In this document: in pieces, positions 1 through 64,000 of the stretch
How the letters are laid out: each line of letters begins with the position of its first letter
Numbering within the stretch: position 1 is the first letter of the stretch
IMG/VR virus record: IMGVR_UViG_3300044843_000700
Coordinates: 1 to 64,000 of that record
Reading direction: 5' to 3' (one strand)
Length of the DNA: 64,000 nucleotides
Origin: a virus
Taxonomy: Duplodnaviria; Heunggongvirae; Uroviricota; Caudoviricetes
The notes under the pieces: model-generated
Seen by the model: only the letters and a program-made list of their open reading frames with translations
What the model was told of the DNA's origin: nothing
Databases searched by the model: none
Program-made: the position numbers and the translations under genes

Positions 1-155
1 AAGTAAGCCTTTGGGCGACCCTTAAGCACCTTCATTAAAGACTCGACTTCATCACGCTTATCAGTCTCATAATAGACCCTTCTTGAACGGTCGTAAATAA
101 GACAGCGCCCTATTCCATCAGAGGAAAACTGGCTGGATTGTATTTTGACAATCAT
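1..155 (-). CDS. hypothetical protein (partial; 3' end lies beyond left edge)
   Basis: Minus-strand frame opens with ATG near 155 (MIVKIQSSQFSSDGIGRCLIYDRS...) and reaches position 1 without a stop; absent from ORF track because it is truncated. Confidence 0.3.
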   Translation of the reverse strand, partial: MIVKIQSSQFSSDGIGRCLIYDRSRRVYYETDKRDEVESLMKVLKGRPKAY

Positions 156-181
156 AACTTAGCTTTTTATGTAGACCTGAA

Positions 182-400
182 TCAGCGGTCACTTCCTGCG
201 GGTTTAATGAGTCCCTGCTCTATCATTGCATTTGCTTGCCGGCCAAACCAGCCTTGGAGACGCCAAGCTAAACCTGTATCAACAAGATGTTGCCAAGCTG
301 CAAGTACTTTCTTTTCATCCTTTTCTTCGATGAAACCTTCGGCTATTCCTATAGCGGTGAAATCATCCCACGCTTTAGAGGTTGTGCTATTGGTGCTCAT
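182..400 (-). CDS. hypothetical protein
   Basis: 72-aa ORF co-directional with the neighbouring minus-strand genes, short overlap with next gene. Confidence 0.35.
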   Translation of the reverse strand: MSTNSTTSKAWDDFTAIGIAEGFIEEKDEKKVLAAWQHLVDTGLAWRLQGWFGRQANAMIEQGLIKPAGSDR

Positions 401-866
401 ACTTGTTGAGTTTAGTTACGAGCTCCGATATGGTAGCTCTGAGATTATTATTTGTCTTCTTTTCCTTCTCGAGTTGAGCGTTGAGTTGTTTGTATAGAGT
501 TTCACTTTTTACTTGCTTGCGTGCGTCACGATCCAGCTCTTGATTATAGTTGATCGTCATCTGCTTGATCTTATCTTCAAGCTCTTCAATGTAAGATTCT
601 TTTTCTCCCAGCTGTCTTTTAAGCTCTTTGAGCATGATGAAGTCTGGTATTTTCTCAGGTGGCGGAGCATCATCTCCTTCTCTTTTCCACCTTATCTGAA
701 GGCTTACCACATCTTTTTCTCGATAGAGCCATTGCTTAGCTCTTTTTACATCTTCTGTGGTATGTTTGTCCTTCACCGGGTACAAAACAAAACGAGCCCC
801 TTTAGGGCCCGTTATGTAAGATTCGTACTCGATCCTTGGATCAGTAAGCGTTTCTTCTAGTATCAT
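387..866 (-). CDS. coiled-coil protein
   Basis: 159 aa, heptad-rich charged sequence (ELEDKIKQMTINYNQELDRDARKQ...), fits operon spacing. Confidence 0.45.
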   Translation of the reverse strand: MILEETLTDPRIEYESYITGPKGARFVLYPVKDKHTTEDVKRAKQWLYREKDVVSLQIRWKREGDDAPPPEKIPDFIMLKELKRQLGEKESYIEELEDKIKQMTINYNQELDRDARKQVKSETLYKQLNAQLEKEKKTNNNLRATISELVTKLNKYEHQ

Positions 867-1174
867 GCTGGCTGCAGTTGTTCTGCTGCTTCCTTCTTAG
901 CTTCCTCCAAGAGTTTCTCTAGTTGCATTTCAAGCAACATGTCGTCTGTAACAACGATTCCAAAACGTCTCGCTGCAAAGTATTGGTAAGGGAAGCAGTC
1001 GTCAATGTTTAATTCCTGAAGCTTGTATCCAAGCATGCCTCCCTGAATGAGCATCTTTGTTACCTCTATAACGGTATACTCCTGACCATGCTTTACCCAC
1101 TTCGATGTAGGGATTCCATCCGGTCGGAATTTGTCATCTATACAGATGACCTTAAAGGGTACTTTGATCTCCAT
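863..1174 (-). CDS. hypothetical protein
   Basis: 103-aa ORF, 4-nt overlap with downstream gene. Confidence 0.4.
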   Translation of the reverse strand: MEIKVPFKVICIDDKFRPDGIPTSKWVKHGQEYTVIEVTKMLIQGGMLGYKLQELNIDDCFPYQYFAARRFGIVVTDDMLLEMQLEKLLEEAKKEAAEQLQPA

Positions 1175-1496
1175 CTTCTGGTGGTGTGTAACCTGGATTC
1201 CATTCCGGGTTTGTTGAATACTGTGCTACGAATTGATTTTTCTCCACAGCTGCTTGACGCAGTTCTTTGTGGTAAGTTTCTTCTGAGCGAGGATCTGTGG
1301 TTTCAGCAGGCTCTCCGAATGGTATCCATTCTTCGTCACACTGTCTTACTCCTACAAATAATCCGGTTGGATGTTGCTCAGTATAAAATTGCAGCCTTCT
1401 CTTGCTGCCATCTTGTTGGGGGATTTCTACTGATGTTACTGGCATAGCGCAAATATAAGGATTAATTAGACTTGACCTTCTTGTCACACCGAACAC
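1152..1496 (-). CDS. hypothetical protein
   Basis: 114-aa ORF in minus-strand gene train. Confidence 0.4.
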   Translation of the reverse strand: MFGVTRRSSLINPYICAMPVTSVEIPQQDGSKRRLQFYTEQHPTGLFVGVRQCDEEWIPFGEPAETTDPRSEETYHKELRQAAVEKNQFVAQYSTNPEWNPGYTPPEDGDQSTL

Positions 1497-1591
1497 ATTT
1501 CCAGGTTGGGACTCCGGTCTTTTTTCCGGAGCCCTTCATCATCTGGAATACGTGTAGTTCACCTGAAGGACAGTGTCTTTTGTCAAAACCT

Positions 1592-1807
1592 TCAAGAGCC
1601 TTTGCTAGAGCCCCTATTCCTTCCTTCTGATTCATGATGCAAATATAGTCTGTTTATGAATGCATCAGCTGCTCTAACGGCTTTGTCTGCCACCTTATCA
1701 TAATCGACATTACCTTGGTTATCTTTAAGGTTGATGTCCATAAGCATTGTGTCGTAGATTCGTTGAGCAGTTTCGTATCGGCGCTGATCTTTTAGTGAAT
1801 CCTCCAT
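1592..1807 (-). CDS. hypothetical protein
   Basis: 71-aa ORF; downstream stem-loop (ggactccgg..ccggagccc) near 1515-1545. Confidence 0.35.
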   Translation of the reverse strand: MEDSLKDQRRYETAQRIYDTMLMDINLKDNQGNVDYDKVADKAVRAADAFINRLYLHHESEGRNRGSSKGS

Positions 1808-2163
1808 ATGCGAGCGTTCACATAGTTACCCTGGTTATCCTTGAAGGTTTTCAGAGTGATTGCAAAATTCTTGGGGAATCTGCTGTCTTCCGCGATAAGA
1901 CGTCTCACACCTAATACAAGGTTTGATGCATCCGATGCTTTCTCAGCAATACTCTTAGGAATAAGAATAGAGACTTCTTTATCGACAGGAAGCTCTTTCA
2001 CTCGCTCAAGCAGCTGTTGAATATGCAAGCTTGATGAAGAGCGATTAGCTGTTAATACAACACCTGACTCAATCTCGAAAGGATTATCTCCGAGATCAGC
2101 CTTCTTTACAGCGACAGACTTTACTGGCTTTTTAGCCCCAGCAGGCTTTCTTCTGTTTGACAT
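1792..2163 (-). CDS. hypothetical protein (basic N-terminus)
   Basis: 123 aa, Lys/Arg-rich N-terminal 25 residues (MSNRRKPAGAKKPVKSVAVKK). Confidence 0.4.
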   Translation of the reverse strand: MSNRRKPAGAKKPVKSVAVKKADLGDNPFEIESGVVLTANRSSSSLHIQQLLERVKELPVDKEVSILIPKSIAEKASDASNLVLGVRRLIAEDSRFPKNFAITLKTFKDNQGNYVNARIWRIH

Positions 2164-2184
2164 AGCGATGATTTTTAGAAATTA

Positions 2185-2300
2185 GTACTACCGGCAGGAG
2201 TCGAACCTGCATGACCGTCGTCACCTGATCAAGGTCCTACCCTCAAGGAGTAGAGTCTTTATCCCTACGTACCACTCAGCTGAGCATTATTAGGTGCCGG
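2185..2300 (-). other. tRNA-like element (T-arm plus acceptor 3' strand; no complete cloverleaf resolved)
   Basis: Reverse complement carries GCAGG-TTCGACT-CCTGC followed by CGGTAGT, a canonical T-stem-loop plus acceptor 3' strand; a 6-bp CCGGCA/TGCCGG helix closes about 110 nt; no standard D or anticodon arm found by eye. Confidence 0.3.
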
Positions 2301-2354
2301 GAAGCACATGCCGCGCTTCAAAGTGGAGCGTCTGCCAATTCCGCCACGGTAGCT

Positions 2355-3452
2355 TTACCATTGCTGGTAAGAAATTTTGCTAGGATCTCTGTCTTCAAGA
2401 GCAGATTTGACCCACCTTTCATCAACAGTATCTCGATAGCATAGGATATGGATTGTTGCGACATCATCCGGATTTAATCTCAGCAATCTTCCGATTCTCT
2501 GAGAAGCTTTTCGCTCGTTTCCATAAGCATGCAGGATTATACCCTCTCTAAGATTAGGGATATTTACACCTTCATTCAACTGTAGTACAGCTGAGAGTCG
2601 GTTTATTTCTCCCTTCTTAAATAGGATGAGGTTATCCTCTGAATCAGGGTTACCGCTATGGTAACTGTGAGAACACAATCTGTCTGCTTGATCCTGCGTA
2701 TTAGCAAAGATTATGTGTTTGTCCGTTATTCGAGAGGCAATTTTTGCTGCTAGTACTTCCTTACTTGGAAAATCCATCATAGACTTCATCCTCATCACAC
2801 TCATGATTTGCTGTTCTTTTTTGTGAGCAGCTGCATCAAGTCTTTGACTCCAGTACTGATAAGTTGCAAGTTCAGACGTATACCATACTTTTCCTTTACG
2901 CTCTACACGCATAGTCTTGTTAGGATCTAGCGAGAGCATATGGATGATGATCTTGTAGTCGTTCAATACCTTATCACCTACTGCATCCTCCATCTCATAC
3001 TCATACACAATAGGGCAAAACTGGGAAACCATCTTGCCTTTTTCGGATTTCTCCCAACGAGGCGGTGTTCCTGTTAAACCTAAGATCTTGCCGGTATGAT
3101 TCCTCAACCATTCTTCGTGAGTATACAATAACGAGTGACATTCATCAAGGTAGACTACATCGTAATCGCTATCCTGTTTTGGAAGAGATAGGTAAGTAGT
3201 AAAGTGCATATGTGGTATAAGGTACTCATAGCCGTATTGTTTAGCCTGTTCTATCCACTCATCGTGTATAGAGATCTTCGGTGCAACAATCAAAAACTTG
3301 GAGTAGTCTGTGTAATTTTCAGCCATGTGCTTAATACCAAGTAAGGTTTTTCCAACACCCATTGATAAATACACACCGGCTCTTCGTAGAGGTAGTACTT
3401 TAGCAAGAGCTTCACCTTGTACGCGGGTTTTGATTTGGTCTCTTGTTTCCAT
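2355..3452 (-). CDS. superfamily-2 DEXH-box helicase
   Basis: Walker A SMGVGKT, Walker B VVYLDECH, motif III GLTGTP, motif VI QRIGRLLR in conserved order. Confidence 0.7.
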   Translation of the reverse strand: METRDQIKTRVQGEALAKVLPLRRAGVYLSMGVGKTLLGIKHMAENYTDYSKFLIVAPKISIHDEWIEQAKQYGYEYLIPHMHFTTYLSLPKQDSDYDVVYLDECHSLLYTHEEWLRNHTGKILGLTGTPPRWEKSEKGKMVSQFCPIVYEYEMEDAVGDKVLNDYKIIIHMLSLDPNKTMRVERKGKVWYTSELATYQYWSQRLDAAAHKKEQQIMSVMRMKSMMDFPSKEVLAAKIASRITDKHIIFANTQDQADRLCSHSYHSGNPDSEDNLILFKKGEINRLSAVLQLNEGVNIPNLREGIILHAYGNERKASQRIGRLLRLNPDDVATIHILCYRDTVDERWVKSALEDRDPSKISYQQW

Positions 3453-3463
3453 GCTATAGTTGT

Positions 3464-3802
3464 TTAGTAGATTCTCCTGAAGTATAGTTCAGTTGGCATA
3501 TAACCACCGAACACGAATTTGGTGACATCGCATAACCAGATCTCCTTAGGGAAATCTTTGTTACCATATGTCTTGTATATCGCTCCTCCTTCTTTTGGCG
3601 TATGCTCTTTTAGAGTGAGACGATAGAAATCATCGATTGGTGCTTGAGCTACTTTTAAAGATACCTTATCAGCTCCTAGAGCTAATGCATCCAAAAGTTT
3701 GTCAGCTCCGGCAACCATGGCCAGGTCAGCTTTGCTTCCTGTCCATTCAGGTAGGACGATGAACCATCCTGCTTTTTCCTTTTCAAAGTGTAGTGTTTTC
3801 AT
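3464..3802 (-). CDS. hypothetical protein
   Basis: 112-aa ORF abutting helicase gene. Confidence 0.4.
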   Translation of the reverse strand: MKTLHFEKEKAGWFIVLPEWTGSKADLAMVAGADKLLDALALGADKVSLKVAQAPIDDFYRLTLKEHTPKEGGAIYKTYGNKDFPKEIWLCDVTKFVFGGYMPTELYFRRIY

Positions 3803-4215
3803 GACTCTGCTTTTGGTGTCATATCTGCTACAGGCAATCCTAAAGCTTTGGCCAAAGAAATATCGATAAAAGCCGCTCCTTTATCGCAGACGTCTTCTGT
3901 AAATATTTCTCGAGCTTTGTCCATTCGCAGTACCCATTGATGGCCAGATCGCCAAGGATTATCTTTATCATCAGTCTTTTCTTCTATTACACCGATGATG
4001 AGAAATCCCTTGCTCATTAGGTCTTTACATTGATCGCAGGGTTCAGGAAGAAATCCGATCACCTTGCCATGCATTGCTTCTACCTTTTCAGCCATGGATA
4101 CAGTCAGCCTTGTATTCATCACAATTGGTCCATCATAAATGGTTCCGCATAGACGACAGGCTTCTTTGACTAAAGCTACTCCTAGTTCATTTTTCTTGCT
4201 CATAACTGTTGACAA
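3799..4215 (-). CDS. dCMP/cytidine-deaminase-like zinc-binding protein
   Basis: C-terminal PCDQCKDLM fits the deaminase P-C-x2-C-x3-[LIVM] zinc motif; upstream (M)AE in place of HAE; N-terminal CRLC; divergent. Confidence 0.4.
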   Translation of the reverse strand: MSTVMSKKNELGVALVKEACRLCGTIYDGPIVMNTRLTVSMAEKVEAMHGKVIGFLPEPCDQCKDLMSKGFLIIGVIEEKTDDKDNPWRSGHQWVLRMDKAREIFTEDVCDKGAAFIDISLAKALGLPVADMTPKAES

Positions 4216-4216
4216 A

Positions 4217-4519
4217 TTAGCCTGTGAATGCTTCCCGGCATTGTAGGAAGTCGAGCTCTATGACTCGATTGAATTGTTTGTACGCTGGTGTGAAACCGTA
4301 TACGTCATAGATCATAACGGTTGCTTGTTCTATTCTCTCACAGCCAAAGCCTCCGTCATTGACGGAGCGCTTAATGGCGTTGTGAGTTAATTTTAAAGCA
4401 GGTATAAAGACAGGCGTCATCGACACTGTACCTATCGCTCCACCCCAGGCTTTGATCAGGACTTCACCTCTGATCTCGTACCCTCGATGATCGAGAGATA
4501 TCTGTTTTAGCTTACCCAT
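4217..4519 (-). CDS. hypothetical protein
   Basis: 100-aa ORF, 2-nt spacing to neighbours. Confidence 0.35.
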   Translation of the reverse strand: MGKLKQISLDHRGYEIRGEVLIKAWGGAIGTVSMTPVFIPALKLTHNAIKRSVNDGGFGCERIEQATVMIYDVYGFTPAYKQFNRVIELDFLQCREAFTG

Positions 4520-4520
4520 G

Positions 4521-4742
4521 TTAGATTTTACTCACATTGGTAGCTTGATCACCTTTCTTTCCTTTGGTGACCTCGAAGGTTACACGATCTCCGGTTTTGA
4601 TGTCACCCTTACAATTTGTGATGTGCACAAATACTTCTGTTTGGGATGCGTCATCTGTGATGAAGCCGTAGCCTTTGTCTTCTTTGAAGAACTTTACTGT
4701 TCCAGTTTTCATTTGGTTAATGTTACTCTTGTCGATCGCCAA
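4521..4742 (-). CDS. cold-shock domain protein (CspA family)
   Basis: GTVKFFKEDKGYGFI (RNP1-like), VFVH (RNP2-like), 73 aa, full-length CSD match. Confidence 0.85.
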   Translation of the reverse strand: MAIDKSNINQMKTGTVKFFKEDKGYGFITDDASQTEVFVHITNCKGDIKTGDRVTFEVTKGKKGDQATNVSKI

Positions 4743-4792
4743 TAGTTATTCTGCAAGATCAGGACGATCGTTACTGTTCCTGCAGGTTGAGA

Positions 4793-5809
4793 TTAATTGA
4801 TGTTGCTCTCTATGCTCTCGCGAAGAGATTCGGCCATTGCTGTGTAGTTCTCACTTAAGAGATCATCAAATCGTCCTTTACACTTACCGTTTTTCTCAGA
4901 CCAGTTCATGTTTTCGATTATCTCCAGCTTTGGTTCAGTACCTTCACGATTGATCTTGTAGAAGATCTTAGACTCCTGGTTGTGGGTTTCAAAGCCTACC
5001 ATGAGTACTTCTATTCGATCTGGAGCTTCAGAGGGACGTGCAGTATCTTTGCGATAGTTGCCATTCTCATCAAGGACTTTATCCTTGTCTTCAATGGGCA
5101 CCACACGCATCCAGCCTTCAAAGGCTGTAGCAATCGCGATCACCTTGTGCTGCTTACTAAACTCGCGAAGGATTTCAGCAGCTTGCTCTTTACCTTCATC
5201 ATTTGTAAACAGTTGTCCGATACCGTTGATTATTCCAAACTTAGTTTTACCCTCGCTTCTCTCAAGTACAAACACGATAGGACGAATTTCTTTATGCTCT
5301 TGGAAGAATCCTTCTACAAAGCTTTGAATGTCCGCTCGAAATTGTGTCATGTCTTGGGCGAAGATTTCTTGTACCGTCTTCATTATACTTTTACTCTTTT
5401 TTCTGGCTTCTTTTGCCAGTCGCTTCTTTCGAAGCTCGTTAATACTTAGTTCAGCCATGAGAATGTTTTCATCGTCCGGAGACTTCAACATCATCTCAAA
5501 GTTTGTGCGTTCCTCATCTGTTATAATCTGAGCAGCATGCAGCTTCTCGATTTCTTTTGGTAACAAAATCCTGGCAGTTCTTGTATCACGTTTTATGTGG
5601 TCGTTGTAAACGAACTCATGAGTCTGACCAGCTCTTTTGCCGGTTGCAAACGTGTGCTTATACTTCCACTGATTTTTACCTTTGAGCCAACGCATGAGCT
5701 TTGTGTTGAGCAGAATCTCCAACTTTTGTGGGTCTCCGCCTACCATTTGAGATAACTTGGCTTTCATTACCTCATATTCATCACGAGCAATCTTGTCTTG
5801 AACATCCAT
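4793..5809 (-). CDS. hypothetical protein
   Basis: 338-aa ORF, no recognisable motif. Confidence 0.45.
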   Translation of the reverse strand: MDVQDKIARDEYEVMKAKLSQMVGGDPQKLEILLNTKLMRWLKGKNQWKYKHTFATGKRAGQTHEFVYNDHIKRDTRTARILLPKEIEKLHAAQIITDEERTNFEMMLKSPDDENILMAELSINELRKKRLAKEARKKSKSIMKTVQEIFAQDMTQFRADIQSFVEGFFQEHKEIRPIVFVLERSEGKTKFGIINGIGQLFTNDEGKEQAAEILREFSKQHKVIAIATAFEGWMRVVPIEDKDKVLDENGNYRKDTARPSEAPDRIEVLMVGFETHNQESKIFYKINREGTEPKLEIIENMNWSEKNGKCKGRFDDLLSENYTAMAESLRESIESNIN

Positions 5810-6108
5810 TAGTGACTCCTTTCTCTCCGTTGGAATTTACTAGGAGCTAATCCAGCCATAGCAGATATAGCCATGTAGATGTTTTCGTGATCAGGTGACT
5901 GAAGCATCTTTGATAGATTAGCTTTTTCTTCAGGTGTAATACGCTTTTCAAGTTCAAGCTTTACTAGCGCTTGCCCGATCCTTTCTCTATCGCGACGATT
6001 GCGTTGATAAACATTTGCCCAAATTTCAGGAGATCTACCAGGTACCCACTTAGTCTTCCAGAAGTTCTTCATGACCCTCTTTAGATAAGTCTTACTTGGA
6101 TACTCCAC
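5809..6108 (-). CDS. hypothetical protein
   Basis: 99-aa ORF, 1-nt overlap with upstream gene. Confidence 0.4.
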   Translation of the reverse strand: MEYPSKTYLKRVMKNFWKTKWVPGRSPEIWANVYQRNRRDRERIGQALVKLELEKRITPEEKANLSKMLQSPDHENIYMAISAMAGLAPSKFQRRERSH

Positions 6109-6412
6109 GCTTACCTCCTTTCAAGGCTTTCATGCACTTTTCTAGGTCTTCATAGACATAGTGAGTGTCATGGTGGACTTCCTGCTTAGGATGACCCACA
6201 ACGCTTAATACAGGTCGAATTTGACCGTTTACTCTTTCGTATGTGCGCACAGTAGCAACAAGCACACGACAGTTAAGATTTTCATCGATGTACTTGCGAT
6301 GAATAGCGTACATCTTGGAACCTATCTTAGGGAGTTCCTTCTTCTTGCTCATTCTGATTATGCTTTGATAATGAAAGCCCCATTTCCCGGGCTTCCTTCG
6401 GGTGTGTTTCAA
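6092..6412 (-). CDS. hypothetical protein
   Basis: 106-aa basic ORF. Confidence 0.35.
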   Translation of the reverse strand: MKHTRRKPGKWGFHYQSIIRMSKKKELPKIGSKMYAIHRKYIDENLNCRVLVATVRTYERVNGQIRPVLSVVGHPKQEVHHDTHYVYEDLEKCMKALKGGKRGVSK

Positions 6413-6770
6413 TCCACGTGTGACAACTGCGACACGCGGCTAACCAATATTTTTCGTCGAGGTAAAGACTTCCTGTACGACCAGCTTTGTGGTGAACATC
6501 GGTTGCATGTTGAGTACAGATTCCTAACAGATGAGCTTCACACATCGGATGCTTCAATAGAAACACCCTTCTCTTCTGAGAATATTCTGCTTCCTCTTTT
6601 ATGCGTTTTTGGGAACGATGAGGAAGCGCTTTCCGTTTCGCCGTTGGTTTAGGCTGAGTAGTAACTGAATGAGCACTCCAGCACTGCTTACAGTAACGCT
6701 TCCCCTGGTGATTTTTCCAAATCACCTTATCATTCCCGCAACCATCACACAGTTTCTTCTTTGCCTTCAT
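6327..6770 (-). CDS. HNH endonuclease
   Basis: CDGCGN...CKQCW zinc knuckle plus DVHHKAGRTGSLYLDEKYWLAACRSCHTWIE (HH...N/D...H core). Confidence 0.5.
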   Translation of the reverse strand: MKAKKKLCDGCGNDKVIWKNHQGKRYCKQCWSAHSVTTQPKPTAKRKALPHRSQKRIKEEAEYSQKRRVFLLKHPMCEAHLLGICTQHATDVHHKAGRTGSLYLDEKYWLAACRSCHTWIETHPKEAREMGLSLSKHNQNEQEEGTP

Positions 6771-6984
6771 CTTCTTTACTTGGTTCTTCTTCCTTCTTGT
6801 TGCCAGTTTTCTTGGCTACAAGAATTCCGTTGCGGAAGGTCTTGTTCAGCACTACAACGCTTGACCGAATCTCGGTTAGCTCATTGTCCTGCTTCATCAT
6901 TTGCTTGAGCAAATGCTCTTCCATTTCGTTTTCGGGGGTAAGCAGTAGCGATACGCCACCGTTCACCAAAAATTCTAATTGCAT
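6745..6984 (-). CDS. hypothetical protein
   Basis: 79-aa ORF; overlaps HNH gene 5' end, weaker call. Confidence 0.3.
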   Translation of the reverse strand: MQLEFLVNGGVSLLLTPENEMEEHLLKQMMKQDNELTEIRSSVVVLNKTFRNGILVAKKTGNKKEEEPSKEDEGKEETV

Positions 6985-7487
6985 ACTGGGTCCGGTTTGA
7001 GTTCGTAGAAATTGTGTGGAAGGATACCCTCATTAATGAGTTTATCCACTACCTGCCTCTTGTCAATCTTTAAGGCTTCGAGACTAATGCTGCACTTGAA
7101 TTCTGGATCTATGGTTGTACTCTCTACAAGAGACTTTGTGAGAGGACTCTTAGGAAAGTACTTGGTGAAAAAGTTGTTGGTGAATTGGTTAATGAGTTGT
7201 TGTTTCCAGACATTCAGCACAATTCGTGTCCTCTTGTGCACTTTCTTGATACGCGCTCTTTGGTCTTTGCGCATATCTTTGATCTCCGATTGCGTGTACA
7301 CACTCAATCCAAACAGGGCTCTGTGGTAGAGGAAATTTTGCCGGCTATTGAGATGATCATGCTCTATCTGCTGATACCTCTTACCGCGATATAGAGTTCC
7401 TTCTACCTGGTAGTCGCTTAGTCTACCTTGATAATCCGCCTTTCCAGGTGGCGGAAAAACCTGCTTTGATGGGTGTTTTTTTGTCAT
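6975..7487 (-). CDS. hypothetical protein
   Basis: 170-aa ORF. Confidence 0.4.
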   Translation of the reverse strand: MTKKHPSKQVFPPPGKADYQGRLSDYQVEGTLYRGKRYQQIEHDHLNSRQNFLYHRALFGLSVYTQSEIKDMRKDQRARIKKVHKRTRIVLNVWKQQLINQFTNNFFTKYFPKSPLTKSLVESTTIDPEFKCSISLEALKIDKRQVVDKLINEGILPHNFYELKPDPVCN

Positions 7488-7592
7488 AGGTGATGGTTTA
7501 ACTGATTCAACATTCGCAAAATTCTTTGTGGCGACAGAAAAAAAAGAGAGGCATAGGGGTGTTTAGTCCCTACGCCTCATCTTCTTATTCGA

Positions 7593-8108
7593 TTACAGCT
7601 TGTCGATAGACTCGCCTGAAGCTTTCTTTGCTTCAGCAAGTTCAGCATAAGCCGCTTTGATGGCATCGCCATTGTTGTGCTCGATGGTCTCATCGTGAGC
7701 GTTCACATTTAAGGTGTAGAACGACTTACGGTAGATTGGTTGACCGTCAAGGCAACATACTACTTTCGTTTCTCCAGCGATCTTGTAATCGCGTTCAGGA
7801 TCTTCAGTATTGAAGGGCTCAAAGCGCTCCTTTACGATGATCTTTCCTTCTACTTCCTGATCCTTAGACCAGCCAAACCCTTTCAGGTCAGCAATGGTAC
7901 CCGGGATAAGGGCAGAAACAGGTTTTCTACGAGCAAATCCGCGCTCGTCAATCACCATACGTGTTTGTTCAACACGAATGTGACCCCACTCAGGGTTGTT
8001 TTTTGATGGAACAATAACGTTCCCGGCCGCATCAGCGGTTACTCTTACTTTCGAGTTCATGGTAAATTGATTTTGTGAGTTGATTATTGAGAGCTGGCTT
8101 GGGTGCAT
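7593..8108 (-). CDS. hypothetical protein
   Basis: 171-aa ORF. Confidence 0.45.
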   Translation of the reverse strand: MHPSQLSIINSQNQFTMNSKVRVTADAAGNVIVPSKNNPEWGHIRVEQTRMVIDERGFARRKPVSALIPGTIADLKGFGWSKDQEVEGKIIVKERFEPFNTEDPERDYKIAGETKVVCCLDGQPIYRKSFYTLNVNAHDETIEHNNGDAIKAAYAELAEAKKASGESIDKL

Positions 8109-8174
8109 ATAAATGCAAAAGACCGGCAGCTCATCCGGTCTTATAATAGTTGTCGTTGTCAGGAAACGACGAGG

Positions 8175-8555
8175 CTATACTGGAGAATCATCAGGAAAGT
8201 CAGGGAACTCTTCTTCATAAGAAGGTTCTTCTGAACCAGAAGGCCCGAGTGGTTCGTCAAGCTCTGGCATATAGTCGATAGAAGGATCAATCTCTTCTTC
8301 GTCTTCTTCTGATGGTTTTTGTCTACGCTTTTTGATAGCGGAGCCGTGCCAAGGAGACGTCGGGTGGTCCCCGGCATTAACACTCATGAGGTATTGGATA
8401 TCCTGATCAGTAAGATCTAGATATTCTTCTACAGATAAGTGTATGATCTTGCCATTTGGTAGTTGATAGATCATGGTTCCCGTTGCAAATATAGCAAAGT
8501 TTGCGACACGGGCAAATGTTTTTTCAGGTGGTGAGTTGGAGTGCGAGTTGAGCAA
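8175..8555 (-). CDS. acidic protein with Asp/Glu/Pro-rich tail
   Basis: 126 aa; C-terminal 45 residues about 50 percent D/E (EEDEEEIDPSIDYMPELDEP...). Confidence 0.4.
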   Translation of the reverse strand: MLNSHSNSPPEKTFARVANFAIFATGTMIYQLPNGKIIHLSVEEYLDLTDQDIQYLMSVNAGDHPTSPWHGSAIKKRRQKPSEEDEEEIDPSIDYMPELDEPLGPSGSEEPSYEEEFPDFPDDSPV

Positions 8556-8745
8556 GGAGGATGATAGTAAGGACAGTCGCCCAGATTCTGAGCGTGCGGA
8601 TCTTTCTCTTAGTCTCTCTCATGTGATTTTCAACAATGGTAAACTTTCGATCCGTCATGTCCCGGTAGTCTGTGAATTTGTTCAGGTATACATAGCGTTT
8701 GTGCGCTTTACTTGAGCCTGAAGAATTTTCCTTCTCTTGTGACAT
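8524..8745 (-). CDS. small membrane-anchored protein
   Basis: 73 aa with C-terminal hydrophobic helix (IWATVLTIILLAQLALQL). Confidence 0.3.
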   Translation of the reverse strand: MSQEKENSSGSSKAHKRYVYLNKFTDYRDMTDRKFTIVENHMRETKRKIRTLRIWATVLTIILLAQLALQLTT

Positions 8746-8947
8746 AGTCGTTCTCTTTAAGTTCTTTAAGCAGTCGCTCTATTGTGCGCACTGATGTTCC
8801 AGCCTCTGCGGCCAGAGTGTTCATGGATGGATAGCACTTCCTTTCTTGGTCAGCATACTTTGACAGGATAGCGTATAATCCTTTTGCTCTTAGCGAGAGG
8901 TTCGGGTCGGATACGATATCGCTGTTTACGATGCCAAACTTTTCCAT
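8708..8947 (-). CDS. helix-turn-helix transcriptional regulator
   Basis: PSMNTLAAEAGTSVRTIERLLKELKENDYV resembles winged-HTH recognition segment. Confidence 0.45.
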   Translation of the reverse strand: MEKFGIVNSDIVSDPNLSLRAKGLYAILSKYADQERKCYPSMNTLAAEAGTSVRTIERLLKELKENDYVTREGKFFRLK

Positions 8948-8958
8948 GTTATCAGGTA

Positions 8959-9402
8959 TTATTGGTCAAGGGGATATTCGTCCACAGGAAATATTGCAGA
9001 TTCTTCTACATCTGTAGTGTCCTCTCCTTCTTTTCCTGAAGAGTCAAGATAAGTATACTTTACAGTGTACGGCTTCTCTTGAGTTTTGATGAGCTTGGTT
9101 ATCATACAGGTTATTCGACCTTGTTTGATCATACCAGCTTCCGTCATCTTTTCATCGTCTATTCTCCATGTATAGAGACTTGACTTGTTTACGAGTACCT
9201 TTTGCCCGACCTTGAATTTGAATTCATCTTTCAGTCCGCTGAAGGACTTGTACAGTTGTGAGAGACCCACTTCTGTCACCGACAAGTTGTCGACGATTAC
9301 TTGGGATATCAAGTCGGAGTGTTCAGAACCCAGCATCTTTTTTAGCTGGGTTCTGATTTGCTCCTTGTGAATCTTTACCTGTATGTAGTCTTTATTGCTC
9401 AC
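8959..9402 (-). CDS. hypothetical protein
   Basis: 147-aa ORF. Confidence 0.4.
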   Translation of the reverse strand: MSNKDYIQVKIHKEQIRTQLKKMLGSEHSDLISQVIVDNLSVTEVGLSQLYKSFSGLKDEFKFKVGQKVLVNKSSLYTWRIDDEKMTEAGMIKQGRITCMITKLIKTQEKPYTVKYTYLDSSGKEGEDTTDVEESAIFPVDEYPLDQ

Positions 9403-9802
9403 GTATAGGTATTTTACGGGTGTCCGTTCGTTCCAGCTTTAGCTTGCTAGCCCTCTGATCATATTTCAATGTAGCTGAGCTATTGCTAGCAAAGTCTACA
9501 TCAAACATGAATTCACCGGGTATTGCCTCAGGGACATATAAGTACTTAACCTTTCCGTCCTTTGAGGTAAACTTCAACACATAGCTTAGTGATGCTTCTA
9601 GTTTCACATTGAAGTACCTGTGACTTTTTACAGTCTCGGTTAGCTCCAGTGTGCTGTCTGAGTAAAGCAAGAACACTTCGCATTTAATGTTTCTTTCTGC
9701 AAGGTACTCACCGTCCAGAGTGAGAGATTTGACTGCAGTGGGTTCGTTAGCTACTGTAATCATACAGACTAACGAGAGCATGAGTGTAAACAGAGTTTTC
9801 AT
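9392..9802 (-). CDS. secreted protein (signal peptide)
   Basis: MKTLFTLMLSLVCMITVANE signal-like N-terminus; last gene of vWA-AAA-SPFH operon. Confidence 0.45.
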   Translation of the reverse strand: MKTLFTLMLSLVCMITVANEPTAVKSLTLDGEYLAERNIKCEVFLLYSDSTLELTETVKSHRYFNVKLEASLSYVLKFTSKDGKVKYLYVPEAIPGEFMFDVDFASNSSATLKYDQRASKLKLERTDTRKIPIREQ

Positions 9803-9848
9803 TTTGAGTTGATATTATCGGTCTTGTCATAGGCCGGACCGTTAGCCC

Positions 9849-10832
9849 TTACTTAACGTTGATCATAGGGGTACTATTCCCTAATACTGTTGTCGGTAGT
9901 TTTCCGTCCCAGGTTTGTGCTTTGATGTACTCTACATATAGAGCATTAAGCTCTTTCTGTTTGAGTCGCATGGCTTCGGCTACACCTCGGGCTTCGATAA
10001 TGTCTGCTTCTGCTTTACCGGATGCACGAATAACTGCTTGGGCTGAGTCACCTCTTGCTTCGGCAATCATCTTCTTAGCATTTGCTTCAGCAACCAGAGC
10101 TTCTTGCATTTTTGCTTGCGCTTGTTGTACAGCTTGAGTCTTCGCGTTAATAGCATCCTTCAATGCATCAGGCGGAACAATGTTTGTCCTAAGCTGACTT
10201 ACGATAAACCATTTCGATACACGCTTATTACACTCGGTTATGATAGCAGATTCAAACTCTTCTCGTTTGTTGAAGATATCATCTACCGTCCACCGGTTAG
10301 CTACATCGTTAACGGATCCAACAATCGCTGTCATCAACCATCCCTTTTCGATTCCTTTGATGTCCAATCGTAGTTCAGAGAACATATCTCCTACTGCATC
10401 GGCCTTCAATGAATAGTTAAAGGTCGGCTTAATGGTAGCTTGGAATCCACCTTTGGTTATCACAATCTGGTTATCGTATTCAATGTGTTGCTGAAAGGTA
10501 GGGAACTCATACAAGTTCTCCGTCCAGCTGTTGTATACAACCCATCCTGTTTTGTATGTGTAGTCGGATACACCGCGTTCATTACCGGTTAATTTTACCT
10601 TTATACCGATGTGTCCAGCATCTACCCTTTCAAGGGAATAAGGCTGAATCATTCCGGTCAGGAGTCCTACTACAACAATGGCGATCGGAGTAAACAACCA
10701 CTTTGGATTGAAAGGTCGGGTAACATCGCCGTAACGATCTTTTTGTTCCGGTCCGAACGCATTACTTCGTGTGGATACAAGCCATCCGGCAGCCACAACG
10801 ATTGAGAGCAGGATAATAATCAATGAGATCAT
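9849..10832 (-). CDS. SPFH/band-7 (stomatin/prohibitin/HflKC-like) membrane protein
   Basis: N-terminal TM helix then SPFH core and Ala/Glu-rich coiled coil AQAKMQEALVAEANAKKMIAEARGDSAQAVIRASGKAEADIIEARGVAEA. Confidence 0.6.
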   Translation of the reverse strand: MISLIIILLSIVVAAGWLVSTRSNAFGPEQKDRYGDVTRPFNPKWLFTPIAIVVVGLLTGMIQPYSLERVDAGHIGIKVKLTGNERGVSDYTYKTGWVVYNSWTENLYEFPTFQQHIEYDNQIVITKGGFQATIKPTFNYSLKADAVGDMFSELRLDIKGIEKGWLMTAIVGSVNDVANRWTVDDIFNKREEFESAIITECNKRVSKWFIVSQLRTNIVPPDALKDAINAKTQAVQQAQAKMQEALVAEANAKKMIAEARGDSAQAVIRASGKAEADIIEARGVAEAMRLKQKELNALYVEYIKAQTWDGKLPTTVLGNSTPMINVK

Positions 10833-10836
10833 GTGC

Positions 10837-11079
10837 TTAGATTTTGAGGATTTTGATTAATAACTTTACCGCGTATACCATTGCCAGCACATCTACCAAT
10901 AGAATAACTATGGTAGCAACTGTGGACAGGAACAATGGCATCTCCCTACTTACGCAGTATTCAAAGTAGAGCCCGTTCAGAACGATAACAATGATCGCTC
11001 CTACGAGAAATAAGAACACGTTTTTCATAGTGTAAAAAAGAGTATGGGCTAGCCTAATTGCCAGCCCATCCTCTTGCAA
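10837..11079 (-). CDS. small two-TM membrane protein (NfeD-like partner position)
   Basis: 80 aa, two hydrophobic helices; 4 nt upstream of SPFH gene as in nfeD-spfh operons. Confidence 0.4.
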   Translation of the reverse strand: MQEDGLAIRLAHTLFYTMKNVFLFLVGAIIVIVLNGLYFEYCVSREMPLFLSTVATIVILLVDVLAMVYAVKLLIKILKI

Positions 11080-11081
11080 TA

Positions 11082-12626
11082 TTAATTGGCTTTGACAGCC
11101 GCTCCATTCTTAGAAGCTGCTTCAGAAACATTCATGCTGGCGTTCTTAACCGTGATGGTCATGTCACCAGTACGTGGTTCTTCCACTTCTTCTTTCATCA
11201 GTTTCAAGTGATGCTTCATGGAATCAACTGCTGCTTTTACCAGGTCATCATTTACTGCGCCACGCTTCTTGCAGAGTTTAACTGCACGCTTAGCAATTTC
11301 AGCAACAACTGCACCAGGACAATCCGGAGTACGATCAGCAAGCACGTTGTAATCCAACACCTTTTCTGCATCCAATGGAGCCAGATAACGATGGTAGATT
11401 TCTGCAACGGCAACTTTGTCCGGGTTCTCAAAGTTCACCACAAGGTCAATACGACCTGGGCGGCGAAGAGCCGGGTTGATACGCTTCTCATGGTTGGTTG
11501 TAAAGATTACAGTAAGGTTGTTACCCTTAGTTTGTACACCATCCAGAGTATTCAGGATTTTGTTCATGTCAGCATCACGCTTGGTACCTGCACCGATTTC
11601 ATCCACGTCCTCAAGGAACACGATGCACGGCTGGTAATTCTTAGCTTGGCCAAGAAGCATGTGGAATACATCTGCATCTTTGCAGTAGAAGTACGCCATA
11701 CCTTTTGTAAGACCGGCTGAACCAATACGCATAGCTGTTTCTGTTTTACCGTTTCCATAACCACCTGAGAAAAGATAGCAACGCTTGCCATCTTCACCAA
11801 GATCGTCAATGATGAAGTTGCGAACAACAGTGTCCACGTCTTCATTCAATACAATCTTGTCGGATACCTTCATCTCGAAGATATCGAAATCCAAAGAGAT
11901 CTCACCCCATGGTGATGTCTGCTTTGTAACGGTGATTGCACGTCCGCGATAGATCGATTCGGTATCCAGGATCTTCTGGATCAGATCGAAAAATTCTTTT
12001 GCCTCATGAGCATAGCGCTTCTTCACAGTTGCGCTGATGTGGCTCGGTCCTACTTCGACCACTGCATCTTCCCAAACAGTTGCAGTGAACTGTCCGTAGA
12101 AACAGGTCTCAGTAATCTTCTTGCCGTCTTTGATGTCAACGACAATCTCAATGTCTGTAGGGCGCTGAGTACCGAAGAAGGTGTGCACAGTCTTACCTTG
12201 GATCCAACCAAAGTGACGTTCTGCAGCTTTCTTTACTGCAACAAGGACATCTCGCCAGTTCCATTCACCGAACATTCTGTCCACATTAATCACCTGTTCT
12301 TCGTCATCCCACTGACGCTTCAATTCCTTTGCTGCCTGCAACTTATTCATTGTGGCTGGAAGAATGATACGCTTAGTTCCAGTAGAGAACTCAGTCTCTG
12401 CTTGGTTCTTCTTGATTTCTTCCTCCATCATTTTGATGATGGCCTCATCGGCTGCTTTTTCACCGATAGTTGCAGCAAGCAGCGCGTGCGCTGGGTGCTT
12501 TCGCACTTGTTCAATTTTCATGCTTAGATTTTTAGATGGTTTTTCGAGGAACGAGACTTCCTTCAGAGCTTTGAGTTGTTCCTCTTTACTCAAAGATGAA
12601 AAACAAGAGAGCTGTGGTGAAGTCAC
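11082..12626 (-). CDS. AAA+ ATPase (classic clade) with about 280-aa N-terminal extension
   Basis: Walker A GGYGNGKTETA, Walker B CIVFLEDVDE, sensor-1 FTTN, second region of homology INPALRRPGRIDLVVNF. Confidence 0.8.
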   Translation of the reverse strand: MTSPQLSCFSSLSKEEQLKALKEVSFLEKPSKNLSMKIEQVRKHPAHALLAATIGEKAADEAIIKMMEEEIKKNQAETEFSTGTKRIILPATMNKLQAAKELKRQWDDEEQVINVDRMFGEWNWRDVLVAVKKAAERHFGWIQGKTVHTFFGTQRPTDIEIVVDIKDGKKITETCFYGQFTATVWEDAVVEVGPSHISATVKKRYAHEAKEFFDLIQKILDTESIYRGRAITVTKQTSPWGEISLDFDIFEMKVSDKIVLNEDVDTVVRNFIIDDLGEDGKRCYLFSGGYGNGKTETAMRIGSAGLTKGMAYFYCKDADVFHMLLGQAKNYQPCIVFLEDVDEIGAGTKRDADMNKILNTLDGVQTKGNNLTVIFTTNHEKRINPALRRPGRIDLVVNFENPDKVAVAEIYHRYLAPLDAEKVLDYNVLADRTPDCPGAVVAEIAKRAVKLCKKRGAVNDDLVKAAVDSMKHHLKLMKEEVEEPRTGDMTITVKNASMNVSEAASKNGAAVKAN

Positions 12627-12684
12627 AGCTCTCTCGCAATATCATGATATCCCTTCTGTTGCCAAGCGGGATAATACTCCGATC

Positions 12685-14082
12685 TTATTCAGTTACCTGG
12701 ATGAGTCTGTATCGATCAGTATTCACTGTATCCATCATCAGTTGTTCAGGAGAGTAGATCTCGCCTTTCAATACTGACTTCAAGATAGAGGGACTGAATC
12801 CGGATACAAGACCGATTCCTTTATCGCTCTTCTGTGCAGGAGAGTTGCCGATACGACCGTTTACATTCCAGAAGATGATTTCCGGCATCTTGTAACCAGC
12901 TGCCTGGTACTTCTGACGGATTACATCCAGGTTTGTACCTGATGCGCGGTATCTACAAGCTGAATCAAACTCCATATCAGAGATGATCAAGATCTTGGTA
13001 GGCATTTCGTCCTCAGAGATCTTCTCTCTGATTGCACTGTTGAGGATTAAGTCAAAGGTCGACTGCAGATTTGTGGTACCACCCCATGGAGCTTGATTCA
13101 ACTGACGCATCCTTTGAGCAAGTGACCCTTTCAGGTATTGCATCTCAGGTTTTTCAGAGAAAGTCAAGAAGGCATCTTTGAAGATACCTTTGTTACGCTC
13201 AGAGATATAAATCCCCAGTGCTACACTTACATCCATAGGCAATCCCATCATACTTCCAGATACATCACACACCGGAATGATGCGTTCTGTTGATCCTTCC
13301 ATATAATCTGGTAGGTTATTCCACTGTGCTTCGACTGCACGCTCATTCTCCCCATTATTAATTGCTTGATACAATTGATGAGGGAATAATACTGATGCGT
13401 TGATCTTAGCTTCACCTGAATGTACAGCCTCAATATACGCTTTCATACGTTCTTCATCGTGTTTGAAAAATGCCTTGCGGTATTTATTCATCGCGATAGA
13501 AGGTACTGCTTCGTACTTGATACCTTTCCATTCTCGGTTACACATCTGCGTTTCCACTACCTTAGTCATAGCCACTAGCTTCTTACGAAACTCCTTAGGT
13601 GTCATACCAAGATAACGATGCATGGCTACAAACCATGGACCTTTGCGCGGGAACCATTTGGCCAAGAGATTCGCATTAGAGGATTCCTCAAGAGAATGCT
13701 TCAACCAGTTAAGGTTATTCTCGTTTGGCTTCTCTATCGCGAACACATCCTTCCAATACCCAAACTCTGGTACATGTACCATTAGTTTGTCTGCGACCTC
13801 AGGATATTTATCCACAATGTGTCGCATGATTGTATGAAAGAATCGGCGCTCACCTGCACCACCACGGGCATCACGAGACCAGAATAAAATCTTGGCTGCG
13901 ATATCTGCATCTTGAGCATATGCTCTTTCGAAGATGGTGATGATAGACTTCTCGTCCATATTACGAGATGCTCCTGCAAGGAAGAACATATCGAGACAGA
14001 AGTTCAAGGAGGTCGAGTGAGTAACTGCTCCTTTATTTGTTGTAGCGTCATAGCTACGTGCTGCATTAACAAGTCTGCTCAT
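12685..14082 (-). CDS. von Willebrand factor A (MIDAS) domain protein, DUF2828/Ro60-like
   Basis: DVSGSM MIDAS motif followed by conserved T and D (ILIISDMEFD); helical N-terminal half; architecture resembles Ro60/Rsr (helical TROVE-like plus vWA). Confidence 0.55.
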   Translation of the reverse strand: MSRLVNAARSYDATTNKGAVTHSTSLNFCLDMFFLAGASRNMDEKSIITIFERAYAQDADIAAKILFWSRDARGGAGERRFFHTIMRHIVDKYPEVADKLMVHVPEFGYWKDVFAIEKPNENNLNWLKHSLEESSNANLLAKWFPRKGPWFVAMHRYLGMTPKEFRKKLVAMTKVVETQMCNREWKGIKYEAVPSIAMNKYRKAFFKHDEERMKAYIEAVHSGEAKINASVLFPHQLYQAINNGENERAVEAQWNNLPDYMEGSTERIIPVCDVSGSMMGLPMDVSVALGIYISERNKGIFKDAFLTFSEKPEMQYLKGSLAQRMRQLNQAPWGGTTNLQSTFDLILNSAIREKISEDEMPTKILIISDMEFDSACRYRASGTNLDVIRQKYQAAGYKMPEIIFWNVNGRIGNSPAQKSDKGIGLVSGFSPSILKSVLKGEIYSPEQLMMDTVNTDRYRLIQVTE

Positions 14083-14672
14083 TACGGCTTAGGTTTAATG
14101 GTTGTTACTTGAAGATTGAGGGAGAACCCACCACCTTTTCACGGGCGGTGGGGTTGACTACATAACAGGATACGGTACCCACCTTAGCTACTTGAGCAAA
14201 GGGTTCTCCCAGGTTTGCCCTTTCGGGCTCTCTGATTTTTAGTTTTCAGAGTGCTGATGTATCCATTATAGTCAATAGGTGCAGGATGCCACTAAGCCAT
14301 ATTTCAAATGGGTTTTTAGTGCTGCAAGCATCCTTTAAAAGGGGCGGACTCCACCGGGTTTGCTTAAAAGGCAAGTGGTTTGTATGTGCTGTTCGGAGTC
14401 CTTAAGAAGAGGCTGAGAGTGCCGAGTGAAGTACGAAACCTCACCCGACTTTTTCTCCCAGCAATTTCTCCTGGTTTAGACTTGACCACCTTGTGGTTGT
14501 TGTCACGGATCCAGGTATCCGGCAGCCTTCGCTCGAATGGCGTCTAGGCGGCTAAACTTCGTGCATTGCCGACACATAGTGTTTCGTCTTAATTTTCAAA
14601 GACTCATCAGGGCAACTTTAAGAATAGGGCCGGCCATCACTCCGGCCCTTTCTCAGCGAATGTTGATTTCAA

Positions 14673-15017
14673 TTATCCCTTACGTCCACCCAAGATAGCC
14701 TGAATAAAACGTGGAGGTTGGTGATCACGCTGCAGATTAGCTGTTATGTGTGATACATAGAACAACTCATTTGCATGGACGCACTCTTTACTTACGATAG
14801 CAAGCACTTCAACAATGTTTTCCGACTTGTGAAATACTTCGTGTGTAAGTTTGTGTAGGTGTTCAGCTCTCTCCGGAGAGATAGCTAAACTCTCAGTAAG
14901 ACTTCCGGTTTCTCTTTCGATCTCGATGACAATGAGACTACCTTTGTCTTGAGGTTCTACCTTAATGTATCTGGGACGCTTGAAGAGCGATTCCCAGAAT
15001 TTCTTGATCTTTTTCAT
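14673..15017 (-). CDS. hypothetical protein
   Basis: Track ORF 14673..15104 trimmed to internal ATG (MKKIKKFWESLF...) to avoid overlap with upstream gene. Confidence 0.35.
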   Translation of the reverse strand: MKKIKKFWESLFKRPRYIKVEPQDKGSLIVIEIERETGSLTESLAISPERAEHLHKLTHEVFHKSENIVEVLAIVSKECVHANELFYVSHITANLQRDHQPPRFIQAILGGRKG

Positions 15018-15036
15018 AGGCTTAGGTTCTGCGAAT

Positions 15037-15453
15037 TTACGCAACTTTTTTGAGACGACAATGATTAAGTGTGGTGTACGGTCGGTTGTTGAGAAAGTCT
15101 TCAACGCTTTTATCTTCTATGATCAAAGGCATTCTATGATGGAATGGTACAACTATACCTTGAGCGGGAGCTGTTATTACAGCGAACTCTGGAACATTGT
15201 TGTATAGTACTCCGATATAGAGATTGCTTTGATCATCTCGGATAAATTGCGCGTCCTTCTCCCAGAAAGAATCCACTGATAGGACACCTCTGTTAGCACT
15301 GATCTTCTTCCATACTGTGGGTATAGATTCAGATCTTACATTATACTGGGATCCATCGTTGAATCCCCAGATGCCGCTGGCTTTACCAAGCCTGGTCAGA
15401 AAGGCATGAATCTGACCCGGTGACATCTTACTGCCTTTTAATTTCACACACAT
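15037..15453 (-). CDS. compact SRAP (SOS-response-associated peptidase, YedK/HMCES-like) domain protein
   Basis: Starts M-C (Cys2 nucleophile position), YNV, FWEK, and ITAPAQGIVVPFHHRMPLII matching SRAP HxRMP[VL]I block; 138 aa is shorter than typical 200-230. Confidence 0.5.
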   Translation of the reverse strand: MCVKLKGSKMSPGQIHAFLTRLGKASGIWGFNDGSQYNVRSESIPTVWKKISANRGVLSVDSFWEKDAQFIRDDQSNLYIGVLYNNVPEFAVITAPAQGIVVPFHHRMPLIIEDKSVEDFLNNRPYTTLNHCRLKKVA

Positions 15454-15455
15454 GG

Positions 15456-15827
15456 TTACGAGTATTTGATCTCGGTTTCCATGAACGCCATCACCACATC
15501 CTTTTTATCTTTAGGAACTGGCTGAAGACGGACATAGATACTTTTAATCTTGCACTTGTGTTCTTTACAAGCTTTCTCGATGGTGTCTGCAATCCTTAGA
15601 GCGAGACATTCACAAGAAGTCATCGGTTGCTGAAACACTTTCTTTACAGCTTCATGAATCACCAGATGATCTATCACGAATCCTTGGTGGTCAAGCTTTG
15701 GTGCAACAGTAACACGAGTTTCGTAATCGTATACTTTATGACCGACAGCTTTACACTGATTACTGCTGGAGTGCCTTGCTCTACATCGTCCTTTGCGGTT
15801 GAGTGTTAGTTGTATCTGCTTTTTCAT
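15456..15827 (-). CDS. possible QueD/6-pyruvoyl-tetrahydropterin-synthase-like protein (weak)
   Basis: H...C-x3-GH followed by beta-strand-like YDYETRVTV and GFVIDH; degenerate relative to Cx3HGH. Confidence 0.25.
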   Translation of the reverse strand: MKKQIQLTLNRKGRCRARHSSSNQCKAVGHKVYDYETRVTVAPKLDHQGFVIDHLVIHEAVKKVFQQPMTSCECLALRIADTIEKACKEHKCKIKSIYVRLQPVPKDKKDVVMAFMETEIKYS

Positions 15828-15854
15828 GAGTTGAGGTTTGAGTTGGAGGAAGAC

Positions 15855-16379
15855 TTAGTTTTCATCATCGAATACAAGAGGCTCTTCCTTTTCCTCTTCT
15901 TCTTCCGGAAAGTTCAGGTCAACATCATCCAAGCTTTTCTCTTGCTTGTCTTCACCTCTGAGCTTGGCTTCCATCTGCTCAATCATCGCATTCATCTTTT
16001 CCTCGTAGATTTTTCCTACTTGTTTAAGGAAGGTTACCTCAGCTCCGATAACGTAGTTGCCATAAGCAAGCTCGTTAGGATGAACGCATATTTCGCTTAC
16101 GTCTACCATAGCTTTATGAATATTTTTATGCTTAAGGAGACTCTTCATAGCGAGTATTCGTATCTCTAAACTTCTTTCTTCCGGAATACCCAGAGCATCG
16201 TTTAGATTATCTGCACTCGGGTTGATTTCTTCTACAGGATATTCTCCTTCGTCCCATATAGGGTCTAATTCTTGCATGATGACAGTTTTGATTGTTAGTA
16301 AAAAGGACAGCGCCGGCATAACCATCACCATAATAGTTAGCCGGCGCGCCCAATAATTTAGAATGGTAGATCTTGCCAT
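15855..16379 (-). CDS. membrane protein with acidic C-terminus
   Basis: N-terminal TM (LTIMVMVMPALSFLL), C-terminal EEEEKEEPLVFDDEN. Confidence 0.4.
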   Translation of the reverse strand: MARSTILNYWARRLTIMVMVMPALSFLLTIKTVIMQELDPIWDEGEYPVEEINPSADNLNDALGIPEERSLEIRILAMKSLLKHKNIHKAMVDVSEICVHPNELAYGNYVIGAEVTFLKQVGKIYEEKMNAMIEQMEAKLRGEDKQEKSLDDVDLNFPEEEEEKEEPLVFDDEN

Positions 16380-17773
16380 TGATCTTCTTCTTTGTGCGCA
16401 TGTTCAACCGTCTTGTCATGAGGGTTGCGTATGGACAAGAAGAATTTATCAACGAGATCGTGTAGTTCTTGCGGTGCAGCTTCGTTACGGTATCCTCTTA
16501 GCTGAGCATTCCTGTAATCGTATAGGTTCTTACCTACTGTAACGCGTGCAACTTGAAGAGTATATCTCTTCTCGTTGTGTAGGATAGAAATGATTGCGCA
16601 TGATCCGGAGTTAATCTGACTACCGTATGTTGCCACACAGTGTTGTTGAATATCGGATTCTTCACGCAGTCTTTCTCTTGTAGTTATTAACTCCGAGTTA
16701 GGGATTGGCCACTTCTTGTACATCTTGAGGTAGTTCTTTGCTACCCTGATAGGACTAAGTTCTTTGCGGGCAATCTCTCTACTCATCTTCTGGTGTTCAT
16801 CTTCGATTCTGATCTTAGATCTTACAGCAAGACTTAGTTTTTTGCCAAGCTTGATGTGATCTTTTACCCAGTCTCGAATCAACCATGATGATGATGGATC
16901 ATTCAGCATGTATAAAGCCATCAGTCTATAGATAGCTTCACCTCTGTCATACCATCCGGAATCACCTTGGAATAATCCTCCAACAGTGGAGTCTTTAGAT
17001 TGGACAACCCACATGTTGAGTGTGGTTATCTCATTCTTATTGCGGAGTACACGAAGAACTTGATAGAGGGTGTAAGGTCGATATGCAGCACGAAGACGCT
17101 TAGGTATCTTAATACCCATACGTTTCTCGATTACTTCATACTCATTAGTTGTTCCCTCGTAGTATTTGAGTGTGATTGGTAGTGTGATGTCTTCTTCGTA
17201 CCGGTCCAGATCATATAACTTTTCAGCAAAAAGCTTTGTGAGTTTATCTGTCCCACTGCTTTCGCTAATCAAAGCTCCTGTTACAGGCATTACTTTAACC
17301 TTCATACTTTTCTTGTAAGGATGTATGAATGTGTAAAGCTTATCGCTGTAGCAGAAGATGGGACGATTCTTTTTTAGCGGGTAATACTTTCTAATCTTGT
17401 GATTGTAAGCCATACCTACTTCGAAGTCTGAGAGAGATATCTTTCCGGTGTACTTATCATATAGCACTGTCAAAAAGTGTTTGGTAACACGCTTAAACTG
17501 CCATGATGGTTCTGGTTGGAGAGAGATAGGATCTCTGAGATGTTCAGGAGTTACCTTGGTATCTGAGTGGTTCTCCTTAATCATCTTGATCTTCTCATCG
17601 TATTTAGAATCGGTAACAGTCTGATAGGTGTAAGTAATAACTTCGTCAGTCTCCGTCCTCTTATGTAGAGGATTTCTCATACCCTCAATCTTACGACATA
17701 TCCAGGCAAACAGCTCCATCCTTTTGGGATCAGGTGCTGTCTTAAGTATAGGTTTGAACATTGTGTTTTCCAT
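16358..17773 (-). CDS. PcfJ-like protein
   Basis: C-terminal RERLREESDIQQHCVATYGSQINSGSCAIISI matches PcfJ hallmark (L.EE...HCV..Y). Confidence 0.45.
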   Translation of the reverse strand: MENTMFKPILKTAPDPKRMELFAWICRKIEGMRNPLHKRTETDEVITYTYQTVTDSKYDEKIKMIKENHSDTKVTPEHLRDPISLQPEPSWQFKRVTKHFLTVLYDKYTGKISLSDFEVGMAYNHKIRKYYPLKKNRPIFCYSDKLYTFIHPYKKSMKVKVMPVTGALISESSGTDKLTKLFAEKLYDLDRYEEDITLPITLKYYEGTTNEYEVIEKRMGIKIPKRLRAAYRPYTLYQVLRVLRNKNEITTLNMWVVQSKDSTVGGLFQGDSGWYDRGEAIYRLMALYMLNDPSSSWLIRDWVKDHIKLGKKLSLAVRSKIRIEDEHQKMSREIARKELSPIRVAKNYLKMYKKWPIPNSELITTRERLREESDIQQHCVATYGSQINSGSCAIISILHNEKRYTLQVARVTVGKNLYDYRNAQLRGYRNEAAPQELHDLVDKFFLSIRNPHDKTVEHAHKEEDQWQDLPF

Positions 17774-17800
17774 AGAGTGCGGGTTGAGTTGGTAAAACTA

Positions 17801-18112
17801 TTACTTGATGTAAACACTCACCTCTTTCTTGCTCGGATTACTTACCTCGGTGATAAGAGCTCCTTTGTACTTAGCAAGTAAGTAGGTGTACAGTTCTAGA
17901 TAGCTAGGCTTAAGATCTTGTGATCCGAATCCTTGGGCGGAAGACATCTCTTTCTTGTAGTGTTCTTCCTTGAAGACGAAAAGCAATCGCTTCTCACCTT
18001 TCTTTGCAGGCTTTACCTTTGCTGCGGCATTGACCTGTTTCTTGAGTTTATCAATAAGTTTCACGGTGAATGGTTTAATGGTTAATTGAAAACCTGCTAT
18101 ACATACCTCCAC
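17801..18112 (-). CDS. hypothetical protein
   Basis: 103-aa ORF. Confidence 0.4.
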   Translation of the reverse strand: MEVCIAGFQLTIKPFTVKLIDKLKKQVNAAAKVKPAKKGEKRLLFVFKEEHYKKEMSSAQGFGSQDLKPSYLELYTYLLAKYKGALITEVSNPSKKEVSVYIK

Positions 18113-18927
18113 CCATGAGCATCACGACATCATGTGTTACAGGAGTATATCTATAGCAGGTGTAATCTCATAGGGAGTGTGATGAGTGAGGGCGGTTGCC
18201 CATCCCCTCCTCCCCAATGGGTATTGCCGGCTGTCATCCCGCTTTAGCCTGATCAGCTAACTGCGATGCACCAGCGGGGCTCTCACAGACTTCGTATCCA
18301 GCGATCGTCATCACCGGTAACACCGGCAATTATTTAATGATCTTTCCGTAGACAGCAGTCAGAATCTTCTATGTCCCTTATGGTTGAGCCTATGGTGATC
18401 ATGCGAACTTCCATTTTAAATAATTTACCACCGAAGACCAGTTATCGCCTAACGTCATTTTCACTGGTTCGGGAATGCTCTCCTTGCGGCATATTAGGCA
18501 TCCTCTGTGGTAAACTTATTCTTAATAATATCCACCACCTCAACAATATCGCTGAACTTCTTCACAAGACAGAGGCTAGCAGTGGTTCACTCGTCCGGCC
18601 AGAACTGCTCTAACCGGCTTCGGCTCGGCATCGTCAGCAGAATGTTTGTACGAGTCGGCATTACCCGAACCTTTTACGCATGTCTTACTTAATGGGGTTG
18701 CCGACGTGTCTACCTGCAGGTGAGTACCTCGGGTGTTTCCACGTACCTAGTGCGGACTCGTTCGATGTACCACAATGGTAACACTTACTTGAGTAACTGA
18801 CGTCACGACTTGTTGCTGAGCGAACCTAGACCGGTCGGCAATATCTTTGCCCGAGGGCGGACTTCGCTTTACGACTTACTACGCGTGCGACTTACTGCAG
18901 GCGAGCCGTGTCCTCGAGTGTTTCATG

Positions 18928-19164
18928 TTAAAGGTTTTGAACTCCGTGATCTGTGATACTGAAATCTCCACATATGATATCCGGACTGTTGCATCCGCAG
19001 TTATCATCGCTAGGTTCAAGATGCAAACAACCTTTCTCATCTATTGTATATGAGTCAGTATATGCGTGACGAGTGTGCTTACCGTAGCCGTATTGAATTT
19101 CGTATCGTTTCATCTTGCCCACACATCCTGTAAGGACAAGACACAAGATCAATAACTTTTTCAT
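18928..19164 (-). CDS. lipoprotein
   Basis: MKKLLILCLVLTGC lipobox, Cys-rich mature part. Confidence 0.5.
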   Translation of the reverse strand: MKKLLILCLVLTGCVGKMKRYEIQYGYGKHTRHAYTDSYTIDEKGCLHLEPSDDNCGCNSPDIICGDFSITDHGVQNL

Positions 19165-19598
19165 CGTTCAAGATGTAGTATTGCTGTGTTAGGTCCCGTG
19201 GTAAAGGTCAACTCAAGTACACTGGATGTTAATGTTCTTATGTAGTAGAGCGTACCAAATAGATCAAGATGTGTAGGTGTCGCCTTCCAATATGTTACTG
19301 CGTAGACACATGCCAATCCCTGATATCCATCTTTGTAGTTGTTACCTACAGTGGTATTAAGTGTGGTCATTAAGTCGAGTCTGCAGTTTACACTGTCAGT
19401 GCGTGTGATAATGCTTGTTGGAATAACATTCCCGGTACTGTCAAGCAGTGCTTCGTATGTTACAATCCATGAGCCAGACAAGCTAGTCTCAGTTGCATTC
19501 AGGGTACTTGTAGGCGTGGGAGTGGGTGTAGGTGCCGGCTCCTTATTACAAGCAGTAAGAGCCATGATGGCTAAGCTAAGTATGAGTATCTTTTTCAT
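19161..19598 (-). CDS. lipoprotein with Pro-Thr linker
   Basis: MKKILILSLAIMALTAC lipobox then PAPTPTPTPTSTLN linker. Confidence 0.55.
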   Translation of the reverse strand: MKKILILSLAIMALTACNKEPAPTPTPTPTSTLNATETSLSGSWIVTYEALLDSTGNVIPTSIITRTDSVNCRLDLMTTLNTTVGNNYKDGYQGLACVYAVTYWKATPTHLDLFGTLYYIRTLTSSVLELTFTTGPNTAILHLER

Positions 19599-19704
19599 AA
19601 TGATTTGAGTTAATGATTAGGTAAAAATGGCGCCCCGATCCTAGCCCAGGCGCCTGGTGAGGTTGCGACCCTCACGTCTTGACTCTTTTAGTGAGTCGGA
19701 TATC

Positions 19705-20430
19705 TTACTCAGGTAGATCATCTATGGGTGTTTTACCCATGAGGATATCAAGCATACCACCCAGACCCATTTGGGTTTTGAATTCAGCTTGTCTTCTAAT
19801 CTCCCTGATAATGGTGGTCTGTACAATTTCCGTTGTAGCAGGTGTATTCTCAGCGTCTATGTATTCCTGATAACGATCAGCAAATAAGAGCAACTGGTTT
19901 TCCATCTGCTCGGTGAGCATCATCACATGATTTACGTCATGTACTGCCGGGTTTTGTGCATCACCATGGTGATTACAATCAAATCCGAATACTACGAATC
20001 CTTCAGGTGATACCGATAAGTCAGCGACATACGCTTTCTTAATGGCCATTTTCTTTTCAATGTACTGCATTGGATCAGAGCCCTTATCCTTTTCCCATTC
20101 AGCATAGAAGTTTGCTATTGCGTCACGGTATCTTTTGGATATGTTCTCTTGATCAGGCACGCCTTCCAATTCACAGTATGTAATGTTACCATGGATGGCA
20201 AGACTGTTAAGTCCTGGTGCATCATATGAACCCCACCAATCTTTTGGTACTGAGTTCTTTGGTAGTATTACATATCCACATAGGTGTGATTCAGGCATAA
20301 ATCTGCGGTGCATTTCAATCAGGTCAGGTGGTAATCCCTCGGGCATTTTGTGCTCGATCTTTATAACACACCTGTTCTTATATACCCACTTCTCGTGTGG
20401 ATATGTAAAAGGATAGAAGTCGTATTCCAT
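19705..20430 (-). CDS. hypothetical protein
   Basis: Track ORF 19705..20487 trimmed to MEYDFYPF start to remove overlap. Confidence 0.45.
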   Translation of the reverse strand: MEYDFYPFTYPHEKWVYKNRCVIKIEHKMPEGLPPDLIEMHRRFMPESHLCGYVILPKNSVPKDWWGSYDAPGLNSLAIHGNITYCELEGVPDQENISKRYRDAIANFYAEWEKDKGSDPMQYIEKKMAIKKAYVADLSVSPEGFVVFGFDCNHHGDAQNPAVHDVNHVMMLTEQMENQLLLFADRYQEYIDAENTPATTEIVQTTIIREIRRQAEFKTQMGLGGMLDILMGKTPIDDLPE

Positions 20431-20444
20431 AGGATTAAGATTAG

Positions 20445-20786
20445 TTAACCCTCTATTCCCCGAGGCAGGTACCCTTTGTCTTCCCAATACTTGATCAGGT
20501 TGAAGTAAGGCTTCATTATTTCGAGGTAGATATCAAACTTTTCACCGTTTTTAGACATCATGCCGCAGTCGGCCTTCATCTTATCTCTTACTTGGTTCCA
20601 AGTTTTAGCTTTGCTTTCGGAGATATCCCATCCGATACGGTCAAACCAGTTGGTCGCAGTAAGTCCATCTTCTGGCTTAGCATACCACTTAGGGTCAATA
20701 GGTCTGTCCCAGAAATGTGCAGCTTCTTCATCGAGCTGCTTCATGGTGATTGCTTCACCTTCTTTGTTTACAATTTGGAATGCCAT
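20445..20786 (-). CDS. hypothetical protein
   Basis: 113-aa ORF. Confidence 0.45.
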   Translation of the reverse strand: MAFQIVNKEGEAITMKQLDEEAAHFWDRPIDPKWYAKPEDGLTATNWFDRIGWDISESKAKTWNQVRDKMKADCGMMSKNGEKFDIYLEIMKPYFNLIKYWEDKGYLPRGIEG

Positions 20787-20807
20787 ATGAGTTGGTGTTT
20801 GAGTTGG

Positions 20808-21116
20808 TTAAAGCTCTTTCATTTTTTCATCGAGTATTGCCCGGGCCACATGAACATTCTCTGAGTCCTCAGATCTGATCATTTGTATGAGCCGGCGGAA
20901 CTCGTCGTTAGTAAAGAACTGGTTCATTGATTTAGTACACAGCTCTAGTCTGAGGAAAGCATTATACCTGGTCTGTAACCAGTATTCTGCAGCTGAGTTC
21001 TGAATAAGTATACCAGCCGGGTCACCATCCGGATCTTGAAGATCTTTCATGGCTAGTAGACCAGTGATTATAATTCTCAGTTCTTCTCTCAATTGAAGAT
21101 ACTCGGTCATCTGCAA
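20808..21116 (-). CDS. hypothetical protein
   Basis: 102-aa ORF. Confidence 0.4.
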   Translation of the reverse strand: MQMTEYLQLREELRIIITGLLAMKDLQDPDGDPAGILIQNSAAEYWLQTRYNAFLRLELCTKSMNQFFTNDEFRRLIQMIRSEDSENVHVARAILDEKMKEL

Positions 21117-21544
21117 CCTCCTTTTGGGTGGTTGAACTCTCGGTTCTTAAGCTTAGTCCAGAAGCTGAGCCAGATCTTACGACTAGCCTTTTTTCTTGGT
21201 ACACGCGCAATAGGTGGTAAGTAATACCAGTTCTGAGTATGACACTTCGGACAGTTATGACCAAAGTCAATTTTGTTATTGGTTTGATATTCGCCATGGC
21301 TTTCACCACGTAGTAGTGTGCGATGGAAGTTGCAGTTAGCGCATATGATCCCGCCGGTATTGTAATGACCTTGAGACTCACTACCCCATTCGCAAAACGC
21401 TATCCGGCTTGTACGCCTTTTGGTTTTTGTGATTCTGATTATCGGTTTCATACGCGTTAGTTTAATTGGTTGCCCCTCTGCATTCATATGTAATAGCTTG
21501 TTATCAAGCGAGTGTTCCGACGTAGTGCTGATCGGTAAGCTCAT
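21107..21544 (-). CDS. zinc-finger protein
   Basis: CANCNFH ... FGHNCPKCH Cys/His clusters. Confidence 0.4.
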   Translation of the reverse strand: MSLPISTTSEHSLDNKLLHMNAEGQPIKLTRMKPIIRITKTKRRTSRIAFCEWGSESQGHYNTGGIICANCNFHRTLLRGESHGEYQTNNKIDFGHNCPKCHTQNWYYLPPIARVPRKKASRKIWLSFWTKLKNREFNHPKGGCR

Positions 21545-21639
21545 GGATATTACAGATGTCCGGCCTTGGGAACCGGTTTATGATGCATTAGCAACCCTGG
21601 CTTAGTTACCAGGATTGTACAGTGTTTTGACTGGTGTAC

Positions 21640-21879
21640 CTAATCACCCTCTTCACCTCTATGTAAATAAAAGTGGTACCATAATCCCATCGCGAAGTAT
21701 AGAGCACTGAACGCGACGAGTAGGATGGGGATATCCTGTCTCCATGCAAGGTAATGTACGTGAGCCAGATCCCCCGCGGGAAACATCAGTAACCAGAAGC
21801 CTATGGCACCCATCTCATATAAAAAGATGGGGATCATCGCCCCTATCATGAGGCTGAGGATTTTTCTTGTCGGTTTCAT
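21640..21879 (-). CDS. small membrane protein
   Basis: 79 aa, two hydrophobic helices. Confidence 0.4.
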   Translation of the reverse strand: MKPTRKILSLMIGAMIPIFLYEMGAIGFWLLMFPAGDLAHVHYLAWRQDIPILLVAFSALYFAMGLWYHFYLHRGEEGD

Positions 21880-22042
21880 GGTGCGGGTTATTGAGTTGGT
21901 TCTTGAGATGTTCTTCTTCTTGCCACTGGGCGTTGACCCTGGCGTAGTAGTCCATAAGCCACATAGGCATACCGGACTCAGAGACTTCCTTCAGGTATCT
22001 CTCATGCTCTTCTATAAGAGCGTCATCAGCTGAGTGAGTCAT
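21815..22042 (-). CDS. hypothetical protein
   Basis: 75-aa ORF overlapping neighbour; weak. Confidence 0.3.
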   Translation of the reverse strand: MTHSADDALIEEHERYLKEVSESGMPMWLMDYYARVNAQWQEEEHLKNQLNNPHHETDKKNPQPHDRGDDPHLFI

Positions 22043-22293
22043 GATACTAAGGCTTTATTGTACTTGGCTATAAGATTAGCCTCGTGGTTATCGATGTAGT
22101 TCTTGGCTTTGTCCAACAGCTCGTCTGAGGTTATCCAGTTGAAACCCTGACCGCGGAGATACAAGCTCTTCTGACCTCCCGGAGACGTCTTGTTAGGCTT
22201 AGTCTTGATAATATGATACCAGAAACCATTATTGGTAACAGCTCTCAACCTTATGGTATAGCCTTTATACTGATGAAAGGATTCTGTTATCAT
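22039..22293 (-). CDS. hypothetical protein
   Basis: 84-aa ORF. Confidence 0.4.
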   Translation of the reverse strand: MITESFHQYKGYTIRLRAVTNNGFWYHIIKTKPNKTSPGGQKSLYLRGQGFNWITSDELLDKAKNYIDNHEANLIAKYNKALVS

Positions 22294-22489
22294 AAGCAGT
22301 AACGTTTATGGTGGTGATAGTTATATAGTGCGAGGTCGTCGTCTGTCTTAGCGACAAATTTGACGGTGTTTTGAAGGTGGAGAAAGGAGTGGGAGTTTAA
22401 TACCCACTCACATTCTCTCTCATCTTCAATGGTTTACGAGTTGGTGTGCTCGATTTTGCGACAATTTTGTCGGACTTTTACCCTTGTCG

Positions 22490-22529
22490 GGAAAGAAAAA
22501 GAGCCACCAAGATCTCTCAAGGTGGCTCT
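22490..22529 (-). terminator. rho-independent terminator for paralog A gene
   Basis: agagccacc...ggtggctct stem with A-run on plus strand (T-run on minus) immediately 3' of gene end at 22551. Confidence 0.5.
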
Positions 22530-22550
22530 TATAAGCTAATCAGCCTGCTT

Positions 22551-22937
22551 TTACAGCTTGCTGATGTCCTCACCTTTCGGTTCGGCCTTCGCTTCAACAG
22601 CTGTGCTCTTTGCACCGCCACCAAGCAATTGCTCAGCAGCCATACGAGCCAACTGGTCACCGAAGTTACCACCGTACTGTGCAGCCAAGCTTGCAGCCTG
22701 GTCAAACGCAGACATGTCAGGTACAACTTTACCGTTGGTGGTGATAATCAGGTTTCCTGATTGTCCTACGCAACGAGTTGTGAACCACAACGGTGTTCCG
22801 GTTACTTCATCCGTACGGTGATTGTCACCTTGGGCTTTTGCGAACGCCTCGAGTTGCTCTTGGGTTCCACTTACAGCATACACAAACACTGTGTTGCCAT
22901 TTTTGCTCTTGTACGAGCGGATCAACTTGATTTTCAT
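22551..22937 (-). CDS. hypothetical protein, paralog A of tandem pair
   Basis: Track ORF 22551..22964 trimmed to MKIKLIRSYKSKNGNTVFVY; about 70 percent identical to product of 23873..24254. Confidence 0.55.
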   Translation of the reverse strand: MKIKLIRSYKSKNGNTVFVYAVSGTQEQLEAFAKAQGDNHRTDEVTGTPLWFTTRCVGQSGNLIITTNGKVVPDMSAFDQAASLAAQYGGNFGDQLARMAAEQLLGGGAKSTAVEAKAEPKGEDISKL

Positions 22938-23399
22938 CTTGAGTTGGATTTTTGGGTTAAACATTATGTCTCACATATCTCCATATCCTGACTATGGAGC
23001 CAATGTGTCCTGAGAAAAGGGGGTTGGTAGGAGCTTAAAGGTGTTAATAAGTGAGCGAGAATGCCGGCTCAAGACAAGAGTTACTGACATGTCTTGCACT
23101 TCTCAACGTTCTCGCGTTAATAACTCATGGCATCATGAGATAGTCAGGCCGTACCGGACGACTCTCAGTCATGCCTAAAAGTTCTAAGGAGAAGGGGGTT
23201 GGGAAGAGATCGAGTACTGAGCAAATGCTTTTCCGACAAATTTGTCGGTTGATAAGTGAGCGGGAAGGCTTCTATATGGCAGAATCACAGGCACTTAGGC
23301 GTGTTCATTTCTCGCCTAACAATACCAGTAAAGAGTAGTATAGTATATAGTAGTAAGCTAAGAGTAGTAAGCTAAGCTTATAGATTGGCGAAGGAGGGG

Positions 23400-23702
23400 T
23401 TATTTCTTGGATGATTTCCCGTTCTTGCCGTTACGAGCGCGATTAGTTGAGCGGCTTTCCTGGACCAGTTTACCGGACTTGGTGTGGCTTAAGTCTTTCT
23501 TATCGCCATAACCCGCATCGTTTTTCCGGCGGTTAACCTTGTTGAGTTCCTCACGATAGTTCTTACGTTCGGTGGTTGCGTGGTACTTCTTGTTGTACTC
23601 ATTCTTTTTAGCGCGTGCTTCAGGATGAGAAGCAAAGTACTTAGCTGATGCAGATGTTCCTGTGGACTTGCCTGCGTTCTTGTTGCGTGTTGATTTAGCC
23701 AT
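23400..23702 (-). CDS. highly basic hydrophilic protein
   Basis: Track ORF 23400..23792 probably starts at internal MAKSTRNKNAGKS; Lys/Arg/Asn-rich (KNYREELNKVNRRKNDAGYGDKK). Confidence 0.4.
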   Translation of the reverse strand: MAKSTRNKNAGKSTGTSASAKYFASHPEARAKKNEYNKKYHATTERKNYREELNKVNRRKNDAGYGDKKDLSHTKSGKLVQESRSTNRARNGKNGKSSKK

Positions 23703-23829
23703 GACACAAAGATATGAAGAAATGGGGTTGGTTGAGTGGTGAGTCAGGAGACAGACAGAAGCGAGGATGATAGTAAAAACTTTCTTTCTCACCGACAGGA
23801 CAGCTCTGTTGGTAGGAGATCTTTGATGA

Positions 23830-23863
23830 AGAAAAAAGAAAAGACACCCGATTAAGGGTGTCT
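23830..23863 (-). terminator. rho-independent terminator for paralog B gene
   Basis: agacaccc-gatta-gggtgtct hairpin with A-run on plus strand before it, 3' of gene end 23873. Confidence 0.5.
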
Positions 23864-23872
23864 TCTCGTGGG

Positions 23873-24254
23873 TTAGAACTGCTCTTCAGGTGCGTCCTGA
23901 GGTGTGTTCTGTGGTACGCTGGCTGTGTTGCCGCGATGTCCCAGCAATTGCTCTGCTGCGGCTTTGGCAAGCTGGTCGCCCAAGTTACCGCCGTATTGCT
24001 TGGCAAGGCTGGCTGCCTGGTCGAAGGCGCTCATGTCGGGAACGACCTTACCGTTCGTGGTAATGATGAGTTCGCCCGTATTACCGATGCAACGTGTGGT
24101 GAACCAAAGCGGCTTACCTGTTGTTTCGTCGGTACGATGGTTGTCGCCCTGTGCCTTGGCAAACGCTTCAAGTTCGTCTGCTTTGCCTGATACGCCGTAT
24201 ACGAATACGGTGTTACCGTTCTTGCTCTTGTAAGAGCGCATAAGTGTTGCTTTC
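23873..24254 (-). CDS. hypothetical protein, paralog B of tandem pair
   Basis: Track ORF uses TTG start; ATG start gives MKATLMRSYKSKNGNTVFVYGVSG...; paralog of 22551..22937. Confidence 0.55.
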
Positions 24255-24497
24255 ATGATGATTGGATTTAGATGGTTAAACAATATTTGTTACCCAAAGG
24301 GGGTTGTTCTTGTGTATTGGATGAAGCGATGGCATGTGCGTTGGGCTGAGCGTTCCTGCAGTAATCAGTGCGAGCGGCTCGTGTCCCAAACTTAAGACAG
24401 CTGAGAGCTCCTCGTTATAGAGGAGCGTCCCAGTGTCATTATCCATCACCTGATAATCGGAAGGATAAAGGGTAGAGCTGTTGCCCTACCCAGTGTA

Positions 24498-24764
24498 CTA
24501 CTTACAGTACTTTTGCCTGAAGGCTTCTTCAGTAAGCCTTTGTTGATGCCACATTCTTTCCCGACTGTTCTCACTCCAGTGAGTGGATGTCTTCTCACGA
24601 CCAAAGATGATCATGGCGAATGCGATACCACCAACGATTCCAAGCGCTACCATGGTCTCCTTTACTCCGAAGTACCAGATAGATAACTCGATGCCTGCAG
24701 ATGCAACTGCAGCTACCAGCAAGGTCACGAGTAACACCTTGCTTACATTACTTGTCTTCTTCAT
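24498..24764 (-). CDS. small membrane protein
   Basis: 88 aa, two TM helices. Confidence 0.4.
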   Translation of the reverse strand: MKKTSNVSKVLLVTLLVAAVASAGIELSIWYFGVKETMVALGIVGGIAFAMIIFGREKTSTHWSENSRERMWHQQRLTEEAFRQKYCK

Positions 24765-24819
24765 GGTGATGTGTATTTATAATCAATAAGGGGTTGGCTC
24801 AGATAAAAAGAGAACGGGA

Positions 24820-25119
24820 TTAATTCCCGTCCTCCTCAAAGCGCCTTCTCTCGCGATACTGTCTCGCTGCTTCGCTGATCTCAAATAGCTCACGAGCTAT
24901 GTTGATCACGTTCATGCGGAATCGGATCGCTTCCCCTACACGTCGTAGTACTTCGCTCAGTGTGTGCACATCTGAGTCATAGAGCATATCGAACTCTTCG
25001 GTATCGATATTGCGACCAAGTAATAGCCTGTTGGCTTTGTTGATGTCTGTGATCATGCAGACCTTGGTCTTCTTCTCATCGCTGAGAACATAGGTTGGAT
25101 CAATAAGAGTTGTTGTCAT
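24820..25119 (-). CDS. hypothetical protein
   Basis: 99-aa ORF preceded by AAGGGGTTG motif. Confidence 0.4.
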   Translation of the reverse strand: MTTTLIDPTYVLSDEKKTKVCMITDINKANRLLLGRNIDTEEFDMLYDSDVHTLSEVLRRVGEAIRFRMNVINIARELFEISEAARQYRERRRFEEDGN

Positions 25120-25172
25120 GGTGATGGTTATTTGAGATGATTAAGGGGTTGACTAATGAAGAGAACCAGGCA

Positions 25173-25475
25173 CTAAGCCTGGCTCTCGATTACTCTGCTT
25201 GCTTTCTCTATGGCAAGCTTAGCTCTTTGTCTTTGTTCAACGCGGTAAAGCAATTGTGCAAGTCCAGCATTCTGATGTGCTATGAACACGATGTGTGCAT
25301 GCGTTCTGGCCTTATTGAACATGACAGTTAGGTCATTCATGTATGGACGAAGCTCGTTATCTGTGAGCATTCTGTCTGCAAGCTCTGCTGTGTAGCGCAG
25401 CTTTGCGTGAACATGTGTACCTATAGAATGGATACCATATCTCATGGTACGCATTTGGTCAAAGGATATTCTCAT
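25173..25475 (-). CDS. hypothetical protein
   Basis: 100-aa ORF preceded by AAGGGGGTTG motif. Confidence 0.4.
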   Translation of the reverse strand: MRISFDQMRTMRYGIHSIGTHVHAKLRYTAELADRMLTDNELRPYMNDLTVMFNKARTHAHIVFIAHQNAGLAQLLYRVEQRQRAKLAIEKASRVIESQA

Positions 25476-25557
25476 GGTGATGGATTTTGTCCCGAAGGGG
25501 GTTGAACATGTGAAACATGGAAAAGAAAAGCCAGACCCTTTGGCCTGGCTTATTCTC

Positions 25558-25806
25558 TTAACAGTTGTAGTGCTGTCTGTACAAGGCTACCTCGCGATGC
25601 TCGATGGCCAATACTGGTATCTTGCCGACAGGCGCATTGGTCTTGACCTGGATGATATCGCTTGGCACGATGTCACTCACGTGGTCAAACACTCTCTTTA
25701 CTACGTTACCATTACGGTAAGTAACTGTCTCGGTTTTCTTACGCTGACCGTTAACGTTTTCGATTGCTACGATGCTGTTCATGGTGATGGTATTAAGGTT
25801 AAACAT
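25558..25806 (-). CDS. hypothetical protein
   Basis: 82-aa ORF, motif 10 nt upstream of ATG; terminator-like hairpin 25529-25550. Confidence 0.4.
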   Translation of the reverse strand: MFNLNTITMNSIVAIENVNGQRKKTETVTYRNGNVVKRVFDHVSDIVPSDIIQVKTNAPVGKIPVLAIEHREVALYRQHYNC

Positions 25807-26282
25807 TTACAGGCTAAAGGGGGTTGACTGCCGTATATACTCGTGTTCCCGAGGTGCATCAGTCAATGTATAATCAAGCACAGGCCTCGTGCGTTGGACA
25901 TCACAAGACATGACCAAGACAAGGATGACCAAGACCATCCAGATGTTCTCATCCCATCAAGCCACAAGAAACATTCTCCTGTAAGAATTCTTTTTCCTCG
26001 TGTCCCATGAAATCAGATTTGGTCTGGCAAGCACCCCGGGGTACCCCCGCTTTCCAAACACCGAGGGGGGTTGATTGAGGGGCCCTCCTCACACTCCCGA
26101 ACATGCACTGGTCCTGTATCCCGAGAAAAATTTTGTCCCTACTCTTGCACATTAAGATCTTATGCTTATCTTTGTGCCATGAGACAATCGCTACTCTTTA
26201 GTTATTGCTGGTTATCGCCTAAGGGTGATCCGGGTAACTATTGAAGTAATGTCTCGTATTGAGGTTAAGCATTATGGAACAA

Positions 26283-26314
26283 AGCCCGGAGTAATATCCG
26301 GGCTTTTTCTTTTT
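26283..26314 (+). terminator. terminator-like hairpin abutting first tRNA
   Basis: agcccgga-gtaata-tccgggct followed by TTTTTCTTTT; tRNA-Phe begins at next base. Confidence 0.4.
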
Positions 26315-26387
26315 GGAGCTATAGCAAAGACGGTCTATGCGTGGGACTGAAAATCCTGAGATCCTGGTTCGATACCAGGTGGCTCCA
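26315..26387 (+). tRNA. tRNA-Phe (GAA)
   Basis: Cloverleaf by hand: acceptor GGAGCTA/TGGCTCC, anticodon loop CTGAAAA, T-arm CCTGG-TTCGATA-CCAGG. Confidence 0.8.
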
Positions 26388-26393
26388 CTGATT

Positions 26394-26477
26394 GGGAACT
26401 GATAGTCGTTTTGGATACGGCAGCCGGACTGTAAATTCGGTCTCTTCGGGGGAGTGGTTCGAGTCCACCAGGTCCCA
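26394..26477 (+). tRNA. tRNA-Tyr (GTA), type II
   Basis: Anticodon arm CCGGA-CTGTAAA-TTCGG, long variable arm, T-loop TTCGAGT, discriminator A; acceptor has one A.G mismatch, D-arm irregular. Confidence 0.5.
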
Positions 26478-26483
26478 CAACAT

Positions 26484-26577
26484 GGAAAGTGAAGCAGTGG
26501 CATTGGAGCCGCGACCGGTCTTGAAAACCGGGTGTCGGGTGATAAACTTGACTGGGGGTCGGGTCCTCCGCTTTCCG
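26484..26577 (+). tRNA. tRNA-Ser (TGA), type II, CCA encoded
   Basis: Acceptor GGAAAGT/GCTTTCC, anticodon arm CCGGT-CTTGAAA-ACCGG, discriminator G then CCA; layout parallels E. coli Ser-TGA. Confidence 0.6.
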
Positions 26578-26581
26578 CCAT

Positions 26582-26654
26582 ACATGAGTAGCTCAGTCGG
26601 TAGAGCTCTGGTCTCCAAAACCAGTGGTCGGAGGTTCGAACCCTTCCTCATGTG
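26582..26654 (+). tRNA. tRNA-Trp (CCA)
   Basis: Perfect acceptor ACATGAG/CTCATGT, D-stem GCTC/GAGC, anticodon arm CTGGT-CTCCAAA-ACCAG, T-loop TTCGAAC. Confidence 0.8.
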
Positions 26655-26736
26655 CAAAATGTTTCCCTCATTAATGAGGGAAACAAAGTATAACTATCTG
26701 AGCGTTATTTTACTTTAACGCCTGAAAGTAAAATAA

Positions 26737-26809
26737 GGTACCGTGGATGAGCGGTTTAGTCCTCAGTCTGCAAAACTCGAGTACGCGTGTTCGAATCACG
26801 CCGGTACCT
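26737..26809 (+). tRNA. tRNA-Cys (GCA)
   Basis: Perfect acceptor GGTACCG/CGGTACC, T-arm GCGTG-TTCGAAT-CACGC, anticodon loop CTGCAAA; one C.C mismatch in anticodon stem. Confidence 0.6.
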
Positions 26810-26814
26810 CTTCC

Positions 26815-26898
26815 GGAAAGTAAACCTACCTGGGTAGGAGCAGCCTGCTAAGCTGTCTGGTCGCAGTAGCGACTGTGGATCAGGGCCACTGCTTTCCG
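26815..26898 (+). tRNA. tRNA-Ser (GCT), type II
   Basis: Same acceptor as Ser-TGA (GGAAAGT/GCTTTCC, disc G), anticodon arm GCAGC-CTGCTAA-GCTGT, variable hairpin GTCGC-agta-GCGAC; atypical T-loop. Confidence 0.5.
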
Positions 26899-26906
26899 CA
26901 ACATAT

Positions 26907-26985
26907 GCCCTCTTGGCGAAATTTGGTAGACGCGCTAGACTTAGGATCTAGTCTTCGGGTGAGAGTTCGAGTCTCTCAGAGGGTA
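26907..26985 (+). tRNA. tRNA-Leu (TAG), CCA encoded, 9-nt variable arm
   Basis: Acceptor GCCCTCT/AGAGGGT, anticodon arm CTAGA-CTTAGGA-TCTAG, T-arm GAGAG-TTCGAGT-CTCTC, disc A, CCA follows. Confidence 0.75.
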
Positions 26986-27063
26986 CCATGTGTTACTTTT
27001 ATGTAACACGTTTAACACATTGATGAGATACAAAATTGGTTGTGTCTCACCGATGAGTTATAA

Positions 27064-27138
27064 ACTCCAGTGGCGAAACTGGTAAACGCAACAGACTTAA
27101 GATCTGTACCGCTGCCGGTTCGAGTCCGGCCTGGAGTA
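27064..27138 (+). tRNA. tRNA-Leu (TAA) with class-I-like 6-nt variable loop
   Basis: Perfect acceptor ACTCCAG/CTGGAGT, D-stem GCGA/ACGC, anticodon arm ACAGA-CTTAAGA-TCTGT, T-arm GCCGG-TTCGAGT-CCGGC, disc A. Confidence 0.6.
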
Positions 27139-27342
27139 CAACATGTATAGAAAATCGAAAAAAGTTTGCATGTAGTGTTGCACATGTAAACTTTCTTTGT
27201 ATATTTGTAGCGCAAATGAGAAATATACAACATACGGCCCAGATGAATATTGTGCGCAAAGGCGATGAACCGTCTTGCCCGCAGGCTTGTTTTGTTGTAT
27301 CGATCATGTAATAGTTCATAACTGTCGAATACAAATAGGAGA

Positions 27343-27370
27343 AGCCTCGGGATAACACCGGGGCTTTTTC
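27343..27370 (+). terminator. terminator-like hairpin preceding second tRNA sub-cluster
   Basis: agcctcgg-gataaca-ccggggct then TTTTT; tRNA-Pro starts about 10 nt later. Confidence 0.4.
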
Positions 27371-27380
27371 ATTTTAACCC

Positions 27381-27453
27381 CGGGATGTAGTTCAGTTGGT
27401 AGAACGCGTGCTTTGGGAGCATGAGGTCGTAGGTTCGAGTCCTGCTATCCCGA
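27381..27453 (+). tRNA. tRNA-Pro (TGG)
   Basis: Acceptor CGGGATG/TATCCCG, D-stem GTTC/GAAC, anticodon arm CGTGC-TTTGGGA-GCATG, T-loop TTCGAGT. Confidence 0.8.
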
Positions 27454-27503
27454 CTAACAGATACGGAATTGGCCGCCACAAACTGTAAAGAAAAGGGTCA
27501 CTA

Positions 27504-27578
27504 GGGGTGCGGAGCTCGGTCCGGTCGAGCAGCTGCTTTGCAAGCAGAAGGTCGTGGGTTCAAATCCCACCCATTCCA
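27504..27578 (+). tRNA. tRNA-Ala (TGC)
   Basis: Anticodon loop TTTGCAA, variable AGGTC, T-arm GTGGG-TTCAAAT-CCCAC; acceptor GGGGTGC/CCATTCC gives G3.U70 (Ala identity) but C7.C66 mismatch and one extra nt before D-stem. Confidence 0.5.
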
Positions 27579-27691
27579 CAAGTTGAAACAACTCCTGTAG
27601 TCCAGAAGCGGGAGGATGAGGAACGGTTAAAGGCCGTGTGCTATGCTGGGCGTAGTGTAAGTTCTGAAAAAGCCTCATCAGTGTTGATACT

Positions 27692-27765
27692 GCGAGTGTA
27701 GCTCAATTGGCTAGAGTACCTGCCTTCCAAGCAGGAAGTTGTGAGTTCGAGCCTCACCACTCGCT
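27692..27765 (+). tRNA. tRNA-Gly (TCC)
   Basis: Perfect acceptor GCGAGTG/CACTCGC, anticodon arm CCTGC-CTTCCAA-GCAGG, T-arm GTGAG-TTCGAGC-CTCAC. Confidence 0.85.
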
Positions 27766-27770
27766 CTAAT

Positions 27771-27847
27771 GGTCTATGGGTCTGCTTGGTTGTGGACGCC
27801 TCCCTGTCACGGAGGATATCAGGTCGGTTCGACTCCGACATAGACCG
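27771..27847 (+). tRNA. tRNA-Asp (GTC)
   Basis: Acceptor GGTCTAT/ATAGACC, anticodon arm CCTCC-CTGTCAC-GGAGG, T-arm GTCGG-TTCGACT-CCGAC. Confidence 0.8.
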
Positions 27848-27851
27848 CAAT

Positions 27852-27924
27852 GGACTGTGAGCTCGGTTGGCTGAGCGGCACCCTGTTAAGGTGAGGGTCA
27901 TAGGTTCGATTCCTATACAGTCCG
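27852..27924 (+). tRNA. tRNA-Asn (GTT)
   Basis: Acceptor GGACTGT/ACAGTCC, anticodon loop CTGTTAA, T-arm ATAGG-TTCGATT-CCTAT; G27.A43 mismatch. Confidence 0.8.
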
Positions 27925-27931
27925 CAAACAT

Positions 27932-28003
27932 TGACATGTAGCTCAGAGGTAGAGCATCCGCCTGATACGCGGGAGGTCGTAGGTTCAATCCCTGCCATGT
28001 CAA
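27932..28003 (+). tRNA. tRNA-Ile (GAT)
   Basis: Acceptor TGACATG/CATGTCA, anticodon arm TCCGC-CTGATAC-GCGGG, T-loop TTCAATC. Confidence 0.8.
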
Positions 28004-28010
28004 CTAAAAT

Positions 28011-28085
28011 AGGAGTATAGCTCAGTTGGTTCAGAGCACTTGCCTTACAAGCAAGATGTCCATGGTTCGAATCCATGTACTCCTA
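28011..28085 (+). tRNA. tRNA-Val (TAC), CCA encoded
   Basis: Acceptor AGGAGTA/TACTCCT, anticodon arm CTTGC-CTTACAA-GCAAG, T-arm CATGG-TTCGAAT-CCATG, then A-CCA. Confidence 0.85.
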
Positions 28086-28164
28086 CCACGAAGATTATGT
28101 ACAACTTGTTTAAGATACGTAGGAAGAAGAAAAGCAGATCTAAGAGATCAGCATGATAATCTAT

Positions 28165-28237
28165 TCCCTCGTAGCAAACCGGTTGTAGGCAGCAGACTTT
28201 TAATCTGCGGGGCTGGGTTCGACTCCCAGCGGGGGAA
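28165..28237 (+). tRNA. tRNA-Lys (TTT)
   Basis: Acceptor TCCCTCG/CGGGGGA, anticodon arm GCAGA-CTTTTAA-TCTGC, T-arm CTGGG-TTCGACT-CCCAG. Confidence 0.8.
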
Positions 28238-28245
28238 CTGTAAGC

Positions 28246-28317
28246 GCCCCTGTAGCTCAATGGAAGAGCAAGAGACTTCTAAGCTCAAGGTTACCAGTTC
28301 GAGTCTGGTCAGGGGTT
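28246..28317 (+). tRNA. tRNA-Arg (TCT), CCA encoded
   Basis: Acceptor GCCCCTG/CAGGGGT, D-stem GCTC/GAGC, anticodon loop CTTCTAA with weak 3-bp stem, T-arm ACCAG-TTCGAGT-CTGGT. Confidence 0.6.
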
Positions 28318-28326
28318 CCAAGTAAT

Positions 28327-28400
28327 AGGCCCTTAGCTCAGCTGGTCAGAGCAGTACTCTTATAAGGTAAAGGTCACTGGTTCAAACCCGGTAGGGCCTA
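28327..28400 (+). tRNA. tRNA-Ile (TAT), AUA-decoding
   Basis: Perfect acceptor AGGCCCT/AGGGCCT disc A, D-stem GCTC/GAGC, anticodon loop CTTATAA (TAT), T-arm ACTGG-TTCAAAC-CCGGT; G27.A43 mismatch. Confidence 0.65.
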
Positions 28401-28408
28401 CAAAATAT

Positions 28409-28482
28409 AGCGGGGTGGACTGGAGTGGTTCCAGCTCGGTCTCATAAGCCGAACGACGTGGGTTCGAATCCCTCTCCCGCTA
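28409..28482 (+). tRNA. tRNA-Met (CAT) (elongator or Ile2-lysidine type not resolved)
   Basis: Acceptor AGCGGGG/TCCCGCT disc A, D-stem CTGG/CCAG, anticodon arm TCGGT-CTCATAA-GCCGA, T-loop TTCGAAT with one T.T in T-stem. Confidence 0.6.
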
Positions 28483-28547
28483 CAAATGAGTGGTAATGAC
28501 GCCTGACAAAGGAGGGATATAGTACCAGGTTACCTCGCACTCATTAT

Positions 28548-28620
28548 GTCCCGGTCATCTAGTGGTCCAGGATACTTCCCTTTCACGGAAGTCACACGGG
28601 TTCAAATCCCGTCCGGGATA
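28548..28620 (+). tRNA. tRNA-Glu (TTC)
   Basis: Acceptor GTCCCGG/CCGGGAT, anticodon arm CTTCC-CTTTCAC-GGAAG, T-arm ACGGG-TTCAAAT-CCCGT; Glu-type D-arm. Confidence 0.85.
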
Positions 28621-28628
28621 CAATATTA

Positions 28629-28702
28629 GCCCGAGTAGCTCAGCAGGTTAGAGCTACTGTTTTGTAAACAGAGGGTCGGCGGTTCGATTCCGTCCTCGGG
28701 CT
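28629..28702 (+). tRNA. tRNA-Thr (TGT)
   Basis: Perfect acceptor GCCCGAG/CTCGGGC, anticodon loop TTTGTAA, T-arm GGCGG-TTCGATT-CCGTC; A27.A43 mismatch. Confidence 0.8.
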
Positions 28703-28704
28703 CT

Positions 28705-28777
28705 GTGGCCGTAGTTCAAATGGTGGAACGTCTGCTTGTGGCGCAGAAGGTTGCGGGTTCAAGTCTCGCCGGTCACC
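28705..28777 (+). tRNA. tRNA-His (GTG), CCA encoded
   Basis: Acceptor GTGGCCG/CGGTCAC disc C then CCA, anticodon arm TCTGC-TTGTGGC-GCAGA, T-arm GCGGG-TTCAAGT-CTCGC; starts 2 nt after tRNA-Thr. Confidence 0.8.
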
Positions 28778-28784
28778 CCAATTA

Positions 28785-28856
28785 GGCCCCGTGGCGCAGC
28801 GGAAGCGCTTCTGAATACGGATCAGATGGTCGGGAGTTCGAATCTCTCCGGGGTCT
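28785..28856 (+). tRNA. tRNA-Arg (ACG)
   Basis: Acceptor GGCCCCG/CGGGGTC, D-stem GCGC/GCGC, anticodon arm TCTGA-ATACGGA-TCAGA, T-arm GGGAG-TTCGAAT-CTCTC. Confidence 0.85.
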
Positions 28857-28865
28857 CTAAAATAA

Positions 28866-28936
28866 TGCCCGGTCGTCTAGCGGCAGGACATCTGGTTTTG
28901 GACCAGAGAACGGACGTTCGAATCGTTCCCGGGCAA
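28866..28936 (+). tRNA. tRNA-Gln (TTG)
   Basis: Acceptor TGCCCGG/CCGGGCA, anticodon arm TCTGG-TTTTGGA-CCAGA, T-arm GGACG-TTCGAAT-CGTTC. Confidence 0.8.
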
Positions 28937-28992
28937 CAAAAATTTGGCGAAGTGATGATAATTGCGTATATTAAGATAAACACAGTTATCAC

Positions 28993-30966
28993 ATGGACGT
29001 TGTAAATTTCCCCGCAATACTTGCTCAGTTTGGTTTACTAAAGAGCGGTGATATTGTAACAAAAGATGACCTGCTTCTTATCGGTAAGAAGGTAAACAAT
29101 CAACGTGACGGAAGCCAGTATCAAGAGCTTGCTATTACACTTGAGGAGCTTATGAAGCTTGCTTTCTGCAGTATCAGTTTGGAGAAACGAGTAGAATTTG
29201 GTCCTACAATTTTCTTTGATCATCCTACTGGAACAGGTGATACTGTTTTTGACACCATCAGTCCGGCTGTAAGAATTACCAGAGATCCTTTATGTGGAGC
29301 TGGATGTCTTTACAACTTGGCTGCAGGTGAAATATGTTGTAACGGTAGCACTACTCCAGGAGGATCTCCTGTAAATACAGAGTGGTTCTGGGTACAAAAT
29401 CCAGGTACATATGATTATACACAAGCTCCAAATGAGACTTATCGTCCTTTAATTGATGTTGCTCAAAATGACTGGCCTTGTGGAGGCATGGTCTGTGCTC
29501 CAGGTCTTCAGATGATCATGCACGATATGGTTACAGATGATTACTGGATCATTGATTTTCTTACATGGGAATCTGGCGGTGGCGGGGGATTTTCATGGAA
29601 CAGACGCAAATTAACTATTCTCTGTGACGGATGCATTCATTTCGCTGATGGATCTGTACAATGTACAGCACCTGGTACACCGGCCATTAATGCCACAGAT
29701 CTTTATGTAGATCAAAACTTCGGTGATGATTCTACAGCTTTACCTAATCGTTTCGATCGTCCTTATAAAACTCTCAATGCTGCTTTAACTGCAGCTGTTG
29801 CTCCAGCTACTGTTTACGTTCGTCCCGGTACATACGAGGAGTTTGGCGTAAAACTCTTTAGCGGAGTAAACATGTACTTTGAACCAGGAGTTGTTTTACG
29901 AAACACTATTCTTCAAGATACAGGTAGTGATGTGACAACAGGTATTTATGGGCACATGGATATGACAGAAGGTTCTTACATGAACCTTACTGGTGGAAGT
30001 AACATTAAGTGGGAATTCAACACAGTTAATACTACCAACACTTTCCTTGTATGTAATCCTGGTGCTGGAAAAACTCTTACTATAGATATTCATGGTAAGA
30101 GTGTAAACACCGCAGGTAACTTCGGTTTCGGAGCTACTTTCCGCGGAAGCACTTTCGGTACACTTACCATTGATGACTCCTTCCGTTCTTCTGCGATACT
30201 CGCTACAATATTTTTCCGTTCTGGATCTGCTCAGTACAGCGGAAATGTTACAATCAACTGTCCTAAGATTTATCTGTCAGGAGCAGGAACAGCTAAGAGT
30301 GTTGTGATTGTAAATGAAGGTGTAACTGATGATGCCGTAGTAAATATCTACGGAGATCTGATCAACCTTAACTCCAATGTCGGTGCTTACAATGCGGGAT
30401 TATATTGCCGAAGAGGTAAAACCACTCTTTATGGTAATATCAACTATGAAGCAGATGGTGGTATTGGTGTAATCGTAGACGGTGGTTTCTTTGTAGGAAC
30501 CGGTTATGTAAAGATCTATGGTGACATCATCATGAAAAGACAAACTGCAGTATTTGCTTCTCATCGAGATGTACCTCTCTTTGTACAAGGAGGTTTCATT
30601 AAAGGAGCAGATATAGGATCTTATGGAAAAGCTGTTGTAATTATCGGCGCAAGTTTACCAGGATTACCAGGTATGCCTAATGTATGGACTTACTTCAAAG
30701 ATTGCCGTATTATCCAAATGGAAGTAGGTGCAGAGATTGTAAATCTTACCGGTAATGGACCTACAGATTACAAGATCTTAGCTTATAACACAGAGTTCCT
30801 TTATGACAAACCAGGTTTCCCGGATACAGTAGTATCTGCAGGTGGACCTCGTACACCAGGTTTTGTAAATTGTACATCCAATGCTGCACTAGGTGCGGGT
30901 ATTACTGATCACTTTGTACCAAGCGGCTTTACAACAGTTCCAACCTTAATCATCCCAGAGTTCTAA
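28993..30966 (+). CDS. virion protein with beta-helix-like repeats (tailspike/fibre candidate)
   Basis: 657 aa; Gly/Asn/Val-rich repeats (NVGAYNAGLYCRRGKTTLYGNINYEADGGIGVIVDGGFFVGTGYVKIYGDII) typical of parallel beta-helix; first gene after tRNA array with promoter motif at 28959. Confidence 0.45.
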   Translation: MDVVNFPAILAQFGLLKSGDIVTKDDLLLIGKKVNNQRDGSQYQELAITLEELMKLAFCSISLEKRVEFGPTIFFDHPTGTGDTVFDTISPAVRITRDPLCGAGCLYNLAAGEICCNGSTTPGGSPVNTEWFWVQNPGTYDYTQAPNETYRPLIDVAQNDWPCGGMVCAPGLQMIMHDMVTDDYWIIDFLTWESGGGGGFSWNRRKLTILCDGCIHFADGSVQCTAPGTPAINATDLYVDQNFGDDSTALPNRFDRPYKTLNAALTAAVAPATVYVRPGTYEEFGVKLFSGVNMYFEPGVVLRNTILQDTGSDVTTGIYGHMDMTEGSYMNLTGGSNIKWEFNTVNTTNTFLVCNPGAGKTLTIDIHGKSVNTAGNFGFGATFRGSTFGTLTIDDSFRSSAILATIFFRSGSAQYSGNVTINCPKIYLSGAGTAKSVVIVNEGVTDDAVVNIYGDLINLNSNVGAYNAGLYCRRGKTTLYGNINYEADGGIGVIVDGGFFVGTGYVKIYGDIIMKRQTAVFASHRDVPLFVQGGFIKGADIGSYGKAVVIIGASLPGLPGMPNVWTYFKDCRIIQMEVGAEIVNLTGNGPTDYKILAYNTEFLYDKPGFPDTVVSAGGPRTPGFVNCTSNAALGAGITDHFVPSGFTTVPTLIIPEF

Positions 30967-30967
30967 T

Positions 30968-31306
30968 ATGAAGACAACAGCATACGGATCACTCAACCCC
31001 ACTGCAGATCGTTTTATGACTGTAGCTTATACGCCTCAACAAGGTCCAACTAAGCTTGTGTACCTTAAGAGAGCAGATCTTAGCCAAGGGGATCAGATCA
31101 TCTATGATGATTTTGAAGCGCTATTTACCGGACACGCTAGTGTGGAGATTGCAAACACATCTGCAGGTATGGACATCGACTTTACTTCGAATGCCCAGCT
31201 TTTACCTACTCCAGCTTTGAGTCTTGACTACAACACAATGAGTATTGAAGATGAATCTGCTGTGTCATTGTTTATTAACCTTGTATCAATAACACCTGAA
31301 GCATGA
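30968..31306 (+). CDS. hypothetical protein
   Basis: 112-aa ORF 2 nt after previous gene. Confidence 0.4.
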   Translation: MKTTAYGSLNPTADRFMTVAYTPQQGPTKLVYLKRADLSQGDQIIYDDFEALFTGHASVEIANTSAGMDIDFTSNAQLLPTPALSLDYNTMSIEDESAVSLFINLVSITPEA

Positions 31307-32205
31307 GCAAAGGAATGCTAAATAACCCAGCTGGGCCGCGTAATAATTTCGGTTACCAGATAAGCGCTCTACAATTATTGGGAGCGATTTCTGCATCTGT
31401 AGCACCTCCTGGAGGTCTAGCTACTGAAGCTACAGCTTTGAATATCCTTTCTGCCATTCAAAGTGGTCAGGAGTTTGAGCAAAACATTGTAGTAGATCTT
31501 GGTGGTGCAGGCTGCCCTAACAACTGCCCTACCTACTTGATGGTGCGTATCTGGAATACAGTTACACACACGTTCGATCCTCCGATTTACTACGACGCCT
31601 CTGGTGCAGTAGTTGTACCAGTGGGACCGGTGGAGCTTGTTAATCCTCAGTTTGTGCTGAATAATATCTTGGCACAAGTTACAGCGATTAATGCAGATCT
31701 TGATGTGGCACTGAGCACGCGTGCAAGTGAGTTGACCCTTCTTGCAACTAACGCATTGCTGACTACTTTAAACAGTACTGTAGCTACCGAAGCTACCTTG
31801 CAACTGGTTCTTGGATCTATCACTGCAGGTAATGCTGCACAAGCAACTGCTGCAAATCAGGCCGCACAGAATATCATTCTTACAGCAATATCTTCTGCTT
31901 TGGATGTTGCTCTTTCTACGAGAGCCTCTGAAGCTACTCTTGCTGCTTTCAGTAACAAGTACACGAATGTTTCTCGAGTACCTTCTGTGGTAAACATTGG
32001 AACTAACGTTGCAGGTAATACTGTAGCAGGTGTACAATCTGTAAGCTTGCGTTTCATCGGAACTAACGGTACACTTAATGGTGTGAACATGCCAAACGGA
32101 TCGATCGTTTCTTTCAGTTCAAAAGCCGGAGATACTGTAGGGGCAATACCATACAATTCTCCAACATCTGCAGGCGGTCGTTTAATCATAACTTATTTGA
32201 CATAA
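31303..32205 (+). CDS. fibre-like structural protein with internal repeats
   Basis: Repeated LDVALSTRASE(L/A)TL segments and Ala/Thr/Asn-rich low-complexity typical of tail fibres. Confidence 0.45.
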   Translation: MSKGMLNNPAGPRNNFGYQISALQLLGAISASVAPPGGLATEATALNILSAIQSGQEFEQNIVVDLGGAGCPNNCPTYLMVRIWNTVTHTFDPPIYYDASGAVVVPVGPVELVNPQFVLNNILAQVTAINADLDVALSTRASELTLLATNALLTTLNSTVATEATLQLVLGSITAGNAAQATAANQAAQNIILTAISSALDVALSTRASEATLAAFSNKYTNVSRVPSVVNIGTNVAGNTVAGVQSVSLRFIGTNGTLNGVNMPNGSIVSFSSKAGDTVGAIPYNSPTSAGGRLIITYLT

Positions 32206-32206
32206 C

Positions 32207-32815
32207 ATGGGAGCAGAACAAGGAATAGCTTTAACCGGTGAGCAAATAGATGCTCTTTATGCTGCCAATAATCCTGGCGCTAGCAATCCTTTTGCTACCC
32301 TAGCTGATATCGTTGCAAGTAGCAACAATCTTAAATCTGAGTATCTTTTTCCTGTTGGGGCTTCGTACGCTAAAAATGGTGTACAAGCTATGTCTGACTT
32401 TGTAAACATACCTTTTCCTGTAAATCCTGGAGTGGTAGATGGTCGTTCAAGAAAGATCCAGATTATTACTACCTATGACAAGCTTAACAATGGTAACTCT
32501 ACTATAAACTTCAGAGTTCTTTGTGGAGGTCTTGTTTTAGGGTTTATTCCTTTCACTACTGGTGTAGGAATAATTTCTGGGCGCTTTCTCATATTTGAGC
32601 TTGATATGACCTTTAGTGCTGCAAATACTCAAAGAGCTCTTTGTCGTTTGTATAACCAAAATGCTACAGCAGAGACTAATCGTCAAACTATTCTAGGCAA
32701 TGGAGTCTGGGATAAGACGATTGCCAATAATATACAGTTTCAATGGGAGACCATAACTGGAGCTGGAATTAATCATCAGTTATCTGTACATCAAGTAACA
32801 AGTATATTGATATGA
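32207..32815 (+). CDS. hypothetical structural protein
   Basis: 202-aa ORF, translationally coupled to neighbours. Confidence 0.4.
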   Translation: MGAEQGIALTGEQIDALYAANNPGASNPFATLADIVASSNNLKSEYLFPVGASYAKNGVQAMSDFVNIPFPVNPGVVDGRSRKIQIITTYDKLNNGNSTINFRVLCGGLVLGFIPFTTGVGIISGRFLIFELDMTFSAANTQRALCRLYNQNATAETNRQTILGNGVWDKTIANNIQFQWETITGAGINHQLSVHQVTSILI

Positions 32816-33165
32816 CACTACAAGAGCTAAAAGAAATACGCTATAACGAGATCGATGAAACATCTCGAACAATCATCGATCAAGGATTTGTCTTTGACAG
32901 TAAGACATTTTCTATGTCATTGACTGCGCAAATCAACTGGAGTAATATACTCCTTATTCCGGATGACGTTTTCCCAGTGCCGATTTCAACGAAAGATCAA
33001 AGCATTTACTACTTGAGCCTTGCTAATCGTCAAGCTTTTTATTTGACAGCAATGAATGCCAAGACTACCCCGCTCTTTTCAGGAAGCGCTCTTAAAGAGC
33101 AAATCCGATTGTGTCAAGATGAAGCATGTGTGAATGCTGTAGTAGATAACAGATACCAACTATAA
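32812..33165 (+). CDS. hypothetical protein
   Basis: 117-aa ORF with 4-nt overlap. Confidence 0.4.
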   Translation: MTLQELKEIRYNEIDETSRTIIDQGFVFDSKTFSMSLTAQINWSNILLIPDDVFPVPISTKDQSIYYLSLANRQAFYLTAMNAKTTPLFSGSALKEQIRLCQDEACVNAVVDNRYQL

Positions 33166-33186
33166 CAAGAGCGTTAATTAGTATGT

Positions 33187-33618
33187 ATGAATGCAGCGGA
33201 TCTAACATTCGGGATCAAAGATGTAGTGGGAATTGTCCTAGCCGTATTGGCAGTAGTCGGATTTCTCTATGCTTTAAAGCGCACTGCAGAGAAAGCCAAC
33301 GAGCAAACATCTGCTGTGAAGAAAGAACTTGATGACTACAAAAAGTCTGTTGAGGAGAAATTCCTGCACGCCAAGAATAGTAAAAAAGCCAATATACAGA
33401 TGATCATGGATACCATCAAGACCAATAAAGAAGAAGTCGAGAAGAAGGAGAACCAGATCTATGCCCGGATGAATGAAGTTCGAGAAGAGCAAAAACTTGC
33501 ACACGATAAGCTTTCAGACAAAATTGATAGCGTTGTAACAATGCAGCAGACTATGAATACTTCTCTTGCAGAGCTTACCGGTTTCCTTAAAGGTAAACGC
33601 AATGATGAGCATAGATAA
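33187..33618 (+). CDS. membrane protein with coiled coil (holin/spanin-like candidate)
   Basis: N-terminal TM helix VVGIVLAVLAVVGFLYAL then charged coiled coil; adjacent to peptidase candidate. Confidence 0.35.
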   Translation: MNAADLTFGIKDVVGIVLAVLAVVGFLYALKRTAEKANEQTSAVKKELDDYKKSVEEKFLHAKNSKKANIQMIMDTIKTNKEEVEKKENQIYARMNEVREEQKLAHDKLSDKIDSVVTMQQTMNTSLAELTGFLKGKRNDEHR

Positions 33619-34192
33619 CGCAATGTACATTGAAGATCTGGATGTTCTTCATGTACACTCTCCTTTCAACTGGAAAAAGCCGCAAAGATATTTAGCAGCT
33701 GCTATCCGGTTTATGCAAAAGCTTCGTTATGGACCAGAAGCTGCATACTATTCCCACACAGCTATTGCTGTTTGGCACGGATCAGAGCTTTATGTTTACG
33801 AAGCAGATCCGGAAATAAAGAAGACCAAGTTCGAAGACTGGGTCATGGATAAAGAACTTTGCATCACTTGCATTCCTGGTAAGTTCTATGTTAATCATGG
33901 AACACAGAGTAAAGAAGAGCTGAAGACTATAATCAAGTCGAAGCTCGGTCTGAGATATGACTACTTTTCTTTGGTATTCTACCAGATTTTGCTTATATTA
34001 TCAGGTAAGTGGTACGGAACTAAGAACAGTAACTCGTTCTATTGCTCAGAGTTTACCAGCTGGATTATGTACGTAGGTACAGGCCTCTTGGAAAACTGGT
34101 ACAGCATGAGTCCAGCAAGATCATACCGGTTTTACCGAGATATGAGTTGGATCTGCTACAAAGGTAAAGGTTCCGATCTACTTGAAAAGTAA
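33602..34192 (+). CDS. permuted papain-like (NlpC/P60-superfamily, YiiX/C92-like) cysteine peptidase; endolysin candidate
   Basis: His-before-Cys order: YYSHTAIAVWHGSELYVYEA ... NSFYCSEFTSW; start moved to ATG 33602 (MMSIDNAMY) from track TTG-type start 33566. Confidence 0.45.
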   Translation: MMSIDNAMYIEDLDVLHVHSPFNWKKPQRYLAAAIRFMQKLRYGPEAAYYSHTAIAVWHGSELYVYEADPEIKKTKFEDWVMDKELCITCIPGKFYVNHGTQSKEELKTIIKSKLGLRYDYFSLVFYQILLILSGKWYGTKNSNSFYCSEFTSWIMYVGTGLLENWYSMSPARSYRFYRDMSWICYKGKGSDLLEK

Positions 34193-34856
34193 ACAACAAA
34201 TCATGGCAGCACAAGACAAATTGATCCCTACAGCGCTTCTTTTGGCTAACAACCTTAAGGGAACACGCTATTCTACAGGAGGGACCTATAAGCTTCCCGC
34301 AAAGAAAGCCAGCAAGTATCAGAATCCGTATACGGATGCTGTAGAATTCTTCGCTGATGTTTATCAGAGAGAGCTTTTGATTGCTAATCAGCTAGAGGGA
34401 ACAACTCCTCCGGCCAGTGAAGTATTCTCTAAACAGTACACGCCTAATCAGAACAATCGTTCTCTTACACTAGGCATGGTAGTTGCTTTCAGTGAAGCTG
34501 AATGGGAAGAGCTGCAGATTGCCATTTCTCGCTCCTTCAATATCGTTTACCCATTTGACCAAGTTGGTCCATGGAGTAAGCCTGAAATTAATGGTTACAA
34601 AGCTTTGATGGGAACATTCTGGGACGATTCAACAGAGCTTAAAGCTGCCGATGGAACCACTCTGGATACAGGTTTAACTCCTGGAGCAGAATGGGCCGAA
34701 GCATGGAATACTCTTCGAGTTCCTTATGACAAGGCTCAGGGCATAAATACACCTTTCATAGCACCAATTCTTCGTCCTGCCACAGGACAGCATTATTACT
34801 ACCGATTCACAGGCCCTCGTCGCTGGTTCGGTTTTGTAGGCTATAACCTTCAATAA
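34182..34856 (+). CDS. hypothetical protein
   Basis: 224-aa ORF followed by strong terminator. Confidence 0.4.
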   Translation: MKSKQQIMAAQDKLIPTALLLANNLKGTRYSTGGTYKLPAKKASKYQNPYTDAVEFFADVYQRELLIANQLEGTTPPASEVFSKQYTPNQNNRSLTLGMVVAFSEAEWEELQIAISRSFNIVYPFDQVGPWSKPEINGYKALMGTFWDDSTELKAADGTTLDTGLTPGAEWAEAWNTLRVPYDKAQGINTPFIAPILRPATGQHYYYRFTGPRRWFGFVGYNLQ

Positions 34857-34884
34857 GAGCTCTTTGCCTCCTCAATATCCCTAG

Positions 34885-34914
34885 GGGATCGGATCATCCG
34901 GTCCCTTTTTTTTT
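34885..34914 (+). terminator. rho-independent terminator
   Basis: gggatcgg-atcat-ccggtccc followed by nine T. Confidence 0.6.
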
Positions 34915-34991
34915 CTCCTGTCGGTAAGTAAATGGTGCAAGTTTAAACTTTTATGCGTACATTCGCGTTAGTTTAACCAACATAATCAGTC

Positions 34992-35288
34992 ATGTCAGAA
35001 ACCAACCAACAAGACAGAGAACCTACGGAAGCTGAGTTGAAGGCTTACCGGGAGAAAATGATTCAGTACTACAAAGAGCAGATTCCTTTGCTCAAGTCTC
35101 AGAAAGAATATGAGACTCTCCTTGCTGATATCGAAGAAGCACGAGCTAAGCGTGTCACCATGACAATGCGTATTGCTCAAATCATGGCCGGTCCGCCTCA
35201 ACCTAAGGAAGAGGAAAGACCTAATCCGCCAGACCCAGCTTCGGAAGAAGAACGTCCTACTCGTCAACTTAGAAAGGAGGAAGCATGA
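34992..35288 (+). CDS. coiled-coil / Pro-rich small protein
   Basis: 98 aa; EAELKAYREKMIQYYKEQ then PPQPKEEERPNPPDPASEEERP. Confidence 0.4.
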   Translation: MSETNQQDREPTEAELKAYREKMIQYYKEQIPLLKSQKEYETLLADIEEARAKRVTMTMRIAQIMAGPPQPKEEERPNPPDPASEEERPTRQLRKEEA

Positions 35289-35887
35289 AAAAGGAAGATT
35301 TCACCTATGCTAAAGTAAAAGCCTCTGTAGAGAAAGCGGGCTTTAAGTTCTTCACCGGGAACATGAACGTTAACATGATCGGTGTACGTTCTAAGAATCG
35401 CAAAGTTGACAACTGGGATGACTTCTTTATTCTATGTTGGCAAGAGAACGGTAAGAACATGATCTGGGTAAATGATCAGTTTACTACGGATCCTGGTATT
35501 TACTACATGCAGCAGAAGCTTCTTAATCCAGCCGGTTGTGGTATTCTTGCCCGCGGACAATATCGTGGAGTATGGAAGATCGGAAAGCACGGTGCAGCCC
35601 AATACGAAGCCTTCGTTCAAACTGGTAACAAAGTCAAGCTTTACCGCGACCGCAACAAGGACAACATAATGGACTTTGATCCTAAGTCTATCATGGAAGG
35701 TTTCTTTGGAGTGAACCAGCACCATGGATACGATTCTGTGAATGTGAAGAACAATAGTGCTGCGTGTCAAGTACACCGATACAAAAAGGATCTGGCTTAT
35801 GTCCTATCCATAGCCAAAAAGAATACAGCAGCAGGAAATGGTGACAGCTTCACCTACACTCTGCTTGAAGAAGGAGTAGATTTTTAA
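35285..35887 (+). CDS. hypothetical protein (possible cell-wall hydrolase; unresolved)
   Basis: 200 aa; conserved-looking Cys (PAGCGILARGQY) and His (VNQHHGYD); no family assigned. Confidence 0.4.
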   Translation: MKKEDFTYAKVKASVEKAGFKFFTGNMNVNMIGVRSKNRKVDNWDDFFILCWQENGKNMIWVNDQFTTDPGIYYMQQKLLNPAGCGILARGQYRGVWKIGKHGAAQYEAFVQTGNKVKLYRDRNKDNIMDFDPKSIMEGFFGVNQHHGYDSVNVKNNSAACQVHRYKKDLAYVLSIAKKNTAAGNGDSFTYTLLEEGVDF

Positions 35888-35898
35888 ACCAACAAACC

Positions 35899-36270
35899 AT
35901 GGCAAAGGTTAACCTCGTAGAAAAGCGGGCTAGGCTTTCTCTATGGGACATAGTTAAGTTCCAGCTGATCACTCATTGCTACCTAACAAAGGCGGCATTG
36001 AGCGAATCACAGCTGGACTGTTTGACACTACTCGCTGTAAAAGGTGAGTATGACCTGACAGAGTTCTGTACTTTGGCTAGTACTGAAGGTATCTTCAAGA
36101 CTACTCAGACTGTACGAAACTGTCTGGTGAAAATGGAGAATGAAGGGTTCATCGTCAAGGAAGGGAAGAACAAGAAGAGAATAATGGTTCATCCTGATTT
36201 GAAGATTCAAGCTACTGGAAACGTACTTTTAGACTGTAAGTTTGTGCATGTTGAACCCCAAGAAGCCTAA
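35899..36270 (+). CDS. hypothetical protein
   Basis: 123-aa ORF. Confidence 0.4.
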   Translation: MAKVNLVEKRARLSLWDIVKFQLITHCYLTKAALSESQLDCLTLLAVKGEYDLTEFCTLASTEGIFKTTQTVRNCLVKMENEGFIVKEGKNKKRIMVHPDLKIQATGNVLLDCKFVHVEPQEA

Positions 36271-36661
36271 AGAGTGTGTCAAGCAAACGGCAGAAGCCTT
36301 AGGTGCAGATGAGAATCTTGTACAAGATATCGTCGACTTCTATTGGAAAGAAGTTCGTAAAGCTCTAAGTGATCTGCGTGGCCCAAGAGTAGAAGTAGCA
36401 AACTTTGGGACTTTCCGGATAAAAAGCTGGAAGCTCCAAGAAGCAAAAGATGATTATCAGAAAGTGCTTACTAAGCATAATCCTGAAAAGATGACATTTC
36501 AAAGACATGCTGTGAGAGCAGAGGTCGAACAACGAATGGAGCAAATATCAAAGATGCAAAAAATGGTTGAAGATGATCGATGTCGCAAGCAGCAGATAAA
36601 AGAAAAACGCAATGCTGAAGAATCTAGGAGAAATACTCAAACACCGGAAGCAGATTCTTGA
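36248..36661 (+). CDS. hypothetical charged protein
   Basis: Track ORF starts at TTG 36242; first ATG 36248; Lys/Glu-rich C-terminus. Confidence 0.4.
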   Translation: MLNPKKPKECVKQTAEALGADENLVQDIVDFYWKEVRKALSDLRGPRVEVANFGTFRIKSWKLQEAKDDYQKVLTKHNPEKMTFQRHAVRAEVEQRMEQISKMQKMVEDDRCRKQQIKEKRNAEESRRNTQTPEADS

Positions 36662-36947
36662 GGGAGTGAGCAACTCTATGTTCAAGAAAGATCATGTGGA
36701 AAAGATCGCCAAGGAGCGACTTGAAATATGTTCCAAGTGCCCTCTTATCGACAATGAGGGAAGCAAATGTATGGTGCCAGGAACACAACCTTGTTGTTCC
36801 GCCTGCGGATGCAAACTCGCGTTTAAAACGCGATCTCTATCTTCAGAATGTGCTCATCCAGATGGACCTAAGTGGCCAGCTATTTTGGAGCAAGATGAAG
36901 AAGATAAACTGTACAAGGAGATAGATTACAAACCTGATGGAGAATGA
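36612..36947 (+). CDS. cysteine-rich zinc-binding protein
   Basis: CSKCPLIDNEGSKCMVPGTQPCCSACGCKLAF; 8 Cys in 35 residues. Confidence 0.35.
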   Translation: MLKNLGEILKHRKQILEGVSNSMFKKDHVEKIAKERLEICSKCPLIDNEGSKCMVPGTQPCCSACGCKLAFKTRSLSSECAHPDGPKWPAILEQDEEDKLYKEIDYKPDGE

Positions 36948-37186
36948 ATGGATGGTCTACATACATGTTAGCTACTCACGGTGTTTTTGTAAAAGATCCA
37001 ACCAGGACAATCTCCATAGTGATGCCTGAGCCATCTAGAGCTGATATCACCTTAGAAGCTCTCGAAAAGCTTGTTAGTAAAAATCGTATAACAAGTATAG
37101 AACATCAAGATCTGTTGAAGATGATAAAGTCTCCTGATGAAGAAAACTTGACCATAGCAGAAATTATAATAGAGACCAAGATATGA
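36944..37186 (+). CDS. hypothetical protein
   Basis: 80-aa ORF with 4-nt overlaps. Confidence 0.35.
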   Translation: MNGWSTYMLATHGVFVKDPTRTISIVMPEPSRADITLEALEKLVSKNRITSIEHQDLLKMIKSPDEENLTIAEIIIETKI

Positions 37187-37401
37187 GCTTTCAGAAATGT
37201 CCAGTATGCAATGGAACAGGCCTAGATCCTAGTCCAGGTACTTTTAATACCTTACCTGTATGTCCTACTTGCAGAGGCGCCAGGATAATCAATGAGCTGA
37301 GCGGTTTACCGCCAGCTTGTTACATGTCAACTCAAAAACCAACTCAAGATGTCAGTAATATTTCAAGCGAAGGATCACAGCTACAAGAGCATAAATCCTG
37401 A
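37183..37401 (+). CDS. zinc-ribbon protein (CxxCxGxG-type)
   Basis: CPVCNGTG ... CPTCRG DnaJ-like zinc finger repeats. Confidence 0.35.
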   Translation: MSFQKCPVCNGTGLDPSPGTFNTLPVCPTCRGARIINELSGLPPACYMSTQKPTQDVSNISSEGSQLQEHKS

Positions 37402-38182
37402 AGAAAACATAGACTGGATGAGTGTTACCTCATTCGTAAGTCTCTTTAAACCTAAGTTTGATGCAGCAGCTCAAGCTGTAAAATCAGCTCGTAATCCTAA
37501 ATCTAAGTGGTATAAACTACCTGTTGAAGAGATTGTAGCTGCTTGGGAGTCGGAAGGAAAACGAGCAACCGACTTAGGTACATGGTATCATGATCAACGT
37601 GAAAAAGACATAAGCTCTCATCTTACCATTCAGAGAGCCGGTGTAGAAATCCCTATCATAAAACCCATCTATAATGGAGAACTCAAGATGGCTCCAGAAC
37701 AGAGACTGGTAGAGGGTATTTATCCAGAGCATTTTGTTTACCTGAAATCTGCAGGTATATGTGGTCAATCCGACCGGGTAGAAGTTGTCAAGTCTACGGT
37801 AGACATTATCGATTACAAGACTAACAAGGAGATAAAACTGAAGAGCTTCAAGAACTTTGAGGGAATATCTCAAAAGATGTTAGGTCCTTGTGCTCACTTG
37901 GATGACTGCAACTATTACCACTATGCCTTACAGCTTAGTGTATACATGTACATTATCATAAAGCATAATCCTCAACTTAAGCCCGGGAAACTTACACTGC
38001 ACCACGTTATATTCGAGGAAGAAGGTCTAGACAAATATGGTTATCCTATCGCCAAGAAAGACAATCAGGGTAACCCCATTGTAAAGGAGATCTTCCCGTA
38101 CGATGTACCTTATCTTAAATCAGAGGTGATAGCTATGATCAATTGGCTACACGAGAATCGTCCAACACTCAAAACTAAATAA
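37349..38182 (+). CDS. PD-(D/E)XK nuclease (RecB/Cas4-like exonuclease fold)
   Basis: GQSDRVEVV ... DIIDYKTNK (D...E/D-x-K) and downstream QLSVYMY (QxxxY) motif characteristic of RecB-family nucleases. Confidence 0.5.
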   Translation: MSVIFQAKDHSYKSINPEENIDWMSVTSFVSLFKPKFDAAAQAVKSARNPKSKWYKLPVEEIVAAWESEGKRATDLGTWYHDQREKDISSHLTIQRAGVEIPIIKPIYNGELKMAPEQRLVEGIYPEHFVYLKSAGICGQSDRVEVVKSTVDIIDYKTNKEIKLKSFKNFEGISQKMLGPCAHLDDCNYYHYALQLSVYMYIIIKHNPQLKPGKLTLHHVIFEEEGLDKYGYPIAKKDNQGNPIVKEIFPYDVPYLKSEVIAMINWLHENRPTLKTK

Positions 38183-38184
38183 CC

Positions 38185-38466
38185 ATGGTAAAGAACAAGT
38201 ACAATGTTCCGCTAAAGATGTGGAGAAAGTTCAAGGAGCACAAAGCTCTTTACAACGACATAATGGATCAGATGATTCCCAACCAGAGTCTGACCACTCA
38301 TCCCAAGACGCCTAAGATTCCGGATGGTCAGTGGACTACTATCTGTCACAACGCTGCAGTTTATGCTATCTGGGCTCTACAGAAACAACCTCTCAAAAAA
38401 GGAGACACTGTTGAGCACTTGAACATGAAAACAGGTAAGACTATAAAACTGAGCAAAGCAAAATGA
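38185..38466 (+). CDS. hypothetical protein
   Basis: 93-aa ORF. Confidence 0.4.
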   Translation: MVKNKYNVPLKMWRKFKEHKALYNDIMDQMIPNQSLTTHPKTPKIPDGQWTTICHNAAVYAIWALQKQPLKKGDTVEHLNMKTGKTIKLSKAK

Positions 38467-38897
38467 GCAACGACGATTATCAACAACAACAGTTCTTCAA
38501 GATGGATAAAACACACGCGCTAAACTTTCTCATCAAGGAGCTTGCGGATGATAAGCTCATAAAGACGAATGATATCAGAGATGGATATCACTCTTTTGGT
38601 GAACTGTATGATCACCGGATTACTCTCTATGTTGCTTTGTGTAAAATGCTTTGCGATGTAGGAGAAGCATCTCGTGTATGGAAATCTCAGTGGCACTCGG
38701 ATGGCACAAGATTCCCGGATTGGTTTATCTTAGGTATCGATGAGGAGCCTGGTAAACAGATCACGTATCATCTTCCTATGAGCTATTGGGATAAGACCAG
38801 CTTTGTAAAGGCTAGAGATCTTGCTCCGTCGTGGGACGGTCATACATCTGAAGAGGTTCTTCAAAGGATTAACGCTTTAGTAGCTCTAAAATCATGA
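38463..38897 (+). CDS. hypothetical protein
   Basis: 144-aa ORF. Confidence 0.4.
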   Translation: MSNDDYQQQQFFKMDKTHALNFLIKELADDKLIKTNDIRDGYHSFGELYDHRITLYVALCKMLCDVGEASRVWKSQWHSDGTRFPDWFILGIDEEPGKQITYHLPMSYWDKTSFVKARDLAPSWDGHTSEEVLQRINALVALKS

Positions 38898-39406
38898 TAA
38901 GATTATTTGACGTGCAGGATGATAAGCTTGTTCCAACGGAACACTGTTATGCCTTGAGCTTTCTCAAGAACATAATGGATGCTTATCCGGATACTTACAT
39001 AGAGGTCTACAAGTATTTGTTCTACATGACATGTCCTAATCCGGATGCCAATCCTTTCTTCAATGTTCCTGACGAAGACAAGGAAGATATCATATTGCAA
39101 GAGATAAAGGCTGACTTCTCTACAGAAGATGACTTGATCGTTATTGCTAAGGAGAGATGTCGACAGTTGTATGAGACACCTACTGTTAGAGCTTATAACG
39201 GTATGGCCAAGATGATGGATCGATTAGCTCGATACATGGAAACTACTCCTATTACTCACGGTCGAGATGGTAACATCAACTCATTGGTCGCCGCCGCCAA
39301 AAATTTCGAGGGTATCAGACTCTCGTTTAAAGGGGTGTACAAAGACCTACAAGAAGAACAAAAGACTCACACAAGAGGTGGTGCCGGTTTAGCATATGAT
39401 CAATAA
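38894..39406 (+). CDS. hypothetical protein (terminase small subunit candidate by position)
   Basis: 170-aa ORF overlapping the start of the large-terminase gene; position-only inference. Confidence 0.3.
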   Translation: MIRLFDVQDDKLVPTEHCYALSFLKNIMDAYPDTYIEVYKYLFYMTCPNPDANPFFNVPDEDKEDIILQEIKADFSTEDDLIVIAKERCRQLYETPTVRAYNGMAKMMDRLARYMETTPITHGRDGNINSLVAAAKNFEGIRLSFKGVYKDLQEEQKTHTRGGAGLAYDQ

Positions 39407-41603
39407 TTCTTACATAGAGGTTCCTACTTGGAAAGATGGTGAGTGGGTAGAACCTACTCTCTTTGAAACCCGCGAGGAGTTTAGACTCTTTGTGCGATCC
39501 TGCTTTAAAGAGCCAGGTCAATATGGATTTGACGAGACGAGTTTCCTCTTCAATGAAGAGGGTCGTCGGTATAATCGACAAGGCTTCTATTGCGCAGCAC
39601 CCTTCCGTAGTAAAGATTTCGTCAAGTACTGGGACGATCAAAAGACTAAATGTAGAAAAGGTGTGATATTTCGTAACGGAGACAAGGTTTGGTATCTCAC
39701 TAGAGATTACTACATGTGGATCAACTTTCTCCCGATCAACAACAAGGAGACTAGAAGATTCGACTTTCCGGATGTACGTGATGCACAGTATCACATGGCC
39801 TTGTATGAAATTCTTGCCGAGCTGAACTATCTCCACTGTGCTATCTTAAAGAAACGTCAGATTGCCTCTTCATACTTTCACTGTGCTAAACTCATAAATC
39901 AAATCTGGTTCGAGGAGACACCTATTCTTAAGATGGGCGCGTCTTTAAAAGACTATGTGAACGAGAAAGGCTCTTGGAAGTTCTTGAATGAGTACTCGTC
40001 ATTCTTAAATGAACACACCGCCTGGTACAGACCTATGAATCCAGGTAAGGTTGGTATGTGGCAGCAACAGATTGAAGAAACAGACACTCGAGGTAGGAAA
40101 TACATGAAGGGTTTGAAAGGTGTGCTTTCAATGGTAACCTTTGAGAAAGATGCCACATCTGGTGTTGGTGGTCCATGTACTTACTTCTTCCACGAGGAAG
40201 CTGGTATCGCACCTAAGATGGATACCACAGTAGAGTTCCTTTTCCCTGCGCTTCAATCTGGACACATTACTACTGGAACTTTCATTGCTGCAGGATCTGT
40301 GGGTGACCTTGATCAATGTCAACCTTTGAAAGAGATGGTTCTTAAACCGGGAGCGAATAGTATATATGCCGTGGAGTCAAATCTCCTGGATCATGAAGGG
40401 ACTGTAGGGCTCACCGGATTGTTTATTCCAGAGCAATGGTCTATGCCTCCATATATAGATCAGTATGGTAACTCTCTTGTTGAAGAAGCTGTAAAGGCCA
40501 TCGATCTAGAACGTGAAAAGTGGAAGAGAGATCTCTCACCAGAAAAGTACCAGCTTCGTATCTCCCAGCATCCAAAGAATATTGCTGAAGCATTTGCCTA
40601 CAGAAAAGTATCCAAGTTCCCACTTAACCTGGTTGGTGCTCAAAAAAGACGTATCCTCGACAAGGAATACCCTATTGAGTTTTTAGATCTACAGCGAGAT
40701 GAGCACGGTAAGATCCAAGCCAAAATAAGCAATAAGCTGCCGATCATAGAATTCCCTATTACGAAAGACATTGAGGATAAAACAGGTGTAATCGTAGTTT
40801 ACGAAAGACCTGATCCTACTGCTCCATGGGGAACGTATTATGCTTCTGTCGATCCGGTTTCAGAAGGTAAGACCACTACGTCAGAATCTCTTTGCTCGAT
40901 ATACGTGTACAAGAATCCGATCGAAGTTACCCGGATAAACGGTGATCAGACAGAAACGTTTGTTGAACATGATGGAATCGTTGCTTCTTGGTGTGGCCGA
41001 TTTGATGATATCAATAAGACTCATGAGCGCCTCGAGATGCTTATCGAGTGGTATAATGCCTGGACTATTGTCGAGAACAACGTCAGTCATTTCATCCGAC
41101 ACATGATTTCAAGACGTCTTCAGCGATACCTTGTACCAAAAAGCCAGATCGCCTTTTTGAAAGACCTTGGTGCCAATACCAACGTGTTTCAAGATTACGG
41201 CTGGAAGAACACCGGGACTCTCTTCAAGAATCATATGCTCAGCTATTTGATTGAGTACTTAAAGGAAGAGATCGATGTGGAAACCAAGGAAGATGGGACT
41301 ATCGTCAAAAGAAAGTATGGTATCGAAAGAATACCGGATATCATGGCCATGGTTGAGATGGAGCATTACGATGACGACGTCAACGTTGACCGTTTGGTAT
41401 CTTTGGCAGCCCTAATCGCTTTTGCTAAAGTGCAACAAGCAAACCGGGGTTACCGTAAACGCGTGGATAACGTGAGCAAGAAACCCTTGGAAAAGTCCCA
41501 GAATTTGTTTAAATTACCTAGTAGCCCTTTCCGGCATATCGGAGGGAGCTCGGCGAGTTCAGGAAAGAGACCACCTAGGAACCCGTTTAAAAACATCAGA
41601 TAA
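39396..41603 (+). CDS. terminase large subunit
   Basis: C-terminal RNaseH-like nuclease start YYASVDPVSEGKTTTSESLCSIYVY; N-terminal ATPase with deviant P-loop region KKRQIASSY and Walker-B-like YFFHEEAG; located directly upstream of portal candidate. Confidence 0.5.
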   Translation: MINNSYIEVPTWKDGEWVEPTLFETREEFRLFVRSCFKEPGQYGFDETSFLFNEEGRRYNRQGFYCAAPFRSKDFVKYWDDQKTKCRKGVIFRNGDKVWYLTRDYYMWINFLPINNKETRRFDFPDVRDAQYHMALYEILAELNYLHCAILKKRQIASSYFHCAKLINQIWFEETPILKMGASLKDYVNEKGSWKFLNEYSSFLNEHTAWYRPMNPGKVGMWQQQIEETDTRGRKYMKGLKGVLSMVTFEKDATSGVGGPCTYFFHEEAGIAPKMDTTVEFLFPALQSGHITTGTFIAAGSVGDLDQCQPLKEMVLKPGANSIYAVESNLLDHEGTVGLTGLFIPEQWSMPPYIDQYGNSLVEEAVKAIDLEREKWKRDLSPEKYQLRISQHPKNIAEAFAYRKVSKFPLNLVGAQKRRILDKEYPIEFLDLQRDEHGKIQAKISNKLPIIEFPITKDIEDKTGVIVVYERPDPTAPWGTYYASVDPVSEGKTTTSESLCSIYVYKNPIEVTRINGDQTETFVEHDGIVASWCGRFDDINKTHERLEMLIEWYNAWTIVENNVSHFIRHMISRRLQRYLVPKSQIAFLKDLGANTNVFQDYGWKNTGTLFKNHMLSYLIEYLKEEIDVETKEDGTIVKRKYGIERIPDIMAMVEMEHYDDDVNVDRLVSLAALIAFAKVQQANRGYRKRVDNVSKKPLEKSQNLFKLPSSPFRHIGGSSASSGKRPPRNPFKNIR

Positions 41604-41608
41604 GAGCC

Positions 41609-44380
41609 ATGAAAGTATTAAATGCGATGCAGTTAAAGGCTGGAGCCAAGGCGGAATACAACCGCATGGGCTCTATTACTCAGCCTATTCAGTTTCTTCC
41701 GAGAAAAGAGAAGGATGATGAGTGGACCGCCTGGAACATGGACTGGCTGGAATGGCAAGGTCTTAAGCAAATCCGTCGAAACGCTCGCCGGTTAATGAAG
41801 AACTACAAGCTGGCCAAAGGTATCATCGATAAGACAGACTACATTGTTGAGCAGGATAACGAGATGCGAGAGATCGTAGATACTCTTATCGAAGAAGATT
41901 TCAGTGCCTTAGAGCTTAAGTTCTACCCAATCATCCCCAATGTCATCAATGTCCTTACTGCGGAGTTTGCCAAGCGTAATTCACGAGTAACCTTCAGAGG
42001 TGTTGATGAATACACCTACAACGAAAAGATGGAACTGAAAAGACAGGCCATCGAAAACGTTCTTTTACAAGATGCTCAAAACAAGCTTATTACTAAGATG
42101 ATTGAGCAAGGAGCTGATCCTAATGATCCGGAGATTCAGCAGCATATGCAACAGCAAATGGCTCCTGAAAATCTGAAGTCGCTCCCAGAGATCCAGAGCT
42201 TTTTTGATAAAAGCTATCGTAGTCTTTGCGAGCAATGGGCTGCCCATCAACACAAGATTGATGAAGAGCGCTTTAAAATGGACGAGCTTGAAGAACGCGG
42301 TTTTCGCGATAGCTTAATCACCGATCGTGAGTTCTGGCATTTCAGAATGGGCGAAGATGATTATGAGGTCGAGTTATGGAATCCGGTTCTAACCTTTTAT
42401 CACAAGTCTCCTGACATCCGCTATATCTCCCAAGGAAACTGGGTAGGTAAGATTGAGATGATGACTGTGGCTGATGTAATCGACAAGTATGGTTACTTGA
42501 TGACACAAGAACAGCTTGAGTCTCTTGAAGCTATTTATCCGGTAAGATCTGCAGGATATCCTCTACAAGGATACCAGAATGACGGATCCTACTACGATGC
42601 TACCAAGACACATGAATGGAATACCAACATGCCTGGTCTTGCTTATCGTCAGTTTGTTTCCATGTATGACAACTTCGTGTATAACGGAGGGGATATCATC
42701 AACTGGATTCTCGGAGAGTCGGAAGACTATTTCGACATGGGTATGGCTTTCATGTTACGCGTTACTACCGCTTATTGGAAGTCTCAGCGTAAGGTTGGTC
42801 ACCTAACTAAGATTACAGAAAACGGAGAAACTATCACAGATATTGTTGATGAGAGTTATCGTATTACGGATAAGCCTTTGTACAACAATACTCTGATCAA
42901 GAATAAGAATAAGGATACCCTTGTTTTCGGTGAGCATATCGATTGGATATGGATCAATCAAACATGGGGTGGAGTAAAAATTGGACCTAACCATCCAAGC
43001 TTCTGGGGTATGAATAACCCCGGAGGAGTTAATCCGATGTACCTCGGTATTAACCAGAACAAGATTGGTCCTCTCAAGTTCCAGTTTAAAGGAGACAACA
43101 CCCTTTACGGATGTAAACTGCCTGTTGAGGGATCTGTTTTTTCCGATCGTAATACTCGTTCTACGGCTCTTGTAGACCTGATGAAGCCTTATCAGATTGG
43201 GTACAACATAGTAAACAACCAGATTGCGGATATCCTGGTGGATGAGTTGGGGACCGTAATTCTGTTGGATCAGAACGCGCTACCCCGCCATTCACTGGGT
43301 GAAGATTGGGGTAAGAACAACCTGGCCAAGGCGTACGTAGCAATGAAGAATTTCCAGATGTTGCCTCTGGATACCTCGATCACTAATACAGAAAACGCTC
43401 TTAACTTCCAGCATTTCCAAACCCTTAACCTGGAACAGACACAGCGTATGATGTCAAGGATCCAGTTGGCAAATTACTTCAAGCAACAGGCCTTTGAAAC
43501 CATTGGTATAACACCACAGCGTTTGGGTCAACAGATCGGTCAAACTGAAACGGCTAAAGGTATAGAACAAGCCATTGCCGGTTCTTATGCTCAGACCGAA
43601 ATGTACTTCATTCAGCACAGTGATTATTTGATGCCTCGTGTTCATCAAATGAGAACTGACCTTGCTCAGTATTATCACTCGAAGAAACCTTCACTTCGTC
43701 TGCAGTACATGACCACTAAAGATGAGCAGGTAAACTTTGCCATCAATGGTACAGATCTTCTACTGCGAGATGTAAACGTTTATTGTACAACCAAAGCTAA
43801 TCATCGTGCTGTAATCGAGCAGATGAAGCAACTCGCTATTGGTAATAACACCTCAGGTGCTACCATTTATGACCTAGGAAATATTATCCAGTCTGATTCA
43901 TTATCTGAGCTTACTACTGTTCTTAAAGAGACAGAGCGCAAAGCTACTGCTCAACGTCAAGAACAAATGCAGCATGAAGAGAAGATGAAGCAAATGGAAG
44001 CTGAGCAGCGTAGTAAAGAGAAGCAGATGGAGCTTGATCATGATGCTCTGGAAGCTGAAAAAGACCGTCGTAAGGATATCCTTGTGGCCGAGATTCGAGC
44101 TGCTGGTTATGGTGCTATGCAAGACATCAATCAAAACATGCAGAGCGATTTCCGCGATACCATGGATGATATCCGGAAGCGAGATGAGTTCCAGCAAGTG
44201 ATGAACTTTGATCAAAGCAAGGAAACGATGAAACAGCAGCAACATCGTGAAAAGATGGATCTTGAAAGAGAAAAGCTTCAGGCACAGAAAGATATGAAGC
44301 AGATGGATGTAGATATTGCTCGCACCAATAAGAACAAATATGACGCAGGCAAGAAAGCAAGTGACAAGAAAAAGAGTTGA
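41609..44380 (+). CDS. portal protein candidate
   Basis: 923 aa immediately after TerL; long charged coiled-coil C-terminal tail (EEKMKQMEAEQRSKEKQMELDHDALEAEKDRRKD). Confidence 0.45.
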   Translation: MKVLNAMQLKAGAKAEYNRMGSITQPIQFLPRKEKDDEWTAWNMDWLEWQGLKQIRRNARRLMKNYKLAKGIIDKTDYIVEQDNEMREIVDTLIEEDFSALELKFYPIIPNVINVLTAEFAKRNSRVTFRGVDEYTYNEKMELKRQAIENVLLQDAQNKLITKMIEQGADPNDPEIQQHMQQQMAPENLKSLPEIQSFFDKSYRSLCEQWAAHQHKIDEERFKMDELEERGFRDSLITDREFWHFRMGEDDYEVELWNPVLTFYHKSPDIRYISQGNWVGKIEMMTVADVIDKYGYLMTQEQLESLEAIYPVRSAGYPLQGYQNDGSYYDATKTHEWNTNMPGLAYRQFVSMYDNFVYNGGDIINWILGESEDYFDMGMAFMLRVTTAYWKSQRKVGHLTKITENGETITDIVDESYRITDKPLYNNTLIKNKNKDTLVFGEHIDWIWINQTWGGVKIGPNHPSFWGMNNPGGVNPMYLGINQNKIGPLKFQFKGDNTLYGCKLPVEGSVFSDRNTRSTALVDLMKPYQIGYNIVNNQIADILVDELGTVILLDQNALPRHSLGEDWGKNNLAKAYVAMKNFQMLPLDTSITNTENALNFQHFQTLNLEQTQRMMSRIQLANYFKQQAFETIGITPQRLGQQIGQTETAKGIEQAIAGSYAQTEMYFIQHSDYLMPRVHQMRTDLAQYYHSKKPSLRLQYMTTKDEQVNFAINGTDLLLRDVNVYCTTKANHRAVIEQMKQLAIGNNTSGATIYDLGNIIQSDSLSELTTVLKETERKATAQRQEQMQHEEKMKQMEAEQRSKEKQMELDHDALEAEKDRRKDILVAEIRAAGYGAMQDINQNMQSDFRDTMDDIRKRDEFQQVMNFDQSKETMKQQQHREKMDLEREKLQAQKDMKQMDVDIARTNKNKYDAGKKASDKKKS

Positions 44381-44498
44381 TAGTCATATAGTGCGCCAAA
44401 TCTTGCGTCTAAAGCTTTAAGGTGTAAACGTATAGAGTTTAAAAACGTATTTTTGCGTATATTATAATGTCAGTCAGACAATAACCAACCAACAGATT

Positions 44499-45770
44499 AT
44501 GCCAGATAATAACGAGAACGGTACAACAACCGTAACAACCGTGGATGTCGACATTAACGACATCTTAGGTACACCAGGAGCCGAGCAAGTAATGTTGCCT
44601 GGCAACGATGGAAAGAAGCCGGTTGAAAAACCAAGCATCTTTACAGCGAAACCTGTAGACATGTCGTTCCTTGACAATGATGATGACGATGATCAAGGCG
44701 GGACCGGAGGTAATGATGACCCAGATCCTGATAAAGGAGATCCTGAAAAGGACAAGGGTAATCCCAATCCGAATCCCGACATTGACCTGAGCGATCTTGA
44801 TAATCCGGAAGGAGATAAAGGAGGTCGTCCTAAGATGGATAAGAATGCTATGATCGAGCTTACAAAACAGCTCATCGAAAGCAAACAGCTTATCCCTTTT
44901 GATGATGACAAGCCGATCGAGAAGTACACTGTGCAAGACTTTAAAGAGCTCTTCGAAGCCAACATGACTGAAAAAGAACGTAAGCTCCGCGAAGAAGTGC
45001 CATTGGAATTCTTCGATAACCTTCCTGAAGAGCTTCAAGTAGCTGCTAAGTATTATGCAGATGGTGGAACAGATTTCAAAACCTTGTTCCGTACATTGGC
45101 CCAGGTAGAAGAAGTACGCCAGTTGGATCCTCAACGTGAGAACGATCAGGAACAGATTGTACGTGCTTACCTTCACGCAACCCAGTTTGGTACCTCTGAA
45201 GAAATTGAAGAGGAGATTAACAGCTGGAAAGACCGTGATGAACTAGGAGCAAAAGCTCAAAAGTTCAAGCCAAAGTTGGATGCAATGCAACAACAAATTG
45301 TAGGCCGCCAGCTACAACAGCAAGAAAATCTGCGTAAGCAACAACAGCAGCAAGCAAAGATGTACATGGATAACGTGTACAAAGTACTTGAACCAGGCGA
45401 ATTGAACGGCCTGAAGCTCGACAAAAAGACCCAAAGCATGTTATATGCCGGTCTAGTTCAACCAAACTACCCTTCGATCTCGGGTAGACCTACCAATCTC
45501 CTTGGACATCTTCTAGAGAAACATCAGTATGTAGAACCTAACCATGCGTTAATCGCAGAGGCTCTATGGCTGTTGTCTGATCCAGAAGGTTACCGTAATA
45601 AGGTAAGAGAGAATGGTAAAAAAGATGCGACTGAGAAAGCAGTACGAATGCTGAAATCAGAAGAGGCTAAGAAAGCCGGTTCTTCTGTAGTGTCAGATGA
45701 TGACGATGAAACAGCAAAGCGTGCAGGACAGAAGCTTCAGAGACCGAGCCAAAACTTTTTCAAGCGATAA
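44499..45770 (+). CDS. scaffolding-like acidic coiled-coil protein
   Basis: N-terminal poly-Asp/Gly/Pro low complexity, Gln-rich coiled coil; between portal and capsid candidates; promoter motif at 44450. Confidence 0.35.
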   Translation: MPDNNENGTTTVTTVDVDINDILGTPGAEQVMLPGNDGKKPVEKPSIFTAKPVDMSFLDNDDDDDQGGTGGNDDPDPDKGDPEKDKGNPNPNPDIDLSDLDNPEGDKGGRPKMDKNAMIELTKQLIESKQLIPFDDDKPIEKYTVQDFKELFEANMTEKERKLREEVPLEFFDNLPEELQVAAKYYADGGTDFKTLFRTLAQVEEVRQLDPQRENDQEQIVRAYLHATQFGTSEEIEEEINSWKDRDELGAKAQKFKPKLDAMQQQIVGRQLQQQENLRKQQQQQAKMYMDNVYKVLEPGELNGLKLDKKTQSMLYAGLVQPNYPSISGRPTNLLGHLLEKHQYVEPNHALIAEALWLLSDPEGYRNKVRENGKKDATEKAVRMLKSEEAKKAGSSVVSDDDDETAKRAGQKLQRPSQNFFKR

Positions 45771-45799
45771 CCATAAATAACAATCAAATCTAATCACAC

Positions 45800-47425
45800 A
45801 TGAGCACTCCAGTTTTAAACAATGGTCTCTTCTTACGTGACACGAACTACCAGGCTAGTTCTCACGTAGACAGCTACCACTTGGTGAACATGCTGAAAGA
45901 TGCAGAGCCTATGGACCTTGGTCCGGTGGACATCTGGGCTATGACCCAGAAGGTAGAAATGCCTCTGTACCAGCTGTCATCTTTTGGTGGTAAAAACATC
46001 ATCATGGTTGACAATGCCCGCGGTGAGTACAAATGGCAAACTCCGGTAAGCCAGGATCTTCCGTACATCATCGAAGACATTGAGCCGAACAACGCCCAAA
46101 AAGGTATTGACGGTACAACCTTCAAAATCAAAATCAACCGTCGTGAGTTTGGTCACGGTGATATTATCACCTACGACAAGTACAACGGTTGTGAAATGTA
46201 CATCACTGCTGATGACATCCTTCCTTTGGGAGACGGTTTTGTCTACACAGTTCAGTTGGTGAACAATGACAACTACAAGTTCCTTGACAACAAGTACCTT
46301 GCAAACGGTACTAAGATTTTCCGCAAAGGTTCTGCCCGCGGAGAATACGGGGAGCGTTTCTCTGACATCACAACCCGTGCAGGGTTCCGTGAGTTCTACA
46401 ACTTCGTAGGAGGTTCTGAAGCTCACGTTCACTACAGCGTTTCTAGCCGCGCAGACCTTATGGCTCGTGGTGGTATGAAGGCTGATGGTACAGTTCCGGT
46501 AACTGAGATCTGGCGTAACTTCGACAAGAGCCTAGATCCATCAATTGCGACCATTGAACAAATGGCTTCTAAGATGGGTAAAGACTACGTGAAGCGTGCC
46601 ATGGCTAATGGTACCTTGACTCGTACATTCCTTACTACGATGGAAGCTGCCCACCTTACCAAGATTGCCACTGACATCGAAACCTACTTGATGTGGGGTC
46701 ATGGTGGTCGCGTTAAGCAAGACGGTCCGGATGATATCCGTATGTCTGTGGGTCTTTGGAAACAGCTGGACAACTCGTTCAAGCGTGTGTACAACAAGAG
46801 CTCGTTCAACCTTGAGTTGTTCCGTGCTGAGCTGTACAACTTCTACGCTGGTCGTGTGGAGTTCCAGGGTCCAGATCCTAAGCGTCAGCTTATTGTTCAA
46901 ACTGGTATGGGTGGTATGCGTCTTGTTAACGAGGCCATCAAGAAAGAAGCAGCTAACTCCGGTCTTGTTATCCAAGCTGCTCAAAACAACGGTATCGGAG
47001 CTATCTCAGGTCAAGGTATGGATCTTGGTTTCGGATTTGCTTACACCAGCTACGTAATTCCGTTCCTTGCGAACGTGAAGTTCGTGCTGAACCCAGCATT
47101 CGACAACCTTCATACTAACGACATCGAGAACCCGATCATCGATGGTAACCCGCTGTCTTCTTACAGCTTTGTTATCTTCGATATCACTGACACTGGAAAC
47201 GACAACATCTTCATGTTGAAGCTTGCTTGGGATAACCAGTTGAAGTGGTGGTATCAAAACGGAACCATGGACTACATGGGACGTACTCAAGGATTCCAGT
47301 CTTCTGGACAATTCAACGGGTACCGTGTATACATGACCCAAACGATGCCGGCAATCTGGGTAAAAGACCCAACCAAGGTGTTGAAAATCGTGATGAGAAA
47401 CCCAATTACGGGTGGATCATTCTAA
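45800..47425 (+). CDS. major capsid protein candidate
   Basis: 541 aa, follows scaffold-like gene, leader CTAATCACACATG identical to that of 50282, strong hairpin terminator after stop. Confidence 0.4.
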   Translation: MSTPVLNNGLFLRDTNYQASSHVDSYHLVNMLKDAEPMDLGPVDIWAMTQKVEMPLYQLSSFGGKNIIMVDNARGEYKWQTPVSQDLPYIIEDIEPNNAQKGIDGTTFKIKINRREFGHGDIITYDKYNGCEMYITADDILPLGDGFVYTVQLVNNDNYKFLDNKYLANGTKIFRKGSARGEYGERFSDITTRAGFREFYNFVGGSEAHVHYSVSSRADLMARGGMKADGTVPVTEIWRNFDKSLDPSIATIEQMASKMGKDYVKRAMANGTLTRTFLTTMEAAHLTKIATDIETYLMWGHGGRVKQDGPDDIRMSVGLWKQLDNSFKRVYNKSSFNLELFRAELYNFYAGRVEFQGPDPKRQLIVQTGMGGMRLVNEAIKKEAANSGLVIQAAQNNGIGAISGQGMDLGFGFAYTSYVIPFLANVKFVLNPAFDNLHTNDIENPIIDGNPLSSYSFVIFDITDTGNDNIFMLKLAWDNQLKWWYQNGTMDYMGRTQGFQSSGQFNGYRVYMTQTMPAIWVKDPTKVLKIVMRNPITGGSF

Positions 47426-47435
47426 TACCCGCGCC

Positions 47436-47463
47436 GAGAGAGGGGTTTTTGAATCCCTCTCTC
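47436..47463 (+). terminator. hairpin terminator/attenuator after capsid candidate
   Basis: gagagagggg-tttttgaat-ccctctctc perfect stem 11 nt after stop codon. Confidence 0.5.
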
Positions 47464-47475
47464 AATGGTGCACAT

Positions 47476-47528
47476 GCCTAGATGGTTACTTGAAATAGAG
47501 TCGCGATAGGTTCGATCCTGATCTAGGC
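47476..47528 (+). other. tRNA-like mini-helix (8-bp stem enclosing T-loop-like GGTTCGATCC)
   Basis: GCCTAGAT ... ATCTAGGC perfect stem with internal AGGTTCGATCCT; too short (53 nt) for a tRNA. Confidence 0.3.
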
Positions 47529-47559
47529 GCAATGTCACACAAACCAACAAAACCAACGT

Positions 47560-48576
47560 ATGAGTAAGATTACTATGACAGAAGTTCCTACGGTCTCAGA
47601 CCAAGGGAAGATCGCAATTAGACCGTTCTTTGACCCGAATGTGGAAAACCTAGGCCTTCAGAATTACCAGATGGTAGTTTACGAAGGAGTTTTTCATGAG
47701 GAACAACTCGCCTGTATCGAGATGAATGGTACTAAGCGCTACATCACCGGATTGAATCCTTTCGCTCCTGATGTGAAAGTCCTTCCTCAGGAAGAACGTG
47801 AAGCTCGTATCAACGAGATAAACAGAAAGGTTGCCCAACTTGAGGCTGAGCTTAATGCCAATATCCTTGATCCTAAGGATCCGGATTTCTGGAATAAGGT
47901 GAAGCTGCTTCGTCCAGATAACTATGATTTCTGGGAGAAGATTACAATCCGCTGCGGTAATCAACCGGTTCCTCTTGATCCGGAACATAACCCTTGGGAT
48001 ATGATCAAGGTGTGCGCTATCGAAGCTGGAGGATTTTCAATTGTAGCTAAAAGCTACGAGGATGCCCGAAGCAGAGCTGTTGCTCCTAAGTTTTACCTGG
48101 ATAAGGATATCCATACTGTGGCTACCAAGACTGAAGTTAAGAAACTTCGCAACAAGGCCCTTTCAGAACTTGAGAAGATGTTCAAGAACAATCAGAACAA
48201 GCTTATGTATGTGGCTAAGGTGGTTGATGGAAACAGCGTTCAGTACAAGAAGTCTACTCCAAATGATGTGATCTATGACAACATGGATCGATTCATCACA
48301 GGAGAAGGTGTTGAGAAAAACTTGCGTAGAGCGGCCGAACAATTCTTGGCAGCTGCGGAACTTGACATCGAGACTTTAAAGCTGAAAGCTCTTATCCGAG
48401 ATGCAAGCTTCTACAAGTTGATTGCTCCTAAATCTGATGGTATGATTTATCACATGAATACCATGAGTATGATGGGTCGCAATTCACACGAATGCTTGGA
48501 GTACCTGAAGAATCCTATGAATGATAAGGTTCTTGCAGAACTCTTAAGTGTAGTAGAGGCCTACTGGAAGAAATAA
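47560..48576 (+). CDS. hypothetical structural protein
   Basis: 338-aa ORF preceded by AACCAACA leader. Confidence 0.45.
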   Translation: MSKITMTEVPTVSDQGKIAIRPFFDPNVENLGLQNYQMVVYEGVFHEEQLACIEMNGTKRYITGLNPFAPDVKVLPQEEREARINEINRKVAQLEAELNANILDPKDPDFWNKVKLLRPDNYDFWEKITIRCGNQPVPLDPEHNPWDMIKVCAIEAGGFSIVAKSYEDARSRAVAPKFYLDKDIHTVATKTEVKKLRNKALSELEKMFKNNQNKLMYVAKVVDGNSVQYKKSTPNDVIYDNMDRFITGEGVEKNLRRAAEQFLAAAELDIETLKLKALIRDASFYKLIAPKSDGMIYHMNTMSMMGRNSHECLEYLKNPMNDKVLAELLSVVEAYWKK

Positions 48577-48592
48577 CATAAAACACGATACC

Positions 48593-48757
48593 ATGGCTGG
48601 AAATATGAAGAACAGCAATAAGTGTCCAGAGGTTGTACAAAACCCGACACGCTACAAAGGAGGAATGAACAAAGCTCCTGAAGTTGTACAAAATCCAACG
48701 CGCTACACCGGTGGCTTAAACAAAGCTGCTTGCGATGTGCCAAAGAAAAACAAGTAA
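48593..48757 (+). CDS. small protein with tandem 17-aa repeat (not in ORF track)
   Basis: MAGNMKNSNKC-PEVVQNPTRYKGGMNKA-PEVVQNPTRYTGGLNKA-ACDVPKKNK; 54 aa, below track cutoff. Confidence 0.3.
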   Translation: MAGNMKNSNKCPEVVQNPTRYKGGMNKAPEVVQNPTRYTGGLNKAACDVPKKNK

Positions 48758-48776
48758 CCACTAAAACCAACATATC

Positions 48777-48953
48777 ATGGGAACAAAAAAGAAGATGGCC
48801 ATGGGCGGTGAAAAACCTGCCTCAAAATCCACAACAAAAACAGAAACTCGTGCGGACGAAAAACGCGCTGCAGCTTCTATGGGAAAACGTAAAACTGGAG
48901 GATCTGCTGCTCCAGTGTCTTACAAAAAAGGCGGATCTACCAAGAAAAAGTAA
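48777..48953 (+). CDS. small highly basic protein (not in ORF track)
   Basis: MGTKKKMAMGGEKPASKSTTKTETRADEKRAASMGKRKTGGSAAPVSYKKGGSTKKK; AACCAACAT leader; track ORF 48730..48969 in another frame is probably spurious. Confidence 0.3.
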   Translation: MGTKKKMAMGGEKPASKSTTKTETRADEKRAAASMGKRKTGGSAAPVSYKKGGSTKKK

Positions 48954-48961
48954 TCTGAAGG

Positions 48962-49666
48962 ATGGATAACAACACCATATTCCTAAAGGTTAAGCAACGT
49001 CTTAACAAACTTGCCAGCAACGATTATGATAATATCGAATGCTGGCAAGTTGTTGAGGCTTTTAACAAAGGCCAAGTAGAGTGGTGTCGTAGAAACCTTC
49101 ATGGTACTAACATTAAGCAAGAGGGAGACGAACAATCTAAAAGAAGGATTGATGATCTTCAGAGACTACTGAAGCCTCTTCCTTTAGTGATGACAGATCG
49201 TCAACTCTTTTATGAATCTCCTGCTCTTCCCGGAGATTACATGGAGTGGAAAAGGATCTCAGCTCAAGCTGTAAATCCTTGCTGCGATAAGCCTCGCCGA
49301 ATAATCATCTACCTCGCCGAAGAAGCAAACGTAGATGAGTTACTTCGAGATAAGAACAAGCAGCCTAGTTACGAATGGGGAGAGACTTTTTGTACACTCA
49401 TTGATAACAAGATCCGCATCTATACTGATGGTAAATTTGCGGTAGCGAATACTGAGTTGTACTATTACCGTCAACCAGTGAGAATCCAGATGCTAAATTG
49501 CGTGGATCCTTATACTCAACAGACAAGTACTGTAGATATTCCATGTGAGTTTAAAGACGACATGGTAGAGGTATTCATCGATGAAGCCGTTAAGATTATC
49601 GCCGGAGATATCGAATCGTTGAACCAGATGCAAAGAGCATCTCAATCTGTAGAACAGAATAACTAA
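48962..49666 (+). CDS. hypothetical structural protein
   Basis: 234-aa ORF. Confidence 0.45.
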   Translation: MDNNTIFLKVKQRLNKLASNDYDNIECWQVVEAFNKGQVEWCRRNLHGTNIKQEGDEQSKRRIDDLQRLLKPLPLVMTDRQLFYESPALPGDYMEWKRISAQAVNPCCDKPRRIIIYLAEEANVDELLRDKNKQPSYEWGETFCTLIDNKIRIYTDGKFAVANTELYYYRQPVRIQMLNCVDPYTQQTSTVDIPCEFKDDMVEVFIDEAVKIIAGDIESLNQMQRASQSVEQNN

Positions 49667-50199
49667 TGGAAGCACTAAAGCGCCCTGTACGTAAATCTCG
49701 TAACCCGCTTTTAAGCGAGGCGAGTGAGAAACTTCTCAACTTTCGAATAGAGCAAGAGGAAGCTTCTGCTCGTTTATACTTGGCAATGTCTATGTGCCTG
49801 AATAATGAGGGTTATACCGGTGCTGCTAAGTTGTGGAAAAAATATTCTGACGAGGAAATGGCTCATGCTGACTGGGCCCGTAATTATCTTCTGGCTATGG
49901 GTGTAACACCGGCAACCCCTATGTTACAGAAGCCGAAGACAGAATTTCCAGGATGCTTGGCTGAAATTATCAAAGACAGCTTTGAGCATGAGATCATTGT
50001 TACCAAGCAGATAAAAGCTTTGGCAGCTGACGCTTTCAAGCAAGCAGATCACATGTTGTATGAATTAGCTCTTTCTTACCTGAAAGAACAGGTAGAGGAG
50101 CATGACAAAACCCAAACTTGGCTCGATAAGCTTATGACTTTCGGATCTGATCCGTTGGCTTTACGCTTACTTGATAACGAGATGGGAGAAGGATTGTAA
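49666..50199 (+). CDS. ferritin-like four-helix-bundle (diiron-carboxylate-type) protein
   Basis: Spaced E / ExxH pattern: EQEEASARLY, DEEMAHADW, FEHEIIV, EQVEEHDK. Confidence 0.5.
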   Translation: MEALKRPVRKSRNPLLSEASEKLLNFRIEQEEASARLYLAMSMCLNNEGYTGAAKLWKKYSDEEMAHADWARNYLLAMGVTPATPMLQKPKTEFPGCLAEIIKDSFEHEIIVTKQIKALAADAFKQADHMLYELALSYLKEQVEEHDKTQTWLDKLMTFGSDPLALRLLDNEMGEGL

Positions 50200-50281
50200 A
50201 AAAATCTGCAGGGTCTTGCACAAGTGACAAGATTTTGCTATATTATAGTAGTTTGTTTGTAACCTTAAAACCTAATCACAC

Positions 50282-51613
50282 ATGGCGTATTTTAATCATG
50301 CCTTTACCAAGCGCTTCTTAGGAACGCAGGTAACCGGAGCTGGGGCCGGTCAAAACCCAAACGTCAACATGACTAATGGTTTTATCACAGTAGCAGGGAT
50401 TCCATCTTCTGCACTTGGTAACACTGTTGGTGCGGCCAACACGATTTATGGACCAGGATCCTATGGATTCTTTGATCCTAAGACGTATCAGTCTGTTGAT
50501 TTGACCTTCGCGTCAAACAATGCTTGTTGCCCTCTTGTTCTTGCTTCAGGTTCCCTGTTGGCAAATGACAAGATCGGACCTTTCCACGGTGGCTACAAAG
50601 AGTCCAACAAGTCGAAAATCATCAACCCTAAGTACATCAGTAAGGCGTACGTAGTGGAAGAGTGTGCTCCTCAGCAGTCTGTGACTTCTATCGGAAACAC
50701 TCCGTACACTCAAACTCTTTCTCCAGCAGATCCTCTTTGCTGCAAAGAGTTCCTTTGTGACGAGACTTACTACCTTCGCATTGACGTGAAGGGATCTCCA
50801 GCTCTGCGTTACCTGAATCACCAGGCTTACCAGACTGTGATGGCGTACACCGGATGCTGTACAGGTCCTACACCTACACCGGTTGATTCAACTTTAGTAA
50901 TGATCCAGTGGGCTCAAGCTATCGTTGAAAACCAGTACTTGACTCCATTCTTGTTCCCAATCGTTTATGACGAAGCTGGAACAGCATGGTTCCCACCAAA
51001 CAGTACTGTTGACCCACAAGGTAACGCTATTACACCTGCACAATGGTGGAGTGCATATGTGTCTCCAGGACACACTGCAAATGCATGTGCTGGTCTTCGT
51101 CTTTTCGGAGCTTACGTAGAAACAAAGTTTGGAAACTGCTCTTTCCAACTGACTGACTTCTTCGAAAAAGAGCCAGTGTTGATCTACGCATCTCTTGTAG
51201 ATTACAACGGAGATCCTTGCGTGTTCGAAGGTCTTTGCGTATACCAAGAGTGTCGCGGTCTTCAGGGAATGGGCTTCGGAGAGCAAGTTGTTCGCGACTT
51301 GATTCTTTCTGAGTCTTACCTGCAAAACTTCTTCGCGACTGATATTCGTATCCGTGAAATCACCCAAGGTGACCAGATCTTGAACTCTGTAAACCGTAAC
51401 GCGCTTTACACTCGTTACTTCATCCTTCACAATGTTCCTCGTTTGAACAACCCAACAGGTGTGTTCGATAACGACCAGTACATGTTGGAGATTATCTCAA
51501 CCGGCCGTAACGCTGCTCTTGAGACATTCCTTACAACATGGCTCGGAAACTGTGCGAACTGTGTGACATTGGATGTGTATGATTGCACACCATGTAACGT
51601 AGTTCCTATCTAA
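50282..51613 (+). CDS. major structural protein candidate (second abundant virion protein)
   Basis: 443 aa, promoter motif at 50233, same CTAATCACACATG leader as 45800, strong terminator 51637-51672. Confidence 0.45.
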   Translation: MAYFNHAFTKRFLGTQVTGAGAGQNPNVNMTNGFITVAGIPSSALGNTVGAANTIYGPGSYGFFDPKTYQSVDLTFASNNACCPLVLASGSLLANDKIGPFHGGYKESNKSKIINPKYISKAYVVEECAPQQSVTSIGNTPYTQTLSPADPLCCKEFLCDETYYLRIDVKGSPALRYLNHQAYQTVMAYTGCCTGPTPTPVDSTLVMIQWAQAIVENQYLTPFLFPIVYDEAGTAWFPPNSTVDPQGNAITPAQWWSAYVSPGHTANACAGLRLFGAYVETKFGNCSFQLTDFFEKEPVLIYASLVDYNGDPCVFEGLCVYQECRGLQGMGFGEQVVRDLILSESYLQNFFATDIRIREITQGDQILNSVNRNALYTRYFILHNVPRLNNPTGVFDNDQYMLEIISTGRNAALETFLTTWLGNCANCVTLDVYDCTPCNVVPI

Positions 51614-51636
51614 GGAGCATCTTACCTCAAAAATAC

Positions 51637-51672
51637 GGGAGAGTGAGAGTTTATCTCTCCTCTCCCTTTTTT
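51637..51672 (+). terminator. rho-independent terminator
   Basis: gggagagtgagag-tttat-ctctcctctccc then TTTTTT. Confidence 0.6.
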
Positions 51673-51699
51673 GTTTATTAACGTCTACAATAGATAATA

Positions 51700-52251
51700 A
51701 TGGCACAACACTCCTTAAGTCTTGAAGCACCGGATACAATGAATAAGTGTATCCTCCGTATTGTAGACACAAGCGTTTACAACGGTCAGGTGCAAGTTGC
51801 GTGTCCTGTTCTTCAGGTCACTTTACCAGGCTTTAACCGACCCGTGACTTTTGATGAATCAATTATCCAACCGGGATTCATCGTAAATTTGACAGCATGT
51901 GATCTAGAGATTCAGACTGCTCAGTGTGGTACTGTCTTCAGTGATCTTCCGGATGGAATATACATCATCAAATACAGTGTATCACCAAATGATCTCGTTT
52001 ACGTAGAGTATAATCATCTTCGCATGACTAAGGCTATGTGGAGATATTACAATATTCTTTGTGATTTGGATGTAGCTGCATGCGATCCTCCAGCTGAGAA
52101 AAAAGAAAAGCTTAAGCAGCTGAACATGATTCGTATGTATCTTGATGCTGCAAAGGCGCAGGTTGAGTTTTGTCACCAGCCTCAAAAAGGTATGGAGCTC
52201 TTTAACTATGCAGTAAAGCTCCTTGATAAGATGACTTGTAAATCATGCTAG
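51700..52251 (+). CDS. hypothetical protein
   Basis: 183-aa ORF. Confidence 0.4.
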   Translation: MAQHSLSLEAPDTMNKCILRIVDTSVYNGQVQVACPVLQVTLPGFNRPVTFDESIIQPGFIVNLTACDLEIQTAQCGTVFSDLPDGIYIIKYSVSPNDLVYVEYNHLRMTKAMWRYYNILCDLDVAACDPPAEKKEKLKQLNMIRMYLDAAKAQVEFCHQPQKGMELFNYAVKLLDKMTCKSC

Positions 52252-52269
52252 TAACCAACAAACCAACAT

Positions 52270-52485
52270 ATGACTTGTCCTAATTGTAATGCTACATTAT
52301 CTTGCGGGTGTCAATCTCGCAGAGCCTCAGATGGTAAAACCGTTTGCTCAAACTGTCTTGCTTCTTATGAGGCCAAGATTGGTAAAACTGCACCATCTAC
52401 TACGCCGGTTCAAGCTCCAAAACAACAGGTAGCTCCCAGCAATGTTTCCGTGAAATATATTCCACCTCATAATCGCTTACCTTAA
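52270..52485 (+). CDS. small Cys-rich protein
   Basis: MTCPNCNATLSCGCQSRRASDGKTVCSNC; AACCAACA leader. Confidence 0.35.
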   Translation: MTCPNCNATLSCGCQSRRASDGKTVCSNCLASYEAKIGKTAPSTTPVQAPKQQVAPSNVSVKYIPPHNRLP

Positions 52486-54467
52486 TGGCTATAGCTAAGA
52501 CATATACCGTTGGTGATAATGGCGGAGTCAGAAGACTCGATGACTTTACTGGTCCTTGGGTAGATGTTCCTGTCACAAACTCACTACCTCTTTCCGGAGC
52601 ACTATTCGACGTGGAAACGGATCCTAATGACGGAGACAAAGTTTTCGTTGTTGGAGATGGTTTTTTCCAGGCCGGCCTATACGGTATTTATGTCTCTACC
52701 GATGGAGGTGCCTCATGGTACGTTCCCGGTGGAAACTATAGTTTAAACCAAAATGTAGGTGGCACTTATCGTTGGTGGGAAGTATTTGTACTCGACTCCA
52801 ATAACATCTTCGTTGTAGGGGATAACGGATACCTTGCAGTAAGTACAGATGGAGGTTTAACCTTCAACTTATCTACTCAAGTTCCGCCTCTGCAGGAATG
52901 CGCGGGATGTCCACCACAACTACCTCCGCTTTTCAGCGTGCATTTTATTACGCCACTTATAGGAGTAGTAGGTGCCAGAGAACATGTGTTGATCACATAT
53001 GATGCCGGGGTGACTTGGACTGTGCTCAATGGAGGAAACTTCATAGTGGGTCCTAGCGGAAATGCTCAAGGGATGGTAGGTATTCATATATCTGCTGATC
53101 AACAAACAATTGTTGCCTGCGGCCGAGGAAGAATGTTCCAGTCTACAGATGCTGGTAATACCTTCAATGAAGTATTTGATTGGGTACGCAACGGTAGACA
53201 TCTTACCTGGATTAATGATAACGAGTTGTGGGGATTTGGTGCCAGCGACATGATAATTAAAAGTGTCGATGGAGGAGCCAATTGGACCGTTCTTTCACCC
53301 TTTTTAGTAGGGGGACCTAATCACTTTGGTGGTCACTTCTACCAGAATCAGAACGGTTTCTTCTCTACCAATGCTAACGTTCTTTCTACCAACAATGGTG
53401 CAGCTTCTGGAACATTTTCGGAAACTTCTCCTTATGGTATAAACGCTATATGGACTTGGTTCAGAGCTCCTATTTGCTATGTCTTAACAGACTGTTCTGG
53501 AGCGCTTGCTCCCCTTCTTTTGGATTGGGAACTTCTAGATCCTTTTGTAGGACAAGTTGTGCAGATTCCAGCTCTTTATGGTAATACATGTTGGACGGTA
53601 ACTCTGGCCCCAGATTGCCAAGGAGCAACTGTTATTGACTCTGATGCGCAGATTATTGGTTTTGCGGATTGCCTATCTTGCAATCCTCCTCAATGCTACA
53701 GCGTCGTTGAGTGTACAGGAGTAATTCCGCCATTCAACAGTAATGATCCTAGTCTTGCCGGTTTTGCCGGTGAGGTAGTTGAAATCTGTATTACTACCCA
53801 AGGTGTCACAAATTGCTATTGTTTCACCATTACAGCCATAGGTCCTTGCTTGGATGGTGTTCTTTTACCATCCGGATGGGAGATCCAAAACTGTGTTGAA
53901 GATTGTAACGCATGTCTTCCTCCGCCTCCTCCGCCTTTTGAGCTACATCCTAGAAGGATAAAACCGGGTTACTATACTCCAGGCTGTCCTCCAGAATACA
54001 CAGAAAAGATCAGCTGTAAATTTGCTGAACAGATGTATGACGAGATGGTGGCCAAGAGGTATGGAATAACCATTTGCTGCGATCATGATCCTGATACCTG
54101 GATAATCAAGAAGCAGATTCTTGACCTGAAAGCTATCTATGATCCAGACTTGTGTAAGTGTTTCTTACAACAATGTTGTCCTCCTACTTGTGTTGAAGCA
54201 ACAATCCAAGTATTCAATCCTGTTACCTGTACAGCGCCTAATGCTGTATCAGCAAGTTTACTCCCGGTATGTACCTGCTATCAGATTACAGCGCCTGAAG
54301 GTAATCCTTGCCGAGTTCGATACGTGGATTGCAATGGTGTGAACTCTTCAGTTACTATTCCTTCTGGAGCTACTGTAGCAGTTTGCTCTCAGATTTATCC
54401 TTACTCTATCCAGTGCACTCCTATTATAGTGCAAGGTGCTGAGTGTGTAAATGGAGCATGTCCATAA
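52485..54467 (+). CDS. BNR/Asp-box repeat beta-propeller protein with Cys-rich C-terminal domain
   Basis: Five S/T-x-D-x-G-x-(T/S)-(W/F) repeats: STDGGASWY, STDGGLTFN, TYDAGVTWT, STDAGNTFN, SVDGGANWT; about 40 Cys in C-terminal half. Confidence 0.55.
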   Translation: MAIAKTYTVGDNGGVRRLDDFTGPWVDVPVTNSLPLSGALFDVETDPNDGDKVFVVGDGFFQAGLYGIYVSTDGGASWYVPGGNYSLNQNVGGTYRWWEVFVLDSNNIFVVGDNGYLAVSTDGGLTFNLSTQVPPLQECAGCPPQLPPLFSVHFITPLIGVVGAREHVLITYDAGVTWTVLNGGNFIVGPSGNAQGMVGIHISADQQTIVACGRGRMFQSTDAGNTFNEVFDWVRNGRHLTWINDNELWGFGASDMIIKSVDGGANWTVLSPFLVGGPNHFGGHFYQNQNGFFSTNANVLSTNNGAASGTFSETSPYGINAIWTWFRAPICYVLTDCSGALAPLLLDWELLDPFVGQVVQIPALYGNTCWTVTLAPDCQGATVIDSDAQIIGFADCLSCNPPQCYSVVECTGVIPPFNSNDPSLAGFAGEVVEICITTQGVTNCYCFTITAIGPCLDGVLLPSGWEIQNCVEDCNACLPPPPPPFELHPRRIKPGYYTPGCPPEYTEKISCKFAEQMYDEMVAKRYGITICCDHDPDTWIIKKQILDLKAIYDPDLCKCFLQQCCPPTCVEATIQVFNPVTCTAPNAVSASLLPVCTCYQITAPEGNPCRVRYVDCNGVNSSVTIPSGATVAVCSQIYPYSIQCTPIIVQGAECVNGACP

Positions 54468-54520
54468 GATATTTGGACATCTCCTGAAAATTGTGTATAT
54501 TAAACAAGAACGCGACTACA

Positions 54521-56065
54521 ATGAAGCCAATAAACGCCGACGACCCAACATGTAATCCGATCAGCTCCAACTGCGTGATCTGGCAAGGTCCTGATATTCC
54601 GTGTATCAAACTTTGTAAAGGTGACACTGTTAGCGTAGTTGTTTACAAGCTGGCCACAGAATTATGCAAGCTTCTCGAGCAGACTAATGTCTCAGCTTAT
54701 GATTTATCTTGCCTTCAACTTGTTGGTTGTACACCGGCTACTTTTCAAGAGCTCATCCAACTTCTTATAAGCAGGATATGTGAGCTTGAGAATTGTGTGT
54801 TTGAACCTTGTGCACCAGGTTGCCAAGGAAGAGTATGTCGAGTTACTAGCGGAGGAGGATCCGGATCGGCCGGATGTCCTGACTGTGTAGTAAACGTATG
54901 TTCTCACTTCTACTACACCAACCAGGCTGGAGATACTGTTACTACAATGCAGTTAACAGACTATGTTCAAGCTATTGGTAATCGTGTATGTCAGCTTATT
55001 GATCAGATAGCTACTATTAATGCTATCTTACAGAATCATGAGCAGCGTATCACCACCTTAGAAAATACTCCTCCTCCAACATTCACTTTACCTCAAGTAA
55101 CTCCTGTTTGTGTACTTCCTAGTGCACCTACAGATATGAACATTGTCTTGGCCGCTTTAGAGCAACAGTTTTGTGCTTTAATCGGAGCAACAGGAGGACC
55201 TAACGATATTTATGCTGCAATTCTTGCTCAATGTGCAGGATTAACTGGATCTCCTCAATTAGGTGGATCAGGTTCTATGGGTAGCCTACCAGGTTGGAAC
55301 AATACTGTTCAGAACTTGGCTAATGCCATAAACAACATATGGCTTACTATTTGTGACTTGAGAGCTGCGGTTACTAATATTCAGACTAACTGCTGTCCAT
55401 CCGGATGTAGCGGTATCAGTTTATCTATGACTGCCCAGCTTAACGGAGACACATTGACTGTATGGTTCAGCGGAACTATTCCTGTAGGATTCTCTCAATG
55501 TCCTCCTTCAGGTCTTACTAATTTTACAATCTCAGATCAGAGTGGTAATAGCATCATTGTTACCGGAGATATTGTAACAGCGCTTAACTCTTTGCCTGGT
55601 ATCTCTTGGAATCTTTCAGCTTCTCCTCTGAATCTTTCAGATAATCTTACTGTAACAGCTACACCTTGCTTGACAGATGGTATTTCTACTTGCCAGTACA
55701 CATACACAGAGGTTCTTGCTAATCAAACAGCATGTCCTGTTATGACGTACAATGCGACAGATACTCAGATCGCGTATAGCGGAGCCATCCTTGCTGCAGG
55801 TACAGGTGTTACATATACTGTAGAAGTATGGGATGCTTTAGGGTTAACTTTAATCCAGAGCCAATCTACACTTGTTACAGTACCACCAGTGTTCAACTTG
55901 CTTGGAACTTTCACCGGATTAAATCCGAGCACTTCTTACAAGGTAAGAGTGGTGATTACTCCTTCTGCAGGAACACCTACTTCATGCCCATTTGCTACGG
56001 TTACCACCTTAGCACCGGCATGTCCTCCTCCAACTAATGTTGTACCTTCAATCGTAATATCATAA
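54521..56065 (+). CDS. Cys-rich structural protein
   Basis: Track ORF begins at TTG 54491; ATG 54521 (MKPINADD) sits 16 nt after promoter motif 54488-54505. Confidence 0.45.
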   Translation: MKPINADDPTCNPISSNCVIWQGPDIPCIKLCKGDTVSVVVYKLATELCKLLEQTNVSAYDLSCLQLVGCTPATFQELIQLLISRICELENCVFEPCAPGCQGRVCRVTSGGGSGSAGCPDCVVNVCSHFYYTNQAGDTVTTMQLTDYVQAIGNRVCQLIDQIATINAILQNHEQRITTLENTPPPTFTLPQVTPVCVLPSAPTDMNIVLAALEQQFCALIGATGGPNDIYAAILAQCAGLTGSPQLGGSGSMGSLPGWNNTVQNLANAINNIWLTICDLRAAVTNIQTNCCPSGCSGISLSMTAQLNGDTLTVWFSGTIPVGFSQCPPSGLTNFTISDQSGNSIIVTGDIVTALNSLPGISWNLSASPLNLSDNLTVTATPCLTDGISTCQYTYTEVLANQTACPVMTYNATDTQIAYSGAILAAGTGVTYTVEVWDALGLTLIQSQSTLVTVPPVFNLLGTFTGLNPSTSYKVRVVITPSAGTPTSCPFATVTTLAPACPPPTNVVPSIVIS

Positions 56066-56610
56066 TGAGCGAGTGCAAAACATGCGGATGTAAGAGTAAA
56101 CCTTGTGGTTGTGAAGATCATGCTTTGACCACAAATACTCCTTGTGCCCAGGATACTCCAGAGTGTCCTAATCCAGATCCTTGTCCAGAAACATTTTCGG
56201 ACTGCTGTATCGTGCATGCAAACGATACCATCTTGGATCTCGATATAAAGCAAGGAGATCGTCTCTGTGATATTTTGCAGAAGTTCACACTACTTTTTAC
56301 CAATCCTGGATGCATTTTACCGGGATCACCTTGCATGTCTGTTTTGGGTCTAATCTCAACACTGATTACCTCAACAACAGTGAAGCTTAAGTGGGCACCA
56401 TCTTCTACCGCGATATCTTATATCGTAGAGTATAAGCCGGCAACTTCTATGTCTTGGACACTGAATCCACCTGTAGCTCCCTCTACTAATCCGGTAGATA
56501 CTATCGGAGGATTAACCCCGAATACAGAGTATGATATCCGTGTTGCTTCAATCTGCAACGCAGGAACATGTTACTCTGTAACTATTCGAGTAAAGACTAA
56601 AAACGTATAA
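56065..56610 (+). CDS. fibronectin type III domain protein with Cys-rich N-terminus
   Basis: TVKLKWAPSSTAISYIVEYKP...GGLTPNTEYDIRVASICNAGTCYSVTIRVKT matches FN3 consensus (W..Y.V.Y...L.P.T.Y...V). Confidence 0.5.
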   Translation: MSECKTCGCKSKPCGCEDHALTTNTPCAQDTPECPNPDPCPETFSDCCIVHANDTILDLDIKQGDRLCDILQKFTLLFTNPGCILPGSPCMSVLGLISTLITSTTVKLKWAPSSTAISYIVEYKPATSMSWTLNPPVAPSTNPVDTIGGLTPNTEYDIRVASICNAGTCYSVTIRVKTKNV

Positions 56611-56620
56611 ACCAATAAAG

Positions 56621-57841
56621 ATGGCACCAGTACCTGCAGTTATCCAAGTCAATTTCACCAGTAACTATCCTATCGGATGTCACCGTGTATATTACCGCGT
56701 CCAAGGATCCGGTTTACCATATGCACAGGTTACGGTGAATTGCGCACCTTTTGTACCACCAGGATCTCAAGCTTGCGTGGCAAACATTCCTATTACGGTA
56801 GACAACGAAAGTTGTGATCCTGTTACATATGAAGGATATGTTCAACCATGCTGCGAAGCAGATGGTTCTCCTAATAATCAGGTACCATTTACTGTGACCT
56901 TCACGCCTAACCCTGTTTGTCAACCGGTTCAGCTGGTTTGTAACAATGTGGGTATCCAGTCAGTGAGTCTGATTGCTCCTAACTTTGGAGGATCCGGATA
57001 TGATCCAATAAATCCCCCTGCAGTTAATCTTGTTGGTGGCGGCGGATCAGGAGCTATAATCAACGCTGTTGTGGGTAATACAGGAGCCGATGGATTCTCT
57101 GTTACCAACGGCGGAGGCGGTTATACCGACGGATCTTACACAGCTTTACCTACAAGTAACTTGACCGGTGTGGGAGTAGGTCTTCTAGTAAATCTTGTTA
57201 TCGCAGGAGGAGTTATCATCAGTGCAACATTATCTGCACCTACCTCGGCCGGTTCCGGATATGTTATTGGTGATACTTTCACTGTAACAGATCCTTCTAT
57301 TGGAGGCGGAGCAGGACTGATTCTGACAGTTGGTTCAGTAAATACCGGAAAAGTTATCTACTTCACAGTAGTTAACCCAGGTTTTGGATACTCCGGAACA
57401 CCTACTGTAAATGTGGATCCTTCTCCTGGAGTAGGATTCCCTCCAGTGAACGCTAACGCTCAAGCTCTGCTTGCAGTATGCCCAGAGTTTAACGGAGGAA
57501 ATAACTGCGATGGCACACCTAAAGGAATCATTCCTCCACAGTTTGCTGGAACAACTTTTGAACTTTGTTACATAGGAGGAGTTGCTGGTATCCCGGCCAT
57601 TCCTGATGAATATAGCGTTGGCCCAGGTGTAGAATGCTGCTATGATTGCAGAACACATACTATCGGGTTCAAAAATTCTCAAGGTACCTTGACTTATACA
57701 GATTGCAACACTATGCAAACTACCACTGTAAACTTCAACAGTATCAGTGATCCGCACGTAATCTGTGCGGTTGTAGGATCCATCGCAATAAGAAATGCTG
57801 ATATGCCAAGCATAACTGTAACAGTTGGTGCTGACTGCTAA
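56621..57841 (+). CDS. Gly-rich structural protein
   Basis: 406 aa with GGGGSGAIINAVVGNTGADG-type stretches and paired Cys. Confidence 0.45.
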   Translation: MAPVPAVIQVNFTSNYPIGCHRVYYRVQGSGLPYAQVTVNCAPFVPPGSQACVANIPITVDNESCDPVTYEGYVQPCCEADGSPNNQVPFTVTFTPNPVCQPVQLVCNNVGIQSVSLIAPNFGGSGYDPINPPAVNLVGGGGSGAIINAVVGNTGADGFSVTNGGGGYTDGSYTALPTSNLTGVGVGLLVNLVIAGGVIISATLSAPTSAGSGYVIGDTFTVTDPSIGGGAGLILTVGSVNTGKVIYFTVVNPGFGYSGTPTVNVDPSPGVGFPPVNANAQALLAVCPEFNGGNNCDGTPKGIIPPQFAGTTFELCYIGGVAGIPAIPDEYSVGPGVECCYDCRTHTIGFKNSQGTLTYTDCNTMQTTTVNFNSISDPHVICAVVGSIAIRNADMPSITVTVGADC

Positions 57842-57989
57842 AGATTGTCATAGTTTAGTTGGTTTACTGTGACTGACAAGCAAGGGCCTCGGGGAAACTC
57901 GGGGCTCTTGTGCATTATCTTGGTCACTAAACCTAGAATGTTTATTTTTACACCTGAGAAATTTTTCGTATATTATATCAGGCCTGCGT

Positions 57990-58583
57990 ATGATCACCAC
58001 AATTAAAGCTCCAGATAGGAAAGCTCCACGCTTTAGAGAGACCACTATAGGTCTCTTAAACAAGGATGTACTCTCTTCTTTCAGAGAAAAGCATCCGGAA
58101 TACTCTGCTGTATCTGATGATCAGCTCAAGAAGATAATCGAAACATTCAACGGATTCCTGTGGCAGGCCGCTATTGATAACCGGGATGGCATCGAATTAC
58201 CTGAAGGGCTTGGTAATGTTTTCGTAGGATCTTGTAAGACTCCTCGAAGAGAAAACATAGACCATAACAGATCTACAAAGCATGGAGTTAGAGTGATCAA
58301 TCGCAACCTAGCTACAGATGGTTATCTGGCCAAGGTATTTTACACCAACCACGAAGCTAAGTATAAGTTCCGTTTCCGGAAACTTTGGCGCTTCAAAGGC
58401 GTAAGACAATTCACGAAACAAGTCTCTGTTACATACAAAGACGAATGGCCAAGGTACATTGTAGTGGAAGATTTTCAACGCATATCTAATCTTGTCCGTA
58501 AGCACAAGAGAAATGCGATGCATGAGAAACTCATCGCTCAAGATGTAGTACCTCAAACGTATAACGAATTTGACATGGATTAA
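57990..58583 (+). CDS. hypothetical protein
   Basis: 197-aa ORF 9-15 nt downstream of promoter motif 57959-57981. Confidence 0.45.
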   Translation: MITTIKAPDRKAPRFRETTIGLLNKDVLSSFREKHPEYSAVSDDQLKKIIETFNGFLWQAAIDNRDGIELPEGLGNVFVGSCKTPRRENIDHNRSTKHGVRVINRNLATDGYLAKVFYTNHEAKYKFRFRKLWRFKGVRQFTKQVSVTYKDEWPRYIVVEDFQRISNLVRKHKRNAMHEKLIAQDVVPQTYNEFDMD

Positions 58584-59253
58584 GATGACAACAATAGGTG
58601 ATAGCATATCTCGAGTGAGAAACGTTCTCAAGGCTGTAAAGGAAGATCCTTTTATGACCGATCGCTTTATTGCGAGTATCATTCTCAAGTACGCGAAGCT
58701 TTTGATTAAGCGTCAGGATGATCAGAACAGGATCATGCGTTATCAGAGTCTCTTCGAAGTTTTACCTTGTGTAGAACTTGTAGAAGTCGATAAGGTAGAG
58801 GCATGCTGTTCAGGTATAAAATCCAAGTGCATTATTCGCAGAACAAAGGATAAGTTACCTCCGGTATTGGAAGGAGCATACGGTCCTTTATTTCGTACGA
58901 TAAGCTCTATCGATGGAGAAGAAGAATTGTTCCGTACATATCCTTCTACTTATGTAGCGATGACTCGTACGACTAATTTCAAGTACAACAAGAACAGATA
59001 CTACTGGTATCTTGATGGTCACTTGTACTTTCCGAATATCGAATGGGATGCTGTACGTGTTGAAGGATTGTGGGATGGTGATGTGAATTACCTGAAGTGT
59101 GATGCGGATGAGTGCACTCCTATACAAGATCAAGCGATGCGTATTCCTGAATACTTATTCGCCGAAATAGAACAAATGGCTCTTAAGGAGATCTTGACAT
59201 CTGGTCAAGTACCTTCTGATGGAGCAGATAACCAGCAAAACGTGCTTAGATAA
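58570..59253 (+). CDS. hypothetical protein
   Basis: 227-aa ORF, overlapping start. Confidence 0.45.
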   Translation: MTWIKMTTIGDSISRVRNVLKAVKEDPFMTDRFIASIILKYAKLLIKRQDDQNRIMRYQSLFEVLPCVELVEVDKVEACCSGIKSKCIIRRTKDKLPPVLEGAYGPLFRTISSIDGEEELFRTYPSTYVAMTRTTNFKYNKNRYYWYLDGHLYFPNIEWDAVRVEGLWDGDVNYLKCDADECTPIQDQAMRIPEYLFAEIEQMALKEILTSGQVPSDGADNQQNVLR

Positions 59254-60314
59254 TGAGCTACAACTATACACTAAAATATCGAACATTCGAGCAGTTGCTT
59301 GAAGAGATTCACGTGGACTTCCAGAACTACAACCTGGAGTCTTTTATCGAGCCTCATCAGCTGATAAAAGTAGCTAAGCGTGTTAACTACGACCTTGGCT
59401 TGAGAATATTTCAGACCAAGGAAGCTATCCTTGAAGTAGAGAAAGGGAGAGTAAAACTCCCGGATGACTTCTATGTGCTCAACTTTGCTTTGATTTGTGA
59501 TGAGTATACTGTTCAGCAAGCAATGCCTCAGGGTACTTGGATTGAAGAAAGACCTCTGGTACCTCAATATCAATCTCAGCCTGGTACCATAAATACTTGC
59601 GAGGCTCCTACAGTAAATTGTCAGAAGTGTACACCTAATCCATGCCAGTGTCAACAATCTTGTTGCCCGCCGGCAAATACGGATCCTTGTGCAGGATTAG
59701 AGTTCAATCCTAACGCTCCTTATGGAGATTACTGCAACAAACCAAGAGTGTTCTTGAACTGTAAGAACGAGTGTTACGAGTTAGTGCAGATTGTAAAAAG
59801 CGAGACTCGTACTTACAAGCGTCTTTTCCAGGTGAGGATAATCAATAACCCTCAGACGATCGATTGTGATTGTCCAAACTTATATTGGAACAGCGAGTTT
59901 GTTGCATGGATCAAAGGCAACTACATCTACACAAACTTTGACTGTGGTAAGCTTTACATCAATTATCAAGGAATGATGGAAGATGAAGATGGTAATCTTC
60001 TTGTTCCGGACCATGATATGATCAATGAGTATTACGAGTATGCTTTCAAGCAAAGAATTCTCGAGAACTTGATCATGAATGACGAACCTCAAGCTGCAGC
60101 TAAACTTCAGCTTATTGAACAAAGATATCGTGCAGCGCGTAATTATGCGTTGTCCATTGTGAATACTCCAAACTGGTCTGAGTTTAAGCAGGTGTGGGAA
60201 ACTAATCGCAGAGCTCAGTATGCAAAATACTATAACATGTTCAAGAGTTACCCTTGGAGTCAGTGGAATCCGGGTAATCTTGCAGCTGTTGTACCAAATC
60301 AGTTCTACAGATAA
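59253..60314 (+). CDS. hypothetical structural protein with Cys-rich insert
   Basis: CEAPTVNCQKCTPNPCQCQQSCCPPANTDPCAG; ATG overlaps previous stop. Confidence 0.45.
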   Translation: MSYNYTLKYRTFEQLLEEIHVDFQNYNLESFIEPHQLIKVAKRVNYDLGLRIFQTKEAILEVEKGRVKLPDDFYVLNFALICDEYTVQQAMPQGTWIEERPLVPQYQSQPGTINTCEAPTVNCQKCTPNPCQCQQSCCPPANTDPCAGLEFNPNAPYGDYCNKPRVFLNCKNECYELVQIVKSETRTYKRLFQVRIINNPQTIDCDCPNLYWNSEFVAWIKGNYIYTNFDCGKLYINYQGMMEDEDGNLLVPDHDMINEYYEYAFKQRILENLIMNDEPQAAAKLQLIEQRYRAARNYALSIVNTPNWSEFKQVWETNRRAQYAKYYNMFKSYPWSQWNPGNLAAVVPNQFYR

Positions 60315-63300
60315 TGGCAGGTAATCTTCAAAATACATCCAGTCAGGATCCGCGTCGCTTTGATAAAGAGCTGAACGAGGACGTTAACGACTTTCACTTA
60401 CCACCTGATTCGTGGACGCAGGCCCGCAACGCGATCAACAACTCTGTTACAGGTGACTTAGGTAAACTCGGTAACGAACCTTCGAATCTGTTCTGTACTC
60501 AAGCACCGTATCCTGTAATTGGAGCTATCCACCTTCAAGGTGACGAATGGGTCATTTTCTCTACTGACGATGTAAACTCCGAGATAGGTAAATTTAAGGA
60601 GGGTCTTTGTCAGTATACTACTATTGTGAACGATCCTTGCTTAGCTTTTGATAGAGCTTTTCTTATCAAGGGTGTTTCTCGTTCAACAAGTGACTGTACA
60701 TTCAAGATATACTGGGATGATGGAAAGAATCCTTCCCGAGTAATGGACATTAATGCTGTGCCATGGATTCAGATTTGTACTGATGAAAACGGTGTGGTTA
60801 TTCCTGGTCCTCCCGGTTATGATCCTGTAGGATGTATCACTTGCGTGGATACTACACAGCTGAATTGTGATGAAATAAGACTTGCTCGTCTCGTTACACA
60901 ACCTTGTTTTCATATCGAGAAAGGCGTAAGCGGGGGAACATTACCAAACGGTTCCTACTTCGCAGTAATAGCTTACACTATAGCTGGTCAGAAGATCACA
61001 GATTACTCTACACCGTCTAACCTTCAGGCTTTATTCGATCATGAAAACATTGCAGGATCCATTGACATCATCATCGATAACATGGATCCAGACTATGACG
61101 AGTTCGAGCTGGTATTGGTATCCATCATCAATCAGCAAACCGTTGCAAGAAAGGTGGGTATATACAGTACCCAGCAAAGAAGAATCACCTTGGACATCAT
61201 CGATTCCAGATGGCCTTCAGTACCTATTGAGAACATCCCAATAATGACGCCTGTCTTCGAGCGTACTGATGCTATGTATTCTGTGAATGATTACTTGATT
61301 CGTGTTGGTCCTCGTACGAAGTTCGACTTCAATTATCAGCCTATAGCCAATCAGATTGTTGCTAAATGGGTTGCTGTTGAATATCAACAAGGATATTACC
61401 AACGTGGGGGTACCAATACCGGTTACATGCGGGATGAGGTATACTCATTCTTTATTCGTTGGGTCTATGATACCGGTGACAAATCTGCTTCTTACCACAT
61501 TCCGGGACGCCCGGCTTTTGCTGGTGAACAAGCTTTTGTTGTAACAGATGCTTTACCTGAAGAAATCGCAGGAGGCTTTAACTACAGATGGGTTGTTGAA
61601 AATACAGCTACCTTAACTTCTGTAGCTACTACAGCTCTTCCTGATGGAGGAGTTCAGATTGCTGAAGGTTATATGGGATACTGGGAATCTACAGAAGAGT
61701 ATCCGGATAATTCTGCAGCTATTTGGAATGCGAATGATCCTTCTCATCCGTGGACCGCTCCAGTACTTCCTCCTTATCCAGGAACAAATCCTACAGCTAA
61801 TGGGGATTACGATCTTTGTGGTGAGAAGATTCGCCATCACAGATTTCCTGATAACTACTTAGGTGGTACTAACCCTATCACTAATCACTTCACAGGTTCT
61901 TCTCCAAACTTTGGAGGTAATCCTGCCATAAGAGTAATGGGTGTAAAATTTGAGAACATCCAGGCTCCTTTAGATAATCAAGGTAATCCTATTCCGGGAA
62001 TCGTGGGATATGAAATCCTTCGAGGAACGCGCCAAGGAAATCGTACAGTTATTGCCAAAGGTGTAGTGAGCAACATGGGTAAATACACCATCGAAAGCGG
62101 ATCTCCTCGCCAAGGATTGTATGCTAACTACCCTTACAACGACCTTAATGTCGATCCTTTCTTATCAGCTACTCAGACGCAATCAGTAACCTACTTCTTA
62201 GGTATACCGGTTAGCTCTGAGAATTATACTCCTATAGGAAACTTTGCTCAGGATCTGTATACCTTCCATTCACCAGACACAAACTTCTCTAAGCCTTTCT
62301 TATCTGGTAAAGAGTTTAAGGTTTATGAAGAGTTTCGTGGGACTGCTATAGGTAAGTTCGAGTATTCTGAGAAACATCCTAAAGCCAAGGTAATATCCAA
62401 TGTTGCTTTCTTGGTCTCAGCTATTTCCGGTATAGGTATCGCTTCTGTAGCTATGAATGGTGAGCGCAGAATCCATAGATCTTTACCGGTAAATAGCCCT
62501 TTCCTTGATACAGGAATCTTTGCAGGCCCTGCTGGAGCAGGAAGCCAAGGTTGGACATTTGCTTCAGGTCCCATTTGGGCCGCAGGTTTAGCTGCAGTAA
62601 ACGTAATGAATCCAGTTATTACTGGTGTAGATAACTCTTTCTATGATATCGGTGGTGCCCAGATTCTACAAAATATTTTAGGTGTAGGTACCGGAGCGTA
62701 TTATTCAGCGATCGGTACTGCCGCAGCTACAGCAGGAGCTTTCCCGGGTAACTTTGGATTTGCTAAAACATACGAGACAGTACAAGGAGCTTATGATGAA
62801 ATTCCTTTAGTACTGCGTGTTGCCCAAGGTATCCCGACTTTCGTTTCATATTGGTCTCAAGGCTTTGATGCTACCATGGAGCTTATTCGCTCTATGATAC
62901 GCTTCAGAGATTTTGCTCTGAAGTATAACTCCTCATGTCTTTATGCTAGTTCTGCTCCGGCTCCAGCACCTGGTGATCGAAGAAGATCTATCGTTGAACA
63001 GAGTTATGTGAGTCCTCAGATTACTGACTTTGGTACTAACTACAGGATTAACAACTTGTATCGTTCAAATACAGTAGTTTTACAGACAAACGCTAATATC
63101 GCTTATCCATCTGGTACTGATAATACTCGTCAGCTGGCTACATCTCCTGTAGCAAACTTGGAAGAAATTGGTCAGTGGAACCCGTTAACACCAAAGCTAC
63201 TTAATCCTACTAAGAGAGGCTTTGCCACAAGTTCTGCATGTTACTATGTAGGCTATAAGCAAAGACTGCGTAATCAATATGGCCAGGTAGATGGTATCAT

Positions 63301-64000
63301 TCAGGTACCTATTTCTACTTGTGTAAACGAAACCGCTCAAACTTCTTCGCCTGTTCTTTTTGGTGGCGATATTTACATCGGCCGCTACACTGAGAAGAAT
63401 ACATTCTTCTACTTCTATGACTGGTTATATGATCAACCAGACGGATACGAGTTTGACTACTTGTCTCATCGCATGCTTCCGTTTCCACGTTACTGGTTAA
63501 ACAGTCAGAAGTTTGAATCTACAGATGCGTTAACCGGTTTGACAAATCCGATTAACTTACTGTGGCCACCAAACTGGGTGAACTTCTTGCCAAATCAGAT
63601 GTTTGCTCTTGATGGCTACGATAACTCTGGCTTATCTGGTATTTTTGCATCCTTCACCTTCGCGGTAAAGTATGCGTACTTCTACCTGTTCAACTCTGGA
63701 GTTAAGGACTTCTTTGTGGAAACAGAGATTAACGTTGATCTTCGTGACTGGGGAGAACTTGATTCGCAAAAGCACTTCCCTATCCTAGATGAGAAGACCC
63801 TTTTTGATACCGCTATAATCAAGTCTGGAAACTACTACAAGTATGATCCAAGCTTGGGTATTTCACGCACATACCTGAACTATGTAGGCTGGGGTAATAC
63901 TCAGACTAGAGATTATGATCCTCTATTATCTGAGACATGTTATCAGTACAGTCCTAATCGAGTTATCTATTCTCTTCCTGCACAATTTGAAGGTAAGAGA
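60314..64000 (+). CDS. large structural protein (tail/baseplate candidate), 3' end beyond window
   Basis: ATG overlapping stop of 59253 gene (ATAATGG); verified open for at least 230 codons (MAGNLQNTSSQDPRRFDKELNEDVNDFHLPPDSWTQARNAINNSVTGDLGK...); no same-strand ORFs listed in this frame to the window end, consistent with a truncated ORF omitted from the track; frame and start uncertain by 1 nt. Confidence 0.45.
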   Translation, partial: MAGNLQNTSSQDPRRFDKELNEDVNDFHLPPDSWTQARNAINNSVTGDLGKLGNEPSNLFCTQAPYPVIGAIHLQGDEWVIFSTDDVNSEIGKFKEGLCQYTTIVNDPCLAFDRAFLIKGVSRSTSDCTFKIYWDDGKNPSRVMDINAVPWIQICTDENGVVIPGPPGYDPVGCITCVDTTQLNCDEIRLARLVTQPCFHIEKGVSGGTLPNGSYFAVIAYTIAGQKITDYSTPSNLQALFDHENIAGSIDIIIDNMDPDYDEFELVLVSIINQQTVARKVGIYSTQQRRITLDIIDSRWPSVPIENIPIMTPVFERTDAMYSVNDYLIRVGPRTKFDFNYQPIANQIVAKWVAVEYQQGYYQRGGTNTGYMRDEVYSFFIRWVYDTGDKSASYHIPGRPAFAGEQAFVVTDALPEEIAGGFNYRWVVENTATLTSVATTALPDGGVQIAEGYMGYWESTEEYPDNSAAIWNANDPSHPWTAPVLPPYPGTNPTANGDYDLCGEKIRHHRFPDNYLGGTNPITNHFTGSSPNFGGNPAIRVMGVKFENIQAPLDNQGNPIPGIVGYEILRGTRQGNRTVIAKGVVSNMGKYTIESGSPRQGLYANYPYNDLNVDPFLSATQTQSVTYFLGIPVSSENYTPIGNFAQDLYTFHSPDTNFSKPFLSGKEFKVYEEFRGTAIGKFEYSEKHPKAKVISNVAFLVSAISGIGIASVAMNGERRIHRSLPVNSPFLDTGIFAGPAGAGSQGWTFASGPIWAAGLAAVNVMNPVITGVDNSFYDIGGAQILQNILGVGTGAYYSAIGTAAATAGAFPGNFGFAKTYETVQGAYDEIPLVLRVAQGIPTFVSYWSQGFDATMELIRSMIRFRDFALKYNSSCLYASSAPAPAPGDRRRSIVEQSYVSPQITDFGTNYRINNLYRSNTVVLQTNANIAYPSGTDNTRQLATSPVANLEEIGQWNPLTPKLLNPTKRGFATSSACYYVGYKQRLRNQYGQVDGIIQVPISTCVNETAQTSSPVLFGGDIYIGRYTEKNTFFYFYDWLYDQPDGYEFDYLSHRMLPFPRYWLNSQKFESTDALTGLTNPINLLWPPNWVNFLPNQMFALDGYDNSGLSGIFASFTFAVKYAYFYLFNSGVKDFFVETEINVDLRDWGELDSQKHFPILDEKTLFDTAIIKSGNYYKYDPSLGISRTYLNYVGWGNTQTRDYDPLLSETCYQYSPNRVIYSLPAQFEGKR

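What the first reader, a model, noticed from the sequence alone, without database searches (positions are those of the whole stretch)
9392..14672. Co-linear phage operon: vWA(MIDAS)/Ro60-like protein, classic AAA+ ATPase, small 2-TM protein, SPFH/band-7 protein, secreted protein, under a 560-bp untranslated leader
Five minus-strand genes have gaps of only 2-58 nt, which suggests they are co-transcribed. The pairing of a vWA-MIDAS protein (DVSGSM...T...D) with an AAA+ ATPase recalls MoxR-vWA, CbbQ-CbbO and NorQ-NorD chaperone pairs. Here, however, the ATPase carries the classic-clade second region of homology (RRPGRID) rather than a MoxR signature, and it has a 280-aa N-terminal extension. The helical-N plus vWA-C layout of the 465-aa protein also resembles Ro60/Rsr (TROVE plus vWA), which binds structured ncRNAs. 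An NfeD-like 2-TM protein plus SPFH pair normally scaffolds membrane AAA proteases such as FtsH through HflKC. Such a combination in a phage genome points to a membrane-associated ATP-driven remodelling or RNP module; the Ro60 and membrane-scaffold readings are inference, and I cannot point to a described system with this exact composition.
Basis: partly seen in the sequence, partly recalled or inferred. Interest (0 to 1): 0.75.

Follow-up and report, generated by a model that had tools for sequence, protein, structure and literature searches.

The report
Ribozyme-headed RNA with Ro60-like gene
The supposed 560-bp "leader" in this uncultured phage holds a self-cleaving hammerhead ribozyme followed by a large, conserved folded RNA found only in front of a Ro60-like RNA-binding protein gene, so the real unit is probably an RNA-protein pair and not the proposed five-gene membrane machine.

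Summary

The five-gene module reading fails. In relatives, DUF2828, AAA, TM+SPFH and the secreted protein appear and disappear independently. Terminator-like hairpins follow DUF2828 and AAA. The tight gaps depend on unlikely GTG/TTG starts.

The leader (14083-14672) is the interesting part. It holds a type I hammerhead ribozyme (14616-14565, intact core, predicted cut 14571|14570) and about 490 nt of modular structured RNA. The 3' pseudoknotted domain (14264-14120) recurs in 24 distinct phage contigs: 98% of pair cells are paired and 23 of 29 pairs show compensatory changes. In an unbiased scan it lay only upstream of DUF2828. It matches no Rfam family. In relatives a pistol ribozyme replaces the hammerhead.

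Best reading (inferred, confidence about 0.5): a ribozyme-released, Y-RNA-like partner RNA for a phage Ro60-like protein. The main rival is a cis-regulatory leader.

The parts
14627..14648 (-). G+C-rich hairpin (GGGCCGG-AGUGAU-GGCCGGCCC) just after the stop of the upstream 143-aa gene and 10 nt before the hammerhead. After ribozyme cleavage it would be the 3'-terminal hairpin of the upstream mRNA (inferred).
   Evidence: Sequence read; MFE fold; coordinates.
14565..14616 (-). Type I hammerhead ribozyme: stem I GUUGCC/GGCAAU, core CUGAUGA, stem II GUCUU/AAGAC, GAAA, stem III ACAC/GUGU, cleavage triplet GUC. The predicted cut lies between 14571 and 14570 and leaves a 5'-OH on the downstream RNA.
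   Evidence: Rfam Hammerhead_1 scores 26.7 bits, E 4.6e-4, below the gathering score of 34. The MFE fold gives the three-way junction. In window, L002, L029 and crAss-like phage cr272_1, stem I keeps 6 of 6 pairs with four different sequences, and stem III also varies.
14474..14557 (-). 5' domain of the RNA: a four-way junction made of an outer stem GUUUAG/CUAAAC and three hairpins. One hairpin carries the conserved CCAUUCGNGCGAA motif.
   Evidence: The motif is found in window, L001, L002, L023, L029 and L035/36, in most of them directly after a recognisable self-cleaving ribozyme (hammerhead or pistol; L023 only resembles a pistol). RNAalifold on 6 sequences predicts 24 pairs, 9 with compensatory changes. 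The sample is small.
14412..14462 (-). Long hairpin (GCUGGGAG...CUCUCAGC) linking the 5' domain to the repeated units.
   Evidence: MFE fold. L023 keeps the GCUGAGAG/CUCUCAGC stem around a different interior.
14346..14401 (-). Repeat unit U1: stem GGACUCC/GGAGUCC enclosing GAA-CAGCAC, an A-rich stretch and a small inner hairpin.
   Evidence: Read. Similar units (stem, 2-3 nt, CAGCA(C), A-rich loop) occur 3-4 times per locus in L023, L035, L037 and group-2 loci. Unit covariation was not formally tested.
14284..14333 (-). Repeat unit U2: stem GGAUGC/GCAUCC enclosing UUG-CAGCAC and an inner hairpin.
   Evidence: Alignment A1 shows GGAUGC/GCAUCC in this group against GGUUGC/GCAACC in group-2 loci.
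14120..14264 (-). Conserved pseudoknotted 3' domain (elaborated unit U3). Pa is GGAUAC 14264-14259 with GUAUCC 14173-14168. Pd is GGGAGAA 14210-14204 with UUCUCCC 14126-14120 and crosses Pa. Pe is a hairpin at 14202-14182. Pf is CCCACCGCC/GGUGGUGGG at 14152-14127 and stacks on Pd. A possible alternative pairing joins GGUGGG (about 14182-14177) to the Pf 5' strand.
   Evidence: Covariance model R1, built from 12 other loci, hits the window at 59 bits, E 6.5e-9, and 21 loci in all. Of 29 pairs, 98.1% of cells are paired and 23 pairs have double changes; 0 of 500 shuffles reach this, and slid controls give about 50% paired. Pa was not in the model, is 100% paired and has 3 covarying pairs. The alternative helix is 83% paired. 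No Rfam match at E<=10.
14083..14119 (-). A-rich spacer between the RNA domain and the AUG, with a conserved AGUAAC..AUUAAA and no terminator. The RNA is therefore contiguous with the DUF2828 mRNA.
   Evidence: Alignments A1 and A4. No terminator-like site was reported here.
12685..14082 (-). Ro60-fold protein of 465 aa: a helical DUF2828 (TROVE-like) ring plus a DUF7788 vWA domain with MIDAS D273-x-S275-x-S277...T337...D369.
12592..12637 (-). Terminator-like hairpin (14-bp stem plus UUUUUCAUCUUU) downstream of DUF2828. This is the probable end of the RNA+DUF2828 unit.
11082..12521 (-). Neighbouring, independently assorting cassette: a soluble Bcs1-like classical AAA ATPase (479 aa from the probable ATG). 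Walker A is GGYGNGKT, Walker B is FLEDVDE and the second region of homology is RRPGRID.
   Evidence: Homologues are about 480 aa. PDB sequence hits. AF2 pLDDT 84. The top 8 Foldseek hits are Bcs1. Variable neighbourhood.
11034..11069 (-). Second terminator-like hairpin plus U-run, between AAA and the small TM gene.
10837..11028 (-). Small 2-TM protein (63 aa from the probable ATG) that always directly precedes the SPFH gene.
   Evidence: tblastn finds it directly upstream of SPFH in L001, L023, L037 and L043. No Pfam, PHROG or NCBIfam hit.
9849..10832 (-). Membrane-anchored SPFH/Band-7 protein (327 aa). It forms a cassette with the small TM protein.
   Evidence: Pfam Band_7 1.3e-18. PHROG 200, E 3.9e-51. 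Weak HflK match.
9392..9802 (-). 136-aa protein with an N-terminal signal-like hydrophobic segment. It is present with or without SPFH in relatives (L035 has it without SPFH).
   Evidence: No family hit.

Best explanation
The functional unit is the 'leader' plus the DUF2828 gene (14648-12592), not the five genes.

1. Transcription reads in from the upstream gene.
2. The type I hammerhead cuts itself between 14571 and 14570. This separates the upstream mRNA, which ends in a hairpin and a 2',3'-cyclic phosphate, from an RNA of about 490 nt that begins with a 5'-OH.
3. That RNA is built of a four-way-junction domain, a long hairpin, two CAGCA hairpin units and a pseudoknotted 3' domain. It runs straight into the ORF of a Ro60-fold protein.
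4. I propose that this RNA is the dedicated RNA partner of the Ro60-like protein. That would make it a functional analogue of Y RNAs such as YrlA/YrlB in the rsr operon or Yrl1/Yrl2 upstream of phiLo Ro60. It would bind the ring or vWA surface and gate or tether the protein to host RNA-processing enzymes or to tRNA-like substrates during infection.

Shown:
- the Ro60 fold and the MIDAS motif;
- the ribozyme motif with covariation;
- the conserved, covarying RNA structure;
- the exclusive linkage of this RNA to DUF2828 genes;
- replacement of the hammerhead by pistol at the same position in relatives.

Inferred:
- that cleavage occurs in vivo;
- that protein and RNA bind each other;
- any downstream function.

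The AAA, TM+SPFH and secreted-protein genes are separate accessory cassettes in a hypervariable slot.
For: - Hammerhead: the full core is present, the MFE fold gives the three-way junction, and stems I and III covary across window, L002, L029 and cr272_1.
- Ribozyme swapping: a pistol ribozyme above Rfam's gathering score sits at the same position in L035/36, next to a hammerhead remnant, and at the head of the L015 noncoding region. This implies selection for cleavage at that site whatever the motif.
- 3' domain: found in 21 loci by covariance model, with 98.1% of cells paired, 23 of 29 pairs compensatory, and controls far lower.
- Specificity: a protein-blind pattern scan of IMG/VR gave 12 model-positive hits, and all 12 have DUF2828 80-275 nt downstream. 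The other 68 pattern matches (24 from an unrelated coding gene, 44 others) are not the RNA.
- Absence where the gene is absent: the RNA is missing from L043, a related phage that lacks DUF2828 but keeps AAA-TM-SPFH.
- Distance to the AUG varies (37 nt in the window, about 85 in L037, 238-275 in L115 and L065, about 870 in L023). That argues against a simple translational operator.
- Precedent: Y-like RNAs are encoded upstream of, or within, Ro60 operons and are bound by the protein (PMC12135203; PMC4201824).
- DUF2828 genes elsewhere sit beside tRNA arrays, and L023's leader holds tRNA-like elements.
Against: - No binding or expression data exist.
- The RNA shows no match to Rfam Y RNA or other families. 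No recognisable Ro-binding bulged helix or T/D-arm mimic was found in the window.
- No terminator separates the RNA from the ORF, so it is at least also a 5' UTR.
- Known ribozymes were detected in only about 6 of about 24 loci (4 hammerhead, 2 distinct pistol). None reached gathering score in 13 further loci.
- Cultured phages with DUF2828 (KVP40, Felixounavirus, MiniLon) lack this RNA domain, so the protein family does not need this particular RNA.
- The hammerhead scores below Rfam's gathering threshold.
- The covariation alignment was fitted to the model for three of the four helices.
Confidence: 0.5

Rival explanations
1. The structured RNA is purely a cis-acting 5' leader of the DUF2828 mRNA. 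It could be a riboswitch-like or conformational switch, or a stability element, that sets translation or decay of the message. The ribozyme would only give the mRNA a defined, decay-resistant 5'-OH end. The protein would not use the RNA as a partner.
For: - The RNA is contiguous with the ORF, with no terminator, and usually ends about 37-90 nt before the AUG.
- A covarying alternative pairing exists: the GGUGGG segment against the Pf 5' strand, 83% paired. This is typical of switching leaders.
- Strict linkage to one gene family is also what a leader would show.
Against: - About 490 nt with repeated modules, a four-way junction and, in L023, tRNA-like inserts is far larger than needed for a leader.
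- The 3' domain can sit 240-870 nt from the AUG.
- No element visibly sequesters the start region.
- No match to any riboswitch family.
Confidence: 0.3
2. The leader is a generic phage RNA island of processing signals and decoy or tRNA-like RNAs. It happens to lie next to DUF2828, acts independently of it (for example as a decoy for host tRNA-targeting nucleases), and the ribozyme simply dices a polycistronic transcript.
For: - Hammerheads with the same stem II occur in crAss-like phages away from any DUF2828 gene.
- Phage hammerheads often flank arbitrary genes (PMC3088659).
- Relatives carry extra unassigned RNA elements and tRNA-like sequences in the same region.
Against: - The conserved 3' domain was never found without DUF2828 directly downstream (12 of 12 in the blind scan, 21 of 21 in protein-seeded loci).
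- It is absent where DUF2828 is absent.
Confidence: 0.1
3. One reading: vWA/Ro60-like protein, AAA ATPase, 2-TM protein, SPFH and secreted protein form one co-transcribed, membrane-associated ATP-driven remodelling machine.
For: - The same order DUF2828-AAA-TM-SPFH-secreted protein occurs in the window, in L001 and, with two extra genes, in L037.
- AAA directly follows DUF2828 in L035/36.
- AAA+TM+SPFH recur together in L043.
Against: - Every pairwise combination also occurs without the other partners.
- Terminator-like hairpins follow DUF2828 and AAA.
- The ATPase is Bcs1-like and classical clade, not MoxR.
- The 2-TM protein has no NfeD OB domain.
- No PADLOC system matches.
Confidence: 0.05

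Closest known systems
Ro60 (Rsr)-Y RNA ribonucleoproteins, including Salmonella rsr-yrlBA-rtcBA, D. radiodurans Rsr/Yrn1 and Thermus phage phiLo phiRo60 with Yrl1/Yrl2
   Same: A ring-shaped helical-repeat domain is capped by a vWA domain with MIDAS. Structured noncoding RNA is encoded on the same strand immediately upstream of the protein gene and is probably co-transcribed (PMC12135203, PMC4201824). The system is carried by a phage. There is a link to tRNA-like RNAs in relatives.
   Different: The protein belongs to Pfam DUF2828/DUF7788, not TROVE PF05731, and shares only 11-16% identity with solved Ro60s. The RNA is about 490 nt and modular, with CAGCA units and a pseudoknot. It has no match to Y RNA models and no recognisable Ro-binding helix or T/D arms in the window. 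Its 5' end is made by a self-cleaving ribozyme. No RtcB or PNPase gene lies nearby.
Bacterial and phage hammerhead, twister and pistol ribozymes sharing gene contexts (the basis of the 'RAGATH' discovery strategy)
   Same: A canonical type I hammerhead core is present. Pistol occupies the same genomic slot in relatives, which is the interchangeability reported for these classes (PMC6765202). The context is an intergenic region of a phage (PMC3088659).
   Different: Here the downstream product is a specific conserved structured RNA tied to one protein family, which offers a concrete function for the cut. Whether DUF2828 is on the published list of associated genes could not be checked, because the paper is not held.
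SPFH-NfeD operons and FtsH-HflKC
   Same: An SPFH/Band-7 protein with an N-terminal membrane anchor is always preceded by a small membrane protein. A classical AAA ATPase is nearby in some genomes.
   Different: The small protein has 63 aa, two TM segments and no NfeD OB-fold domain. The ATPase has no protease domain or TM segment and is Bcs1-like. AAA and SPFH also occur apart.
Bcs1 (mitochondrial AAA translocase of folded Rieske protein)
   Same: The fold match covers both the N-terminal Bcs1-specific-like domain and the AAA module. The Walker B reads L-E-D-x-D, as I recall it in Bcs1 (my own knowledge).
   Different: There is no N-terminal transmembrane anchor. The gene is phage-encoded. 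Identity is only 15-18%. The substrate is unknown.
MoxR-vWA, NorQ-NorD and CbbQ-CbbO chaperone pairs
   Same: An AAA+ gene lies next to a vWA-MIDAS gene.
   Different: The ATPase clade is wrong (classical, not MoxR). The adjacency is not conserved. The vWA domain is part of a Ro60-type ring, not a NorD- or CbbO-type adaptor.

Membership tests
Ro60/TROVE (Rsr) proteins | Helical-repeat ring followed by a vWA domain, as a full-length fold | tested here: met
Ro60/TROVE (Rsr) proteins | MIDAS motif DxSxS...T...D in the vWA domain | tested here: met
   D273, S275, S277, T337 and D369 are invariant in 21 sequences down to 30% identity.
Ro60/TROVE (Rsr) proteins | Sequence membership in Pfam TROVE, or detectable sequence similarity to solved Ro60 | tested here: not met
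   Pfam gives only DUF2828 and DUF7788 at E<=0.01. A profile search of PDB sequences finds no Ro60.
Ro60/TROVE (Rsr) proteins | Binds Y RNA or misfolded RNA | not testable with these tools
   Needs EMSA or RIP. Only annotation-level labels exist: 'Ro-like RNA binding protein' and PHROG 850 'RNA-binding protein'.
Y RNA / YrlA-like RNAs | Encoded within a few kb of the Ro60-type gene on the same strand | tested here: met
   The RNA domain lies 37-870 nt upstream on the same strand in all 21+3 loci.
Y RNA / YrlA-like RNAs | Similarity to curated Y RNA models | tested here: not met
   No Y RNA-type hit in 13900-14900 at E<=10. I did not verify which Y RNA families Rfam 15 holds.
Y RNA / YrlA-like RNAs | tRNA-like module (T and D arms), or a terminal stem with a Ro-binding bulged helix | tested here: inconclusive
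   No tRNA hit in the window leader. There is only a cloverleaf-like four-way junction with a UUCGA-containing loop. L023's leader has two tRNA-like elements.
Hammerhead ribozyme (type I) | Catalytic core CUGANGA...GAAA...NUH with A15.1-U16.1 | tested here: met
   CUGAUGA / GAAA / GUC read. The same core is in L002, L029 and cr272_1.
Hammerhead ribozyme (type I) | Three helices supported by covariation | tested here: met
   Stem I keeps 6 of 6 pairs with four different sequences, and stems II and III vary compensatorily. The MFE fold gives the junction. Only 4 sequences were compared.
Hammerhead ribozyme (type I) | Rfam gathering score | tested here: not met
   26.7 bits against 34.
Hammerhead ribozyme (type I) | Self-cleavage | not testable with these tools
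   Needs in vitro transcription of about 14660-14540.
MoxR-vWA type chaperone pair | ATPase of the MoxR clade | tested here: not met
   The best matches are Cdc48 D2, FtsH, Rpt and Bcs1.
MoxR-vWA type chaperone pair | Conserved adjacency of the ATPase and vWA genes | tested here: not met
   Adjacent in 5 loci. DUF2828 has no AAA in more than 25 loci, and AAA has no DUF2828 in L038-40 and L042-44.
SPFH-NfeD pair | SPFH/Band-7 domain | tested here: met
   PF01145, E 1.3e-18.
SPFH-NfeD pair | Partner with an NfeD C-terminal OB-fold domain | tested here: not met
   The 63/80-aa protein has no Pfam, PHROG or NCBIfam hit and is too short.
SPFH-NfeD pair | Conserved adjacency of the membrane partner and SPFH | tested here: met
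   The TM ORF is directly upstream of SPFH in window, L001, L023, L037 and L043.
Bcs1-like AAA | Bcs1-specific N-domain plus a single classical AAA module | tested here: met
   Foldseek's top 8 hits are Bcs1, E 1e-14, with 410-448 aligned columns.
Bcs1-like AAA | N-terminal transmembrane anchor | tested here: not met
   The N-terminus is amphipathic helices with no hydrophobic segment (sequence; model).

The most novel reading that the evidence does not exclude
Self-cleaving ribozymes in phages exist, at least in this context, to manufacture the defined 5'-OH end of a new class of large Y-like RNA. That RNA would be loaded onto Ro60-fold (DUF2828) proteins. If so, the long-unexplained shared gene context of hammerhead, pistol and twister ribozymes would be an RNP-biogenesis step, and the DUF2828-RNA particle would act on tRNA-like substrates during infection, for example as counter-defence against tRNA-targeting nucleases.
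Probability: 0.15. Interest if true: 0.85.

Novelty: new variant of a known kind. Interest (0 to 1): 0.7.

Why it matters
- DUF2828 'Ro-like' proteins are common in phages but have no known ligand or function. They occur in 711 cultured phage records, including KVP40, Felix O1-like, P100 and Twort-like phages and mycobacteriophages, and in thousands of metagenomic clusters.
- A conserved, covarying RNA strictly linked to the gene gives a concrete candidate ligand that can be tested by EMSA or RIP.
- The locus is also a clean natural experiment for an open question stated in the ribozyme literature: why unrelated self-cleaving ribozyme classes share gene contexts (PMC6765202). Here hammerhead and pistol alternate at the same position in front of the same downstream RNA.
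- The 3' domain matches no Rfam family, so it is a candidate new RNA motif.
- The result removes a tempting but unsupported five-gene 'machine' annotation.

Tried and rejected
- Sequence-only search of PDB with a DUF2828 profile gave nothing relevant. Only fold comparison showed Ro60.
- Literature searches for DUF2828, RAGATH+phage and TROVE+ribozyme returned nothing relevant, and a search combining Y RNA/Ro60/Rsr with hammerhead/pistol returned Ro60/Y RNA papers, none of which mentions hammerhead or pistol. The two Breaker-lab papers that list ribozyme-associated genes are not held.
- A sigma70-like site at 14292-14265 was rejected as a promoter. Its TATAAT is not conserved in relatives, and site counts equal the shuffled expectation.
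- A loose script for 'stem-CAGCA-stem' units matched all over the window by chance and was abandoned.
- The IMG/VR pattern scan was dominated by an unrelated coding gene (24 hits of fixed 91-nt span) and by chance matches. These were resolved with the covariance model.
- I compared the extra element seen in relatives with the hatchet architecture and rejected the match, because its conserved nucleotides lie outside P2.
- T-loop and GNCGAA Y-RNA motifs were sought in the 5' domain by eye. I found no convincing match.
- PADLOC defence models gave no significant system.
- No RNA-repair genes (RtcB, ligases, PNPase) were found among the window ORFs scanned with Pfam and PHROGs.

Full report
**1. 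The observation**

The five minus-strand ORFs are present as described.
- Pfam assigns DUF2828 plus DUF7788 to the 465-aa protein, AAA (PF00004) to the 514-aa ORF and Band_7 to the 327-aa ORF. The 80-aa and 136-aa ORFs have no hit.
- PHROGs calls the 465-aa protein family 850, 'RNA-binding protein' (E 1e-142). The ATPase is phrog_10440 (unknown function) and the SPFH protein is phrog_200.
- The window comes from an uncultured tailed phage. It encodes a terminase, a portal and a major head protein and 23 tRNA genes.
- The closest cultured DUF2828 homologues are below 47% identical.

The 'tight gaps' are only partly real.
- AAA homologues are about 480 aa and align from Met36, so the likely start is ATG 12521.
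- The 163 nt after the DUF2828 stop then contain a 14-bp hairpin followed by a U-run (12637-12592).
- The small TM ORF likewise most probably starts at ATG 11028 (63 aa). That leaves a second terminator-like hairpin (11069-11034) after AAA.

**2. The Ro60-like protein**

An AlphaFold2 model built from 30 homologues (pLDDT 81, pTM 0.80) matches full-length Ro60 structures ahead of everything else.
- Foldseek gives E 2e-7 to 3.5e-6 for the phiLo TROVE protein, Xenopus Ro and D. radiodurans Rsr.
- The MIDAS residues are invariant across the family.
- Sequence-only methods see no TROVE similarity.

This is therefore a Ro60-fold family that is distinct at the sequence level. It is widespread: 6910 proteins with E<=0.001 among the candidates scored and 711 cultured phage records, where mycobacteriophage annotators already call it 'Ro-like RNA binding protein'.

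**3. The five-gene module**

tblastn and gene-context look-ups across 44 related loci show that the genes are separate cassettes in a variable slot between homologues of the 143-aa and 147-aa flanking genes.

| Loci | Gene content |
|---|---|
| Window, L001 | DUF2828-AAA-TM-SPFH-secreted protein |
| L037 | The same plus two extra genes |
| L035/36 | DUF2828-AAA-secreted protein, no TM or SPFH |
| L023 | DUF2828-TM-SPFH, no AAA |
| L043 | AAA-TM-SPFH, no DUF2828 |
| L002, L029, L004-6 and most others | DUF2828 alone |
| L038-40, L042, L044 | AAA alone |

Sources. The only invariant pairing is small TM protein plus SPFH.

The ATPase is classical clade by sequence: Cdc48 D2 at 1.6e-24, plus FtsH and proteasomal ATPases. 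Its model (pLDDT 84) matches Bcs1 over both the N-domain and the AAA module, and these are the top 8 Foldseek hits. It lacks a TM anchor. The MoxR-vWA and NfeD analogies therefore fail on defining features, and no PADLOC system matches.

**4. The 'leader'**

The region 14083-14672 folds much better than shuffled controls (z -4.65).

*Hammerhead.*
- An Rfam scan finds a type I hammerhead at 14616-14565 (26.7 bits, E 4.6e-4). This is below the gathering score, but the core is complete: CUGAUGA / GAAA / GUC.
- The minimum-energy fold reproduces the three-way junction.
- Hammerheads with the same core lie at the same place upstream of DUF2828 in L002 and L029, and in L001 where it is interrupted by a homing endonuclease gene. 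One with an identical stem II occurs in crAss-like phages.
- Across four sequences stem I keeps six pairs with four different sequences.
- The predicted cleavage is between 14571 and 14570.

*Pistol in relatives.*
- In L035/L036 a pistol ribozyme above Rfam's gathering score (44.7 bits) sits at this position, next to a leftover hammerhead stem III.
- In L015 a pistol (42.8 bits) heads the long noncoding region.
- No known ribozyme reached gathering score in 13 further loci, so the ribozyme head is frequent but not universal.

*RNA downstream of the cut.* About 490 nt of modular RNA follows.
- A four-way-junction domain carries a conserved CCAUUCGNGCGAA motif.
- A long hairpin follows.
- Two hairpin units of the form stem-NN-CAGCA(C)-A-rich loop follow.
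- A third unit is elaborated into a pseudoknot.

*Conservation of the 3' domain.*
- I built a covariance model of this 3' domain from 12 loci of a different subgroup. It finds the window element at 59 bits (E 6.5e-9) and 21 distinct loci in all, including the 56%-identity protein clade.
- On the resulting alignment 98.1% of 587 pair cells are standard pairs, and 23 of 29 pairs show changes on both sides. None of 500 shuffles reaches these values, and slid controls are about 50% paired.
- Helix Pa closes the pseudoknot and was not part of the model. It is 100% paired with three covarying positions.
- An alternative pairing of a GGUGGG segment with the Pf 5' strand is 83% paired.
- Caveat: three of the four helices were scored on an alignment fitted to the model.
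- No Rfam family matches the domain.

**5. Linkage of the RNA to the gene**

A protein-blind IUPAC pattern scan of IMG/VR returned 80 loci.
- 24 were an unrelated coding gene.
- Of the other 56, exactly 12 matched the covariance model (E<=6e-7).
- All 12 have a DUF2828 ORF 80-275 nt downstream. Three of these contigs are new.

The model finds nothing in L043, which lacks DUF2828, or in KVP40, a Felixounavirus and a mycobacteriophage.

The RNA domain and this clade of DUF2828 genes are therefore strictly linked. The distance to the AUG ranges from 37 nt to about 870 nt in L023, where further RNA elements and two tRNA-like sequences with inserts intervene.

**6. Interpretation**

Known Ro60 systems encode their Y RNAs beside the gene on the same strand.
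- The Salmonella YrlA RNAs, which are tRNA-like, follow this pattern (PMC4201824).
- Thermus phage phiLo Ro60 binds two Y-like RNAs encoded in the noncoding region upstream of its gene (PMC12135203).
- DUF2828 genes in other phages sit next to tRNA arrays.

The most economical reading is that the leader encodes the RNA partner of the Ro60-fold protein, and that its 5' end is made by self-cleavage. That step can be performed by either hammerhead or pistol.

What is shown is the fold, the ribozyme motif, the conserved RNA structure and the linkage. Binding, cleavage in vivo and function are inferred. Because no terminator separates RNA and ORF, a cis-regulatory leader remains a strong rival. The two are not mutually exclusive, since the protein could bind its own leader.

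**7. Novelty**

- The protein family, hammerhead and pistol ribozymes, and the Ro60-Y RNA principle are all known.
- The conserved RNA, its exclusive association with DUF2828 and the ribozyme-headed architecture are not in Rfam or in the searchable literature.
- Reviews state that the reason for the shared gene contexts of self-cleaving ribozymes is undetermined (PMC6765202).
- I class this as a new variant of a known kind and score interest at 0.7.

Noticed in passing
L001 4785-5450, 7108-8068, 9300-10320: The 97%-identical relative carries three mobile insertions that the window lacks. A GIY-YIG endonuclease ORF sits inside hammerhead stem II, and its 3' end supplies a second CUGAUGA box and a stem I strand. 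A group I intron (Rfam 29 bits, E 4e-4) with a LAGLIDADG ORF splits DUF2828 right after MIDAS Asp369. A LAGLIDADG-containing insertion splits the AAA Walker A motif (GNG|KT).
   Followed up: partly
L035 5899-5959 (also L036) and L015 5116-5184: Pistol ribozymes above Rfam's gathering score occupy the head of the DUF2828 leader where the window has a hammerhead. L035 still shows a hammerhead stem III remnant just 5' of the pistol.
   Followed up: partly
L023 4426-4541 and 4788-4908: Two tRNA-like elements (Rfam tRNA 47-49 bits) with inserts of about 45 nt containing the CAGCA/AAAC motif lie inside the DUF2828 leader. ARAGORN does not call them.
   Followed up: no
14 related loci, e.g. L003 about 1000-1110, L014 5545 and 5776, L023 5219 and 5937, L029 5477; absent from the window: A recurrent unassigned RNA element with no Rfam hit. 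It reads UAAUGCACCA, then a hairpin with a UUCCCAAGG loop whose stem covaries, then CAGUUGUAAU, a variable 50-150 nt insert, AUUACAACUG and AGUGCAGAGGGG. It could be another processing element or ribozyme candidate.
   Followed up: partly
L007 7339-7430, L014 7336-7429, L015 7316-7426, L003 2664-2812: Weak alpha_tmRNA (tRNA-like domain) matches, E 5e-5 to 0.03, lie at or just after the 3' end of the DUF2828 gene in group-2 loci.
   Followed up: no
window 26315-28937 (+): An array of 23 tRNA genes covers most amino acids. It lies on the strand opposite to the finding.
   Followed up: no
L041 (crAss-like phage cr272_1) 3001-3058, minus strand; also cr131_1, cr273_1 and cr53_1: A hammerhead with a stem II identical to the window's occurs in crAss-like gut phages, in unannotated intergenic regions and not next to DUF2828.
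   Followed up: partly
L046 (Escherichia phage pinkbiff) 2501-6215; L020; L032: In Felixounavirus the DUF2828 gene lies directly upstream of the tRNA gene array on the same strand. In L020 and L032 it is flanked by tRNA genes.
   Followed up: no
window 15037-15453 (-) and 14673-15104 (-): A 138-aa ORF with a partial SRAP (SOS-response-associated peptidase) match overlaps the start of the 143-aa upstream gene by 68 nt. The 143-aa protein and the 174-aa protein at 15855-16379 look like distant paralogues.
   Followed up: no
window 11082-12521 (-): The AAA ATPase is a soluble Bcs1-like protein with about 294 homologues, all in large phage contigs. It is often, but not always, followed by the TM+SPFH pair. 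That is a possible separate membrane-related cassette worth its own look.
   Followed up: partly

What the first reader, a model, noticed from the sequence alone, without database searches (positions are those of the whole stretch)
14083..14672. 560-bp ORF-free, stem-loop-rich leader between the vWA gene start and the upstream gene
No minus-strand ORF of at least 60 aa occupies this gap in an otherwise gene-dense arm. The gap is full of complementary segments. A 7-bp GGACTCC...GGAGTCC helix encloses about 48 nt. CCCACCACC...GGCGGTGGG and GCCCtttcGGGC hairpins are also present. GGGCCGGccatcactCCGGCCC followed by TTTCTC looks like an intrinsic terminator on the plus strand. This is compatible with a structured ncRNA on either strand, or with a long regulatory 5' UTR for the vWA/AAA operon. 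Bacterial Ro60 (Rsr) genes are typically adjacent to Y-RNA genes, so the Ro60-like vWA neighbour makes a Y-RNA-like transcript a specific hypothesis.
Basis: partly seen in the sequence, partly recalled or inferred. Interest (0 to 1): 0.55.

Follow-up and report, generated by a model that had tools for sequence, protein, structure and literature searches.

The report
Ribozyme-cut RNA array beside Ro60-like gene
The ORF-free gap encodes, on the gene strand, a hammerhead ribozyme followed by a string of conserved folded RNAs that accompany a Ro60-shaped phage protein in many unrelated phages, so they are probably its long-sought RNA partners.

Summary
The gap 14083-14672 has no ORF, not even with stop-codon read-through, and it folds far better than shuffles (z = -4.65).

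All the structure is on the minus (gene) strand. It holds, in order:
- a conserved hairpin;
- a multi-helix 5' domain;
- two ~55-nt hairpin modules;
- a 158-nt pseudoknotted module ending 38 nt before the ATG.

Each module is a covarying stem flanking a conserved CAGCA loop start and a 3' CUG. Every element covaries in related phages.

In relatives the hammerhead is replaced at the same position by pistol ribozymes. tRNA-like elements sit between modules.

The downstream protein (DUF2828+DUF7788) models as a Ro60 ring plus vWA domain. Its best PDB matches are phage and bacterial Ro60.

The same stem-CAGCAA modules flank this protein's gene in nine of the ten cultured-phage loci I read: Listeria P100, a Felix O1-like coliphage, Mycobacterium, Staphylococcus, Bacillus, Campylobacter, Sinorhizobium and Cronobacter phages, and an uncultured 735-kb phage. 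KVP40 has only a small hairpin over its start codon.

No Rfam family reaches threshold. The only recurrent near-hit is Dictyostelium Class I RNA.

Best reading: ribozyme-processed, Y-RNA-like partner RNAs of a Ro60-fold phage protein. Binding itself is untested.

The parts
14627..14648 (-). Conserved hairpin GGGCCGG-AGUGAUG-GCCGGCCC between the stop of the upstream gene and the hammerhead.
   Evidence: Sequence. Compensatory variants are GGGUCGG/CCGACCC in L005 and GGACCCG/CGGGUCC in L052. No terminator-like site on either strand. Coordinates.
14565..14616 (-). Type I hammerhead ribozyme: stem I GUUGCC/GGCAAU, core CUGAUGA, stem II GUCUU..AAGAC, GAAA, stem III ACAC-UAU-GUGU, then C17. Predicted self-cleavage is between C14571 and G14570.
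   Evidence: Rfam Hammerhead_1 scores 26.7 bits, E=4.6e-4, below the gathering score of 34. Alignment A10 of 11 copies gives 97.9% paired against 26-43% when slid, 7 of 15 pairs compensatory, and an invariant core. The block is about 90% identical to one in crAss-like phages cr272_1 and cr131_1.
14402..14570 (-). 5' domain of the released RNA, starting GGCAAUGCACGAAGUUU. Helices: PA 14552-14546/14528-14522; PB hairpin CGC-CAUUCGA-GCG 14542-14530; PC 14521-14506; PD 14496-14486; PE 14462-14455/14419-14412; PF 14447-14423.
   Evidence: Alignment A7 of 14 loci (first 75 nt) gives 88.2% paired against 21-45% slid, with 9 of 15 pairs changed on both sides. Further helices were read. Coordinates.
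14343..14405 (-). Module M1: stem GGACUCCG/UGGAGUCC, loop starting AA-CAGCA, 56 nt stem to stem (14401-14346).
   Evidence: Model R2 hit, 38.0 bits, E=6e-6. Regex scan. This row was one of R2's 23 training sequences.
14280..14338 (-). Module M2: stem AGGAUGCU/GGCAUCCU, loop starting UG-CAGCA and containing the conserved UGGCUUAGU (14334-14283).
   Evidence: Model R2 hit, 49.1 bits, E=1.3e-8. Module stems: 94.3% paired against 26-42% slid, 7 of 8 pairs covary over 72 copies. This row was also an R2 training sequence.
14113..14270 (-). Module M3, the terminal pseudoknotted domain. Pa GGAUAC/GUAUCC (14264-14259/14173-14168) crosses Pb GGGAGAACC/GGUUCUCCC (14210-14202/14128-14120). Inner hairpins: H1 14251-14230, H1b 14228-14217, H2 14201-14182, H3 14152-14127. 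It ends 38 nt before the ATG.
   Evidence: Model R1 gives one hit in the whole 64-kb window (164.9 bits) and one per related locus, 28 hits with E<1e-3. Pair counts including the pseudoknot: 94.6% paired against 46-62% slid, 22 of 28 pairs changed on both sides. Pa was not part of the model and still covaries.
12685..14082 (-). Gene for the DUF2828+DUF7788 protein (465 aa). It has a Ro60-like fold (helical TROVE-like ring plus a vWA domain with MIDAS D273-x-S275-x-S277) and is the presumed protein partner of the RNAs.
   Evidence: Pfam. PHROG 850 'RNA-binding protein', E=1e-142. AlphaFold2 model pLDDT 87.2, pTM 0.88. Foldseek top hits are 9kop, 9l5y (Thermus phage phiLo Ro60) and 2nvo (D. radiodurans Rsr), E 2e-8 to 7e-7.
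11082..12626 (-). AAA+ ATPase gene directly downstream. It is a conserved neighbour in the closest relatives but absent in others.
   Evidence: Pfam AAA, E=2.4e-14. The same neighbour is present in L051, L052, L053 and L056 and absent in L049, L055 and L057.
14673..15104 (-). Upstream gene (143 aa, no family). Its transcript would run into the hairpin and hammerhead. Cleavage would leave it with a 2',3'-cyclic phosphate end.
   Evidence: ORF list. No Pfam or PHROG family. Co-transcription is inferred from the absence of a terminator.

Best explanation
The gap is a minus-strand non-coding RNA locus, probably co-transcribed with the flanking genes.

1. A type I hammerhead ribozyme (14616-14565) should cut the transcript between C14571 and G14570. 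That would free the upstream mRNA and give the downstream RNA a defined 5'-hydroxyl end.
2. The downstream RNA consists of a multi-helix 5' domain, two ~55-nt hairpin modules (M1, M2) and a 158-nt pseudoknotted module (M3).
3. All three modules share one design: (A)AAG, a 6-9 bp stem of free sequence with fixed G-C, U-A and C-G pairs, a loop that starts N(0-3)-CAGCA, a variable A/U-rich loop, and a 3' strand followed by G (..CUG).
4. These modules are most likely the RNA ligands of the Ro60-fold DUF2828 protein encoded immediately downstream. On this reading they work like Y RNAs. The closing stem with its fixed pairs and the CAGCA motif would be the protein-binding site. The variable loops or extra domains would carry the effector or tethering function.

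Shown here: the anatomy, the covariation, the interchangeable processing elements, the protein's fold, and the co-occurrence of RNA and gene across distant phages.

Inferred: self-cleavage in vivo, release of individual modules, binding to the protein, and the biological role. One preprint reports the Felix O1-like relative gp130 as a counter to the Ppl defence system, which suggests a counter-defence role.
For: Hammerhead:
- Complete catalytic core and three helices. Rfam Hammerhead_1 E=4.6e-4.
- Eleven copies give 97.9% paired and 7 of 15 compensatory pairs.

Same cut position, different ribozyme:
- Pistol ribozymes score above Rfam's gathering score in L019 (42.8), L055 (50.4) and L056 (44.7). 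L057 scores 34.1 but is truncated. All end 5-6 nt before the same GCAYGWAGUUU.
- L056 keeps a hammerhead remnant next to the pistol.
- In L005 a GIY-YIG homing-endonuclease cassette inserted in loop II carries a new 5' half, so a compact hammerhead is regenerated.

Structure:
- 5' domain: 88% paired, 9 of 15 compensatory.
- Short modules: 94% paired, 7 of 8 pairs covary over 72 copies.
- Terminal domain with pseudoknot: 95% paired, 22 of 28 compensatory.

Specificity:
- R1 hits once in the window and once per locus.
- R2 gives 72 hits in 391 kb. All but two (L036 5688-5735 and L035 8797-8861) are on the gene strand just upstream of DUF2828. There are none in crAss or unrelated contigs.

Independent release:
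- tRNA-like elements sit between modules in L027 and L057.
- A further conserved element separates module 3 from the gene in L027, L042 and L053.

Protein:
- Ro60 fold.

Breadth:
- Stem-CAGCAA modules lie next to the gene in P100, REP11, MiniLon, S13, NCTC12673, S-CoN_Ph7, Thrax2, phiM12 and the uncultured 735-kb phage LR756501 (L062, one module about 2.1 kb upstream; R2 E=7e-4).
- Across the ten loci there are 32 modules on the gene strand, 5 on the opposite strand, and a mean of 6.75 in shuffles.
- Long versions in MiniLon and phiM12 carry a YrlA-type T arm, acceptor hairpin and D arm. YrlA scores 37.7 bits, E=7e-5.

Literature:
- Y-RNA-like genes sit beside Ro60 in phage phiLo (PMC12135203) and in bacteria and mycobacteriophages (PMC4201824).
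- Bas63 gp130, Ro60-like and upstream of the tRNA array, counters Ppl. Its RNA partner was only guessed at (10.1101/2024.10.10.617714).
Against: - No experiment here shows transcription, cleavage or protein binding.
- The hammerhead scores below Rfam's gathering threshold (26.7 against 34).
- The gap matches no Rfam Y_RNA or YrlA model. The CAGCA motif differs from the published Ro60-binding helix and from the GNCGAA motif of YrlA.
- In this window nothing (no ribozyme, tRNA or terminator) separates module 3 from the DUF2828 start codon. At least that module could act in cis as a leader.
- KVP40 has only a small CAGCAA hairpin over its RBS/ATG, which looks like an operator rather than a free RNA.
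- Short-module stems were first collected by requiring complementarity, and the A9 alignment is fitted to the model. Part of the pairing percentage is therefore by construction. The 49 non-training hits, the slid controls and the unmodelled Pa helix answer this only in part.
- The ten cultured or named phage loci were chosen by hand, not sampled systematically.
Confidence: 0.62

Rival explanations
1. The structured RNA is a cis-acting 5' leader of the DUF2828 mRNA. The hammerhead only trims the polycistronic transcript. The modules, above all the pseudoknotted module 3 that ends 38 nt before the ATG, stabilise the 5'-OH mRNA or serve as an operator through which the protein represses its own translation.
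For: No terminator or processing element lies between module 3 and the ATG in the window or in most close relatives. Module 3 sits 30-60 nt upstream of the start codon in 28 loci. In KVP40 a CAGCAA hairpin overlaps the RBS and ATG.
Against: In Staphylococcus S-CoN_Ph7, Mycobacterium MiniLon and the Felix O1-like REP11 the modules lie downstream of the gene, or between tRNA genes. In L027 about 870 nt separate module 3 from the gene. In L042 and L053 a further conserved element lies between module 3 and the gene. Elsewhere tRNA-like elements split the array. Several different modules per genome are not needed for one operator. This reading and the partner-RNA reading can both be true.
Confidence: 0.2
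2. This is a ribozyme-rich 'RAGATH-type' non-coding island of the kind seen in crAss-like phages. Self-cleaving ribozymes and associated RNAs would have a role of their own (selfish or mobile, or transcript punctuation), and the neighbourhood to DUF2828 would be incidental.
For: The hammerhead block is about 90% identical to copies in crAss-like phages that lack this locus. Those phages have ORF-free gaps packed with hatchet, hammerhead, RAGATH-14 and twister-like hits. Homing endonucleases insert here.
Against: Models R1 and R2 find no modules in the crAss loci. The modules track the DUF2828 gene across phage families that have no ribozymes at the locus, such as P100, MiniLon and Staphylococcus phages. 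The ribozyme class changes while the downstream RNA stays.
Confidence: 0.08
3. The RNA is excised at both ends by ribozymes and circularised by an RtcB-type ligase, because 5'-OH and 2',3'-cyclic phosphate ends are RtcB substrates. It would then act as a circular RNA.
For: Hammerhead or pistol ribozymes sit at the 5' end. A conserved unclassified element follows the last stem in L027, L042 and L053. P100 encodes an RtcB-like 'tRNA splicing ligase' about 3 kb from the locus.
Against: The window has no 3' element. The 3' element of the relatives is not recognised as any ribozyme by Rfam, even in a 116-nt scan. No complementarity between the two ends was noted.
Confidence: 0.04
4. The gap is spacer with chance hairpins, a plus-strand terminator, or hidden small protein-coding genes.
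For: The hairpin at 14627-14648 followed by TTTCTC on the plus strand. Minus-strand ORFs of 41-42 aa exist.
Against: Fold z = -4.65. Covariation in every helix tested. No terminator call. Whole-module insertions and deletions between 92-97% identical relatives. Stops in all frames.
Confidence: 0.02

Closest known systems
Y RNAs / YrlA with Ro60 (Rsr); phage examples are Thermus phage phiLo Yrl1/Yrl2 and mycobacteriophage YrlA
   Same: - Small non-coding RNAs are encoded right next to the gene of a Ro60-fold protein, with several different copies per genome.
- The 5' and 3' ends pair in a stem that carries conserved positions, and the rest is a large variable loop.
- In distant relatives (MiniLon, phiM12, S13, REP11, Thrax2) the long version contains a T arm. 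In MiniLon and phiM12 the T arm, acceptor hairpin and D arm come in YrlA order (PMC4201824; PMC12135203).
   Different: - The protein belongs to the DUF2828/DUF7788 families, not Pfam TROVE. There is no sequence-level match to solved Ro60.
- The conserved motif is CAGCA(A) at the 5' start of the loop plus AG..CUG at the stem base. It is not the bulged GGUCCGA helix or the GNCGAA motif.
- The window's modules have no tRNA-like domain, and the last one is a 158-nt pseudoknot.
- Rfam Y_RNA and YrlA do not match the gap.
- The 5' end is made by a self-cleaving ribozyme, which I have not seen described for Y RNAs.
Hammerhead ribozymes of phages (Rfam Hammerhead_1 RF00163; RAGATH-1-hammerhead RF03152 of crAss-like phages)
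   Same: - Full core (CUGAUGA, GAAA, UC cut site) and three covarying helices.
- An upstream hairpin plus an A/U linker, as in RAGATH-1.
- Stem II and its loop (GUCUUUGAAAAUUAAGAC) are identical to copies in cr272_1 and cr131_1.
   Different: - It scores below both gathering thresholds (26.7 against 34; 18.7 against 56.3).
- The upstream hairpin has a different sequence from RAGATH-1.
- Its position is fixed relative to a specific downstream RNA, and it is interchangeable with pistol.
Dictyostelium Class I RNAs (Rfam RF01414)
   Same: - Length of about 55-60 nt.
[quoted passage not shown]
- A conserved motif sits directly after the 5' strand: Dictyostelium CCUUACAGCAA, phages YUUACAGCAA or NN-CAGCA.
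- An A/U-rich variable loop, and a 3' end of ..CUG(U) with the C paired to the 5' G.
- This is the only Rfam family the phage modules hit repeatedly: L013 33.3, L056 31.3, L016 30.8, L053 29.3 and L012 27.5 bits (PMC7919456).
   Different: - All hits are below the gathering score of 41.5, and the window's own M1 and M2 (CAGCAC) did not hit.
- Class I RNAs are reported as restricted to Dictyostelia, transcribed from their own DUSE promoters, and bound by the RRM protein CIBP.
- Whether Dictyostelium has a DUF2828 protein could not be tested here.
- Homology or convergence is undecided.
Ribozyme- and tRNA-punctuated non-coding RNA regions of phages (RAGATH RNAs, ROOL/GOLLD next to tRNA arrays)
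   Same: - Large ORF-free stretches on the gene strand with self-cleaving ribozymes, tRNAs or tRNA-like elements and structured RNAs.
- In P100 a ROOL-like RNA (86 bits, E=5e-16) lies about 1 kb upstream of the modules.
   Different: - No RAGATH, ROOL or GOLLD model matches the window's gap.
- Here the RNA is tied to one particular protein family.
Bas63 gp130 (Felix O1-like coliphage), a Ro60-like counter of the Ppl defence system
   Same: - It has the same genomic picture as REP11's 'RNA-binding protein', which is 37% identical to the window's protein: Ro60-like fold and a position directly upstream of the tRNA array.
- The authors proposed that some 'tRNAs' are its Y RNAs (10.1101/2024.10.10.617714).
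   Different: - I did not verify that gp130 is orthologous to the window's protein; that step is inferred from genus and gene order.
- No partner RNA was identified there.
- The window's phage is unrelated, has an AAA+ ATPase neighbour, and uses ribozyme processing.

Membership tests
Hammerhead ribozyme (type I) | Conserved catalytic core: CUGAnGA, GAAA, and a cleavage-site triplet NUH (here GUC) | tested here: met
   14610-14604 is CUGAUGA, 14585-14582 is GAAA and 14573-14571 is GUC. The core is invariant in 11 aligned copies.
Hammerhead ribozyme (type I) | Three helices around the core, supported by covariation, with stem I open | tested here: met
   97.9% of cells paired, against 26-43% when slid. 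Compensatory pairs: stem I 4 of 6, stem III 2 of 4, stem II 1 of 5.
Hammerhead ribozyme (type I) | Score at or above Rfam's gathering threshold | tested here: not met
   Hammerhead_1 scores 26.7 bits against 34. RAGATH-1-hammerhead scores 18.7 against 56.3.
Hammerhead ribozyme (type I) | Site-specific self-cleavage giving 2',3'-cyclic phosphate and 5'-OH ends | not testable with these tools
   Needs in vitro transcription or end-specific RNA-seq.
Y RNA / YrlA | Encoded next to the gene of a Ro60-fold protein | tested here: met
   The modules end 38 nt upstream of a protein whose model matches Ro60 structures full-length (9kop, 9l5y, 2nvo; E 2e-8 to 7e-7).
Y RNA / YrlA | A stem formed by the 5' and 3' ends plus a large internal or terminal loop, size about 80-130 nt | tested here: inconclusive
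   The terminal covarying stem and large loop are present. But M1 and M2 are about 55 nt, M3 is 158 nt and pseudoknotted, and the true ends are unknown.
Y RNA / YrlA | Match to Rfam Y_RNA (RF00019) or YrlA (RF02553), with the conserved Ro-binding helix or GNCGAA motif and a tRNA-like domain | tested here: not met
   No hit in the gap at E<=10. Only the long module of Mycobacterium phage MiniLon gives a partial YrlA hit (37.7 bits against 69).
Y RNA / YrlA | Binding to the Ro60 protein | not testable with these tools
   Needs EMSA, RIP or CLIP.
Ro60 / TROVE protein family (for the neighbouring protein) | Helical-repeat ring plus a C-terminal vWA domain with a MIDAS motif | tested here: met
   The model has helices over residues 1-255 and a Rossmann-like vWA domain over 268-453. 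D273, S275 and S277 are invariant.
Ro60 / TROVE protein family (for the neighbouring protein) | Sequence membership in Pfam TROVE (PF05731), or similarity to solved Ro60 | tested here: not met
   Pfam gives only DUF2828, DUF7788 and a weak VWA_CoxE match. Neither phmmer nor a profile search against the PDB finds Ro60.
Dictyostelium Class I RNA (RF01414) | Short 5'/3' stem, an adjacent 11-nt motif CCUUACAGCAA, length about 60 nt, 3' CUGU | tested here: inconclusive
   The architecture and the CAGCA(A) core are shared. Five related-locus modules score 27.5-33.3 bits, below the gathering score of 41.5. The window's modules do not hit.
Pistol ribozyme (in related loci, same position as the hammerhead) | Score at or above Rfam's gathering threshold | tested here: met
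   L055 50.4, L056 44.7 and L019 42.8 bits, against 34.5. L057 scores 34.1 and is cut by the contig end.
   No terminator-like site on either strand in 13900-15300.

The most novel reading that the evidence does not exclude
The stem-(UUA)CAGCAA-loop-stem-CUG RNAs form one ancient RNA family. They are the cognate ligands of DUF2828-type Ro60-fold proteins in phages of Bacteroidota-like, Firmicutes, Actinobacteria and Proteobacteria hosts. They are also homologous to the Dictyostelium Class I RNAs, whose function and protein partner have stayed unclear. DUF2828 is known from eukaryotes as well. One of the four proteins pulled down with Class I RNA DdR-21, DDB_G0281243, has no known function. In the phages the RNAs are matured by whatever is at hand: hammerhead, pistol, or tRNA-like punctuation.
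Probability: 0.2. Interest if true: 0.92.

Novelty: new variant of a known kind. Interest (0 to 1): 0.8.

Why it matters
**A candidate RNA partner for a widespread orphan protein.** Ro60-fold 'RNA-binding proteins' of the DUF2828 type are encoded by at least 711 phage records in the INPHARED collection. They include model and therapeutic phages such as Felix O1-like, P100/A511-like, Twort-like and KVP40-like phages and mycobacteriophages. No RNA partner has been identified for them. One preprint reports that the Felix O1-like member counters the Ppl defence system, and it only guesses that 'some tRNAs' are its Y RNAs.

The conserved stem-CAGCA modules found here give a concrete RNA candidate that can be searched for by sequence in all these phages. 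That makes binding, structure and counter-defence experiments possible in cultivable systems.

**A biological job for phage ribozymes.** The locus suggests a role for self-cleaving ribozymes in phages, which has been an open question since twister, pistol and hatchet were discovered. Two unrelated ribozyme classes, and tRNA-like elements, are interchangeable at the same boundary of the same RNA. That argues they serve as RNA-maturation devices.

**A possible link to Dictyostelium.** The unexpected likeness to Dictyostelium Class I RNAs, if it reflects homology, would connect a 20-year-old orphan RNA class to the Ro60/Y RNA world.

Tried and rejected
- **Rfam at gathering thresholds over the window.** Only tRNAs were found. 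At E<=1 over the whole window the hammerhead was lost to the filters. It appears only in the 1-kb scan.
- **Protein-coding or recoded ORF in the gap.** Rejected: stops in all frames, including TAA.
- **Plus-strand terminator.** Rejected.
- **Sigma-70-like promoter match at 14292..14265 (minus strand).** Not conserved in relatives; treated as chance.
- **Sequence-level link of the protein to Ro60.** No hit with phmmer or a profile against the PDB, or with Pfam at E<=10. Only the fold comparison shows it.
- **The conserved element 'U-AAUGCACC..CUCAC-UUCCCAAGG-GUGAG..[stem]..GAGUGCAGAGGG'.** It occurs in L012, L013, L017-L020, L027, L029, L033, L042 and L053. I suspected a twister ribozyme from memory of the O. 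sativa sequence. Rfam finds no twister, twister-sister or other family, even in a 116-nt scan. I therefore leave it unclassified. It is absent from the window.
- **Pattern scan of IMG/VR with GGATACATCAGCAN{50,80}GTATCCTG.** It added only one new true locus (L042) and four chance hits in coding sequence.
- **MAFFT alignment A3 of the terminal domain.** It was out of register by one column between the two phage groups. It was replaced by the model-based alignment A6.
- **Literature searches.** 'DUF2828', 'RAGATH' and 'Ro-like' turned up no description of these RNAs.
- **Fold search against AlphaFold DB.** The aim was to ask whether Dictyostelium DDB_G0281243 is a DUF2828 protein. The library was unavailable.
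- **Not used.** The metagenome and bacterial-genome scans, and the 1.84-billion-protein search.
Full report
**1. What is at the coordinates**

The window's genes around the finding all lie on the minus strand. A 465-aa ORF starts at 14082 and a 143-aa ORF stops at 14673. No ORF of 60 aa or more lies between them.

Every frame of the 590-nt gap carries 7-12 stop codons, with at least two TAA per frame. Stop-codon reassignment, which occurs in some gut phages, does not rescue a reading frame.

The gap is slightly GC-richer than its flanks. Its minus strand folds to -188.8 kcal/mol, against -161.4 +/- 5.9 for dinucleotide shuffles (z = -4.65).

The proposed plus-strand terminator is not: the scan finds none on either strand.

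**2.

A permissive Rfam scan of 1 kb around the gap gives one meaningful hit. It is Hammerhead_1 on the minus strand at 14616-14565, at 26.7 bits and E = 4.6e-4, below the gathering score of 34.

The sequence reads GUUGCC-CUGAUGA-GUCUU[UGAAAAUU]AAGAC-GAAA-CAC[UAU]GUG-UC|GGCAAU. That is a complete core with three helices and a GUC cleavage triplet. The predicted cut lies between C14571 and G14570.

This was the only part of the gap with DNA similarity to deposited phages. A ~57-nt block is 85-100% identical in four crAss-like Suoliviridae. In those phages it sits in ORF-free gaps crowded with hatchet, hammerhead, RAGATH-14 and twister-like hits.

Eleven copies from relatives of this phage and from crAss-like phages keep the core invariant. 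They change stem I completely: GUUGCC/GGCAAU, AGUGUA/UGCACU, AUUGCA/UGCAAU and AAUCCC/GGGAUU. In the alignment, 97.9% of cells pair, against 26-43% when the partners are slid, and 7 of 15 pairs show compensatory change.

I therefore treat it as a genuine hammerhead, although it misses Rfam's cut-off and cleavage is untested.

**3. Relatives show what the ribozyme is for**

Using the downstream protein I fetched 34 IMG/VR loci, and later eight contigs of closer relatives.

In L051, L052, L054, L049, L006, L033 and L042 a hammerhead sits at the same place. It is followed after 6 nt by the same conserved sequence, GCAYGWAGUUU.

In L019, L055, L056 and L057 that sequence is preceded by a pistol ribozyme instead. 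The Rfam scores are 42.8, 50.4, 44.7 and 34.1 bits, against a gathering score of 34.5 (L057 is cut by the contig end). The pistol's predicted cut falls at the equivalent position. L056 still carries a hammerhead remnant just upstream of its pistol.

In L005, a 97%-identical relative, a 613-nt cassette encoding a GIY-YIG homing endonuclease is inserted in the loop of stem II. The cassette brings its own CUGAUGA half, so a compact hammerhead is regenerated next to the old 3' half.

Two unrelated ribozyme classes at one boundary, and repair of the ribozyme after an insertion, argue for selection. What is selected appears to be a cut exactly at the 5' end of the downstream RNA.

**4. Anatomy of the downstream RNA**

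From the cut to the ATG the window has four units.

*(a) A 5' domain (14570-14402).* It contains:
- a 7-bp helix (PA) enclosing the hairpin CRC-CAUUCGA-GYG;
- two more hairpins;
- a long-range helix GCUGGGAG/CUCUCAGC around a further hairpin.

On 14 loci the first three helices are 88% paired, against 21-45% slid, with 9 of 15 pairs changed on both sides.

*(b, c) Two short modules.* These are M1 (14401-14346) and M2 (14334-14283).

*(d) A long module, M3 (14270-14113).*

All three modules share one design:
- (A)AAG;
- a 6-9 bp stem of free sequence;
- 0-3 nt;
- CAGCA (CCGCA in a few copies);
- a variable A/U-rich loop;
- the 3' strand, ending ..CU and followed by G.

A covariance model of the short modules (R2) gives 72 hits in 391 kb at E<=0.1. 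All but two (L036 5688-5735 and L035 8797-8861) lie on the gene strand just upstream of the DUF2828 gene, and 49 are not training sequences. There are exactly two hits in the 64-kb window and none in the crAss-like or unrelated contigs.

The stem is 94% paired, against 26-42% slid. Seven of eight pairs covary. Three pairs (G-C, U-A, C-G) are nearly invariant, as expected for a helix read by a protein.

M3 is a pseudoknot. Its closing stem Pa (GGAUAC/GUAUCC) crosses helix Pb (GGGAGAACC/GGUUCUCCC). The 3' strand of Pb lies beyond Pa, after a GC-rich GNRA-type hairpin.

A model of M3 (R1) hits once in the window (164.9 bits) and once in each of 28 loci, always 30-60 nt before the start codon. On that alignment 94.6% of cells pair, against 46-62% slid, and 22 of 28 pairs show double changes. 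Pa was not part of the model, and it covaries too: GC in 16 rows and AU in 12 at one pair.

Whole modules come and go between close relatives. L005 and L051 have an extra CCGCA module that the window lacks.

**5. Signs that the modules are separate RNAs**

In L027 and L057, tRNA-like elements with enlarged anticodon loops lie between modules.

In L027, L042 and L053 a further conserved element follows the last stem of M3. In L012, L013, L017, L018, L020 and L029 the same element lies directly upstream of M3. I suspected a twister ribozyme. Rfam does not recognise it, so it stays unclassified.

The window itself has nothing between M3 and the ATG. Here M3 may stay attached to the mRNA.

**6. 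The protein**

The 465-aa product matches Pfam DUF2828 and DUF7788, and PHROG 850 'RNA-binding protein'. It has no sequence-level match to any solved structure or to Pfam TROVE.

An AlphaFold2 model built from 55 homologues (pLDDT 87, pTM 0.88) has an N-terminal all-helical half and a C-terminal vWA domain with an invariant DxSxS MIDAS motif.

Its four best full-length PDB matches are:
- the Ro60 of Thermus phage phiLo (9kop and two chains of 9l5y);
- D. radiodurans Rsr (2nvo).

These have E between 2e-8 and 7e-7. All other hits match the vWA domain only.

The 'Ro60-like' label is therefore justified at the fold level. GenBank calls the mycobacteriophage members 'Ro-like RNA binding protein'.

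**7. The RNA follows the protein across the phage world**

tblastn finds the protein in 711 deposited phage genomes of very different families. I read ten of them. In nine, stem-CAGCAA modules of the same design lie beside the gene:

| Phage | Modules | Position |
|---|---|---|
| Listeria P100 | three (two short, one long) | upstream |
| Felix O1-like REP11 | three | between the tRNA genes just downstream |
| Mycobacterium MiniLon | three | just downstream |
| Staphylococcus S-CoN_Ph7 | three | just downstream |
| Bacillus Thrax2 | five | in and after the upstream tRNA array |
| Campylobacter NCTC12673 | two | between the tRNA array and the gene |
| Sinorhizobium phiM12 | two, with 14- and 21-bp stems | upstream |
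| Cronobacter S13 | one long | downstream |
| uncultured 735-kb phage LR756501 (L062) | one | about 2.1 kb upstream (R2 E=7e-4) |

KVP40 has only a small CAGCAA hairpin over its RBS and ATG.

Counting stems of 7 bp or more in the ten loci gives 32 modules on the gene strand, 5 on the opposite strand, and a mean of 6.75 in shuffles.

The long modules of MiniLon and phiM12 contain a T arm, an acceptor-like hairpin and a D arm in the permuted order typical of YrlA. MiniLon's gives a partial YrlA hit (37.7 bits, E = 7e-5). This ties the family to bacterial Y RNAs while showing that the stem/CAGCA part is its own feature.

**8. Comparison with what is known**

Y-RNA-like genes next to Ro60 are established in bacteria and mycobacteriophages (PMC4201824). 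Two such RNAs upstream of the phiLo Ro60 gene bind the protein and, with host PNPase, form a RYPER-like complex (PMC12135203).

I found no description of the CAGCA modules, of their pseudoknotted form, or of ribozyme processing of Y-like RNAs.

Rfam has no family for them. The one family the modules approach again and again is Dictyostelium Class I RNA, at 27.5-33.3 bits in five loci against a gathering score of 41.5. That family shares the length, the terminal covarying stem with a conserved 5' G, the adjacent ..UUACAGCAA motif and the 3' CUG(U) (PMC7919456). This may be convergence. I could not test whether Dictyostelium has a DUF2828 protein, or whether the uncharacterised Class I pull-down protein DDB_G0281243 is one.

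**9. Verdict**

The gap is neither a spacer nor a plain leader. It is a ribozyme-headed array of conserved structured RNAs.

The best-supported reading is that these are Y-RNA-like partner RNAs of the Ro60-fold protein encoded next to them. Maturation would be by a hammerhead here, and by pistol or tRNA-like elements elsewhere.

The structural and comparative parts are shown. Cleavage, release, binding and function are inferred.

A cis-regulatory role for the last module is the main rival and may coexist with the partner-RNA reading.

Noticed in passing
window 2186-2353 (-): Rfam tRNA hit at 32 bits (gathering score 29) spread over 168 nt. It looks like a tRNA-like sequence with an insertion of about 100 nt. 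ARAGORN does not call it. It resembles the tRNA-like elements with enlarged anticodon arms seen between RNA modules in L027 and L057.
   Followed up: no
window 9423-9517: A 95-nt stretch is 94% identical to an unannotated stretch of Flavobacterium phage vB_FspS_snusmum9-1 (2482-2576). It is the only other DNA-level match of 9000-20000 to deposited phages and hints at a Bacteroidota host.
   Followed up: no
window 26315-28937 (+): An array of 23 tRNA genes on the strand opposite to the Ro60-like operon. In many cultured phages the DUF2828 gene lies directly beside the tRNA array. Here it is 12 kb away.
   Followed up: partly
L005 2802-3401 and 3388-3452: A GIY-YIG homing-endonuclease gene is inserted in the stem II loop of the hammerhead of a 97%-identical relative. 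The cassette carries a new CUGAUGA half, so a compact hammerhead is regenerated. The endonuclease's TGA stop lies inside CUGAUGA.
   Followed up: partly
L005 5098-5374 and 5904-6057: Weak group I intron hits (20-29 bits) lie inside and after the DUF2828 gene of the same relative. This fits the protein match stopping at residue 369.
   Followed up: no
L053 2415-2475; L042 (minus strand, after the RNA); L027 ~3125-3240, 3725-3955; L033 3485-3595; L019 3625-3725; L012, L013, L017, L018, L020, L029 upstream of module 3: A conserved element: UAAUGCAYC..hairpin with loop UUYCCAAGG..variable stem..GARUGCAGAGGR. It shows covarying helices and a likely loop-tail pseudoknot. It sits at module boundaries. 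It looks twister-like to me, but no Rfam family recognises it. It is a candidate new processing element or ribozyme variant.
   Followed up: partly
L027 2426-2541 and 2788-2908; L057 344-439: tRNA-like genes with insertions of 27-55 nt in the anticodon arm (Rfam tRNA 33-49 bits) are embedded between the RNA modules. They may serve as RNase P/Z processing signals.
   Followed up: partly
L056 1893-1935 and 1934-1994: A hammerhead remnant (stem III plus the 3' strand of stem I) lies directly upstream of an intact pistol ribozyme. It looks like a snapshot of one ribozyme class replacing another.
   Followed up: partly
L004 (crAss-like phage cr53_1) 1313-4270: A 2.2-kb ORF-free gap holds three hatchet ribozymes (85-95 bits), RAGATH-14 (206 bits) and a hammerhead, all on the gene strand. 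cr272_1 has a RAGATH-1 hammerhead (73 bits).
   Followed up: no
L060 (Listeria phage P100) 920-1471: A ROOL RNA match (86 bits, E=4.6e-16, just below the gathering score of 99.1) lies between two tRNA genes, about 1 kb upstream of the CAGCAA modules and the DUF2828 gene. An RtcB-like 'tRNA splicing ligase' lies about 3 kb downstream.
   Followed up: no
window 14265-14292 (-): A sigma-70-like match (GTGGCA-16-TATAAT, 10 of 12) lies in the spacer between modules M2 and M3. The TATAAT is not conserved in relatives, so it is probably chance.
   Followed up: partly
window 9849-10832 (-), 15037-15453 (-), 16358-17773 (-): Neighbouring genes: an SPFH/Band 7 protein, a truncated-looking SRAP (SOS-response peptidase) domain protein that overlaps the 143-aa ORF, and a PcfJ-like protein. 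PcfJ-like and SRAP genes recur upstream in relatives L049, L052, L053 and L056.
   Followed up: no
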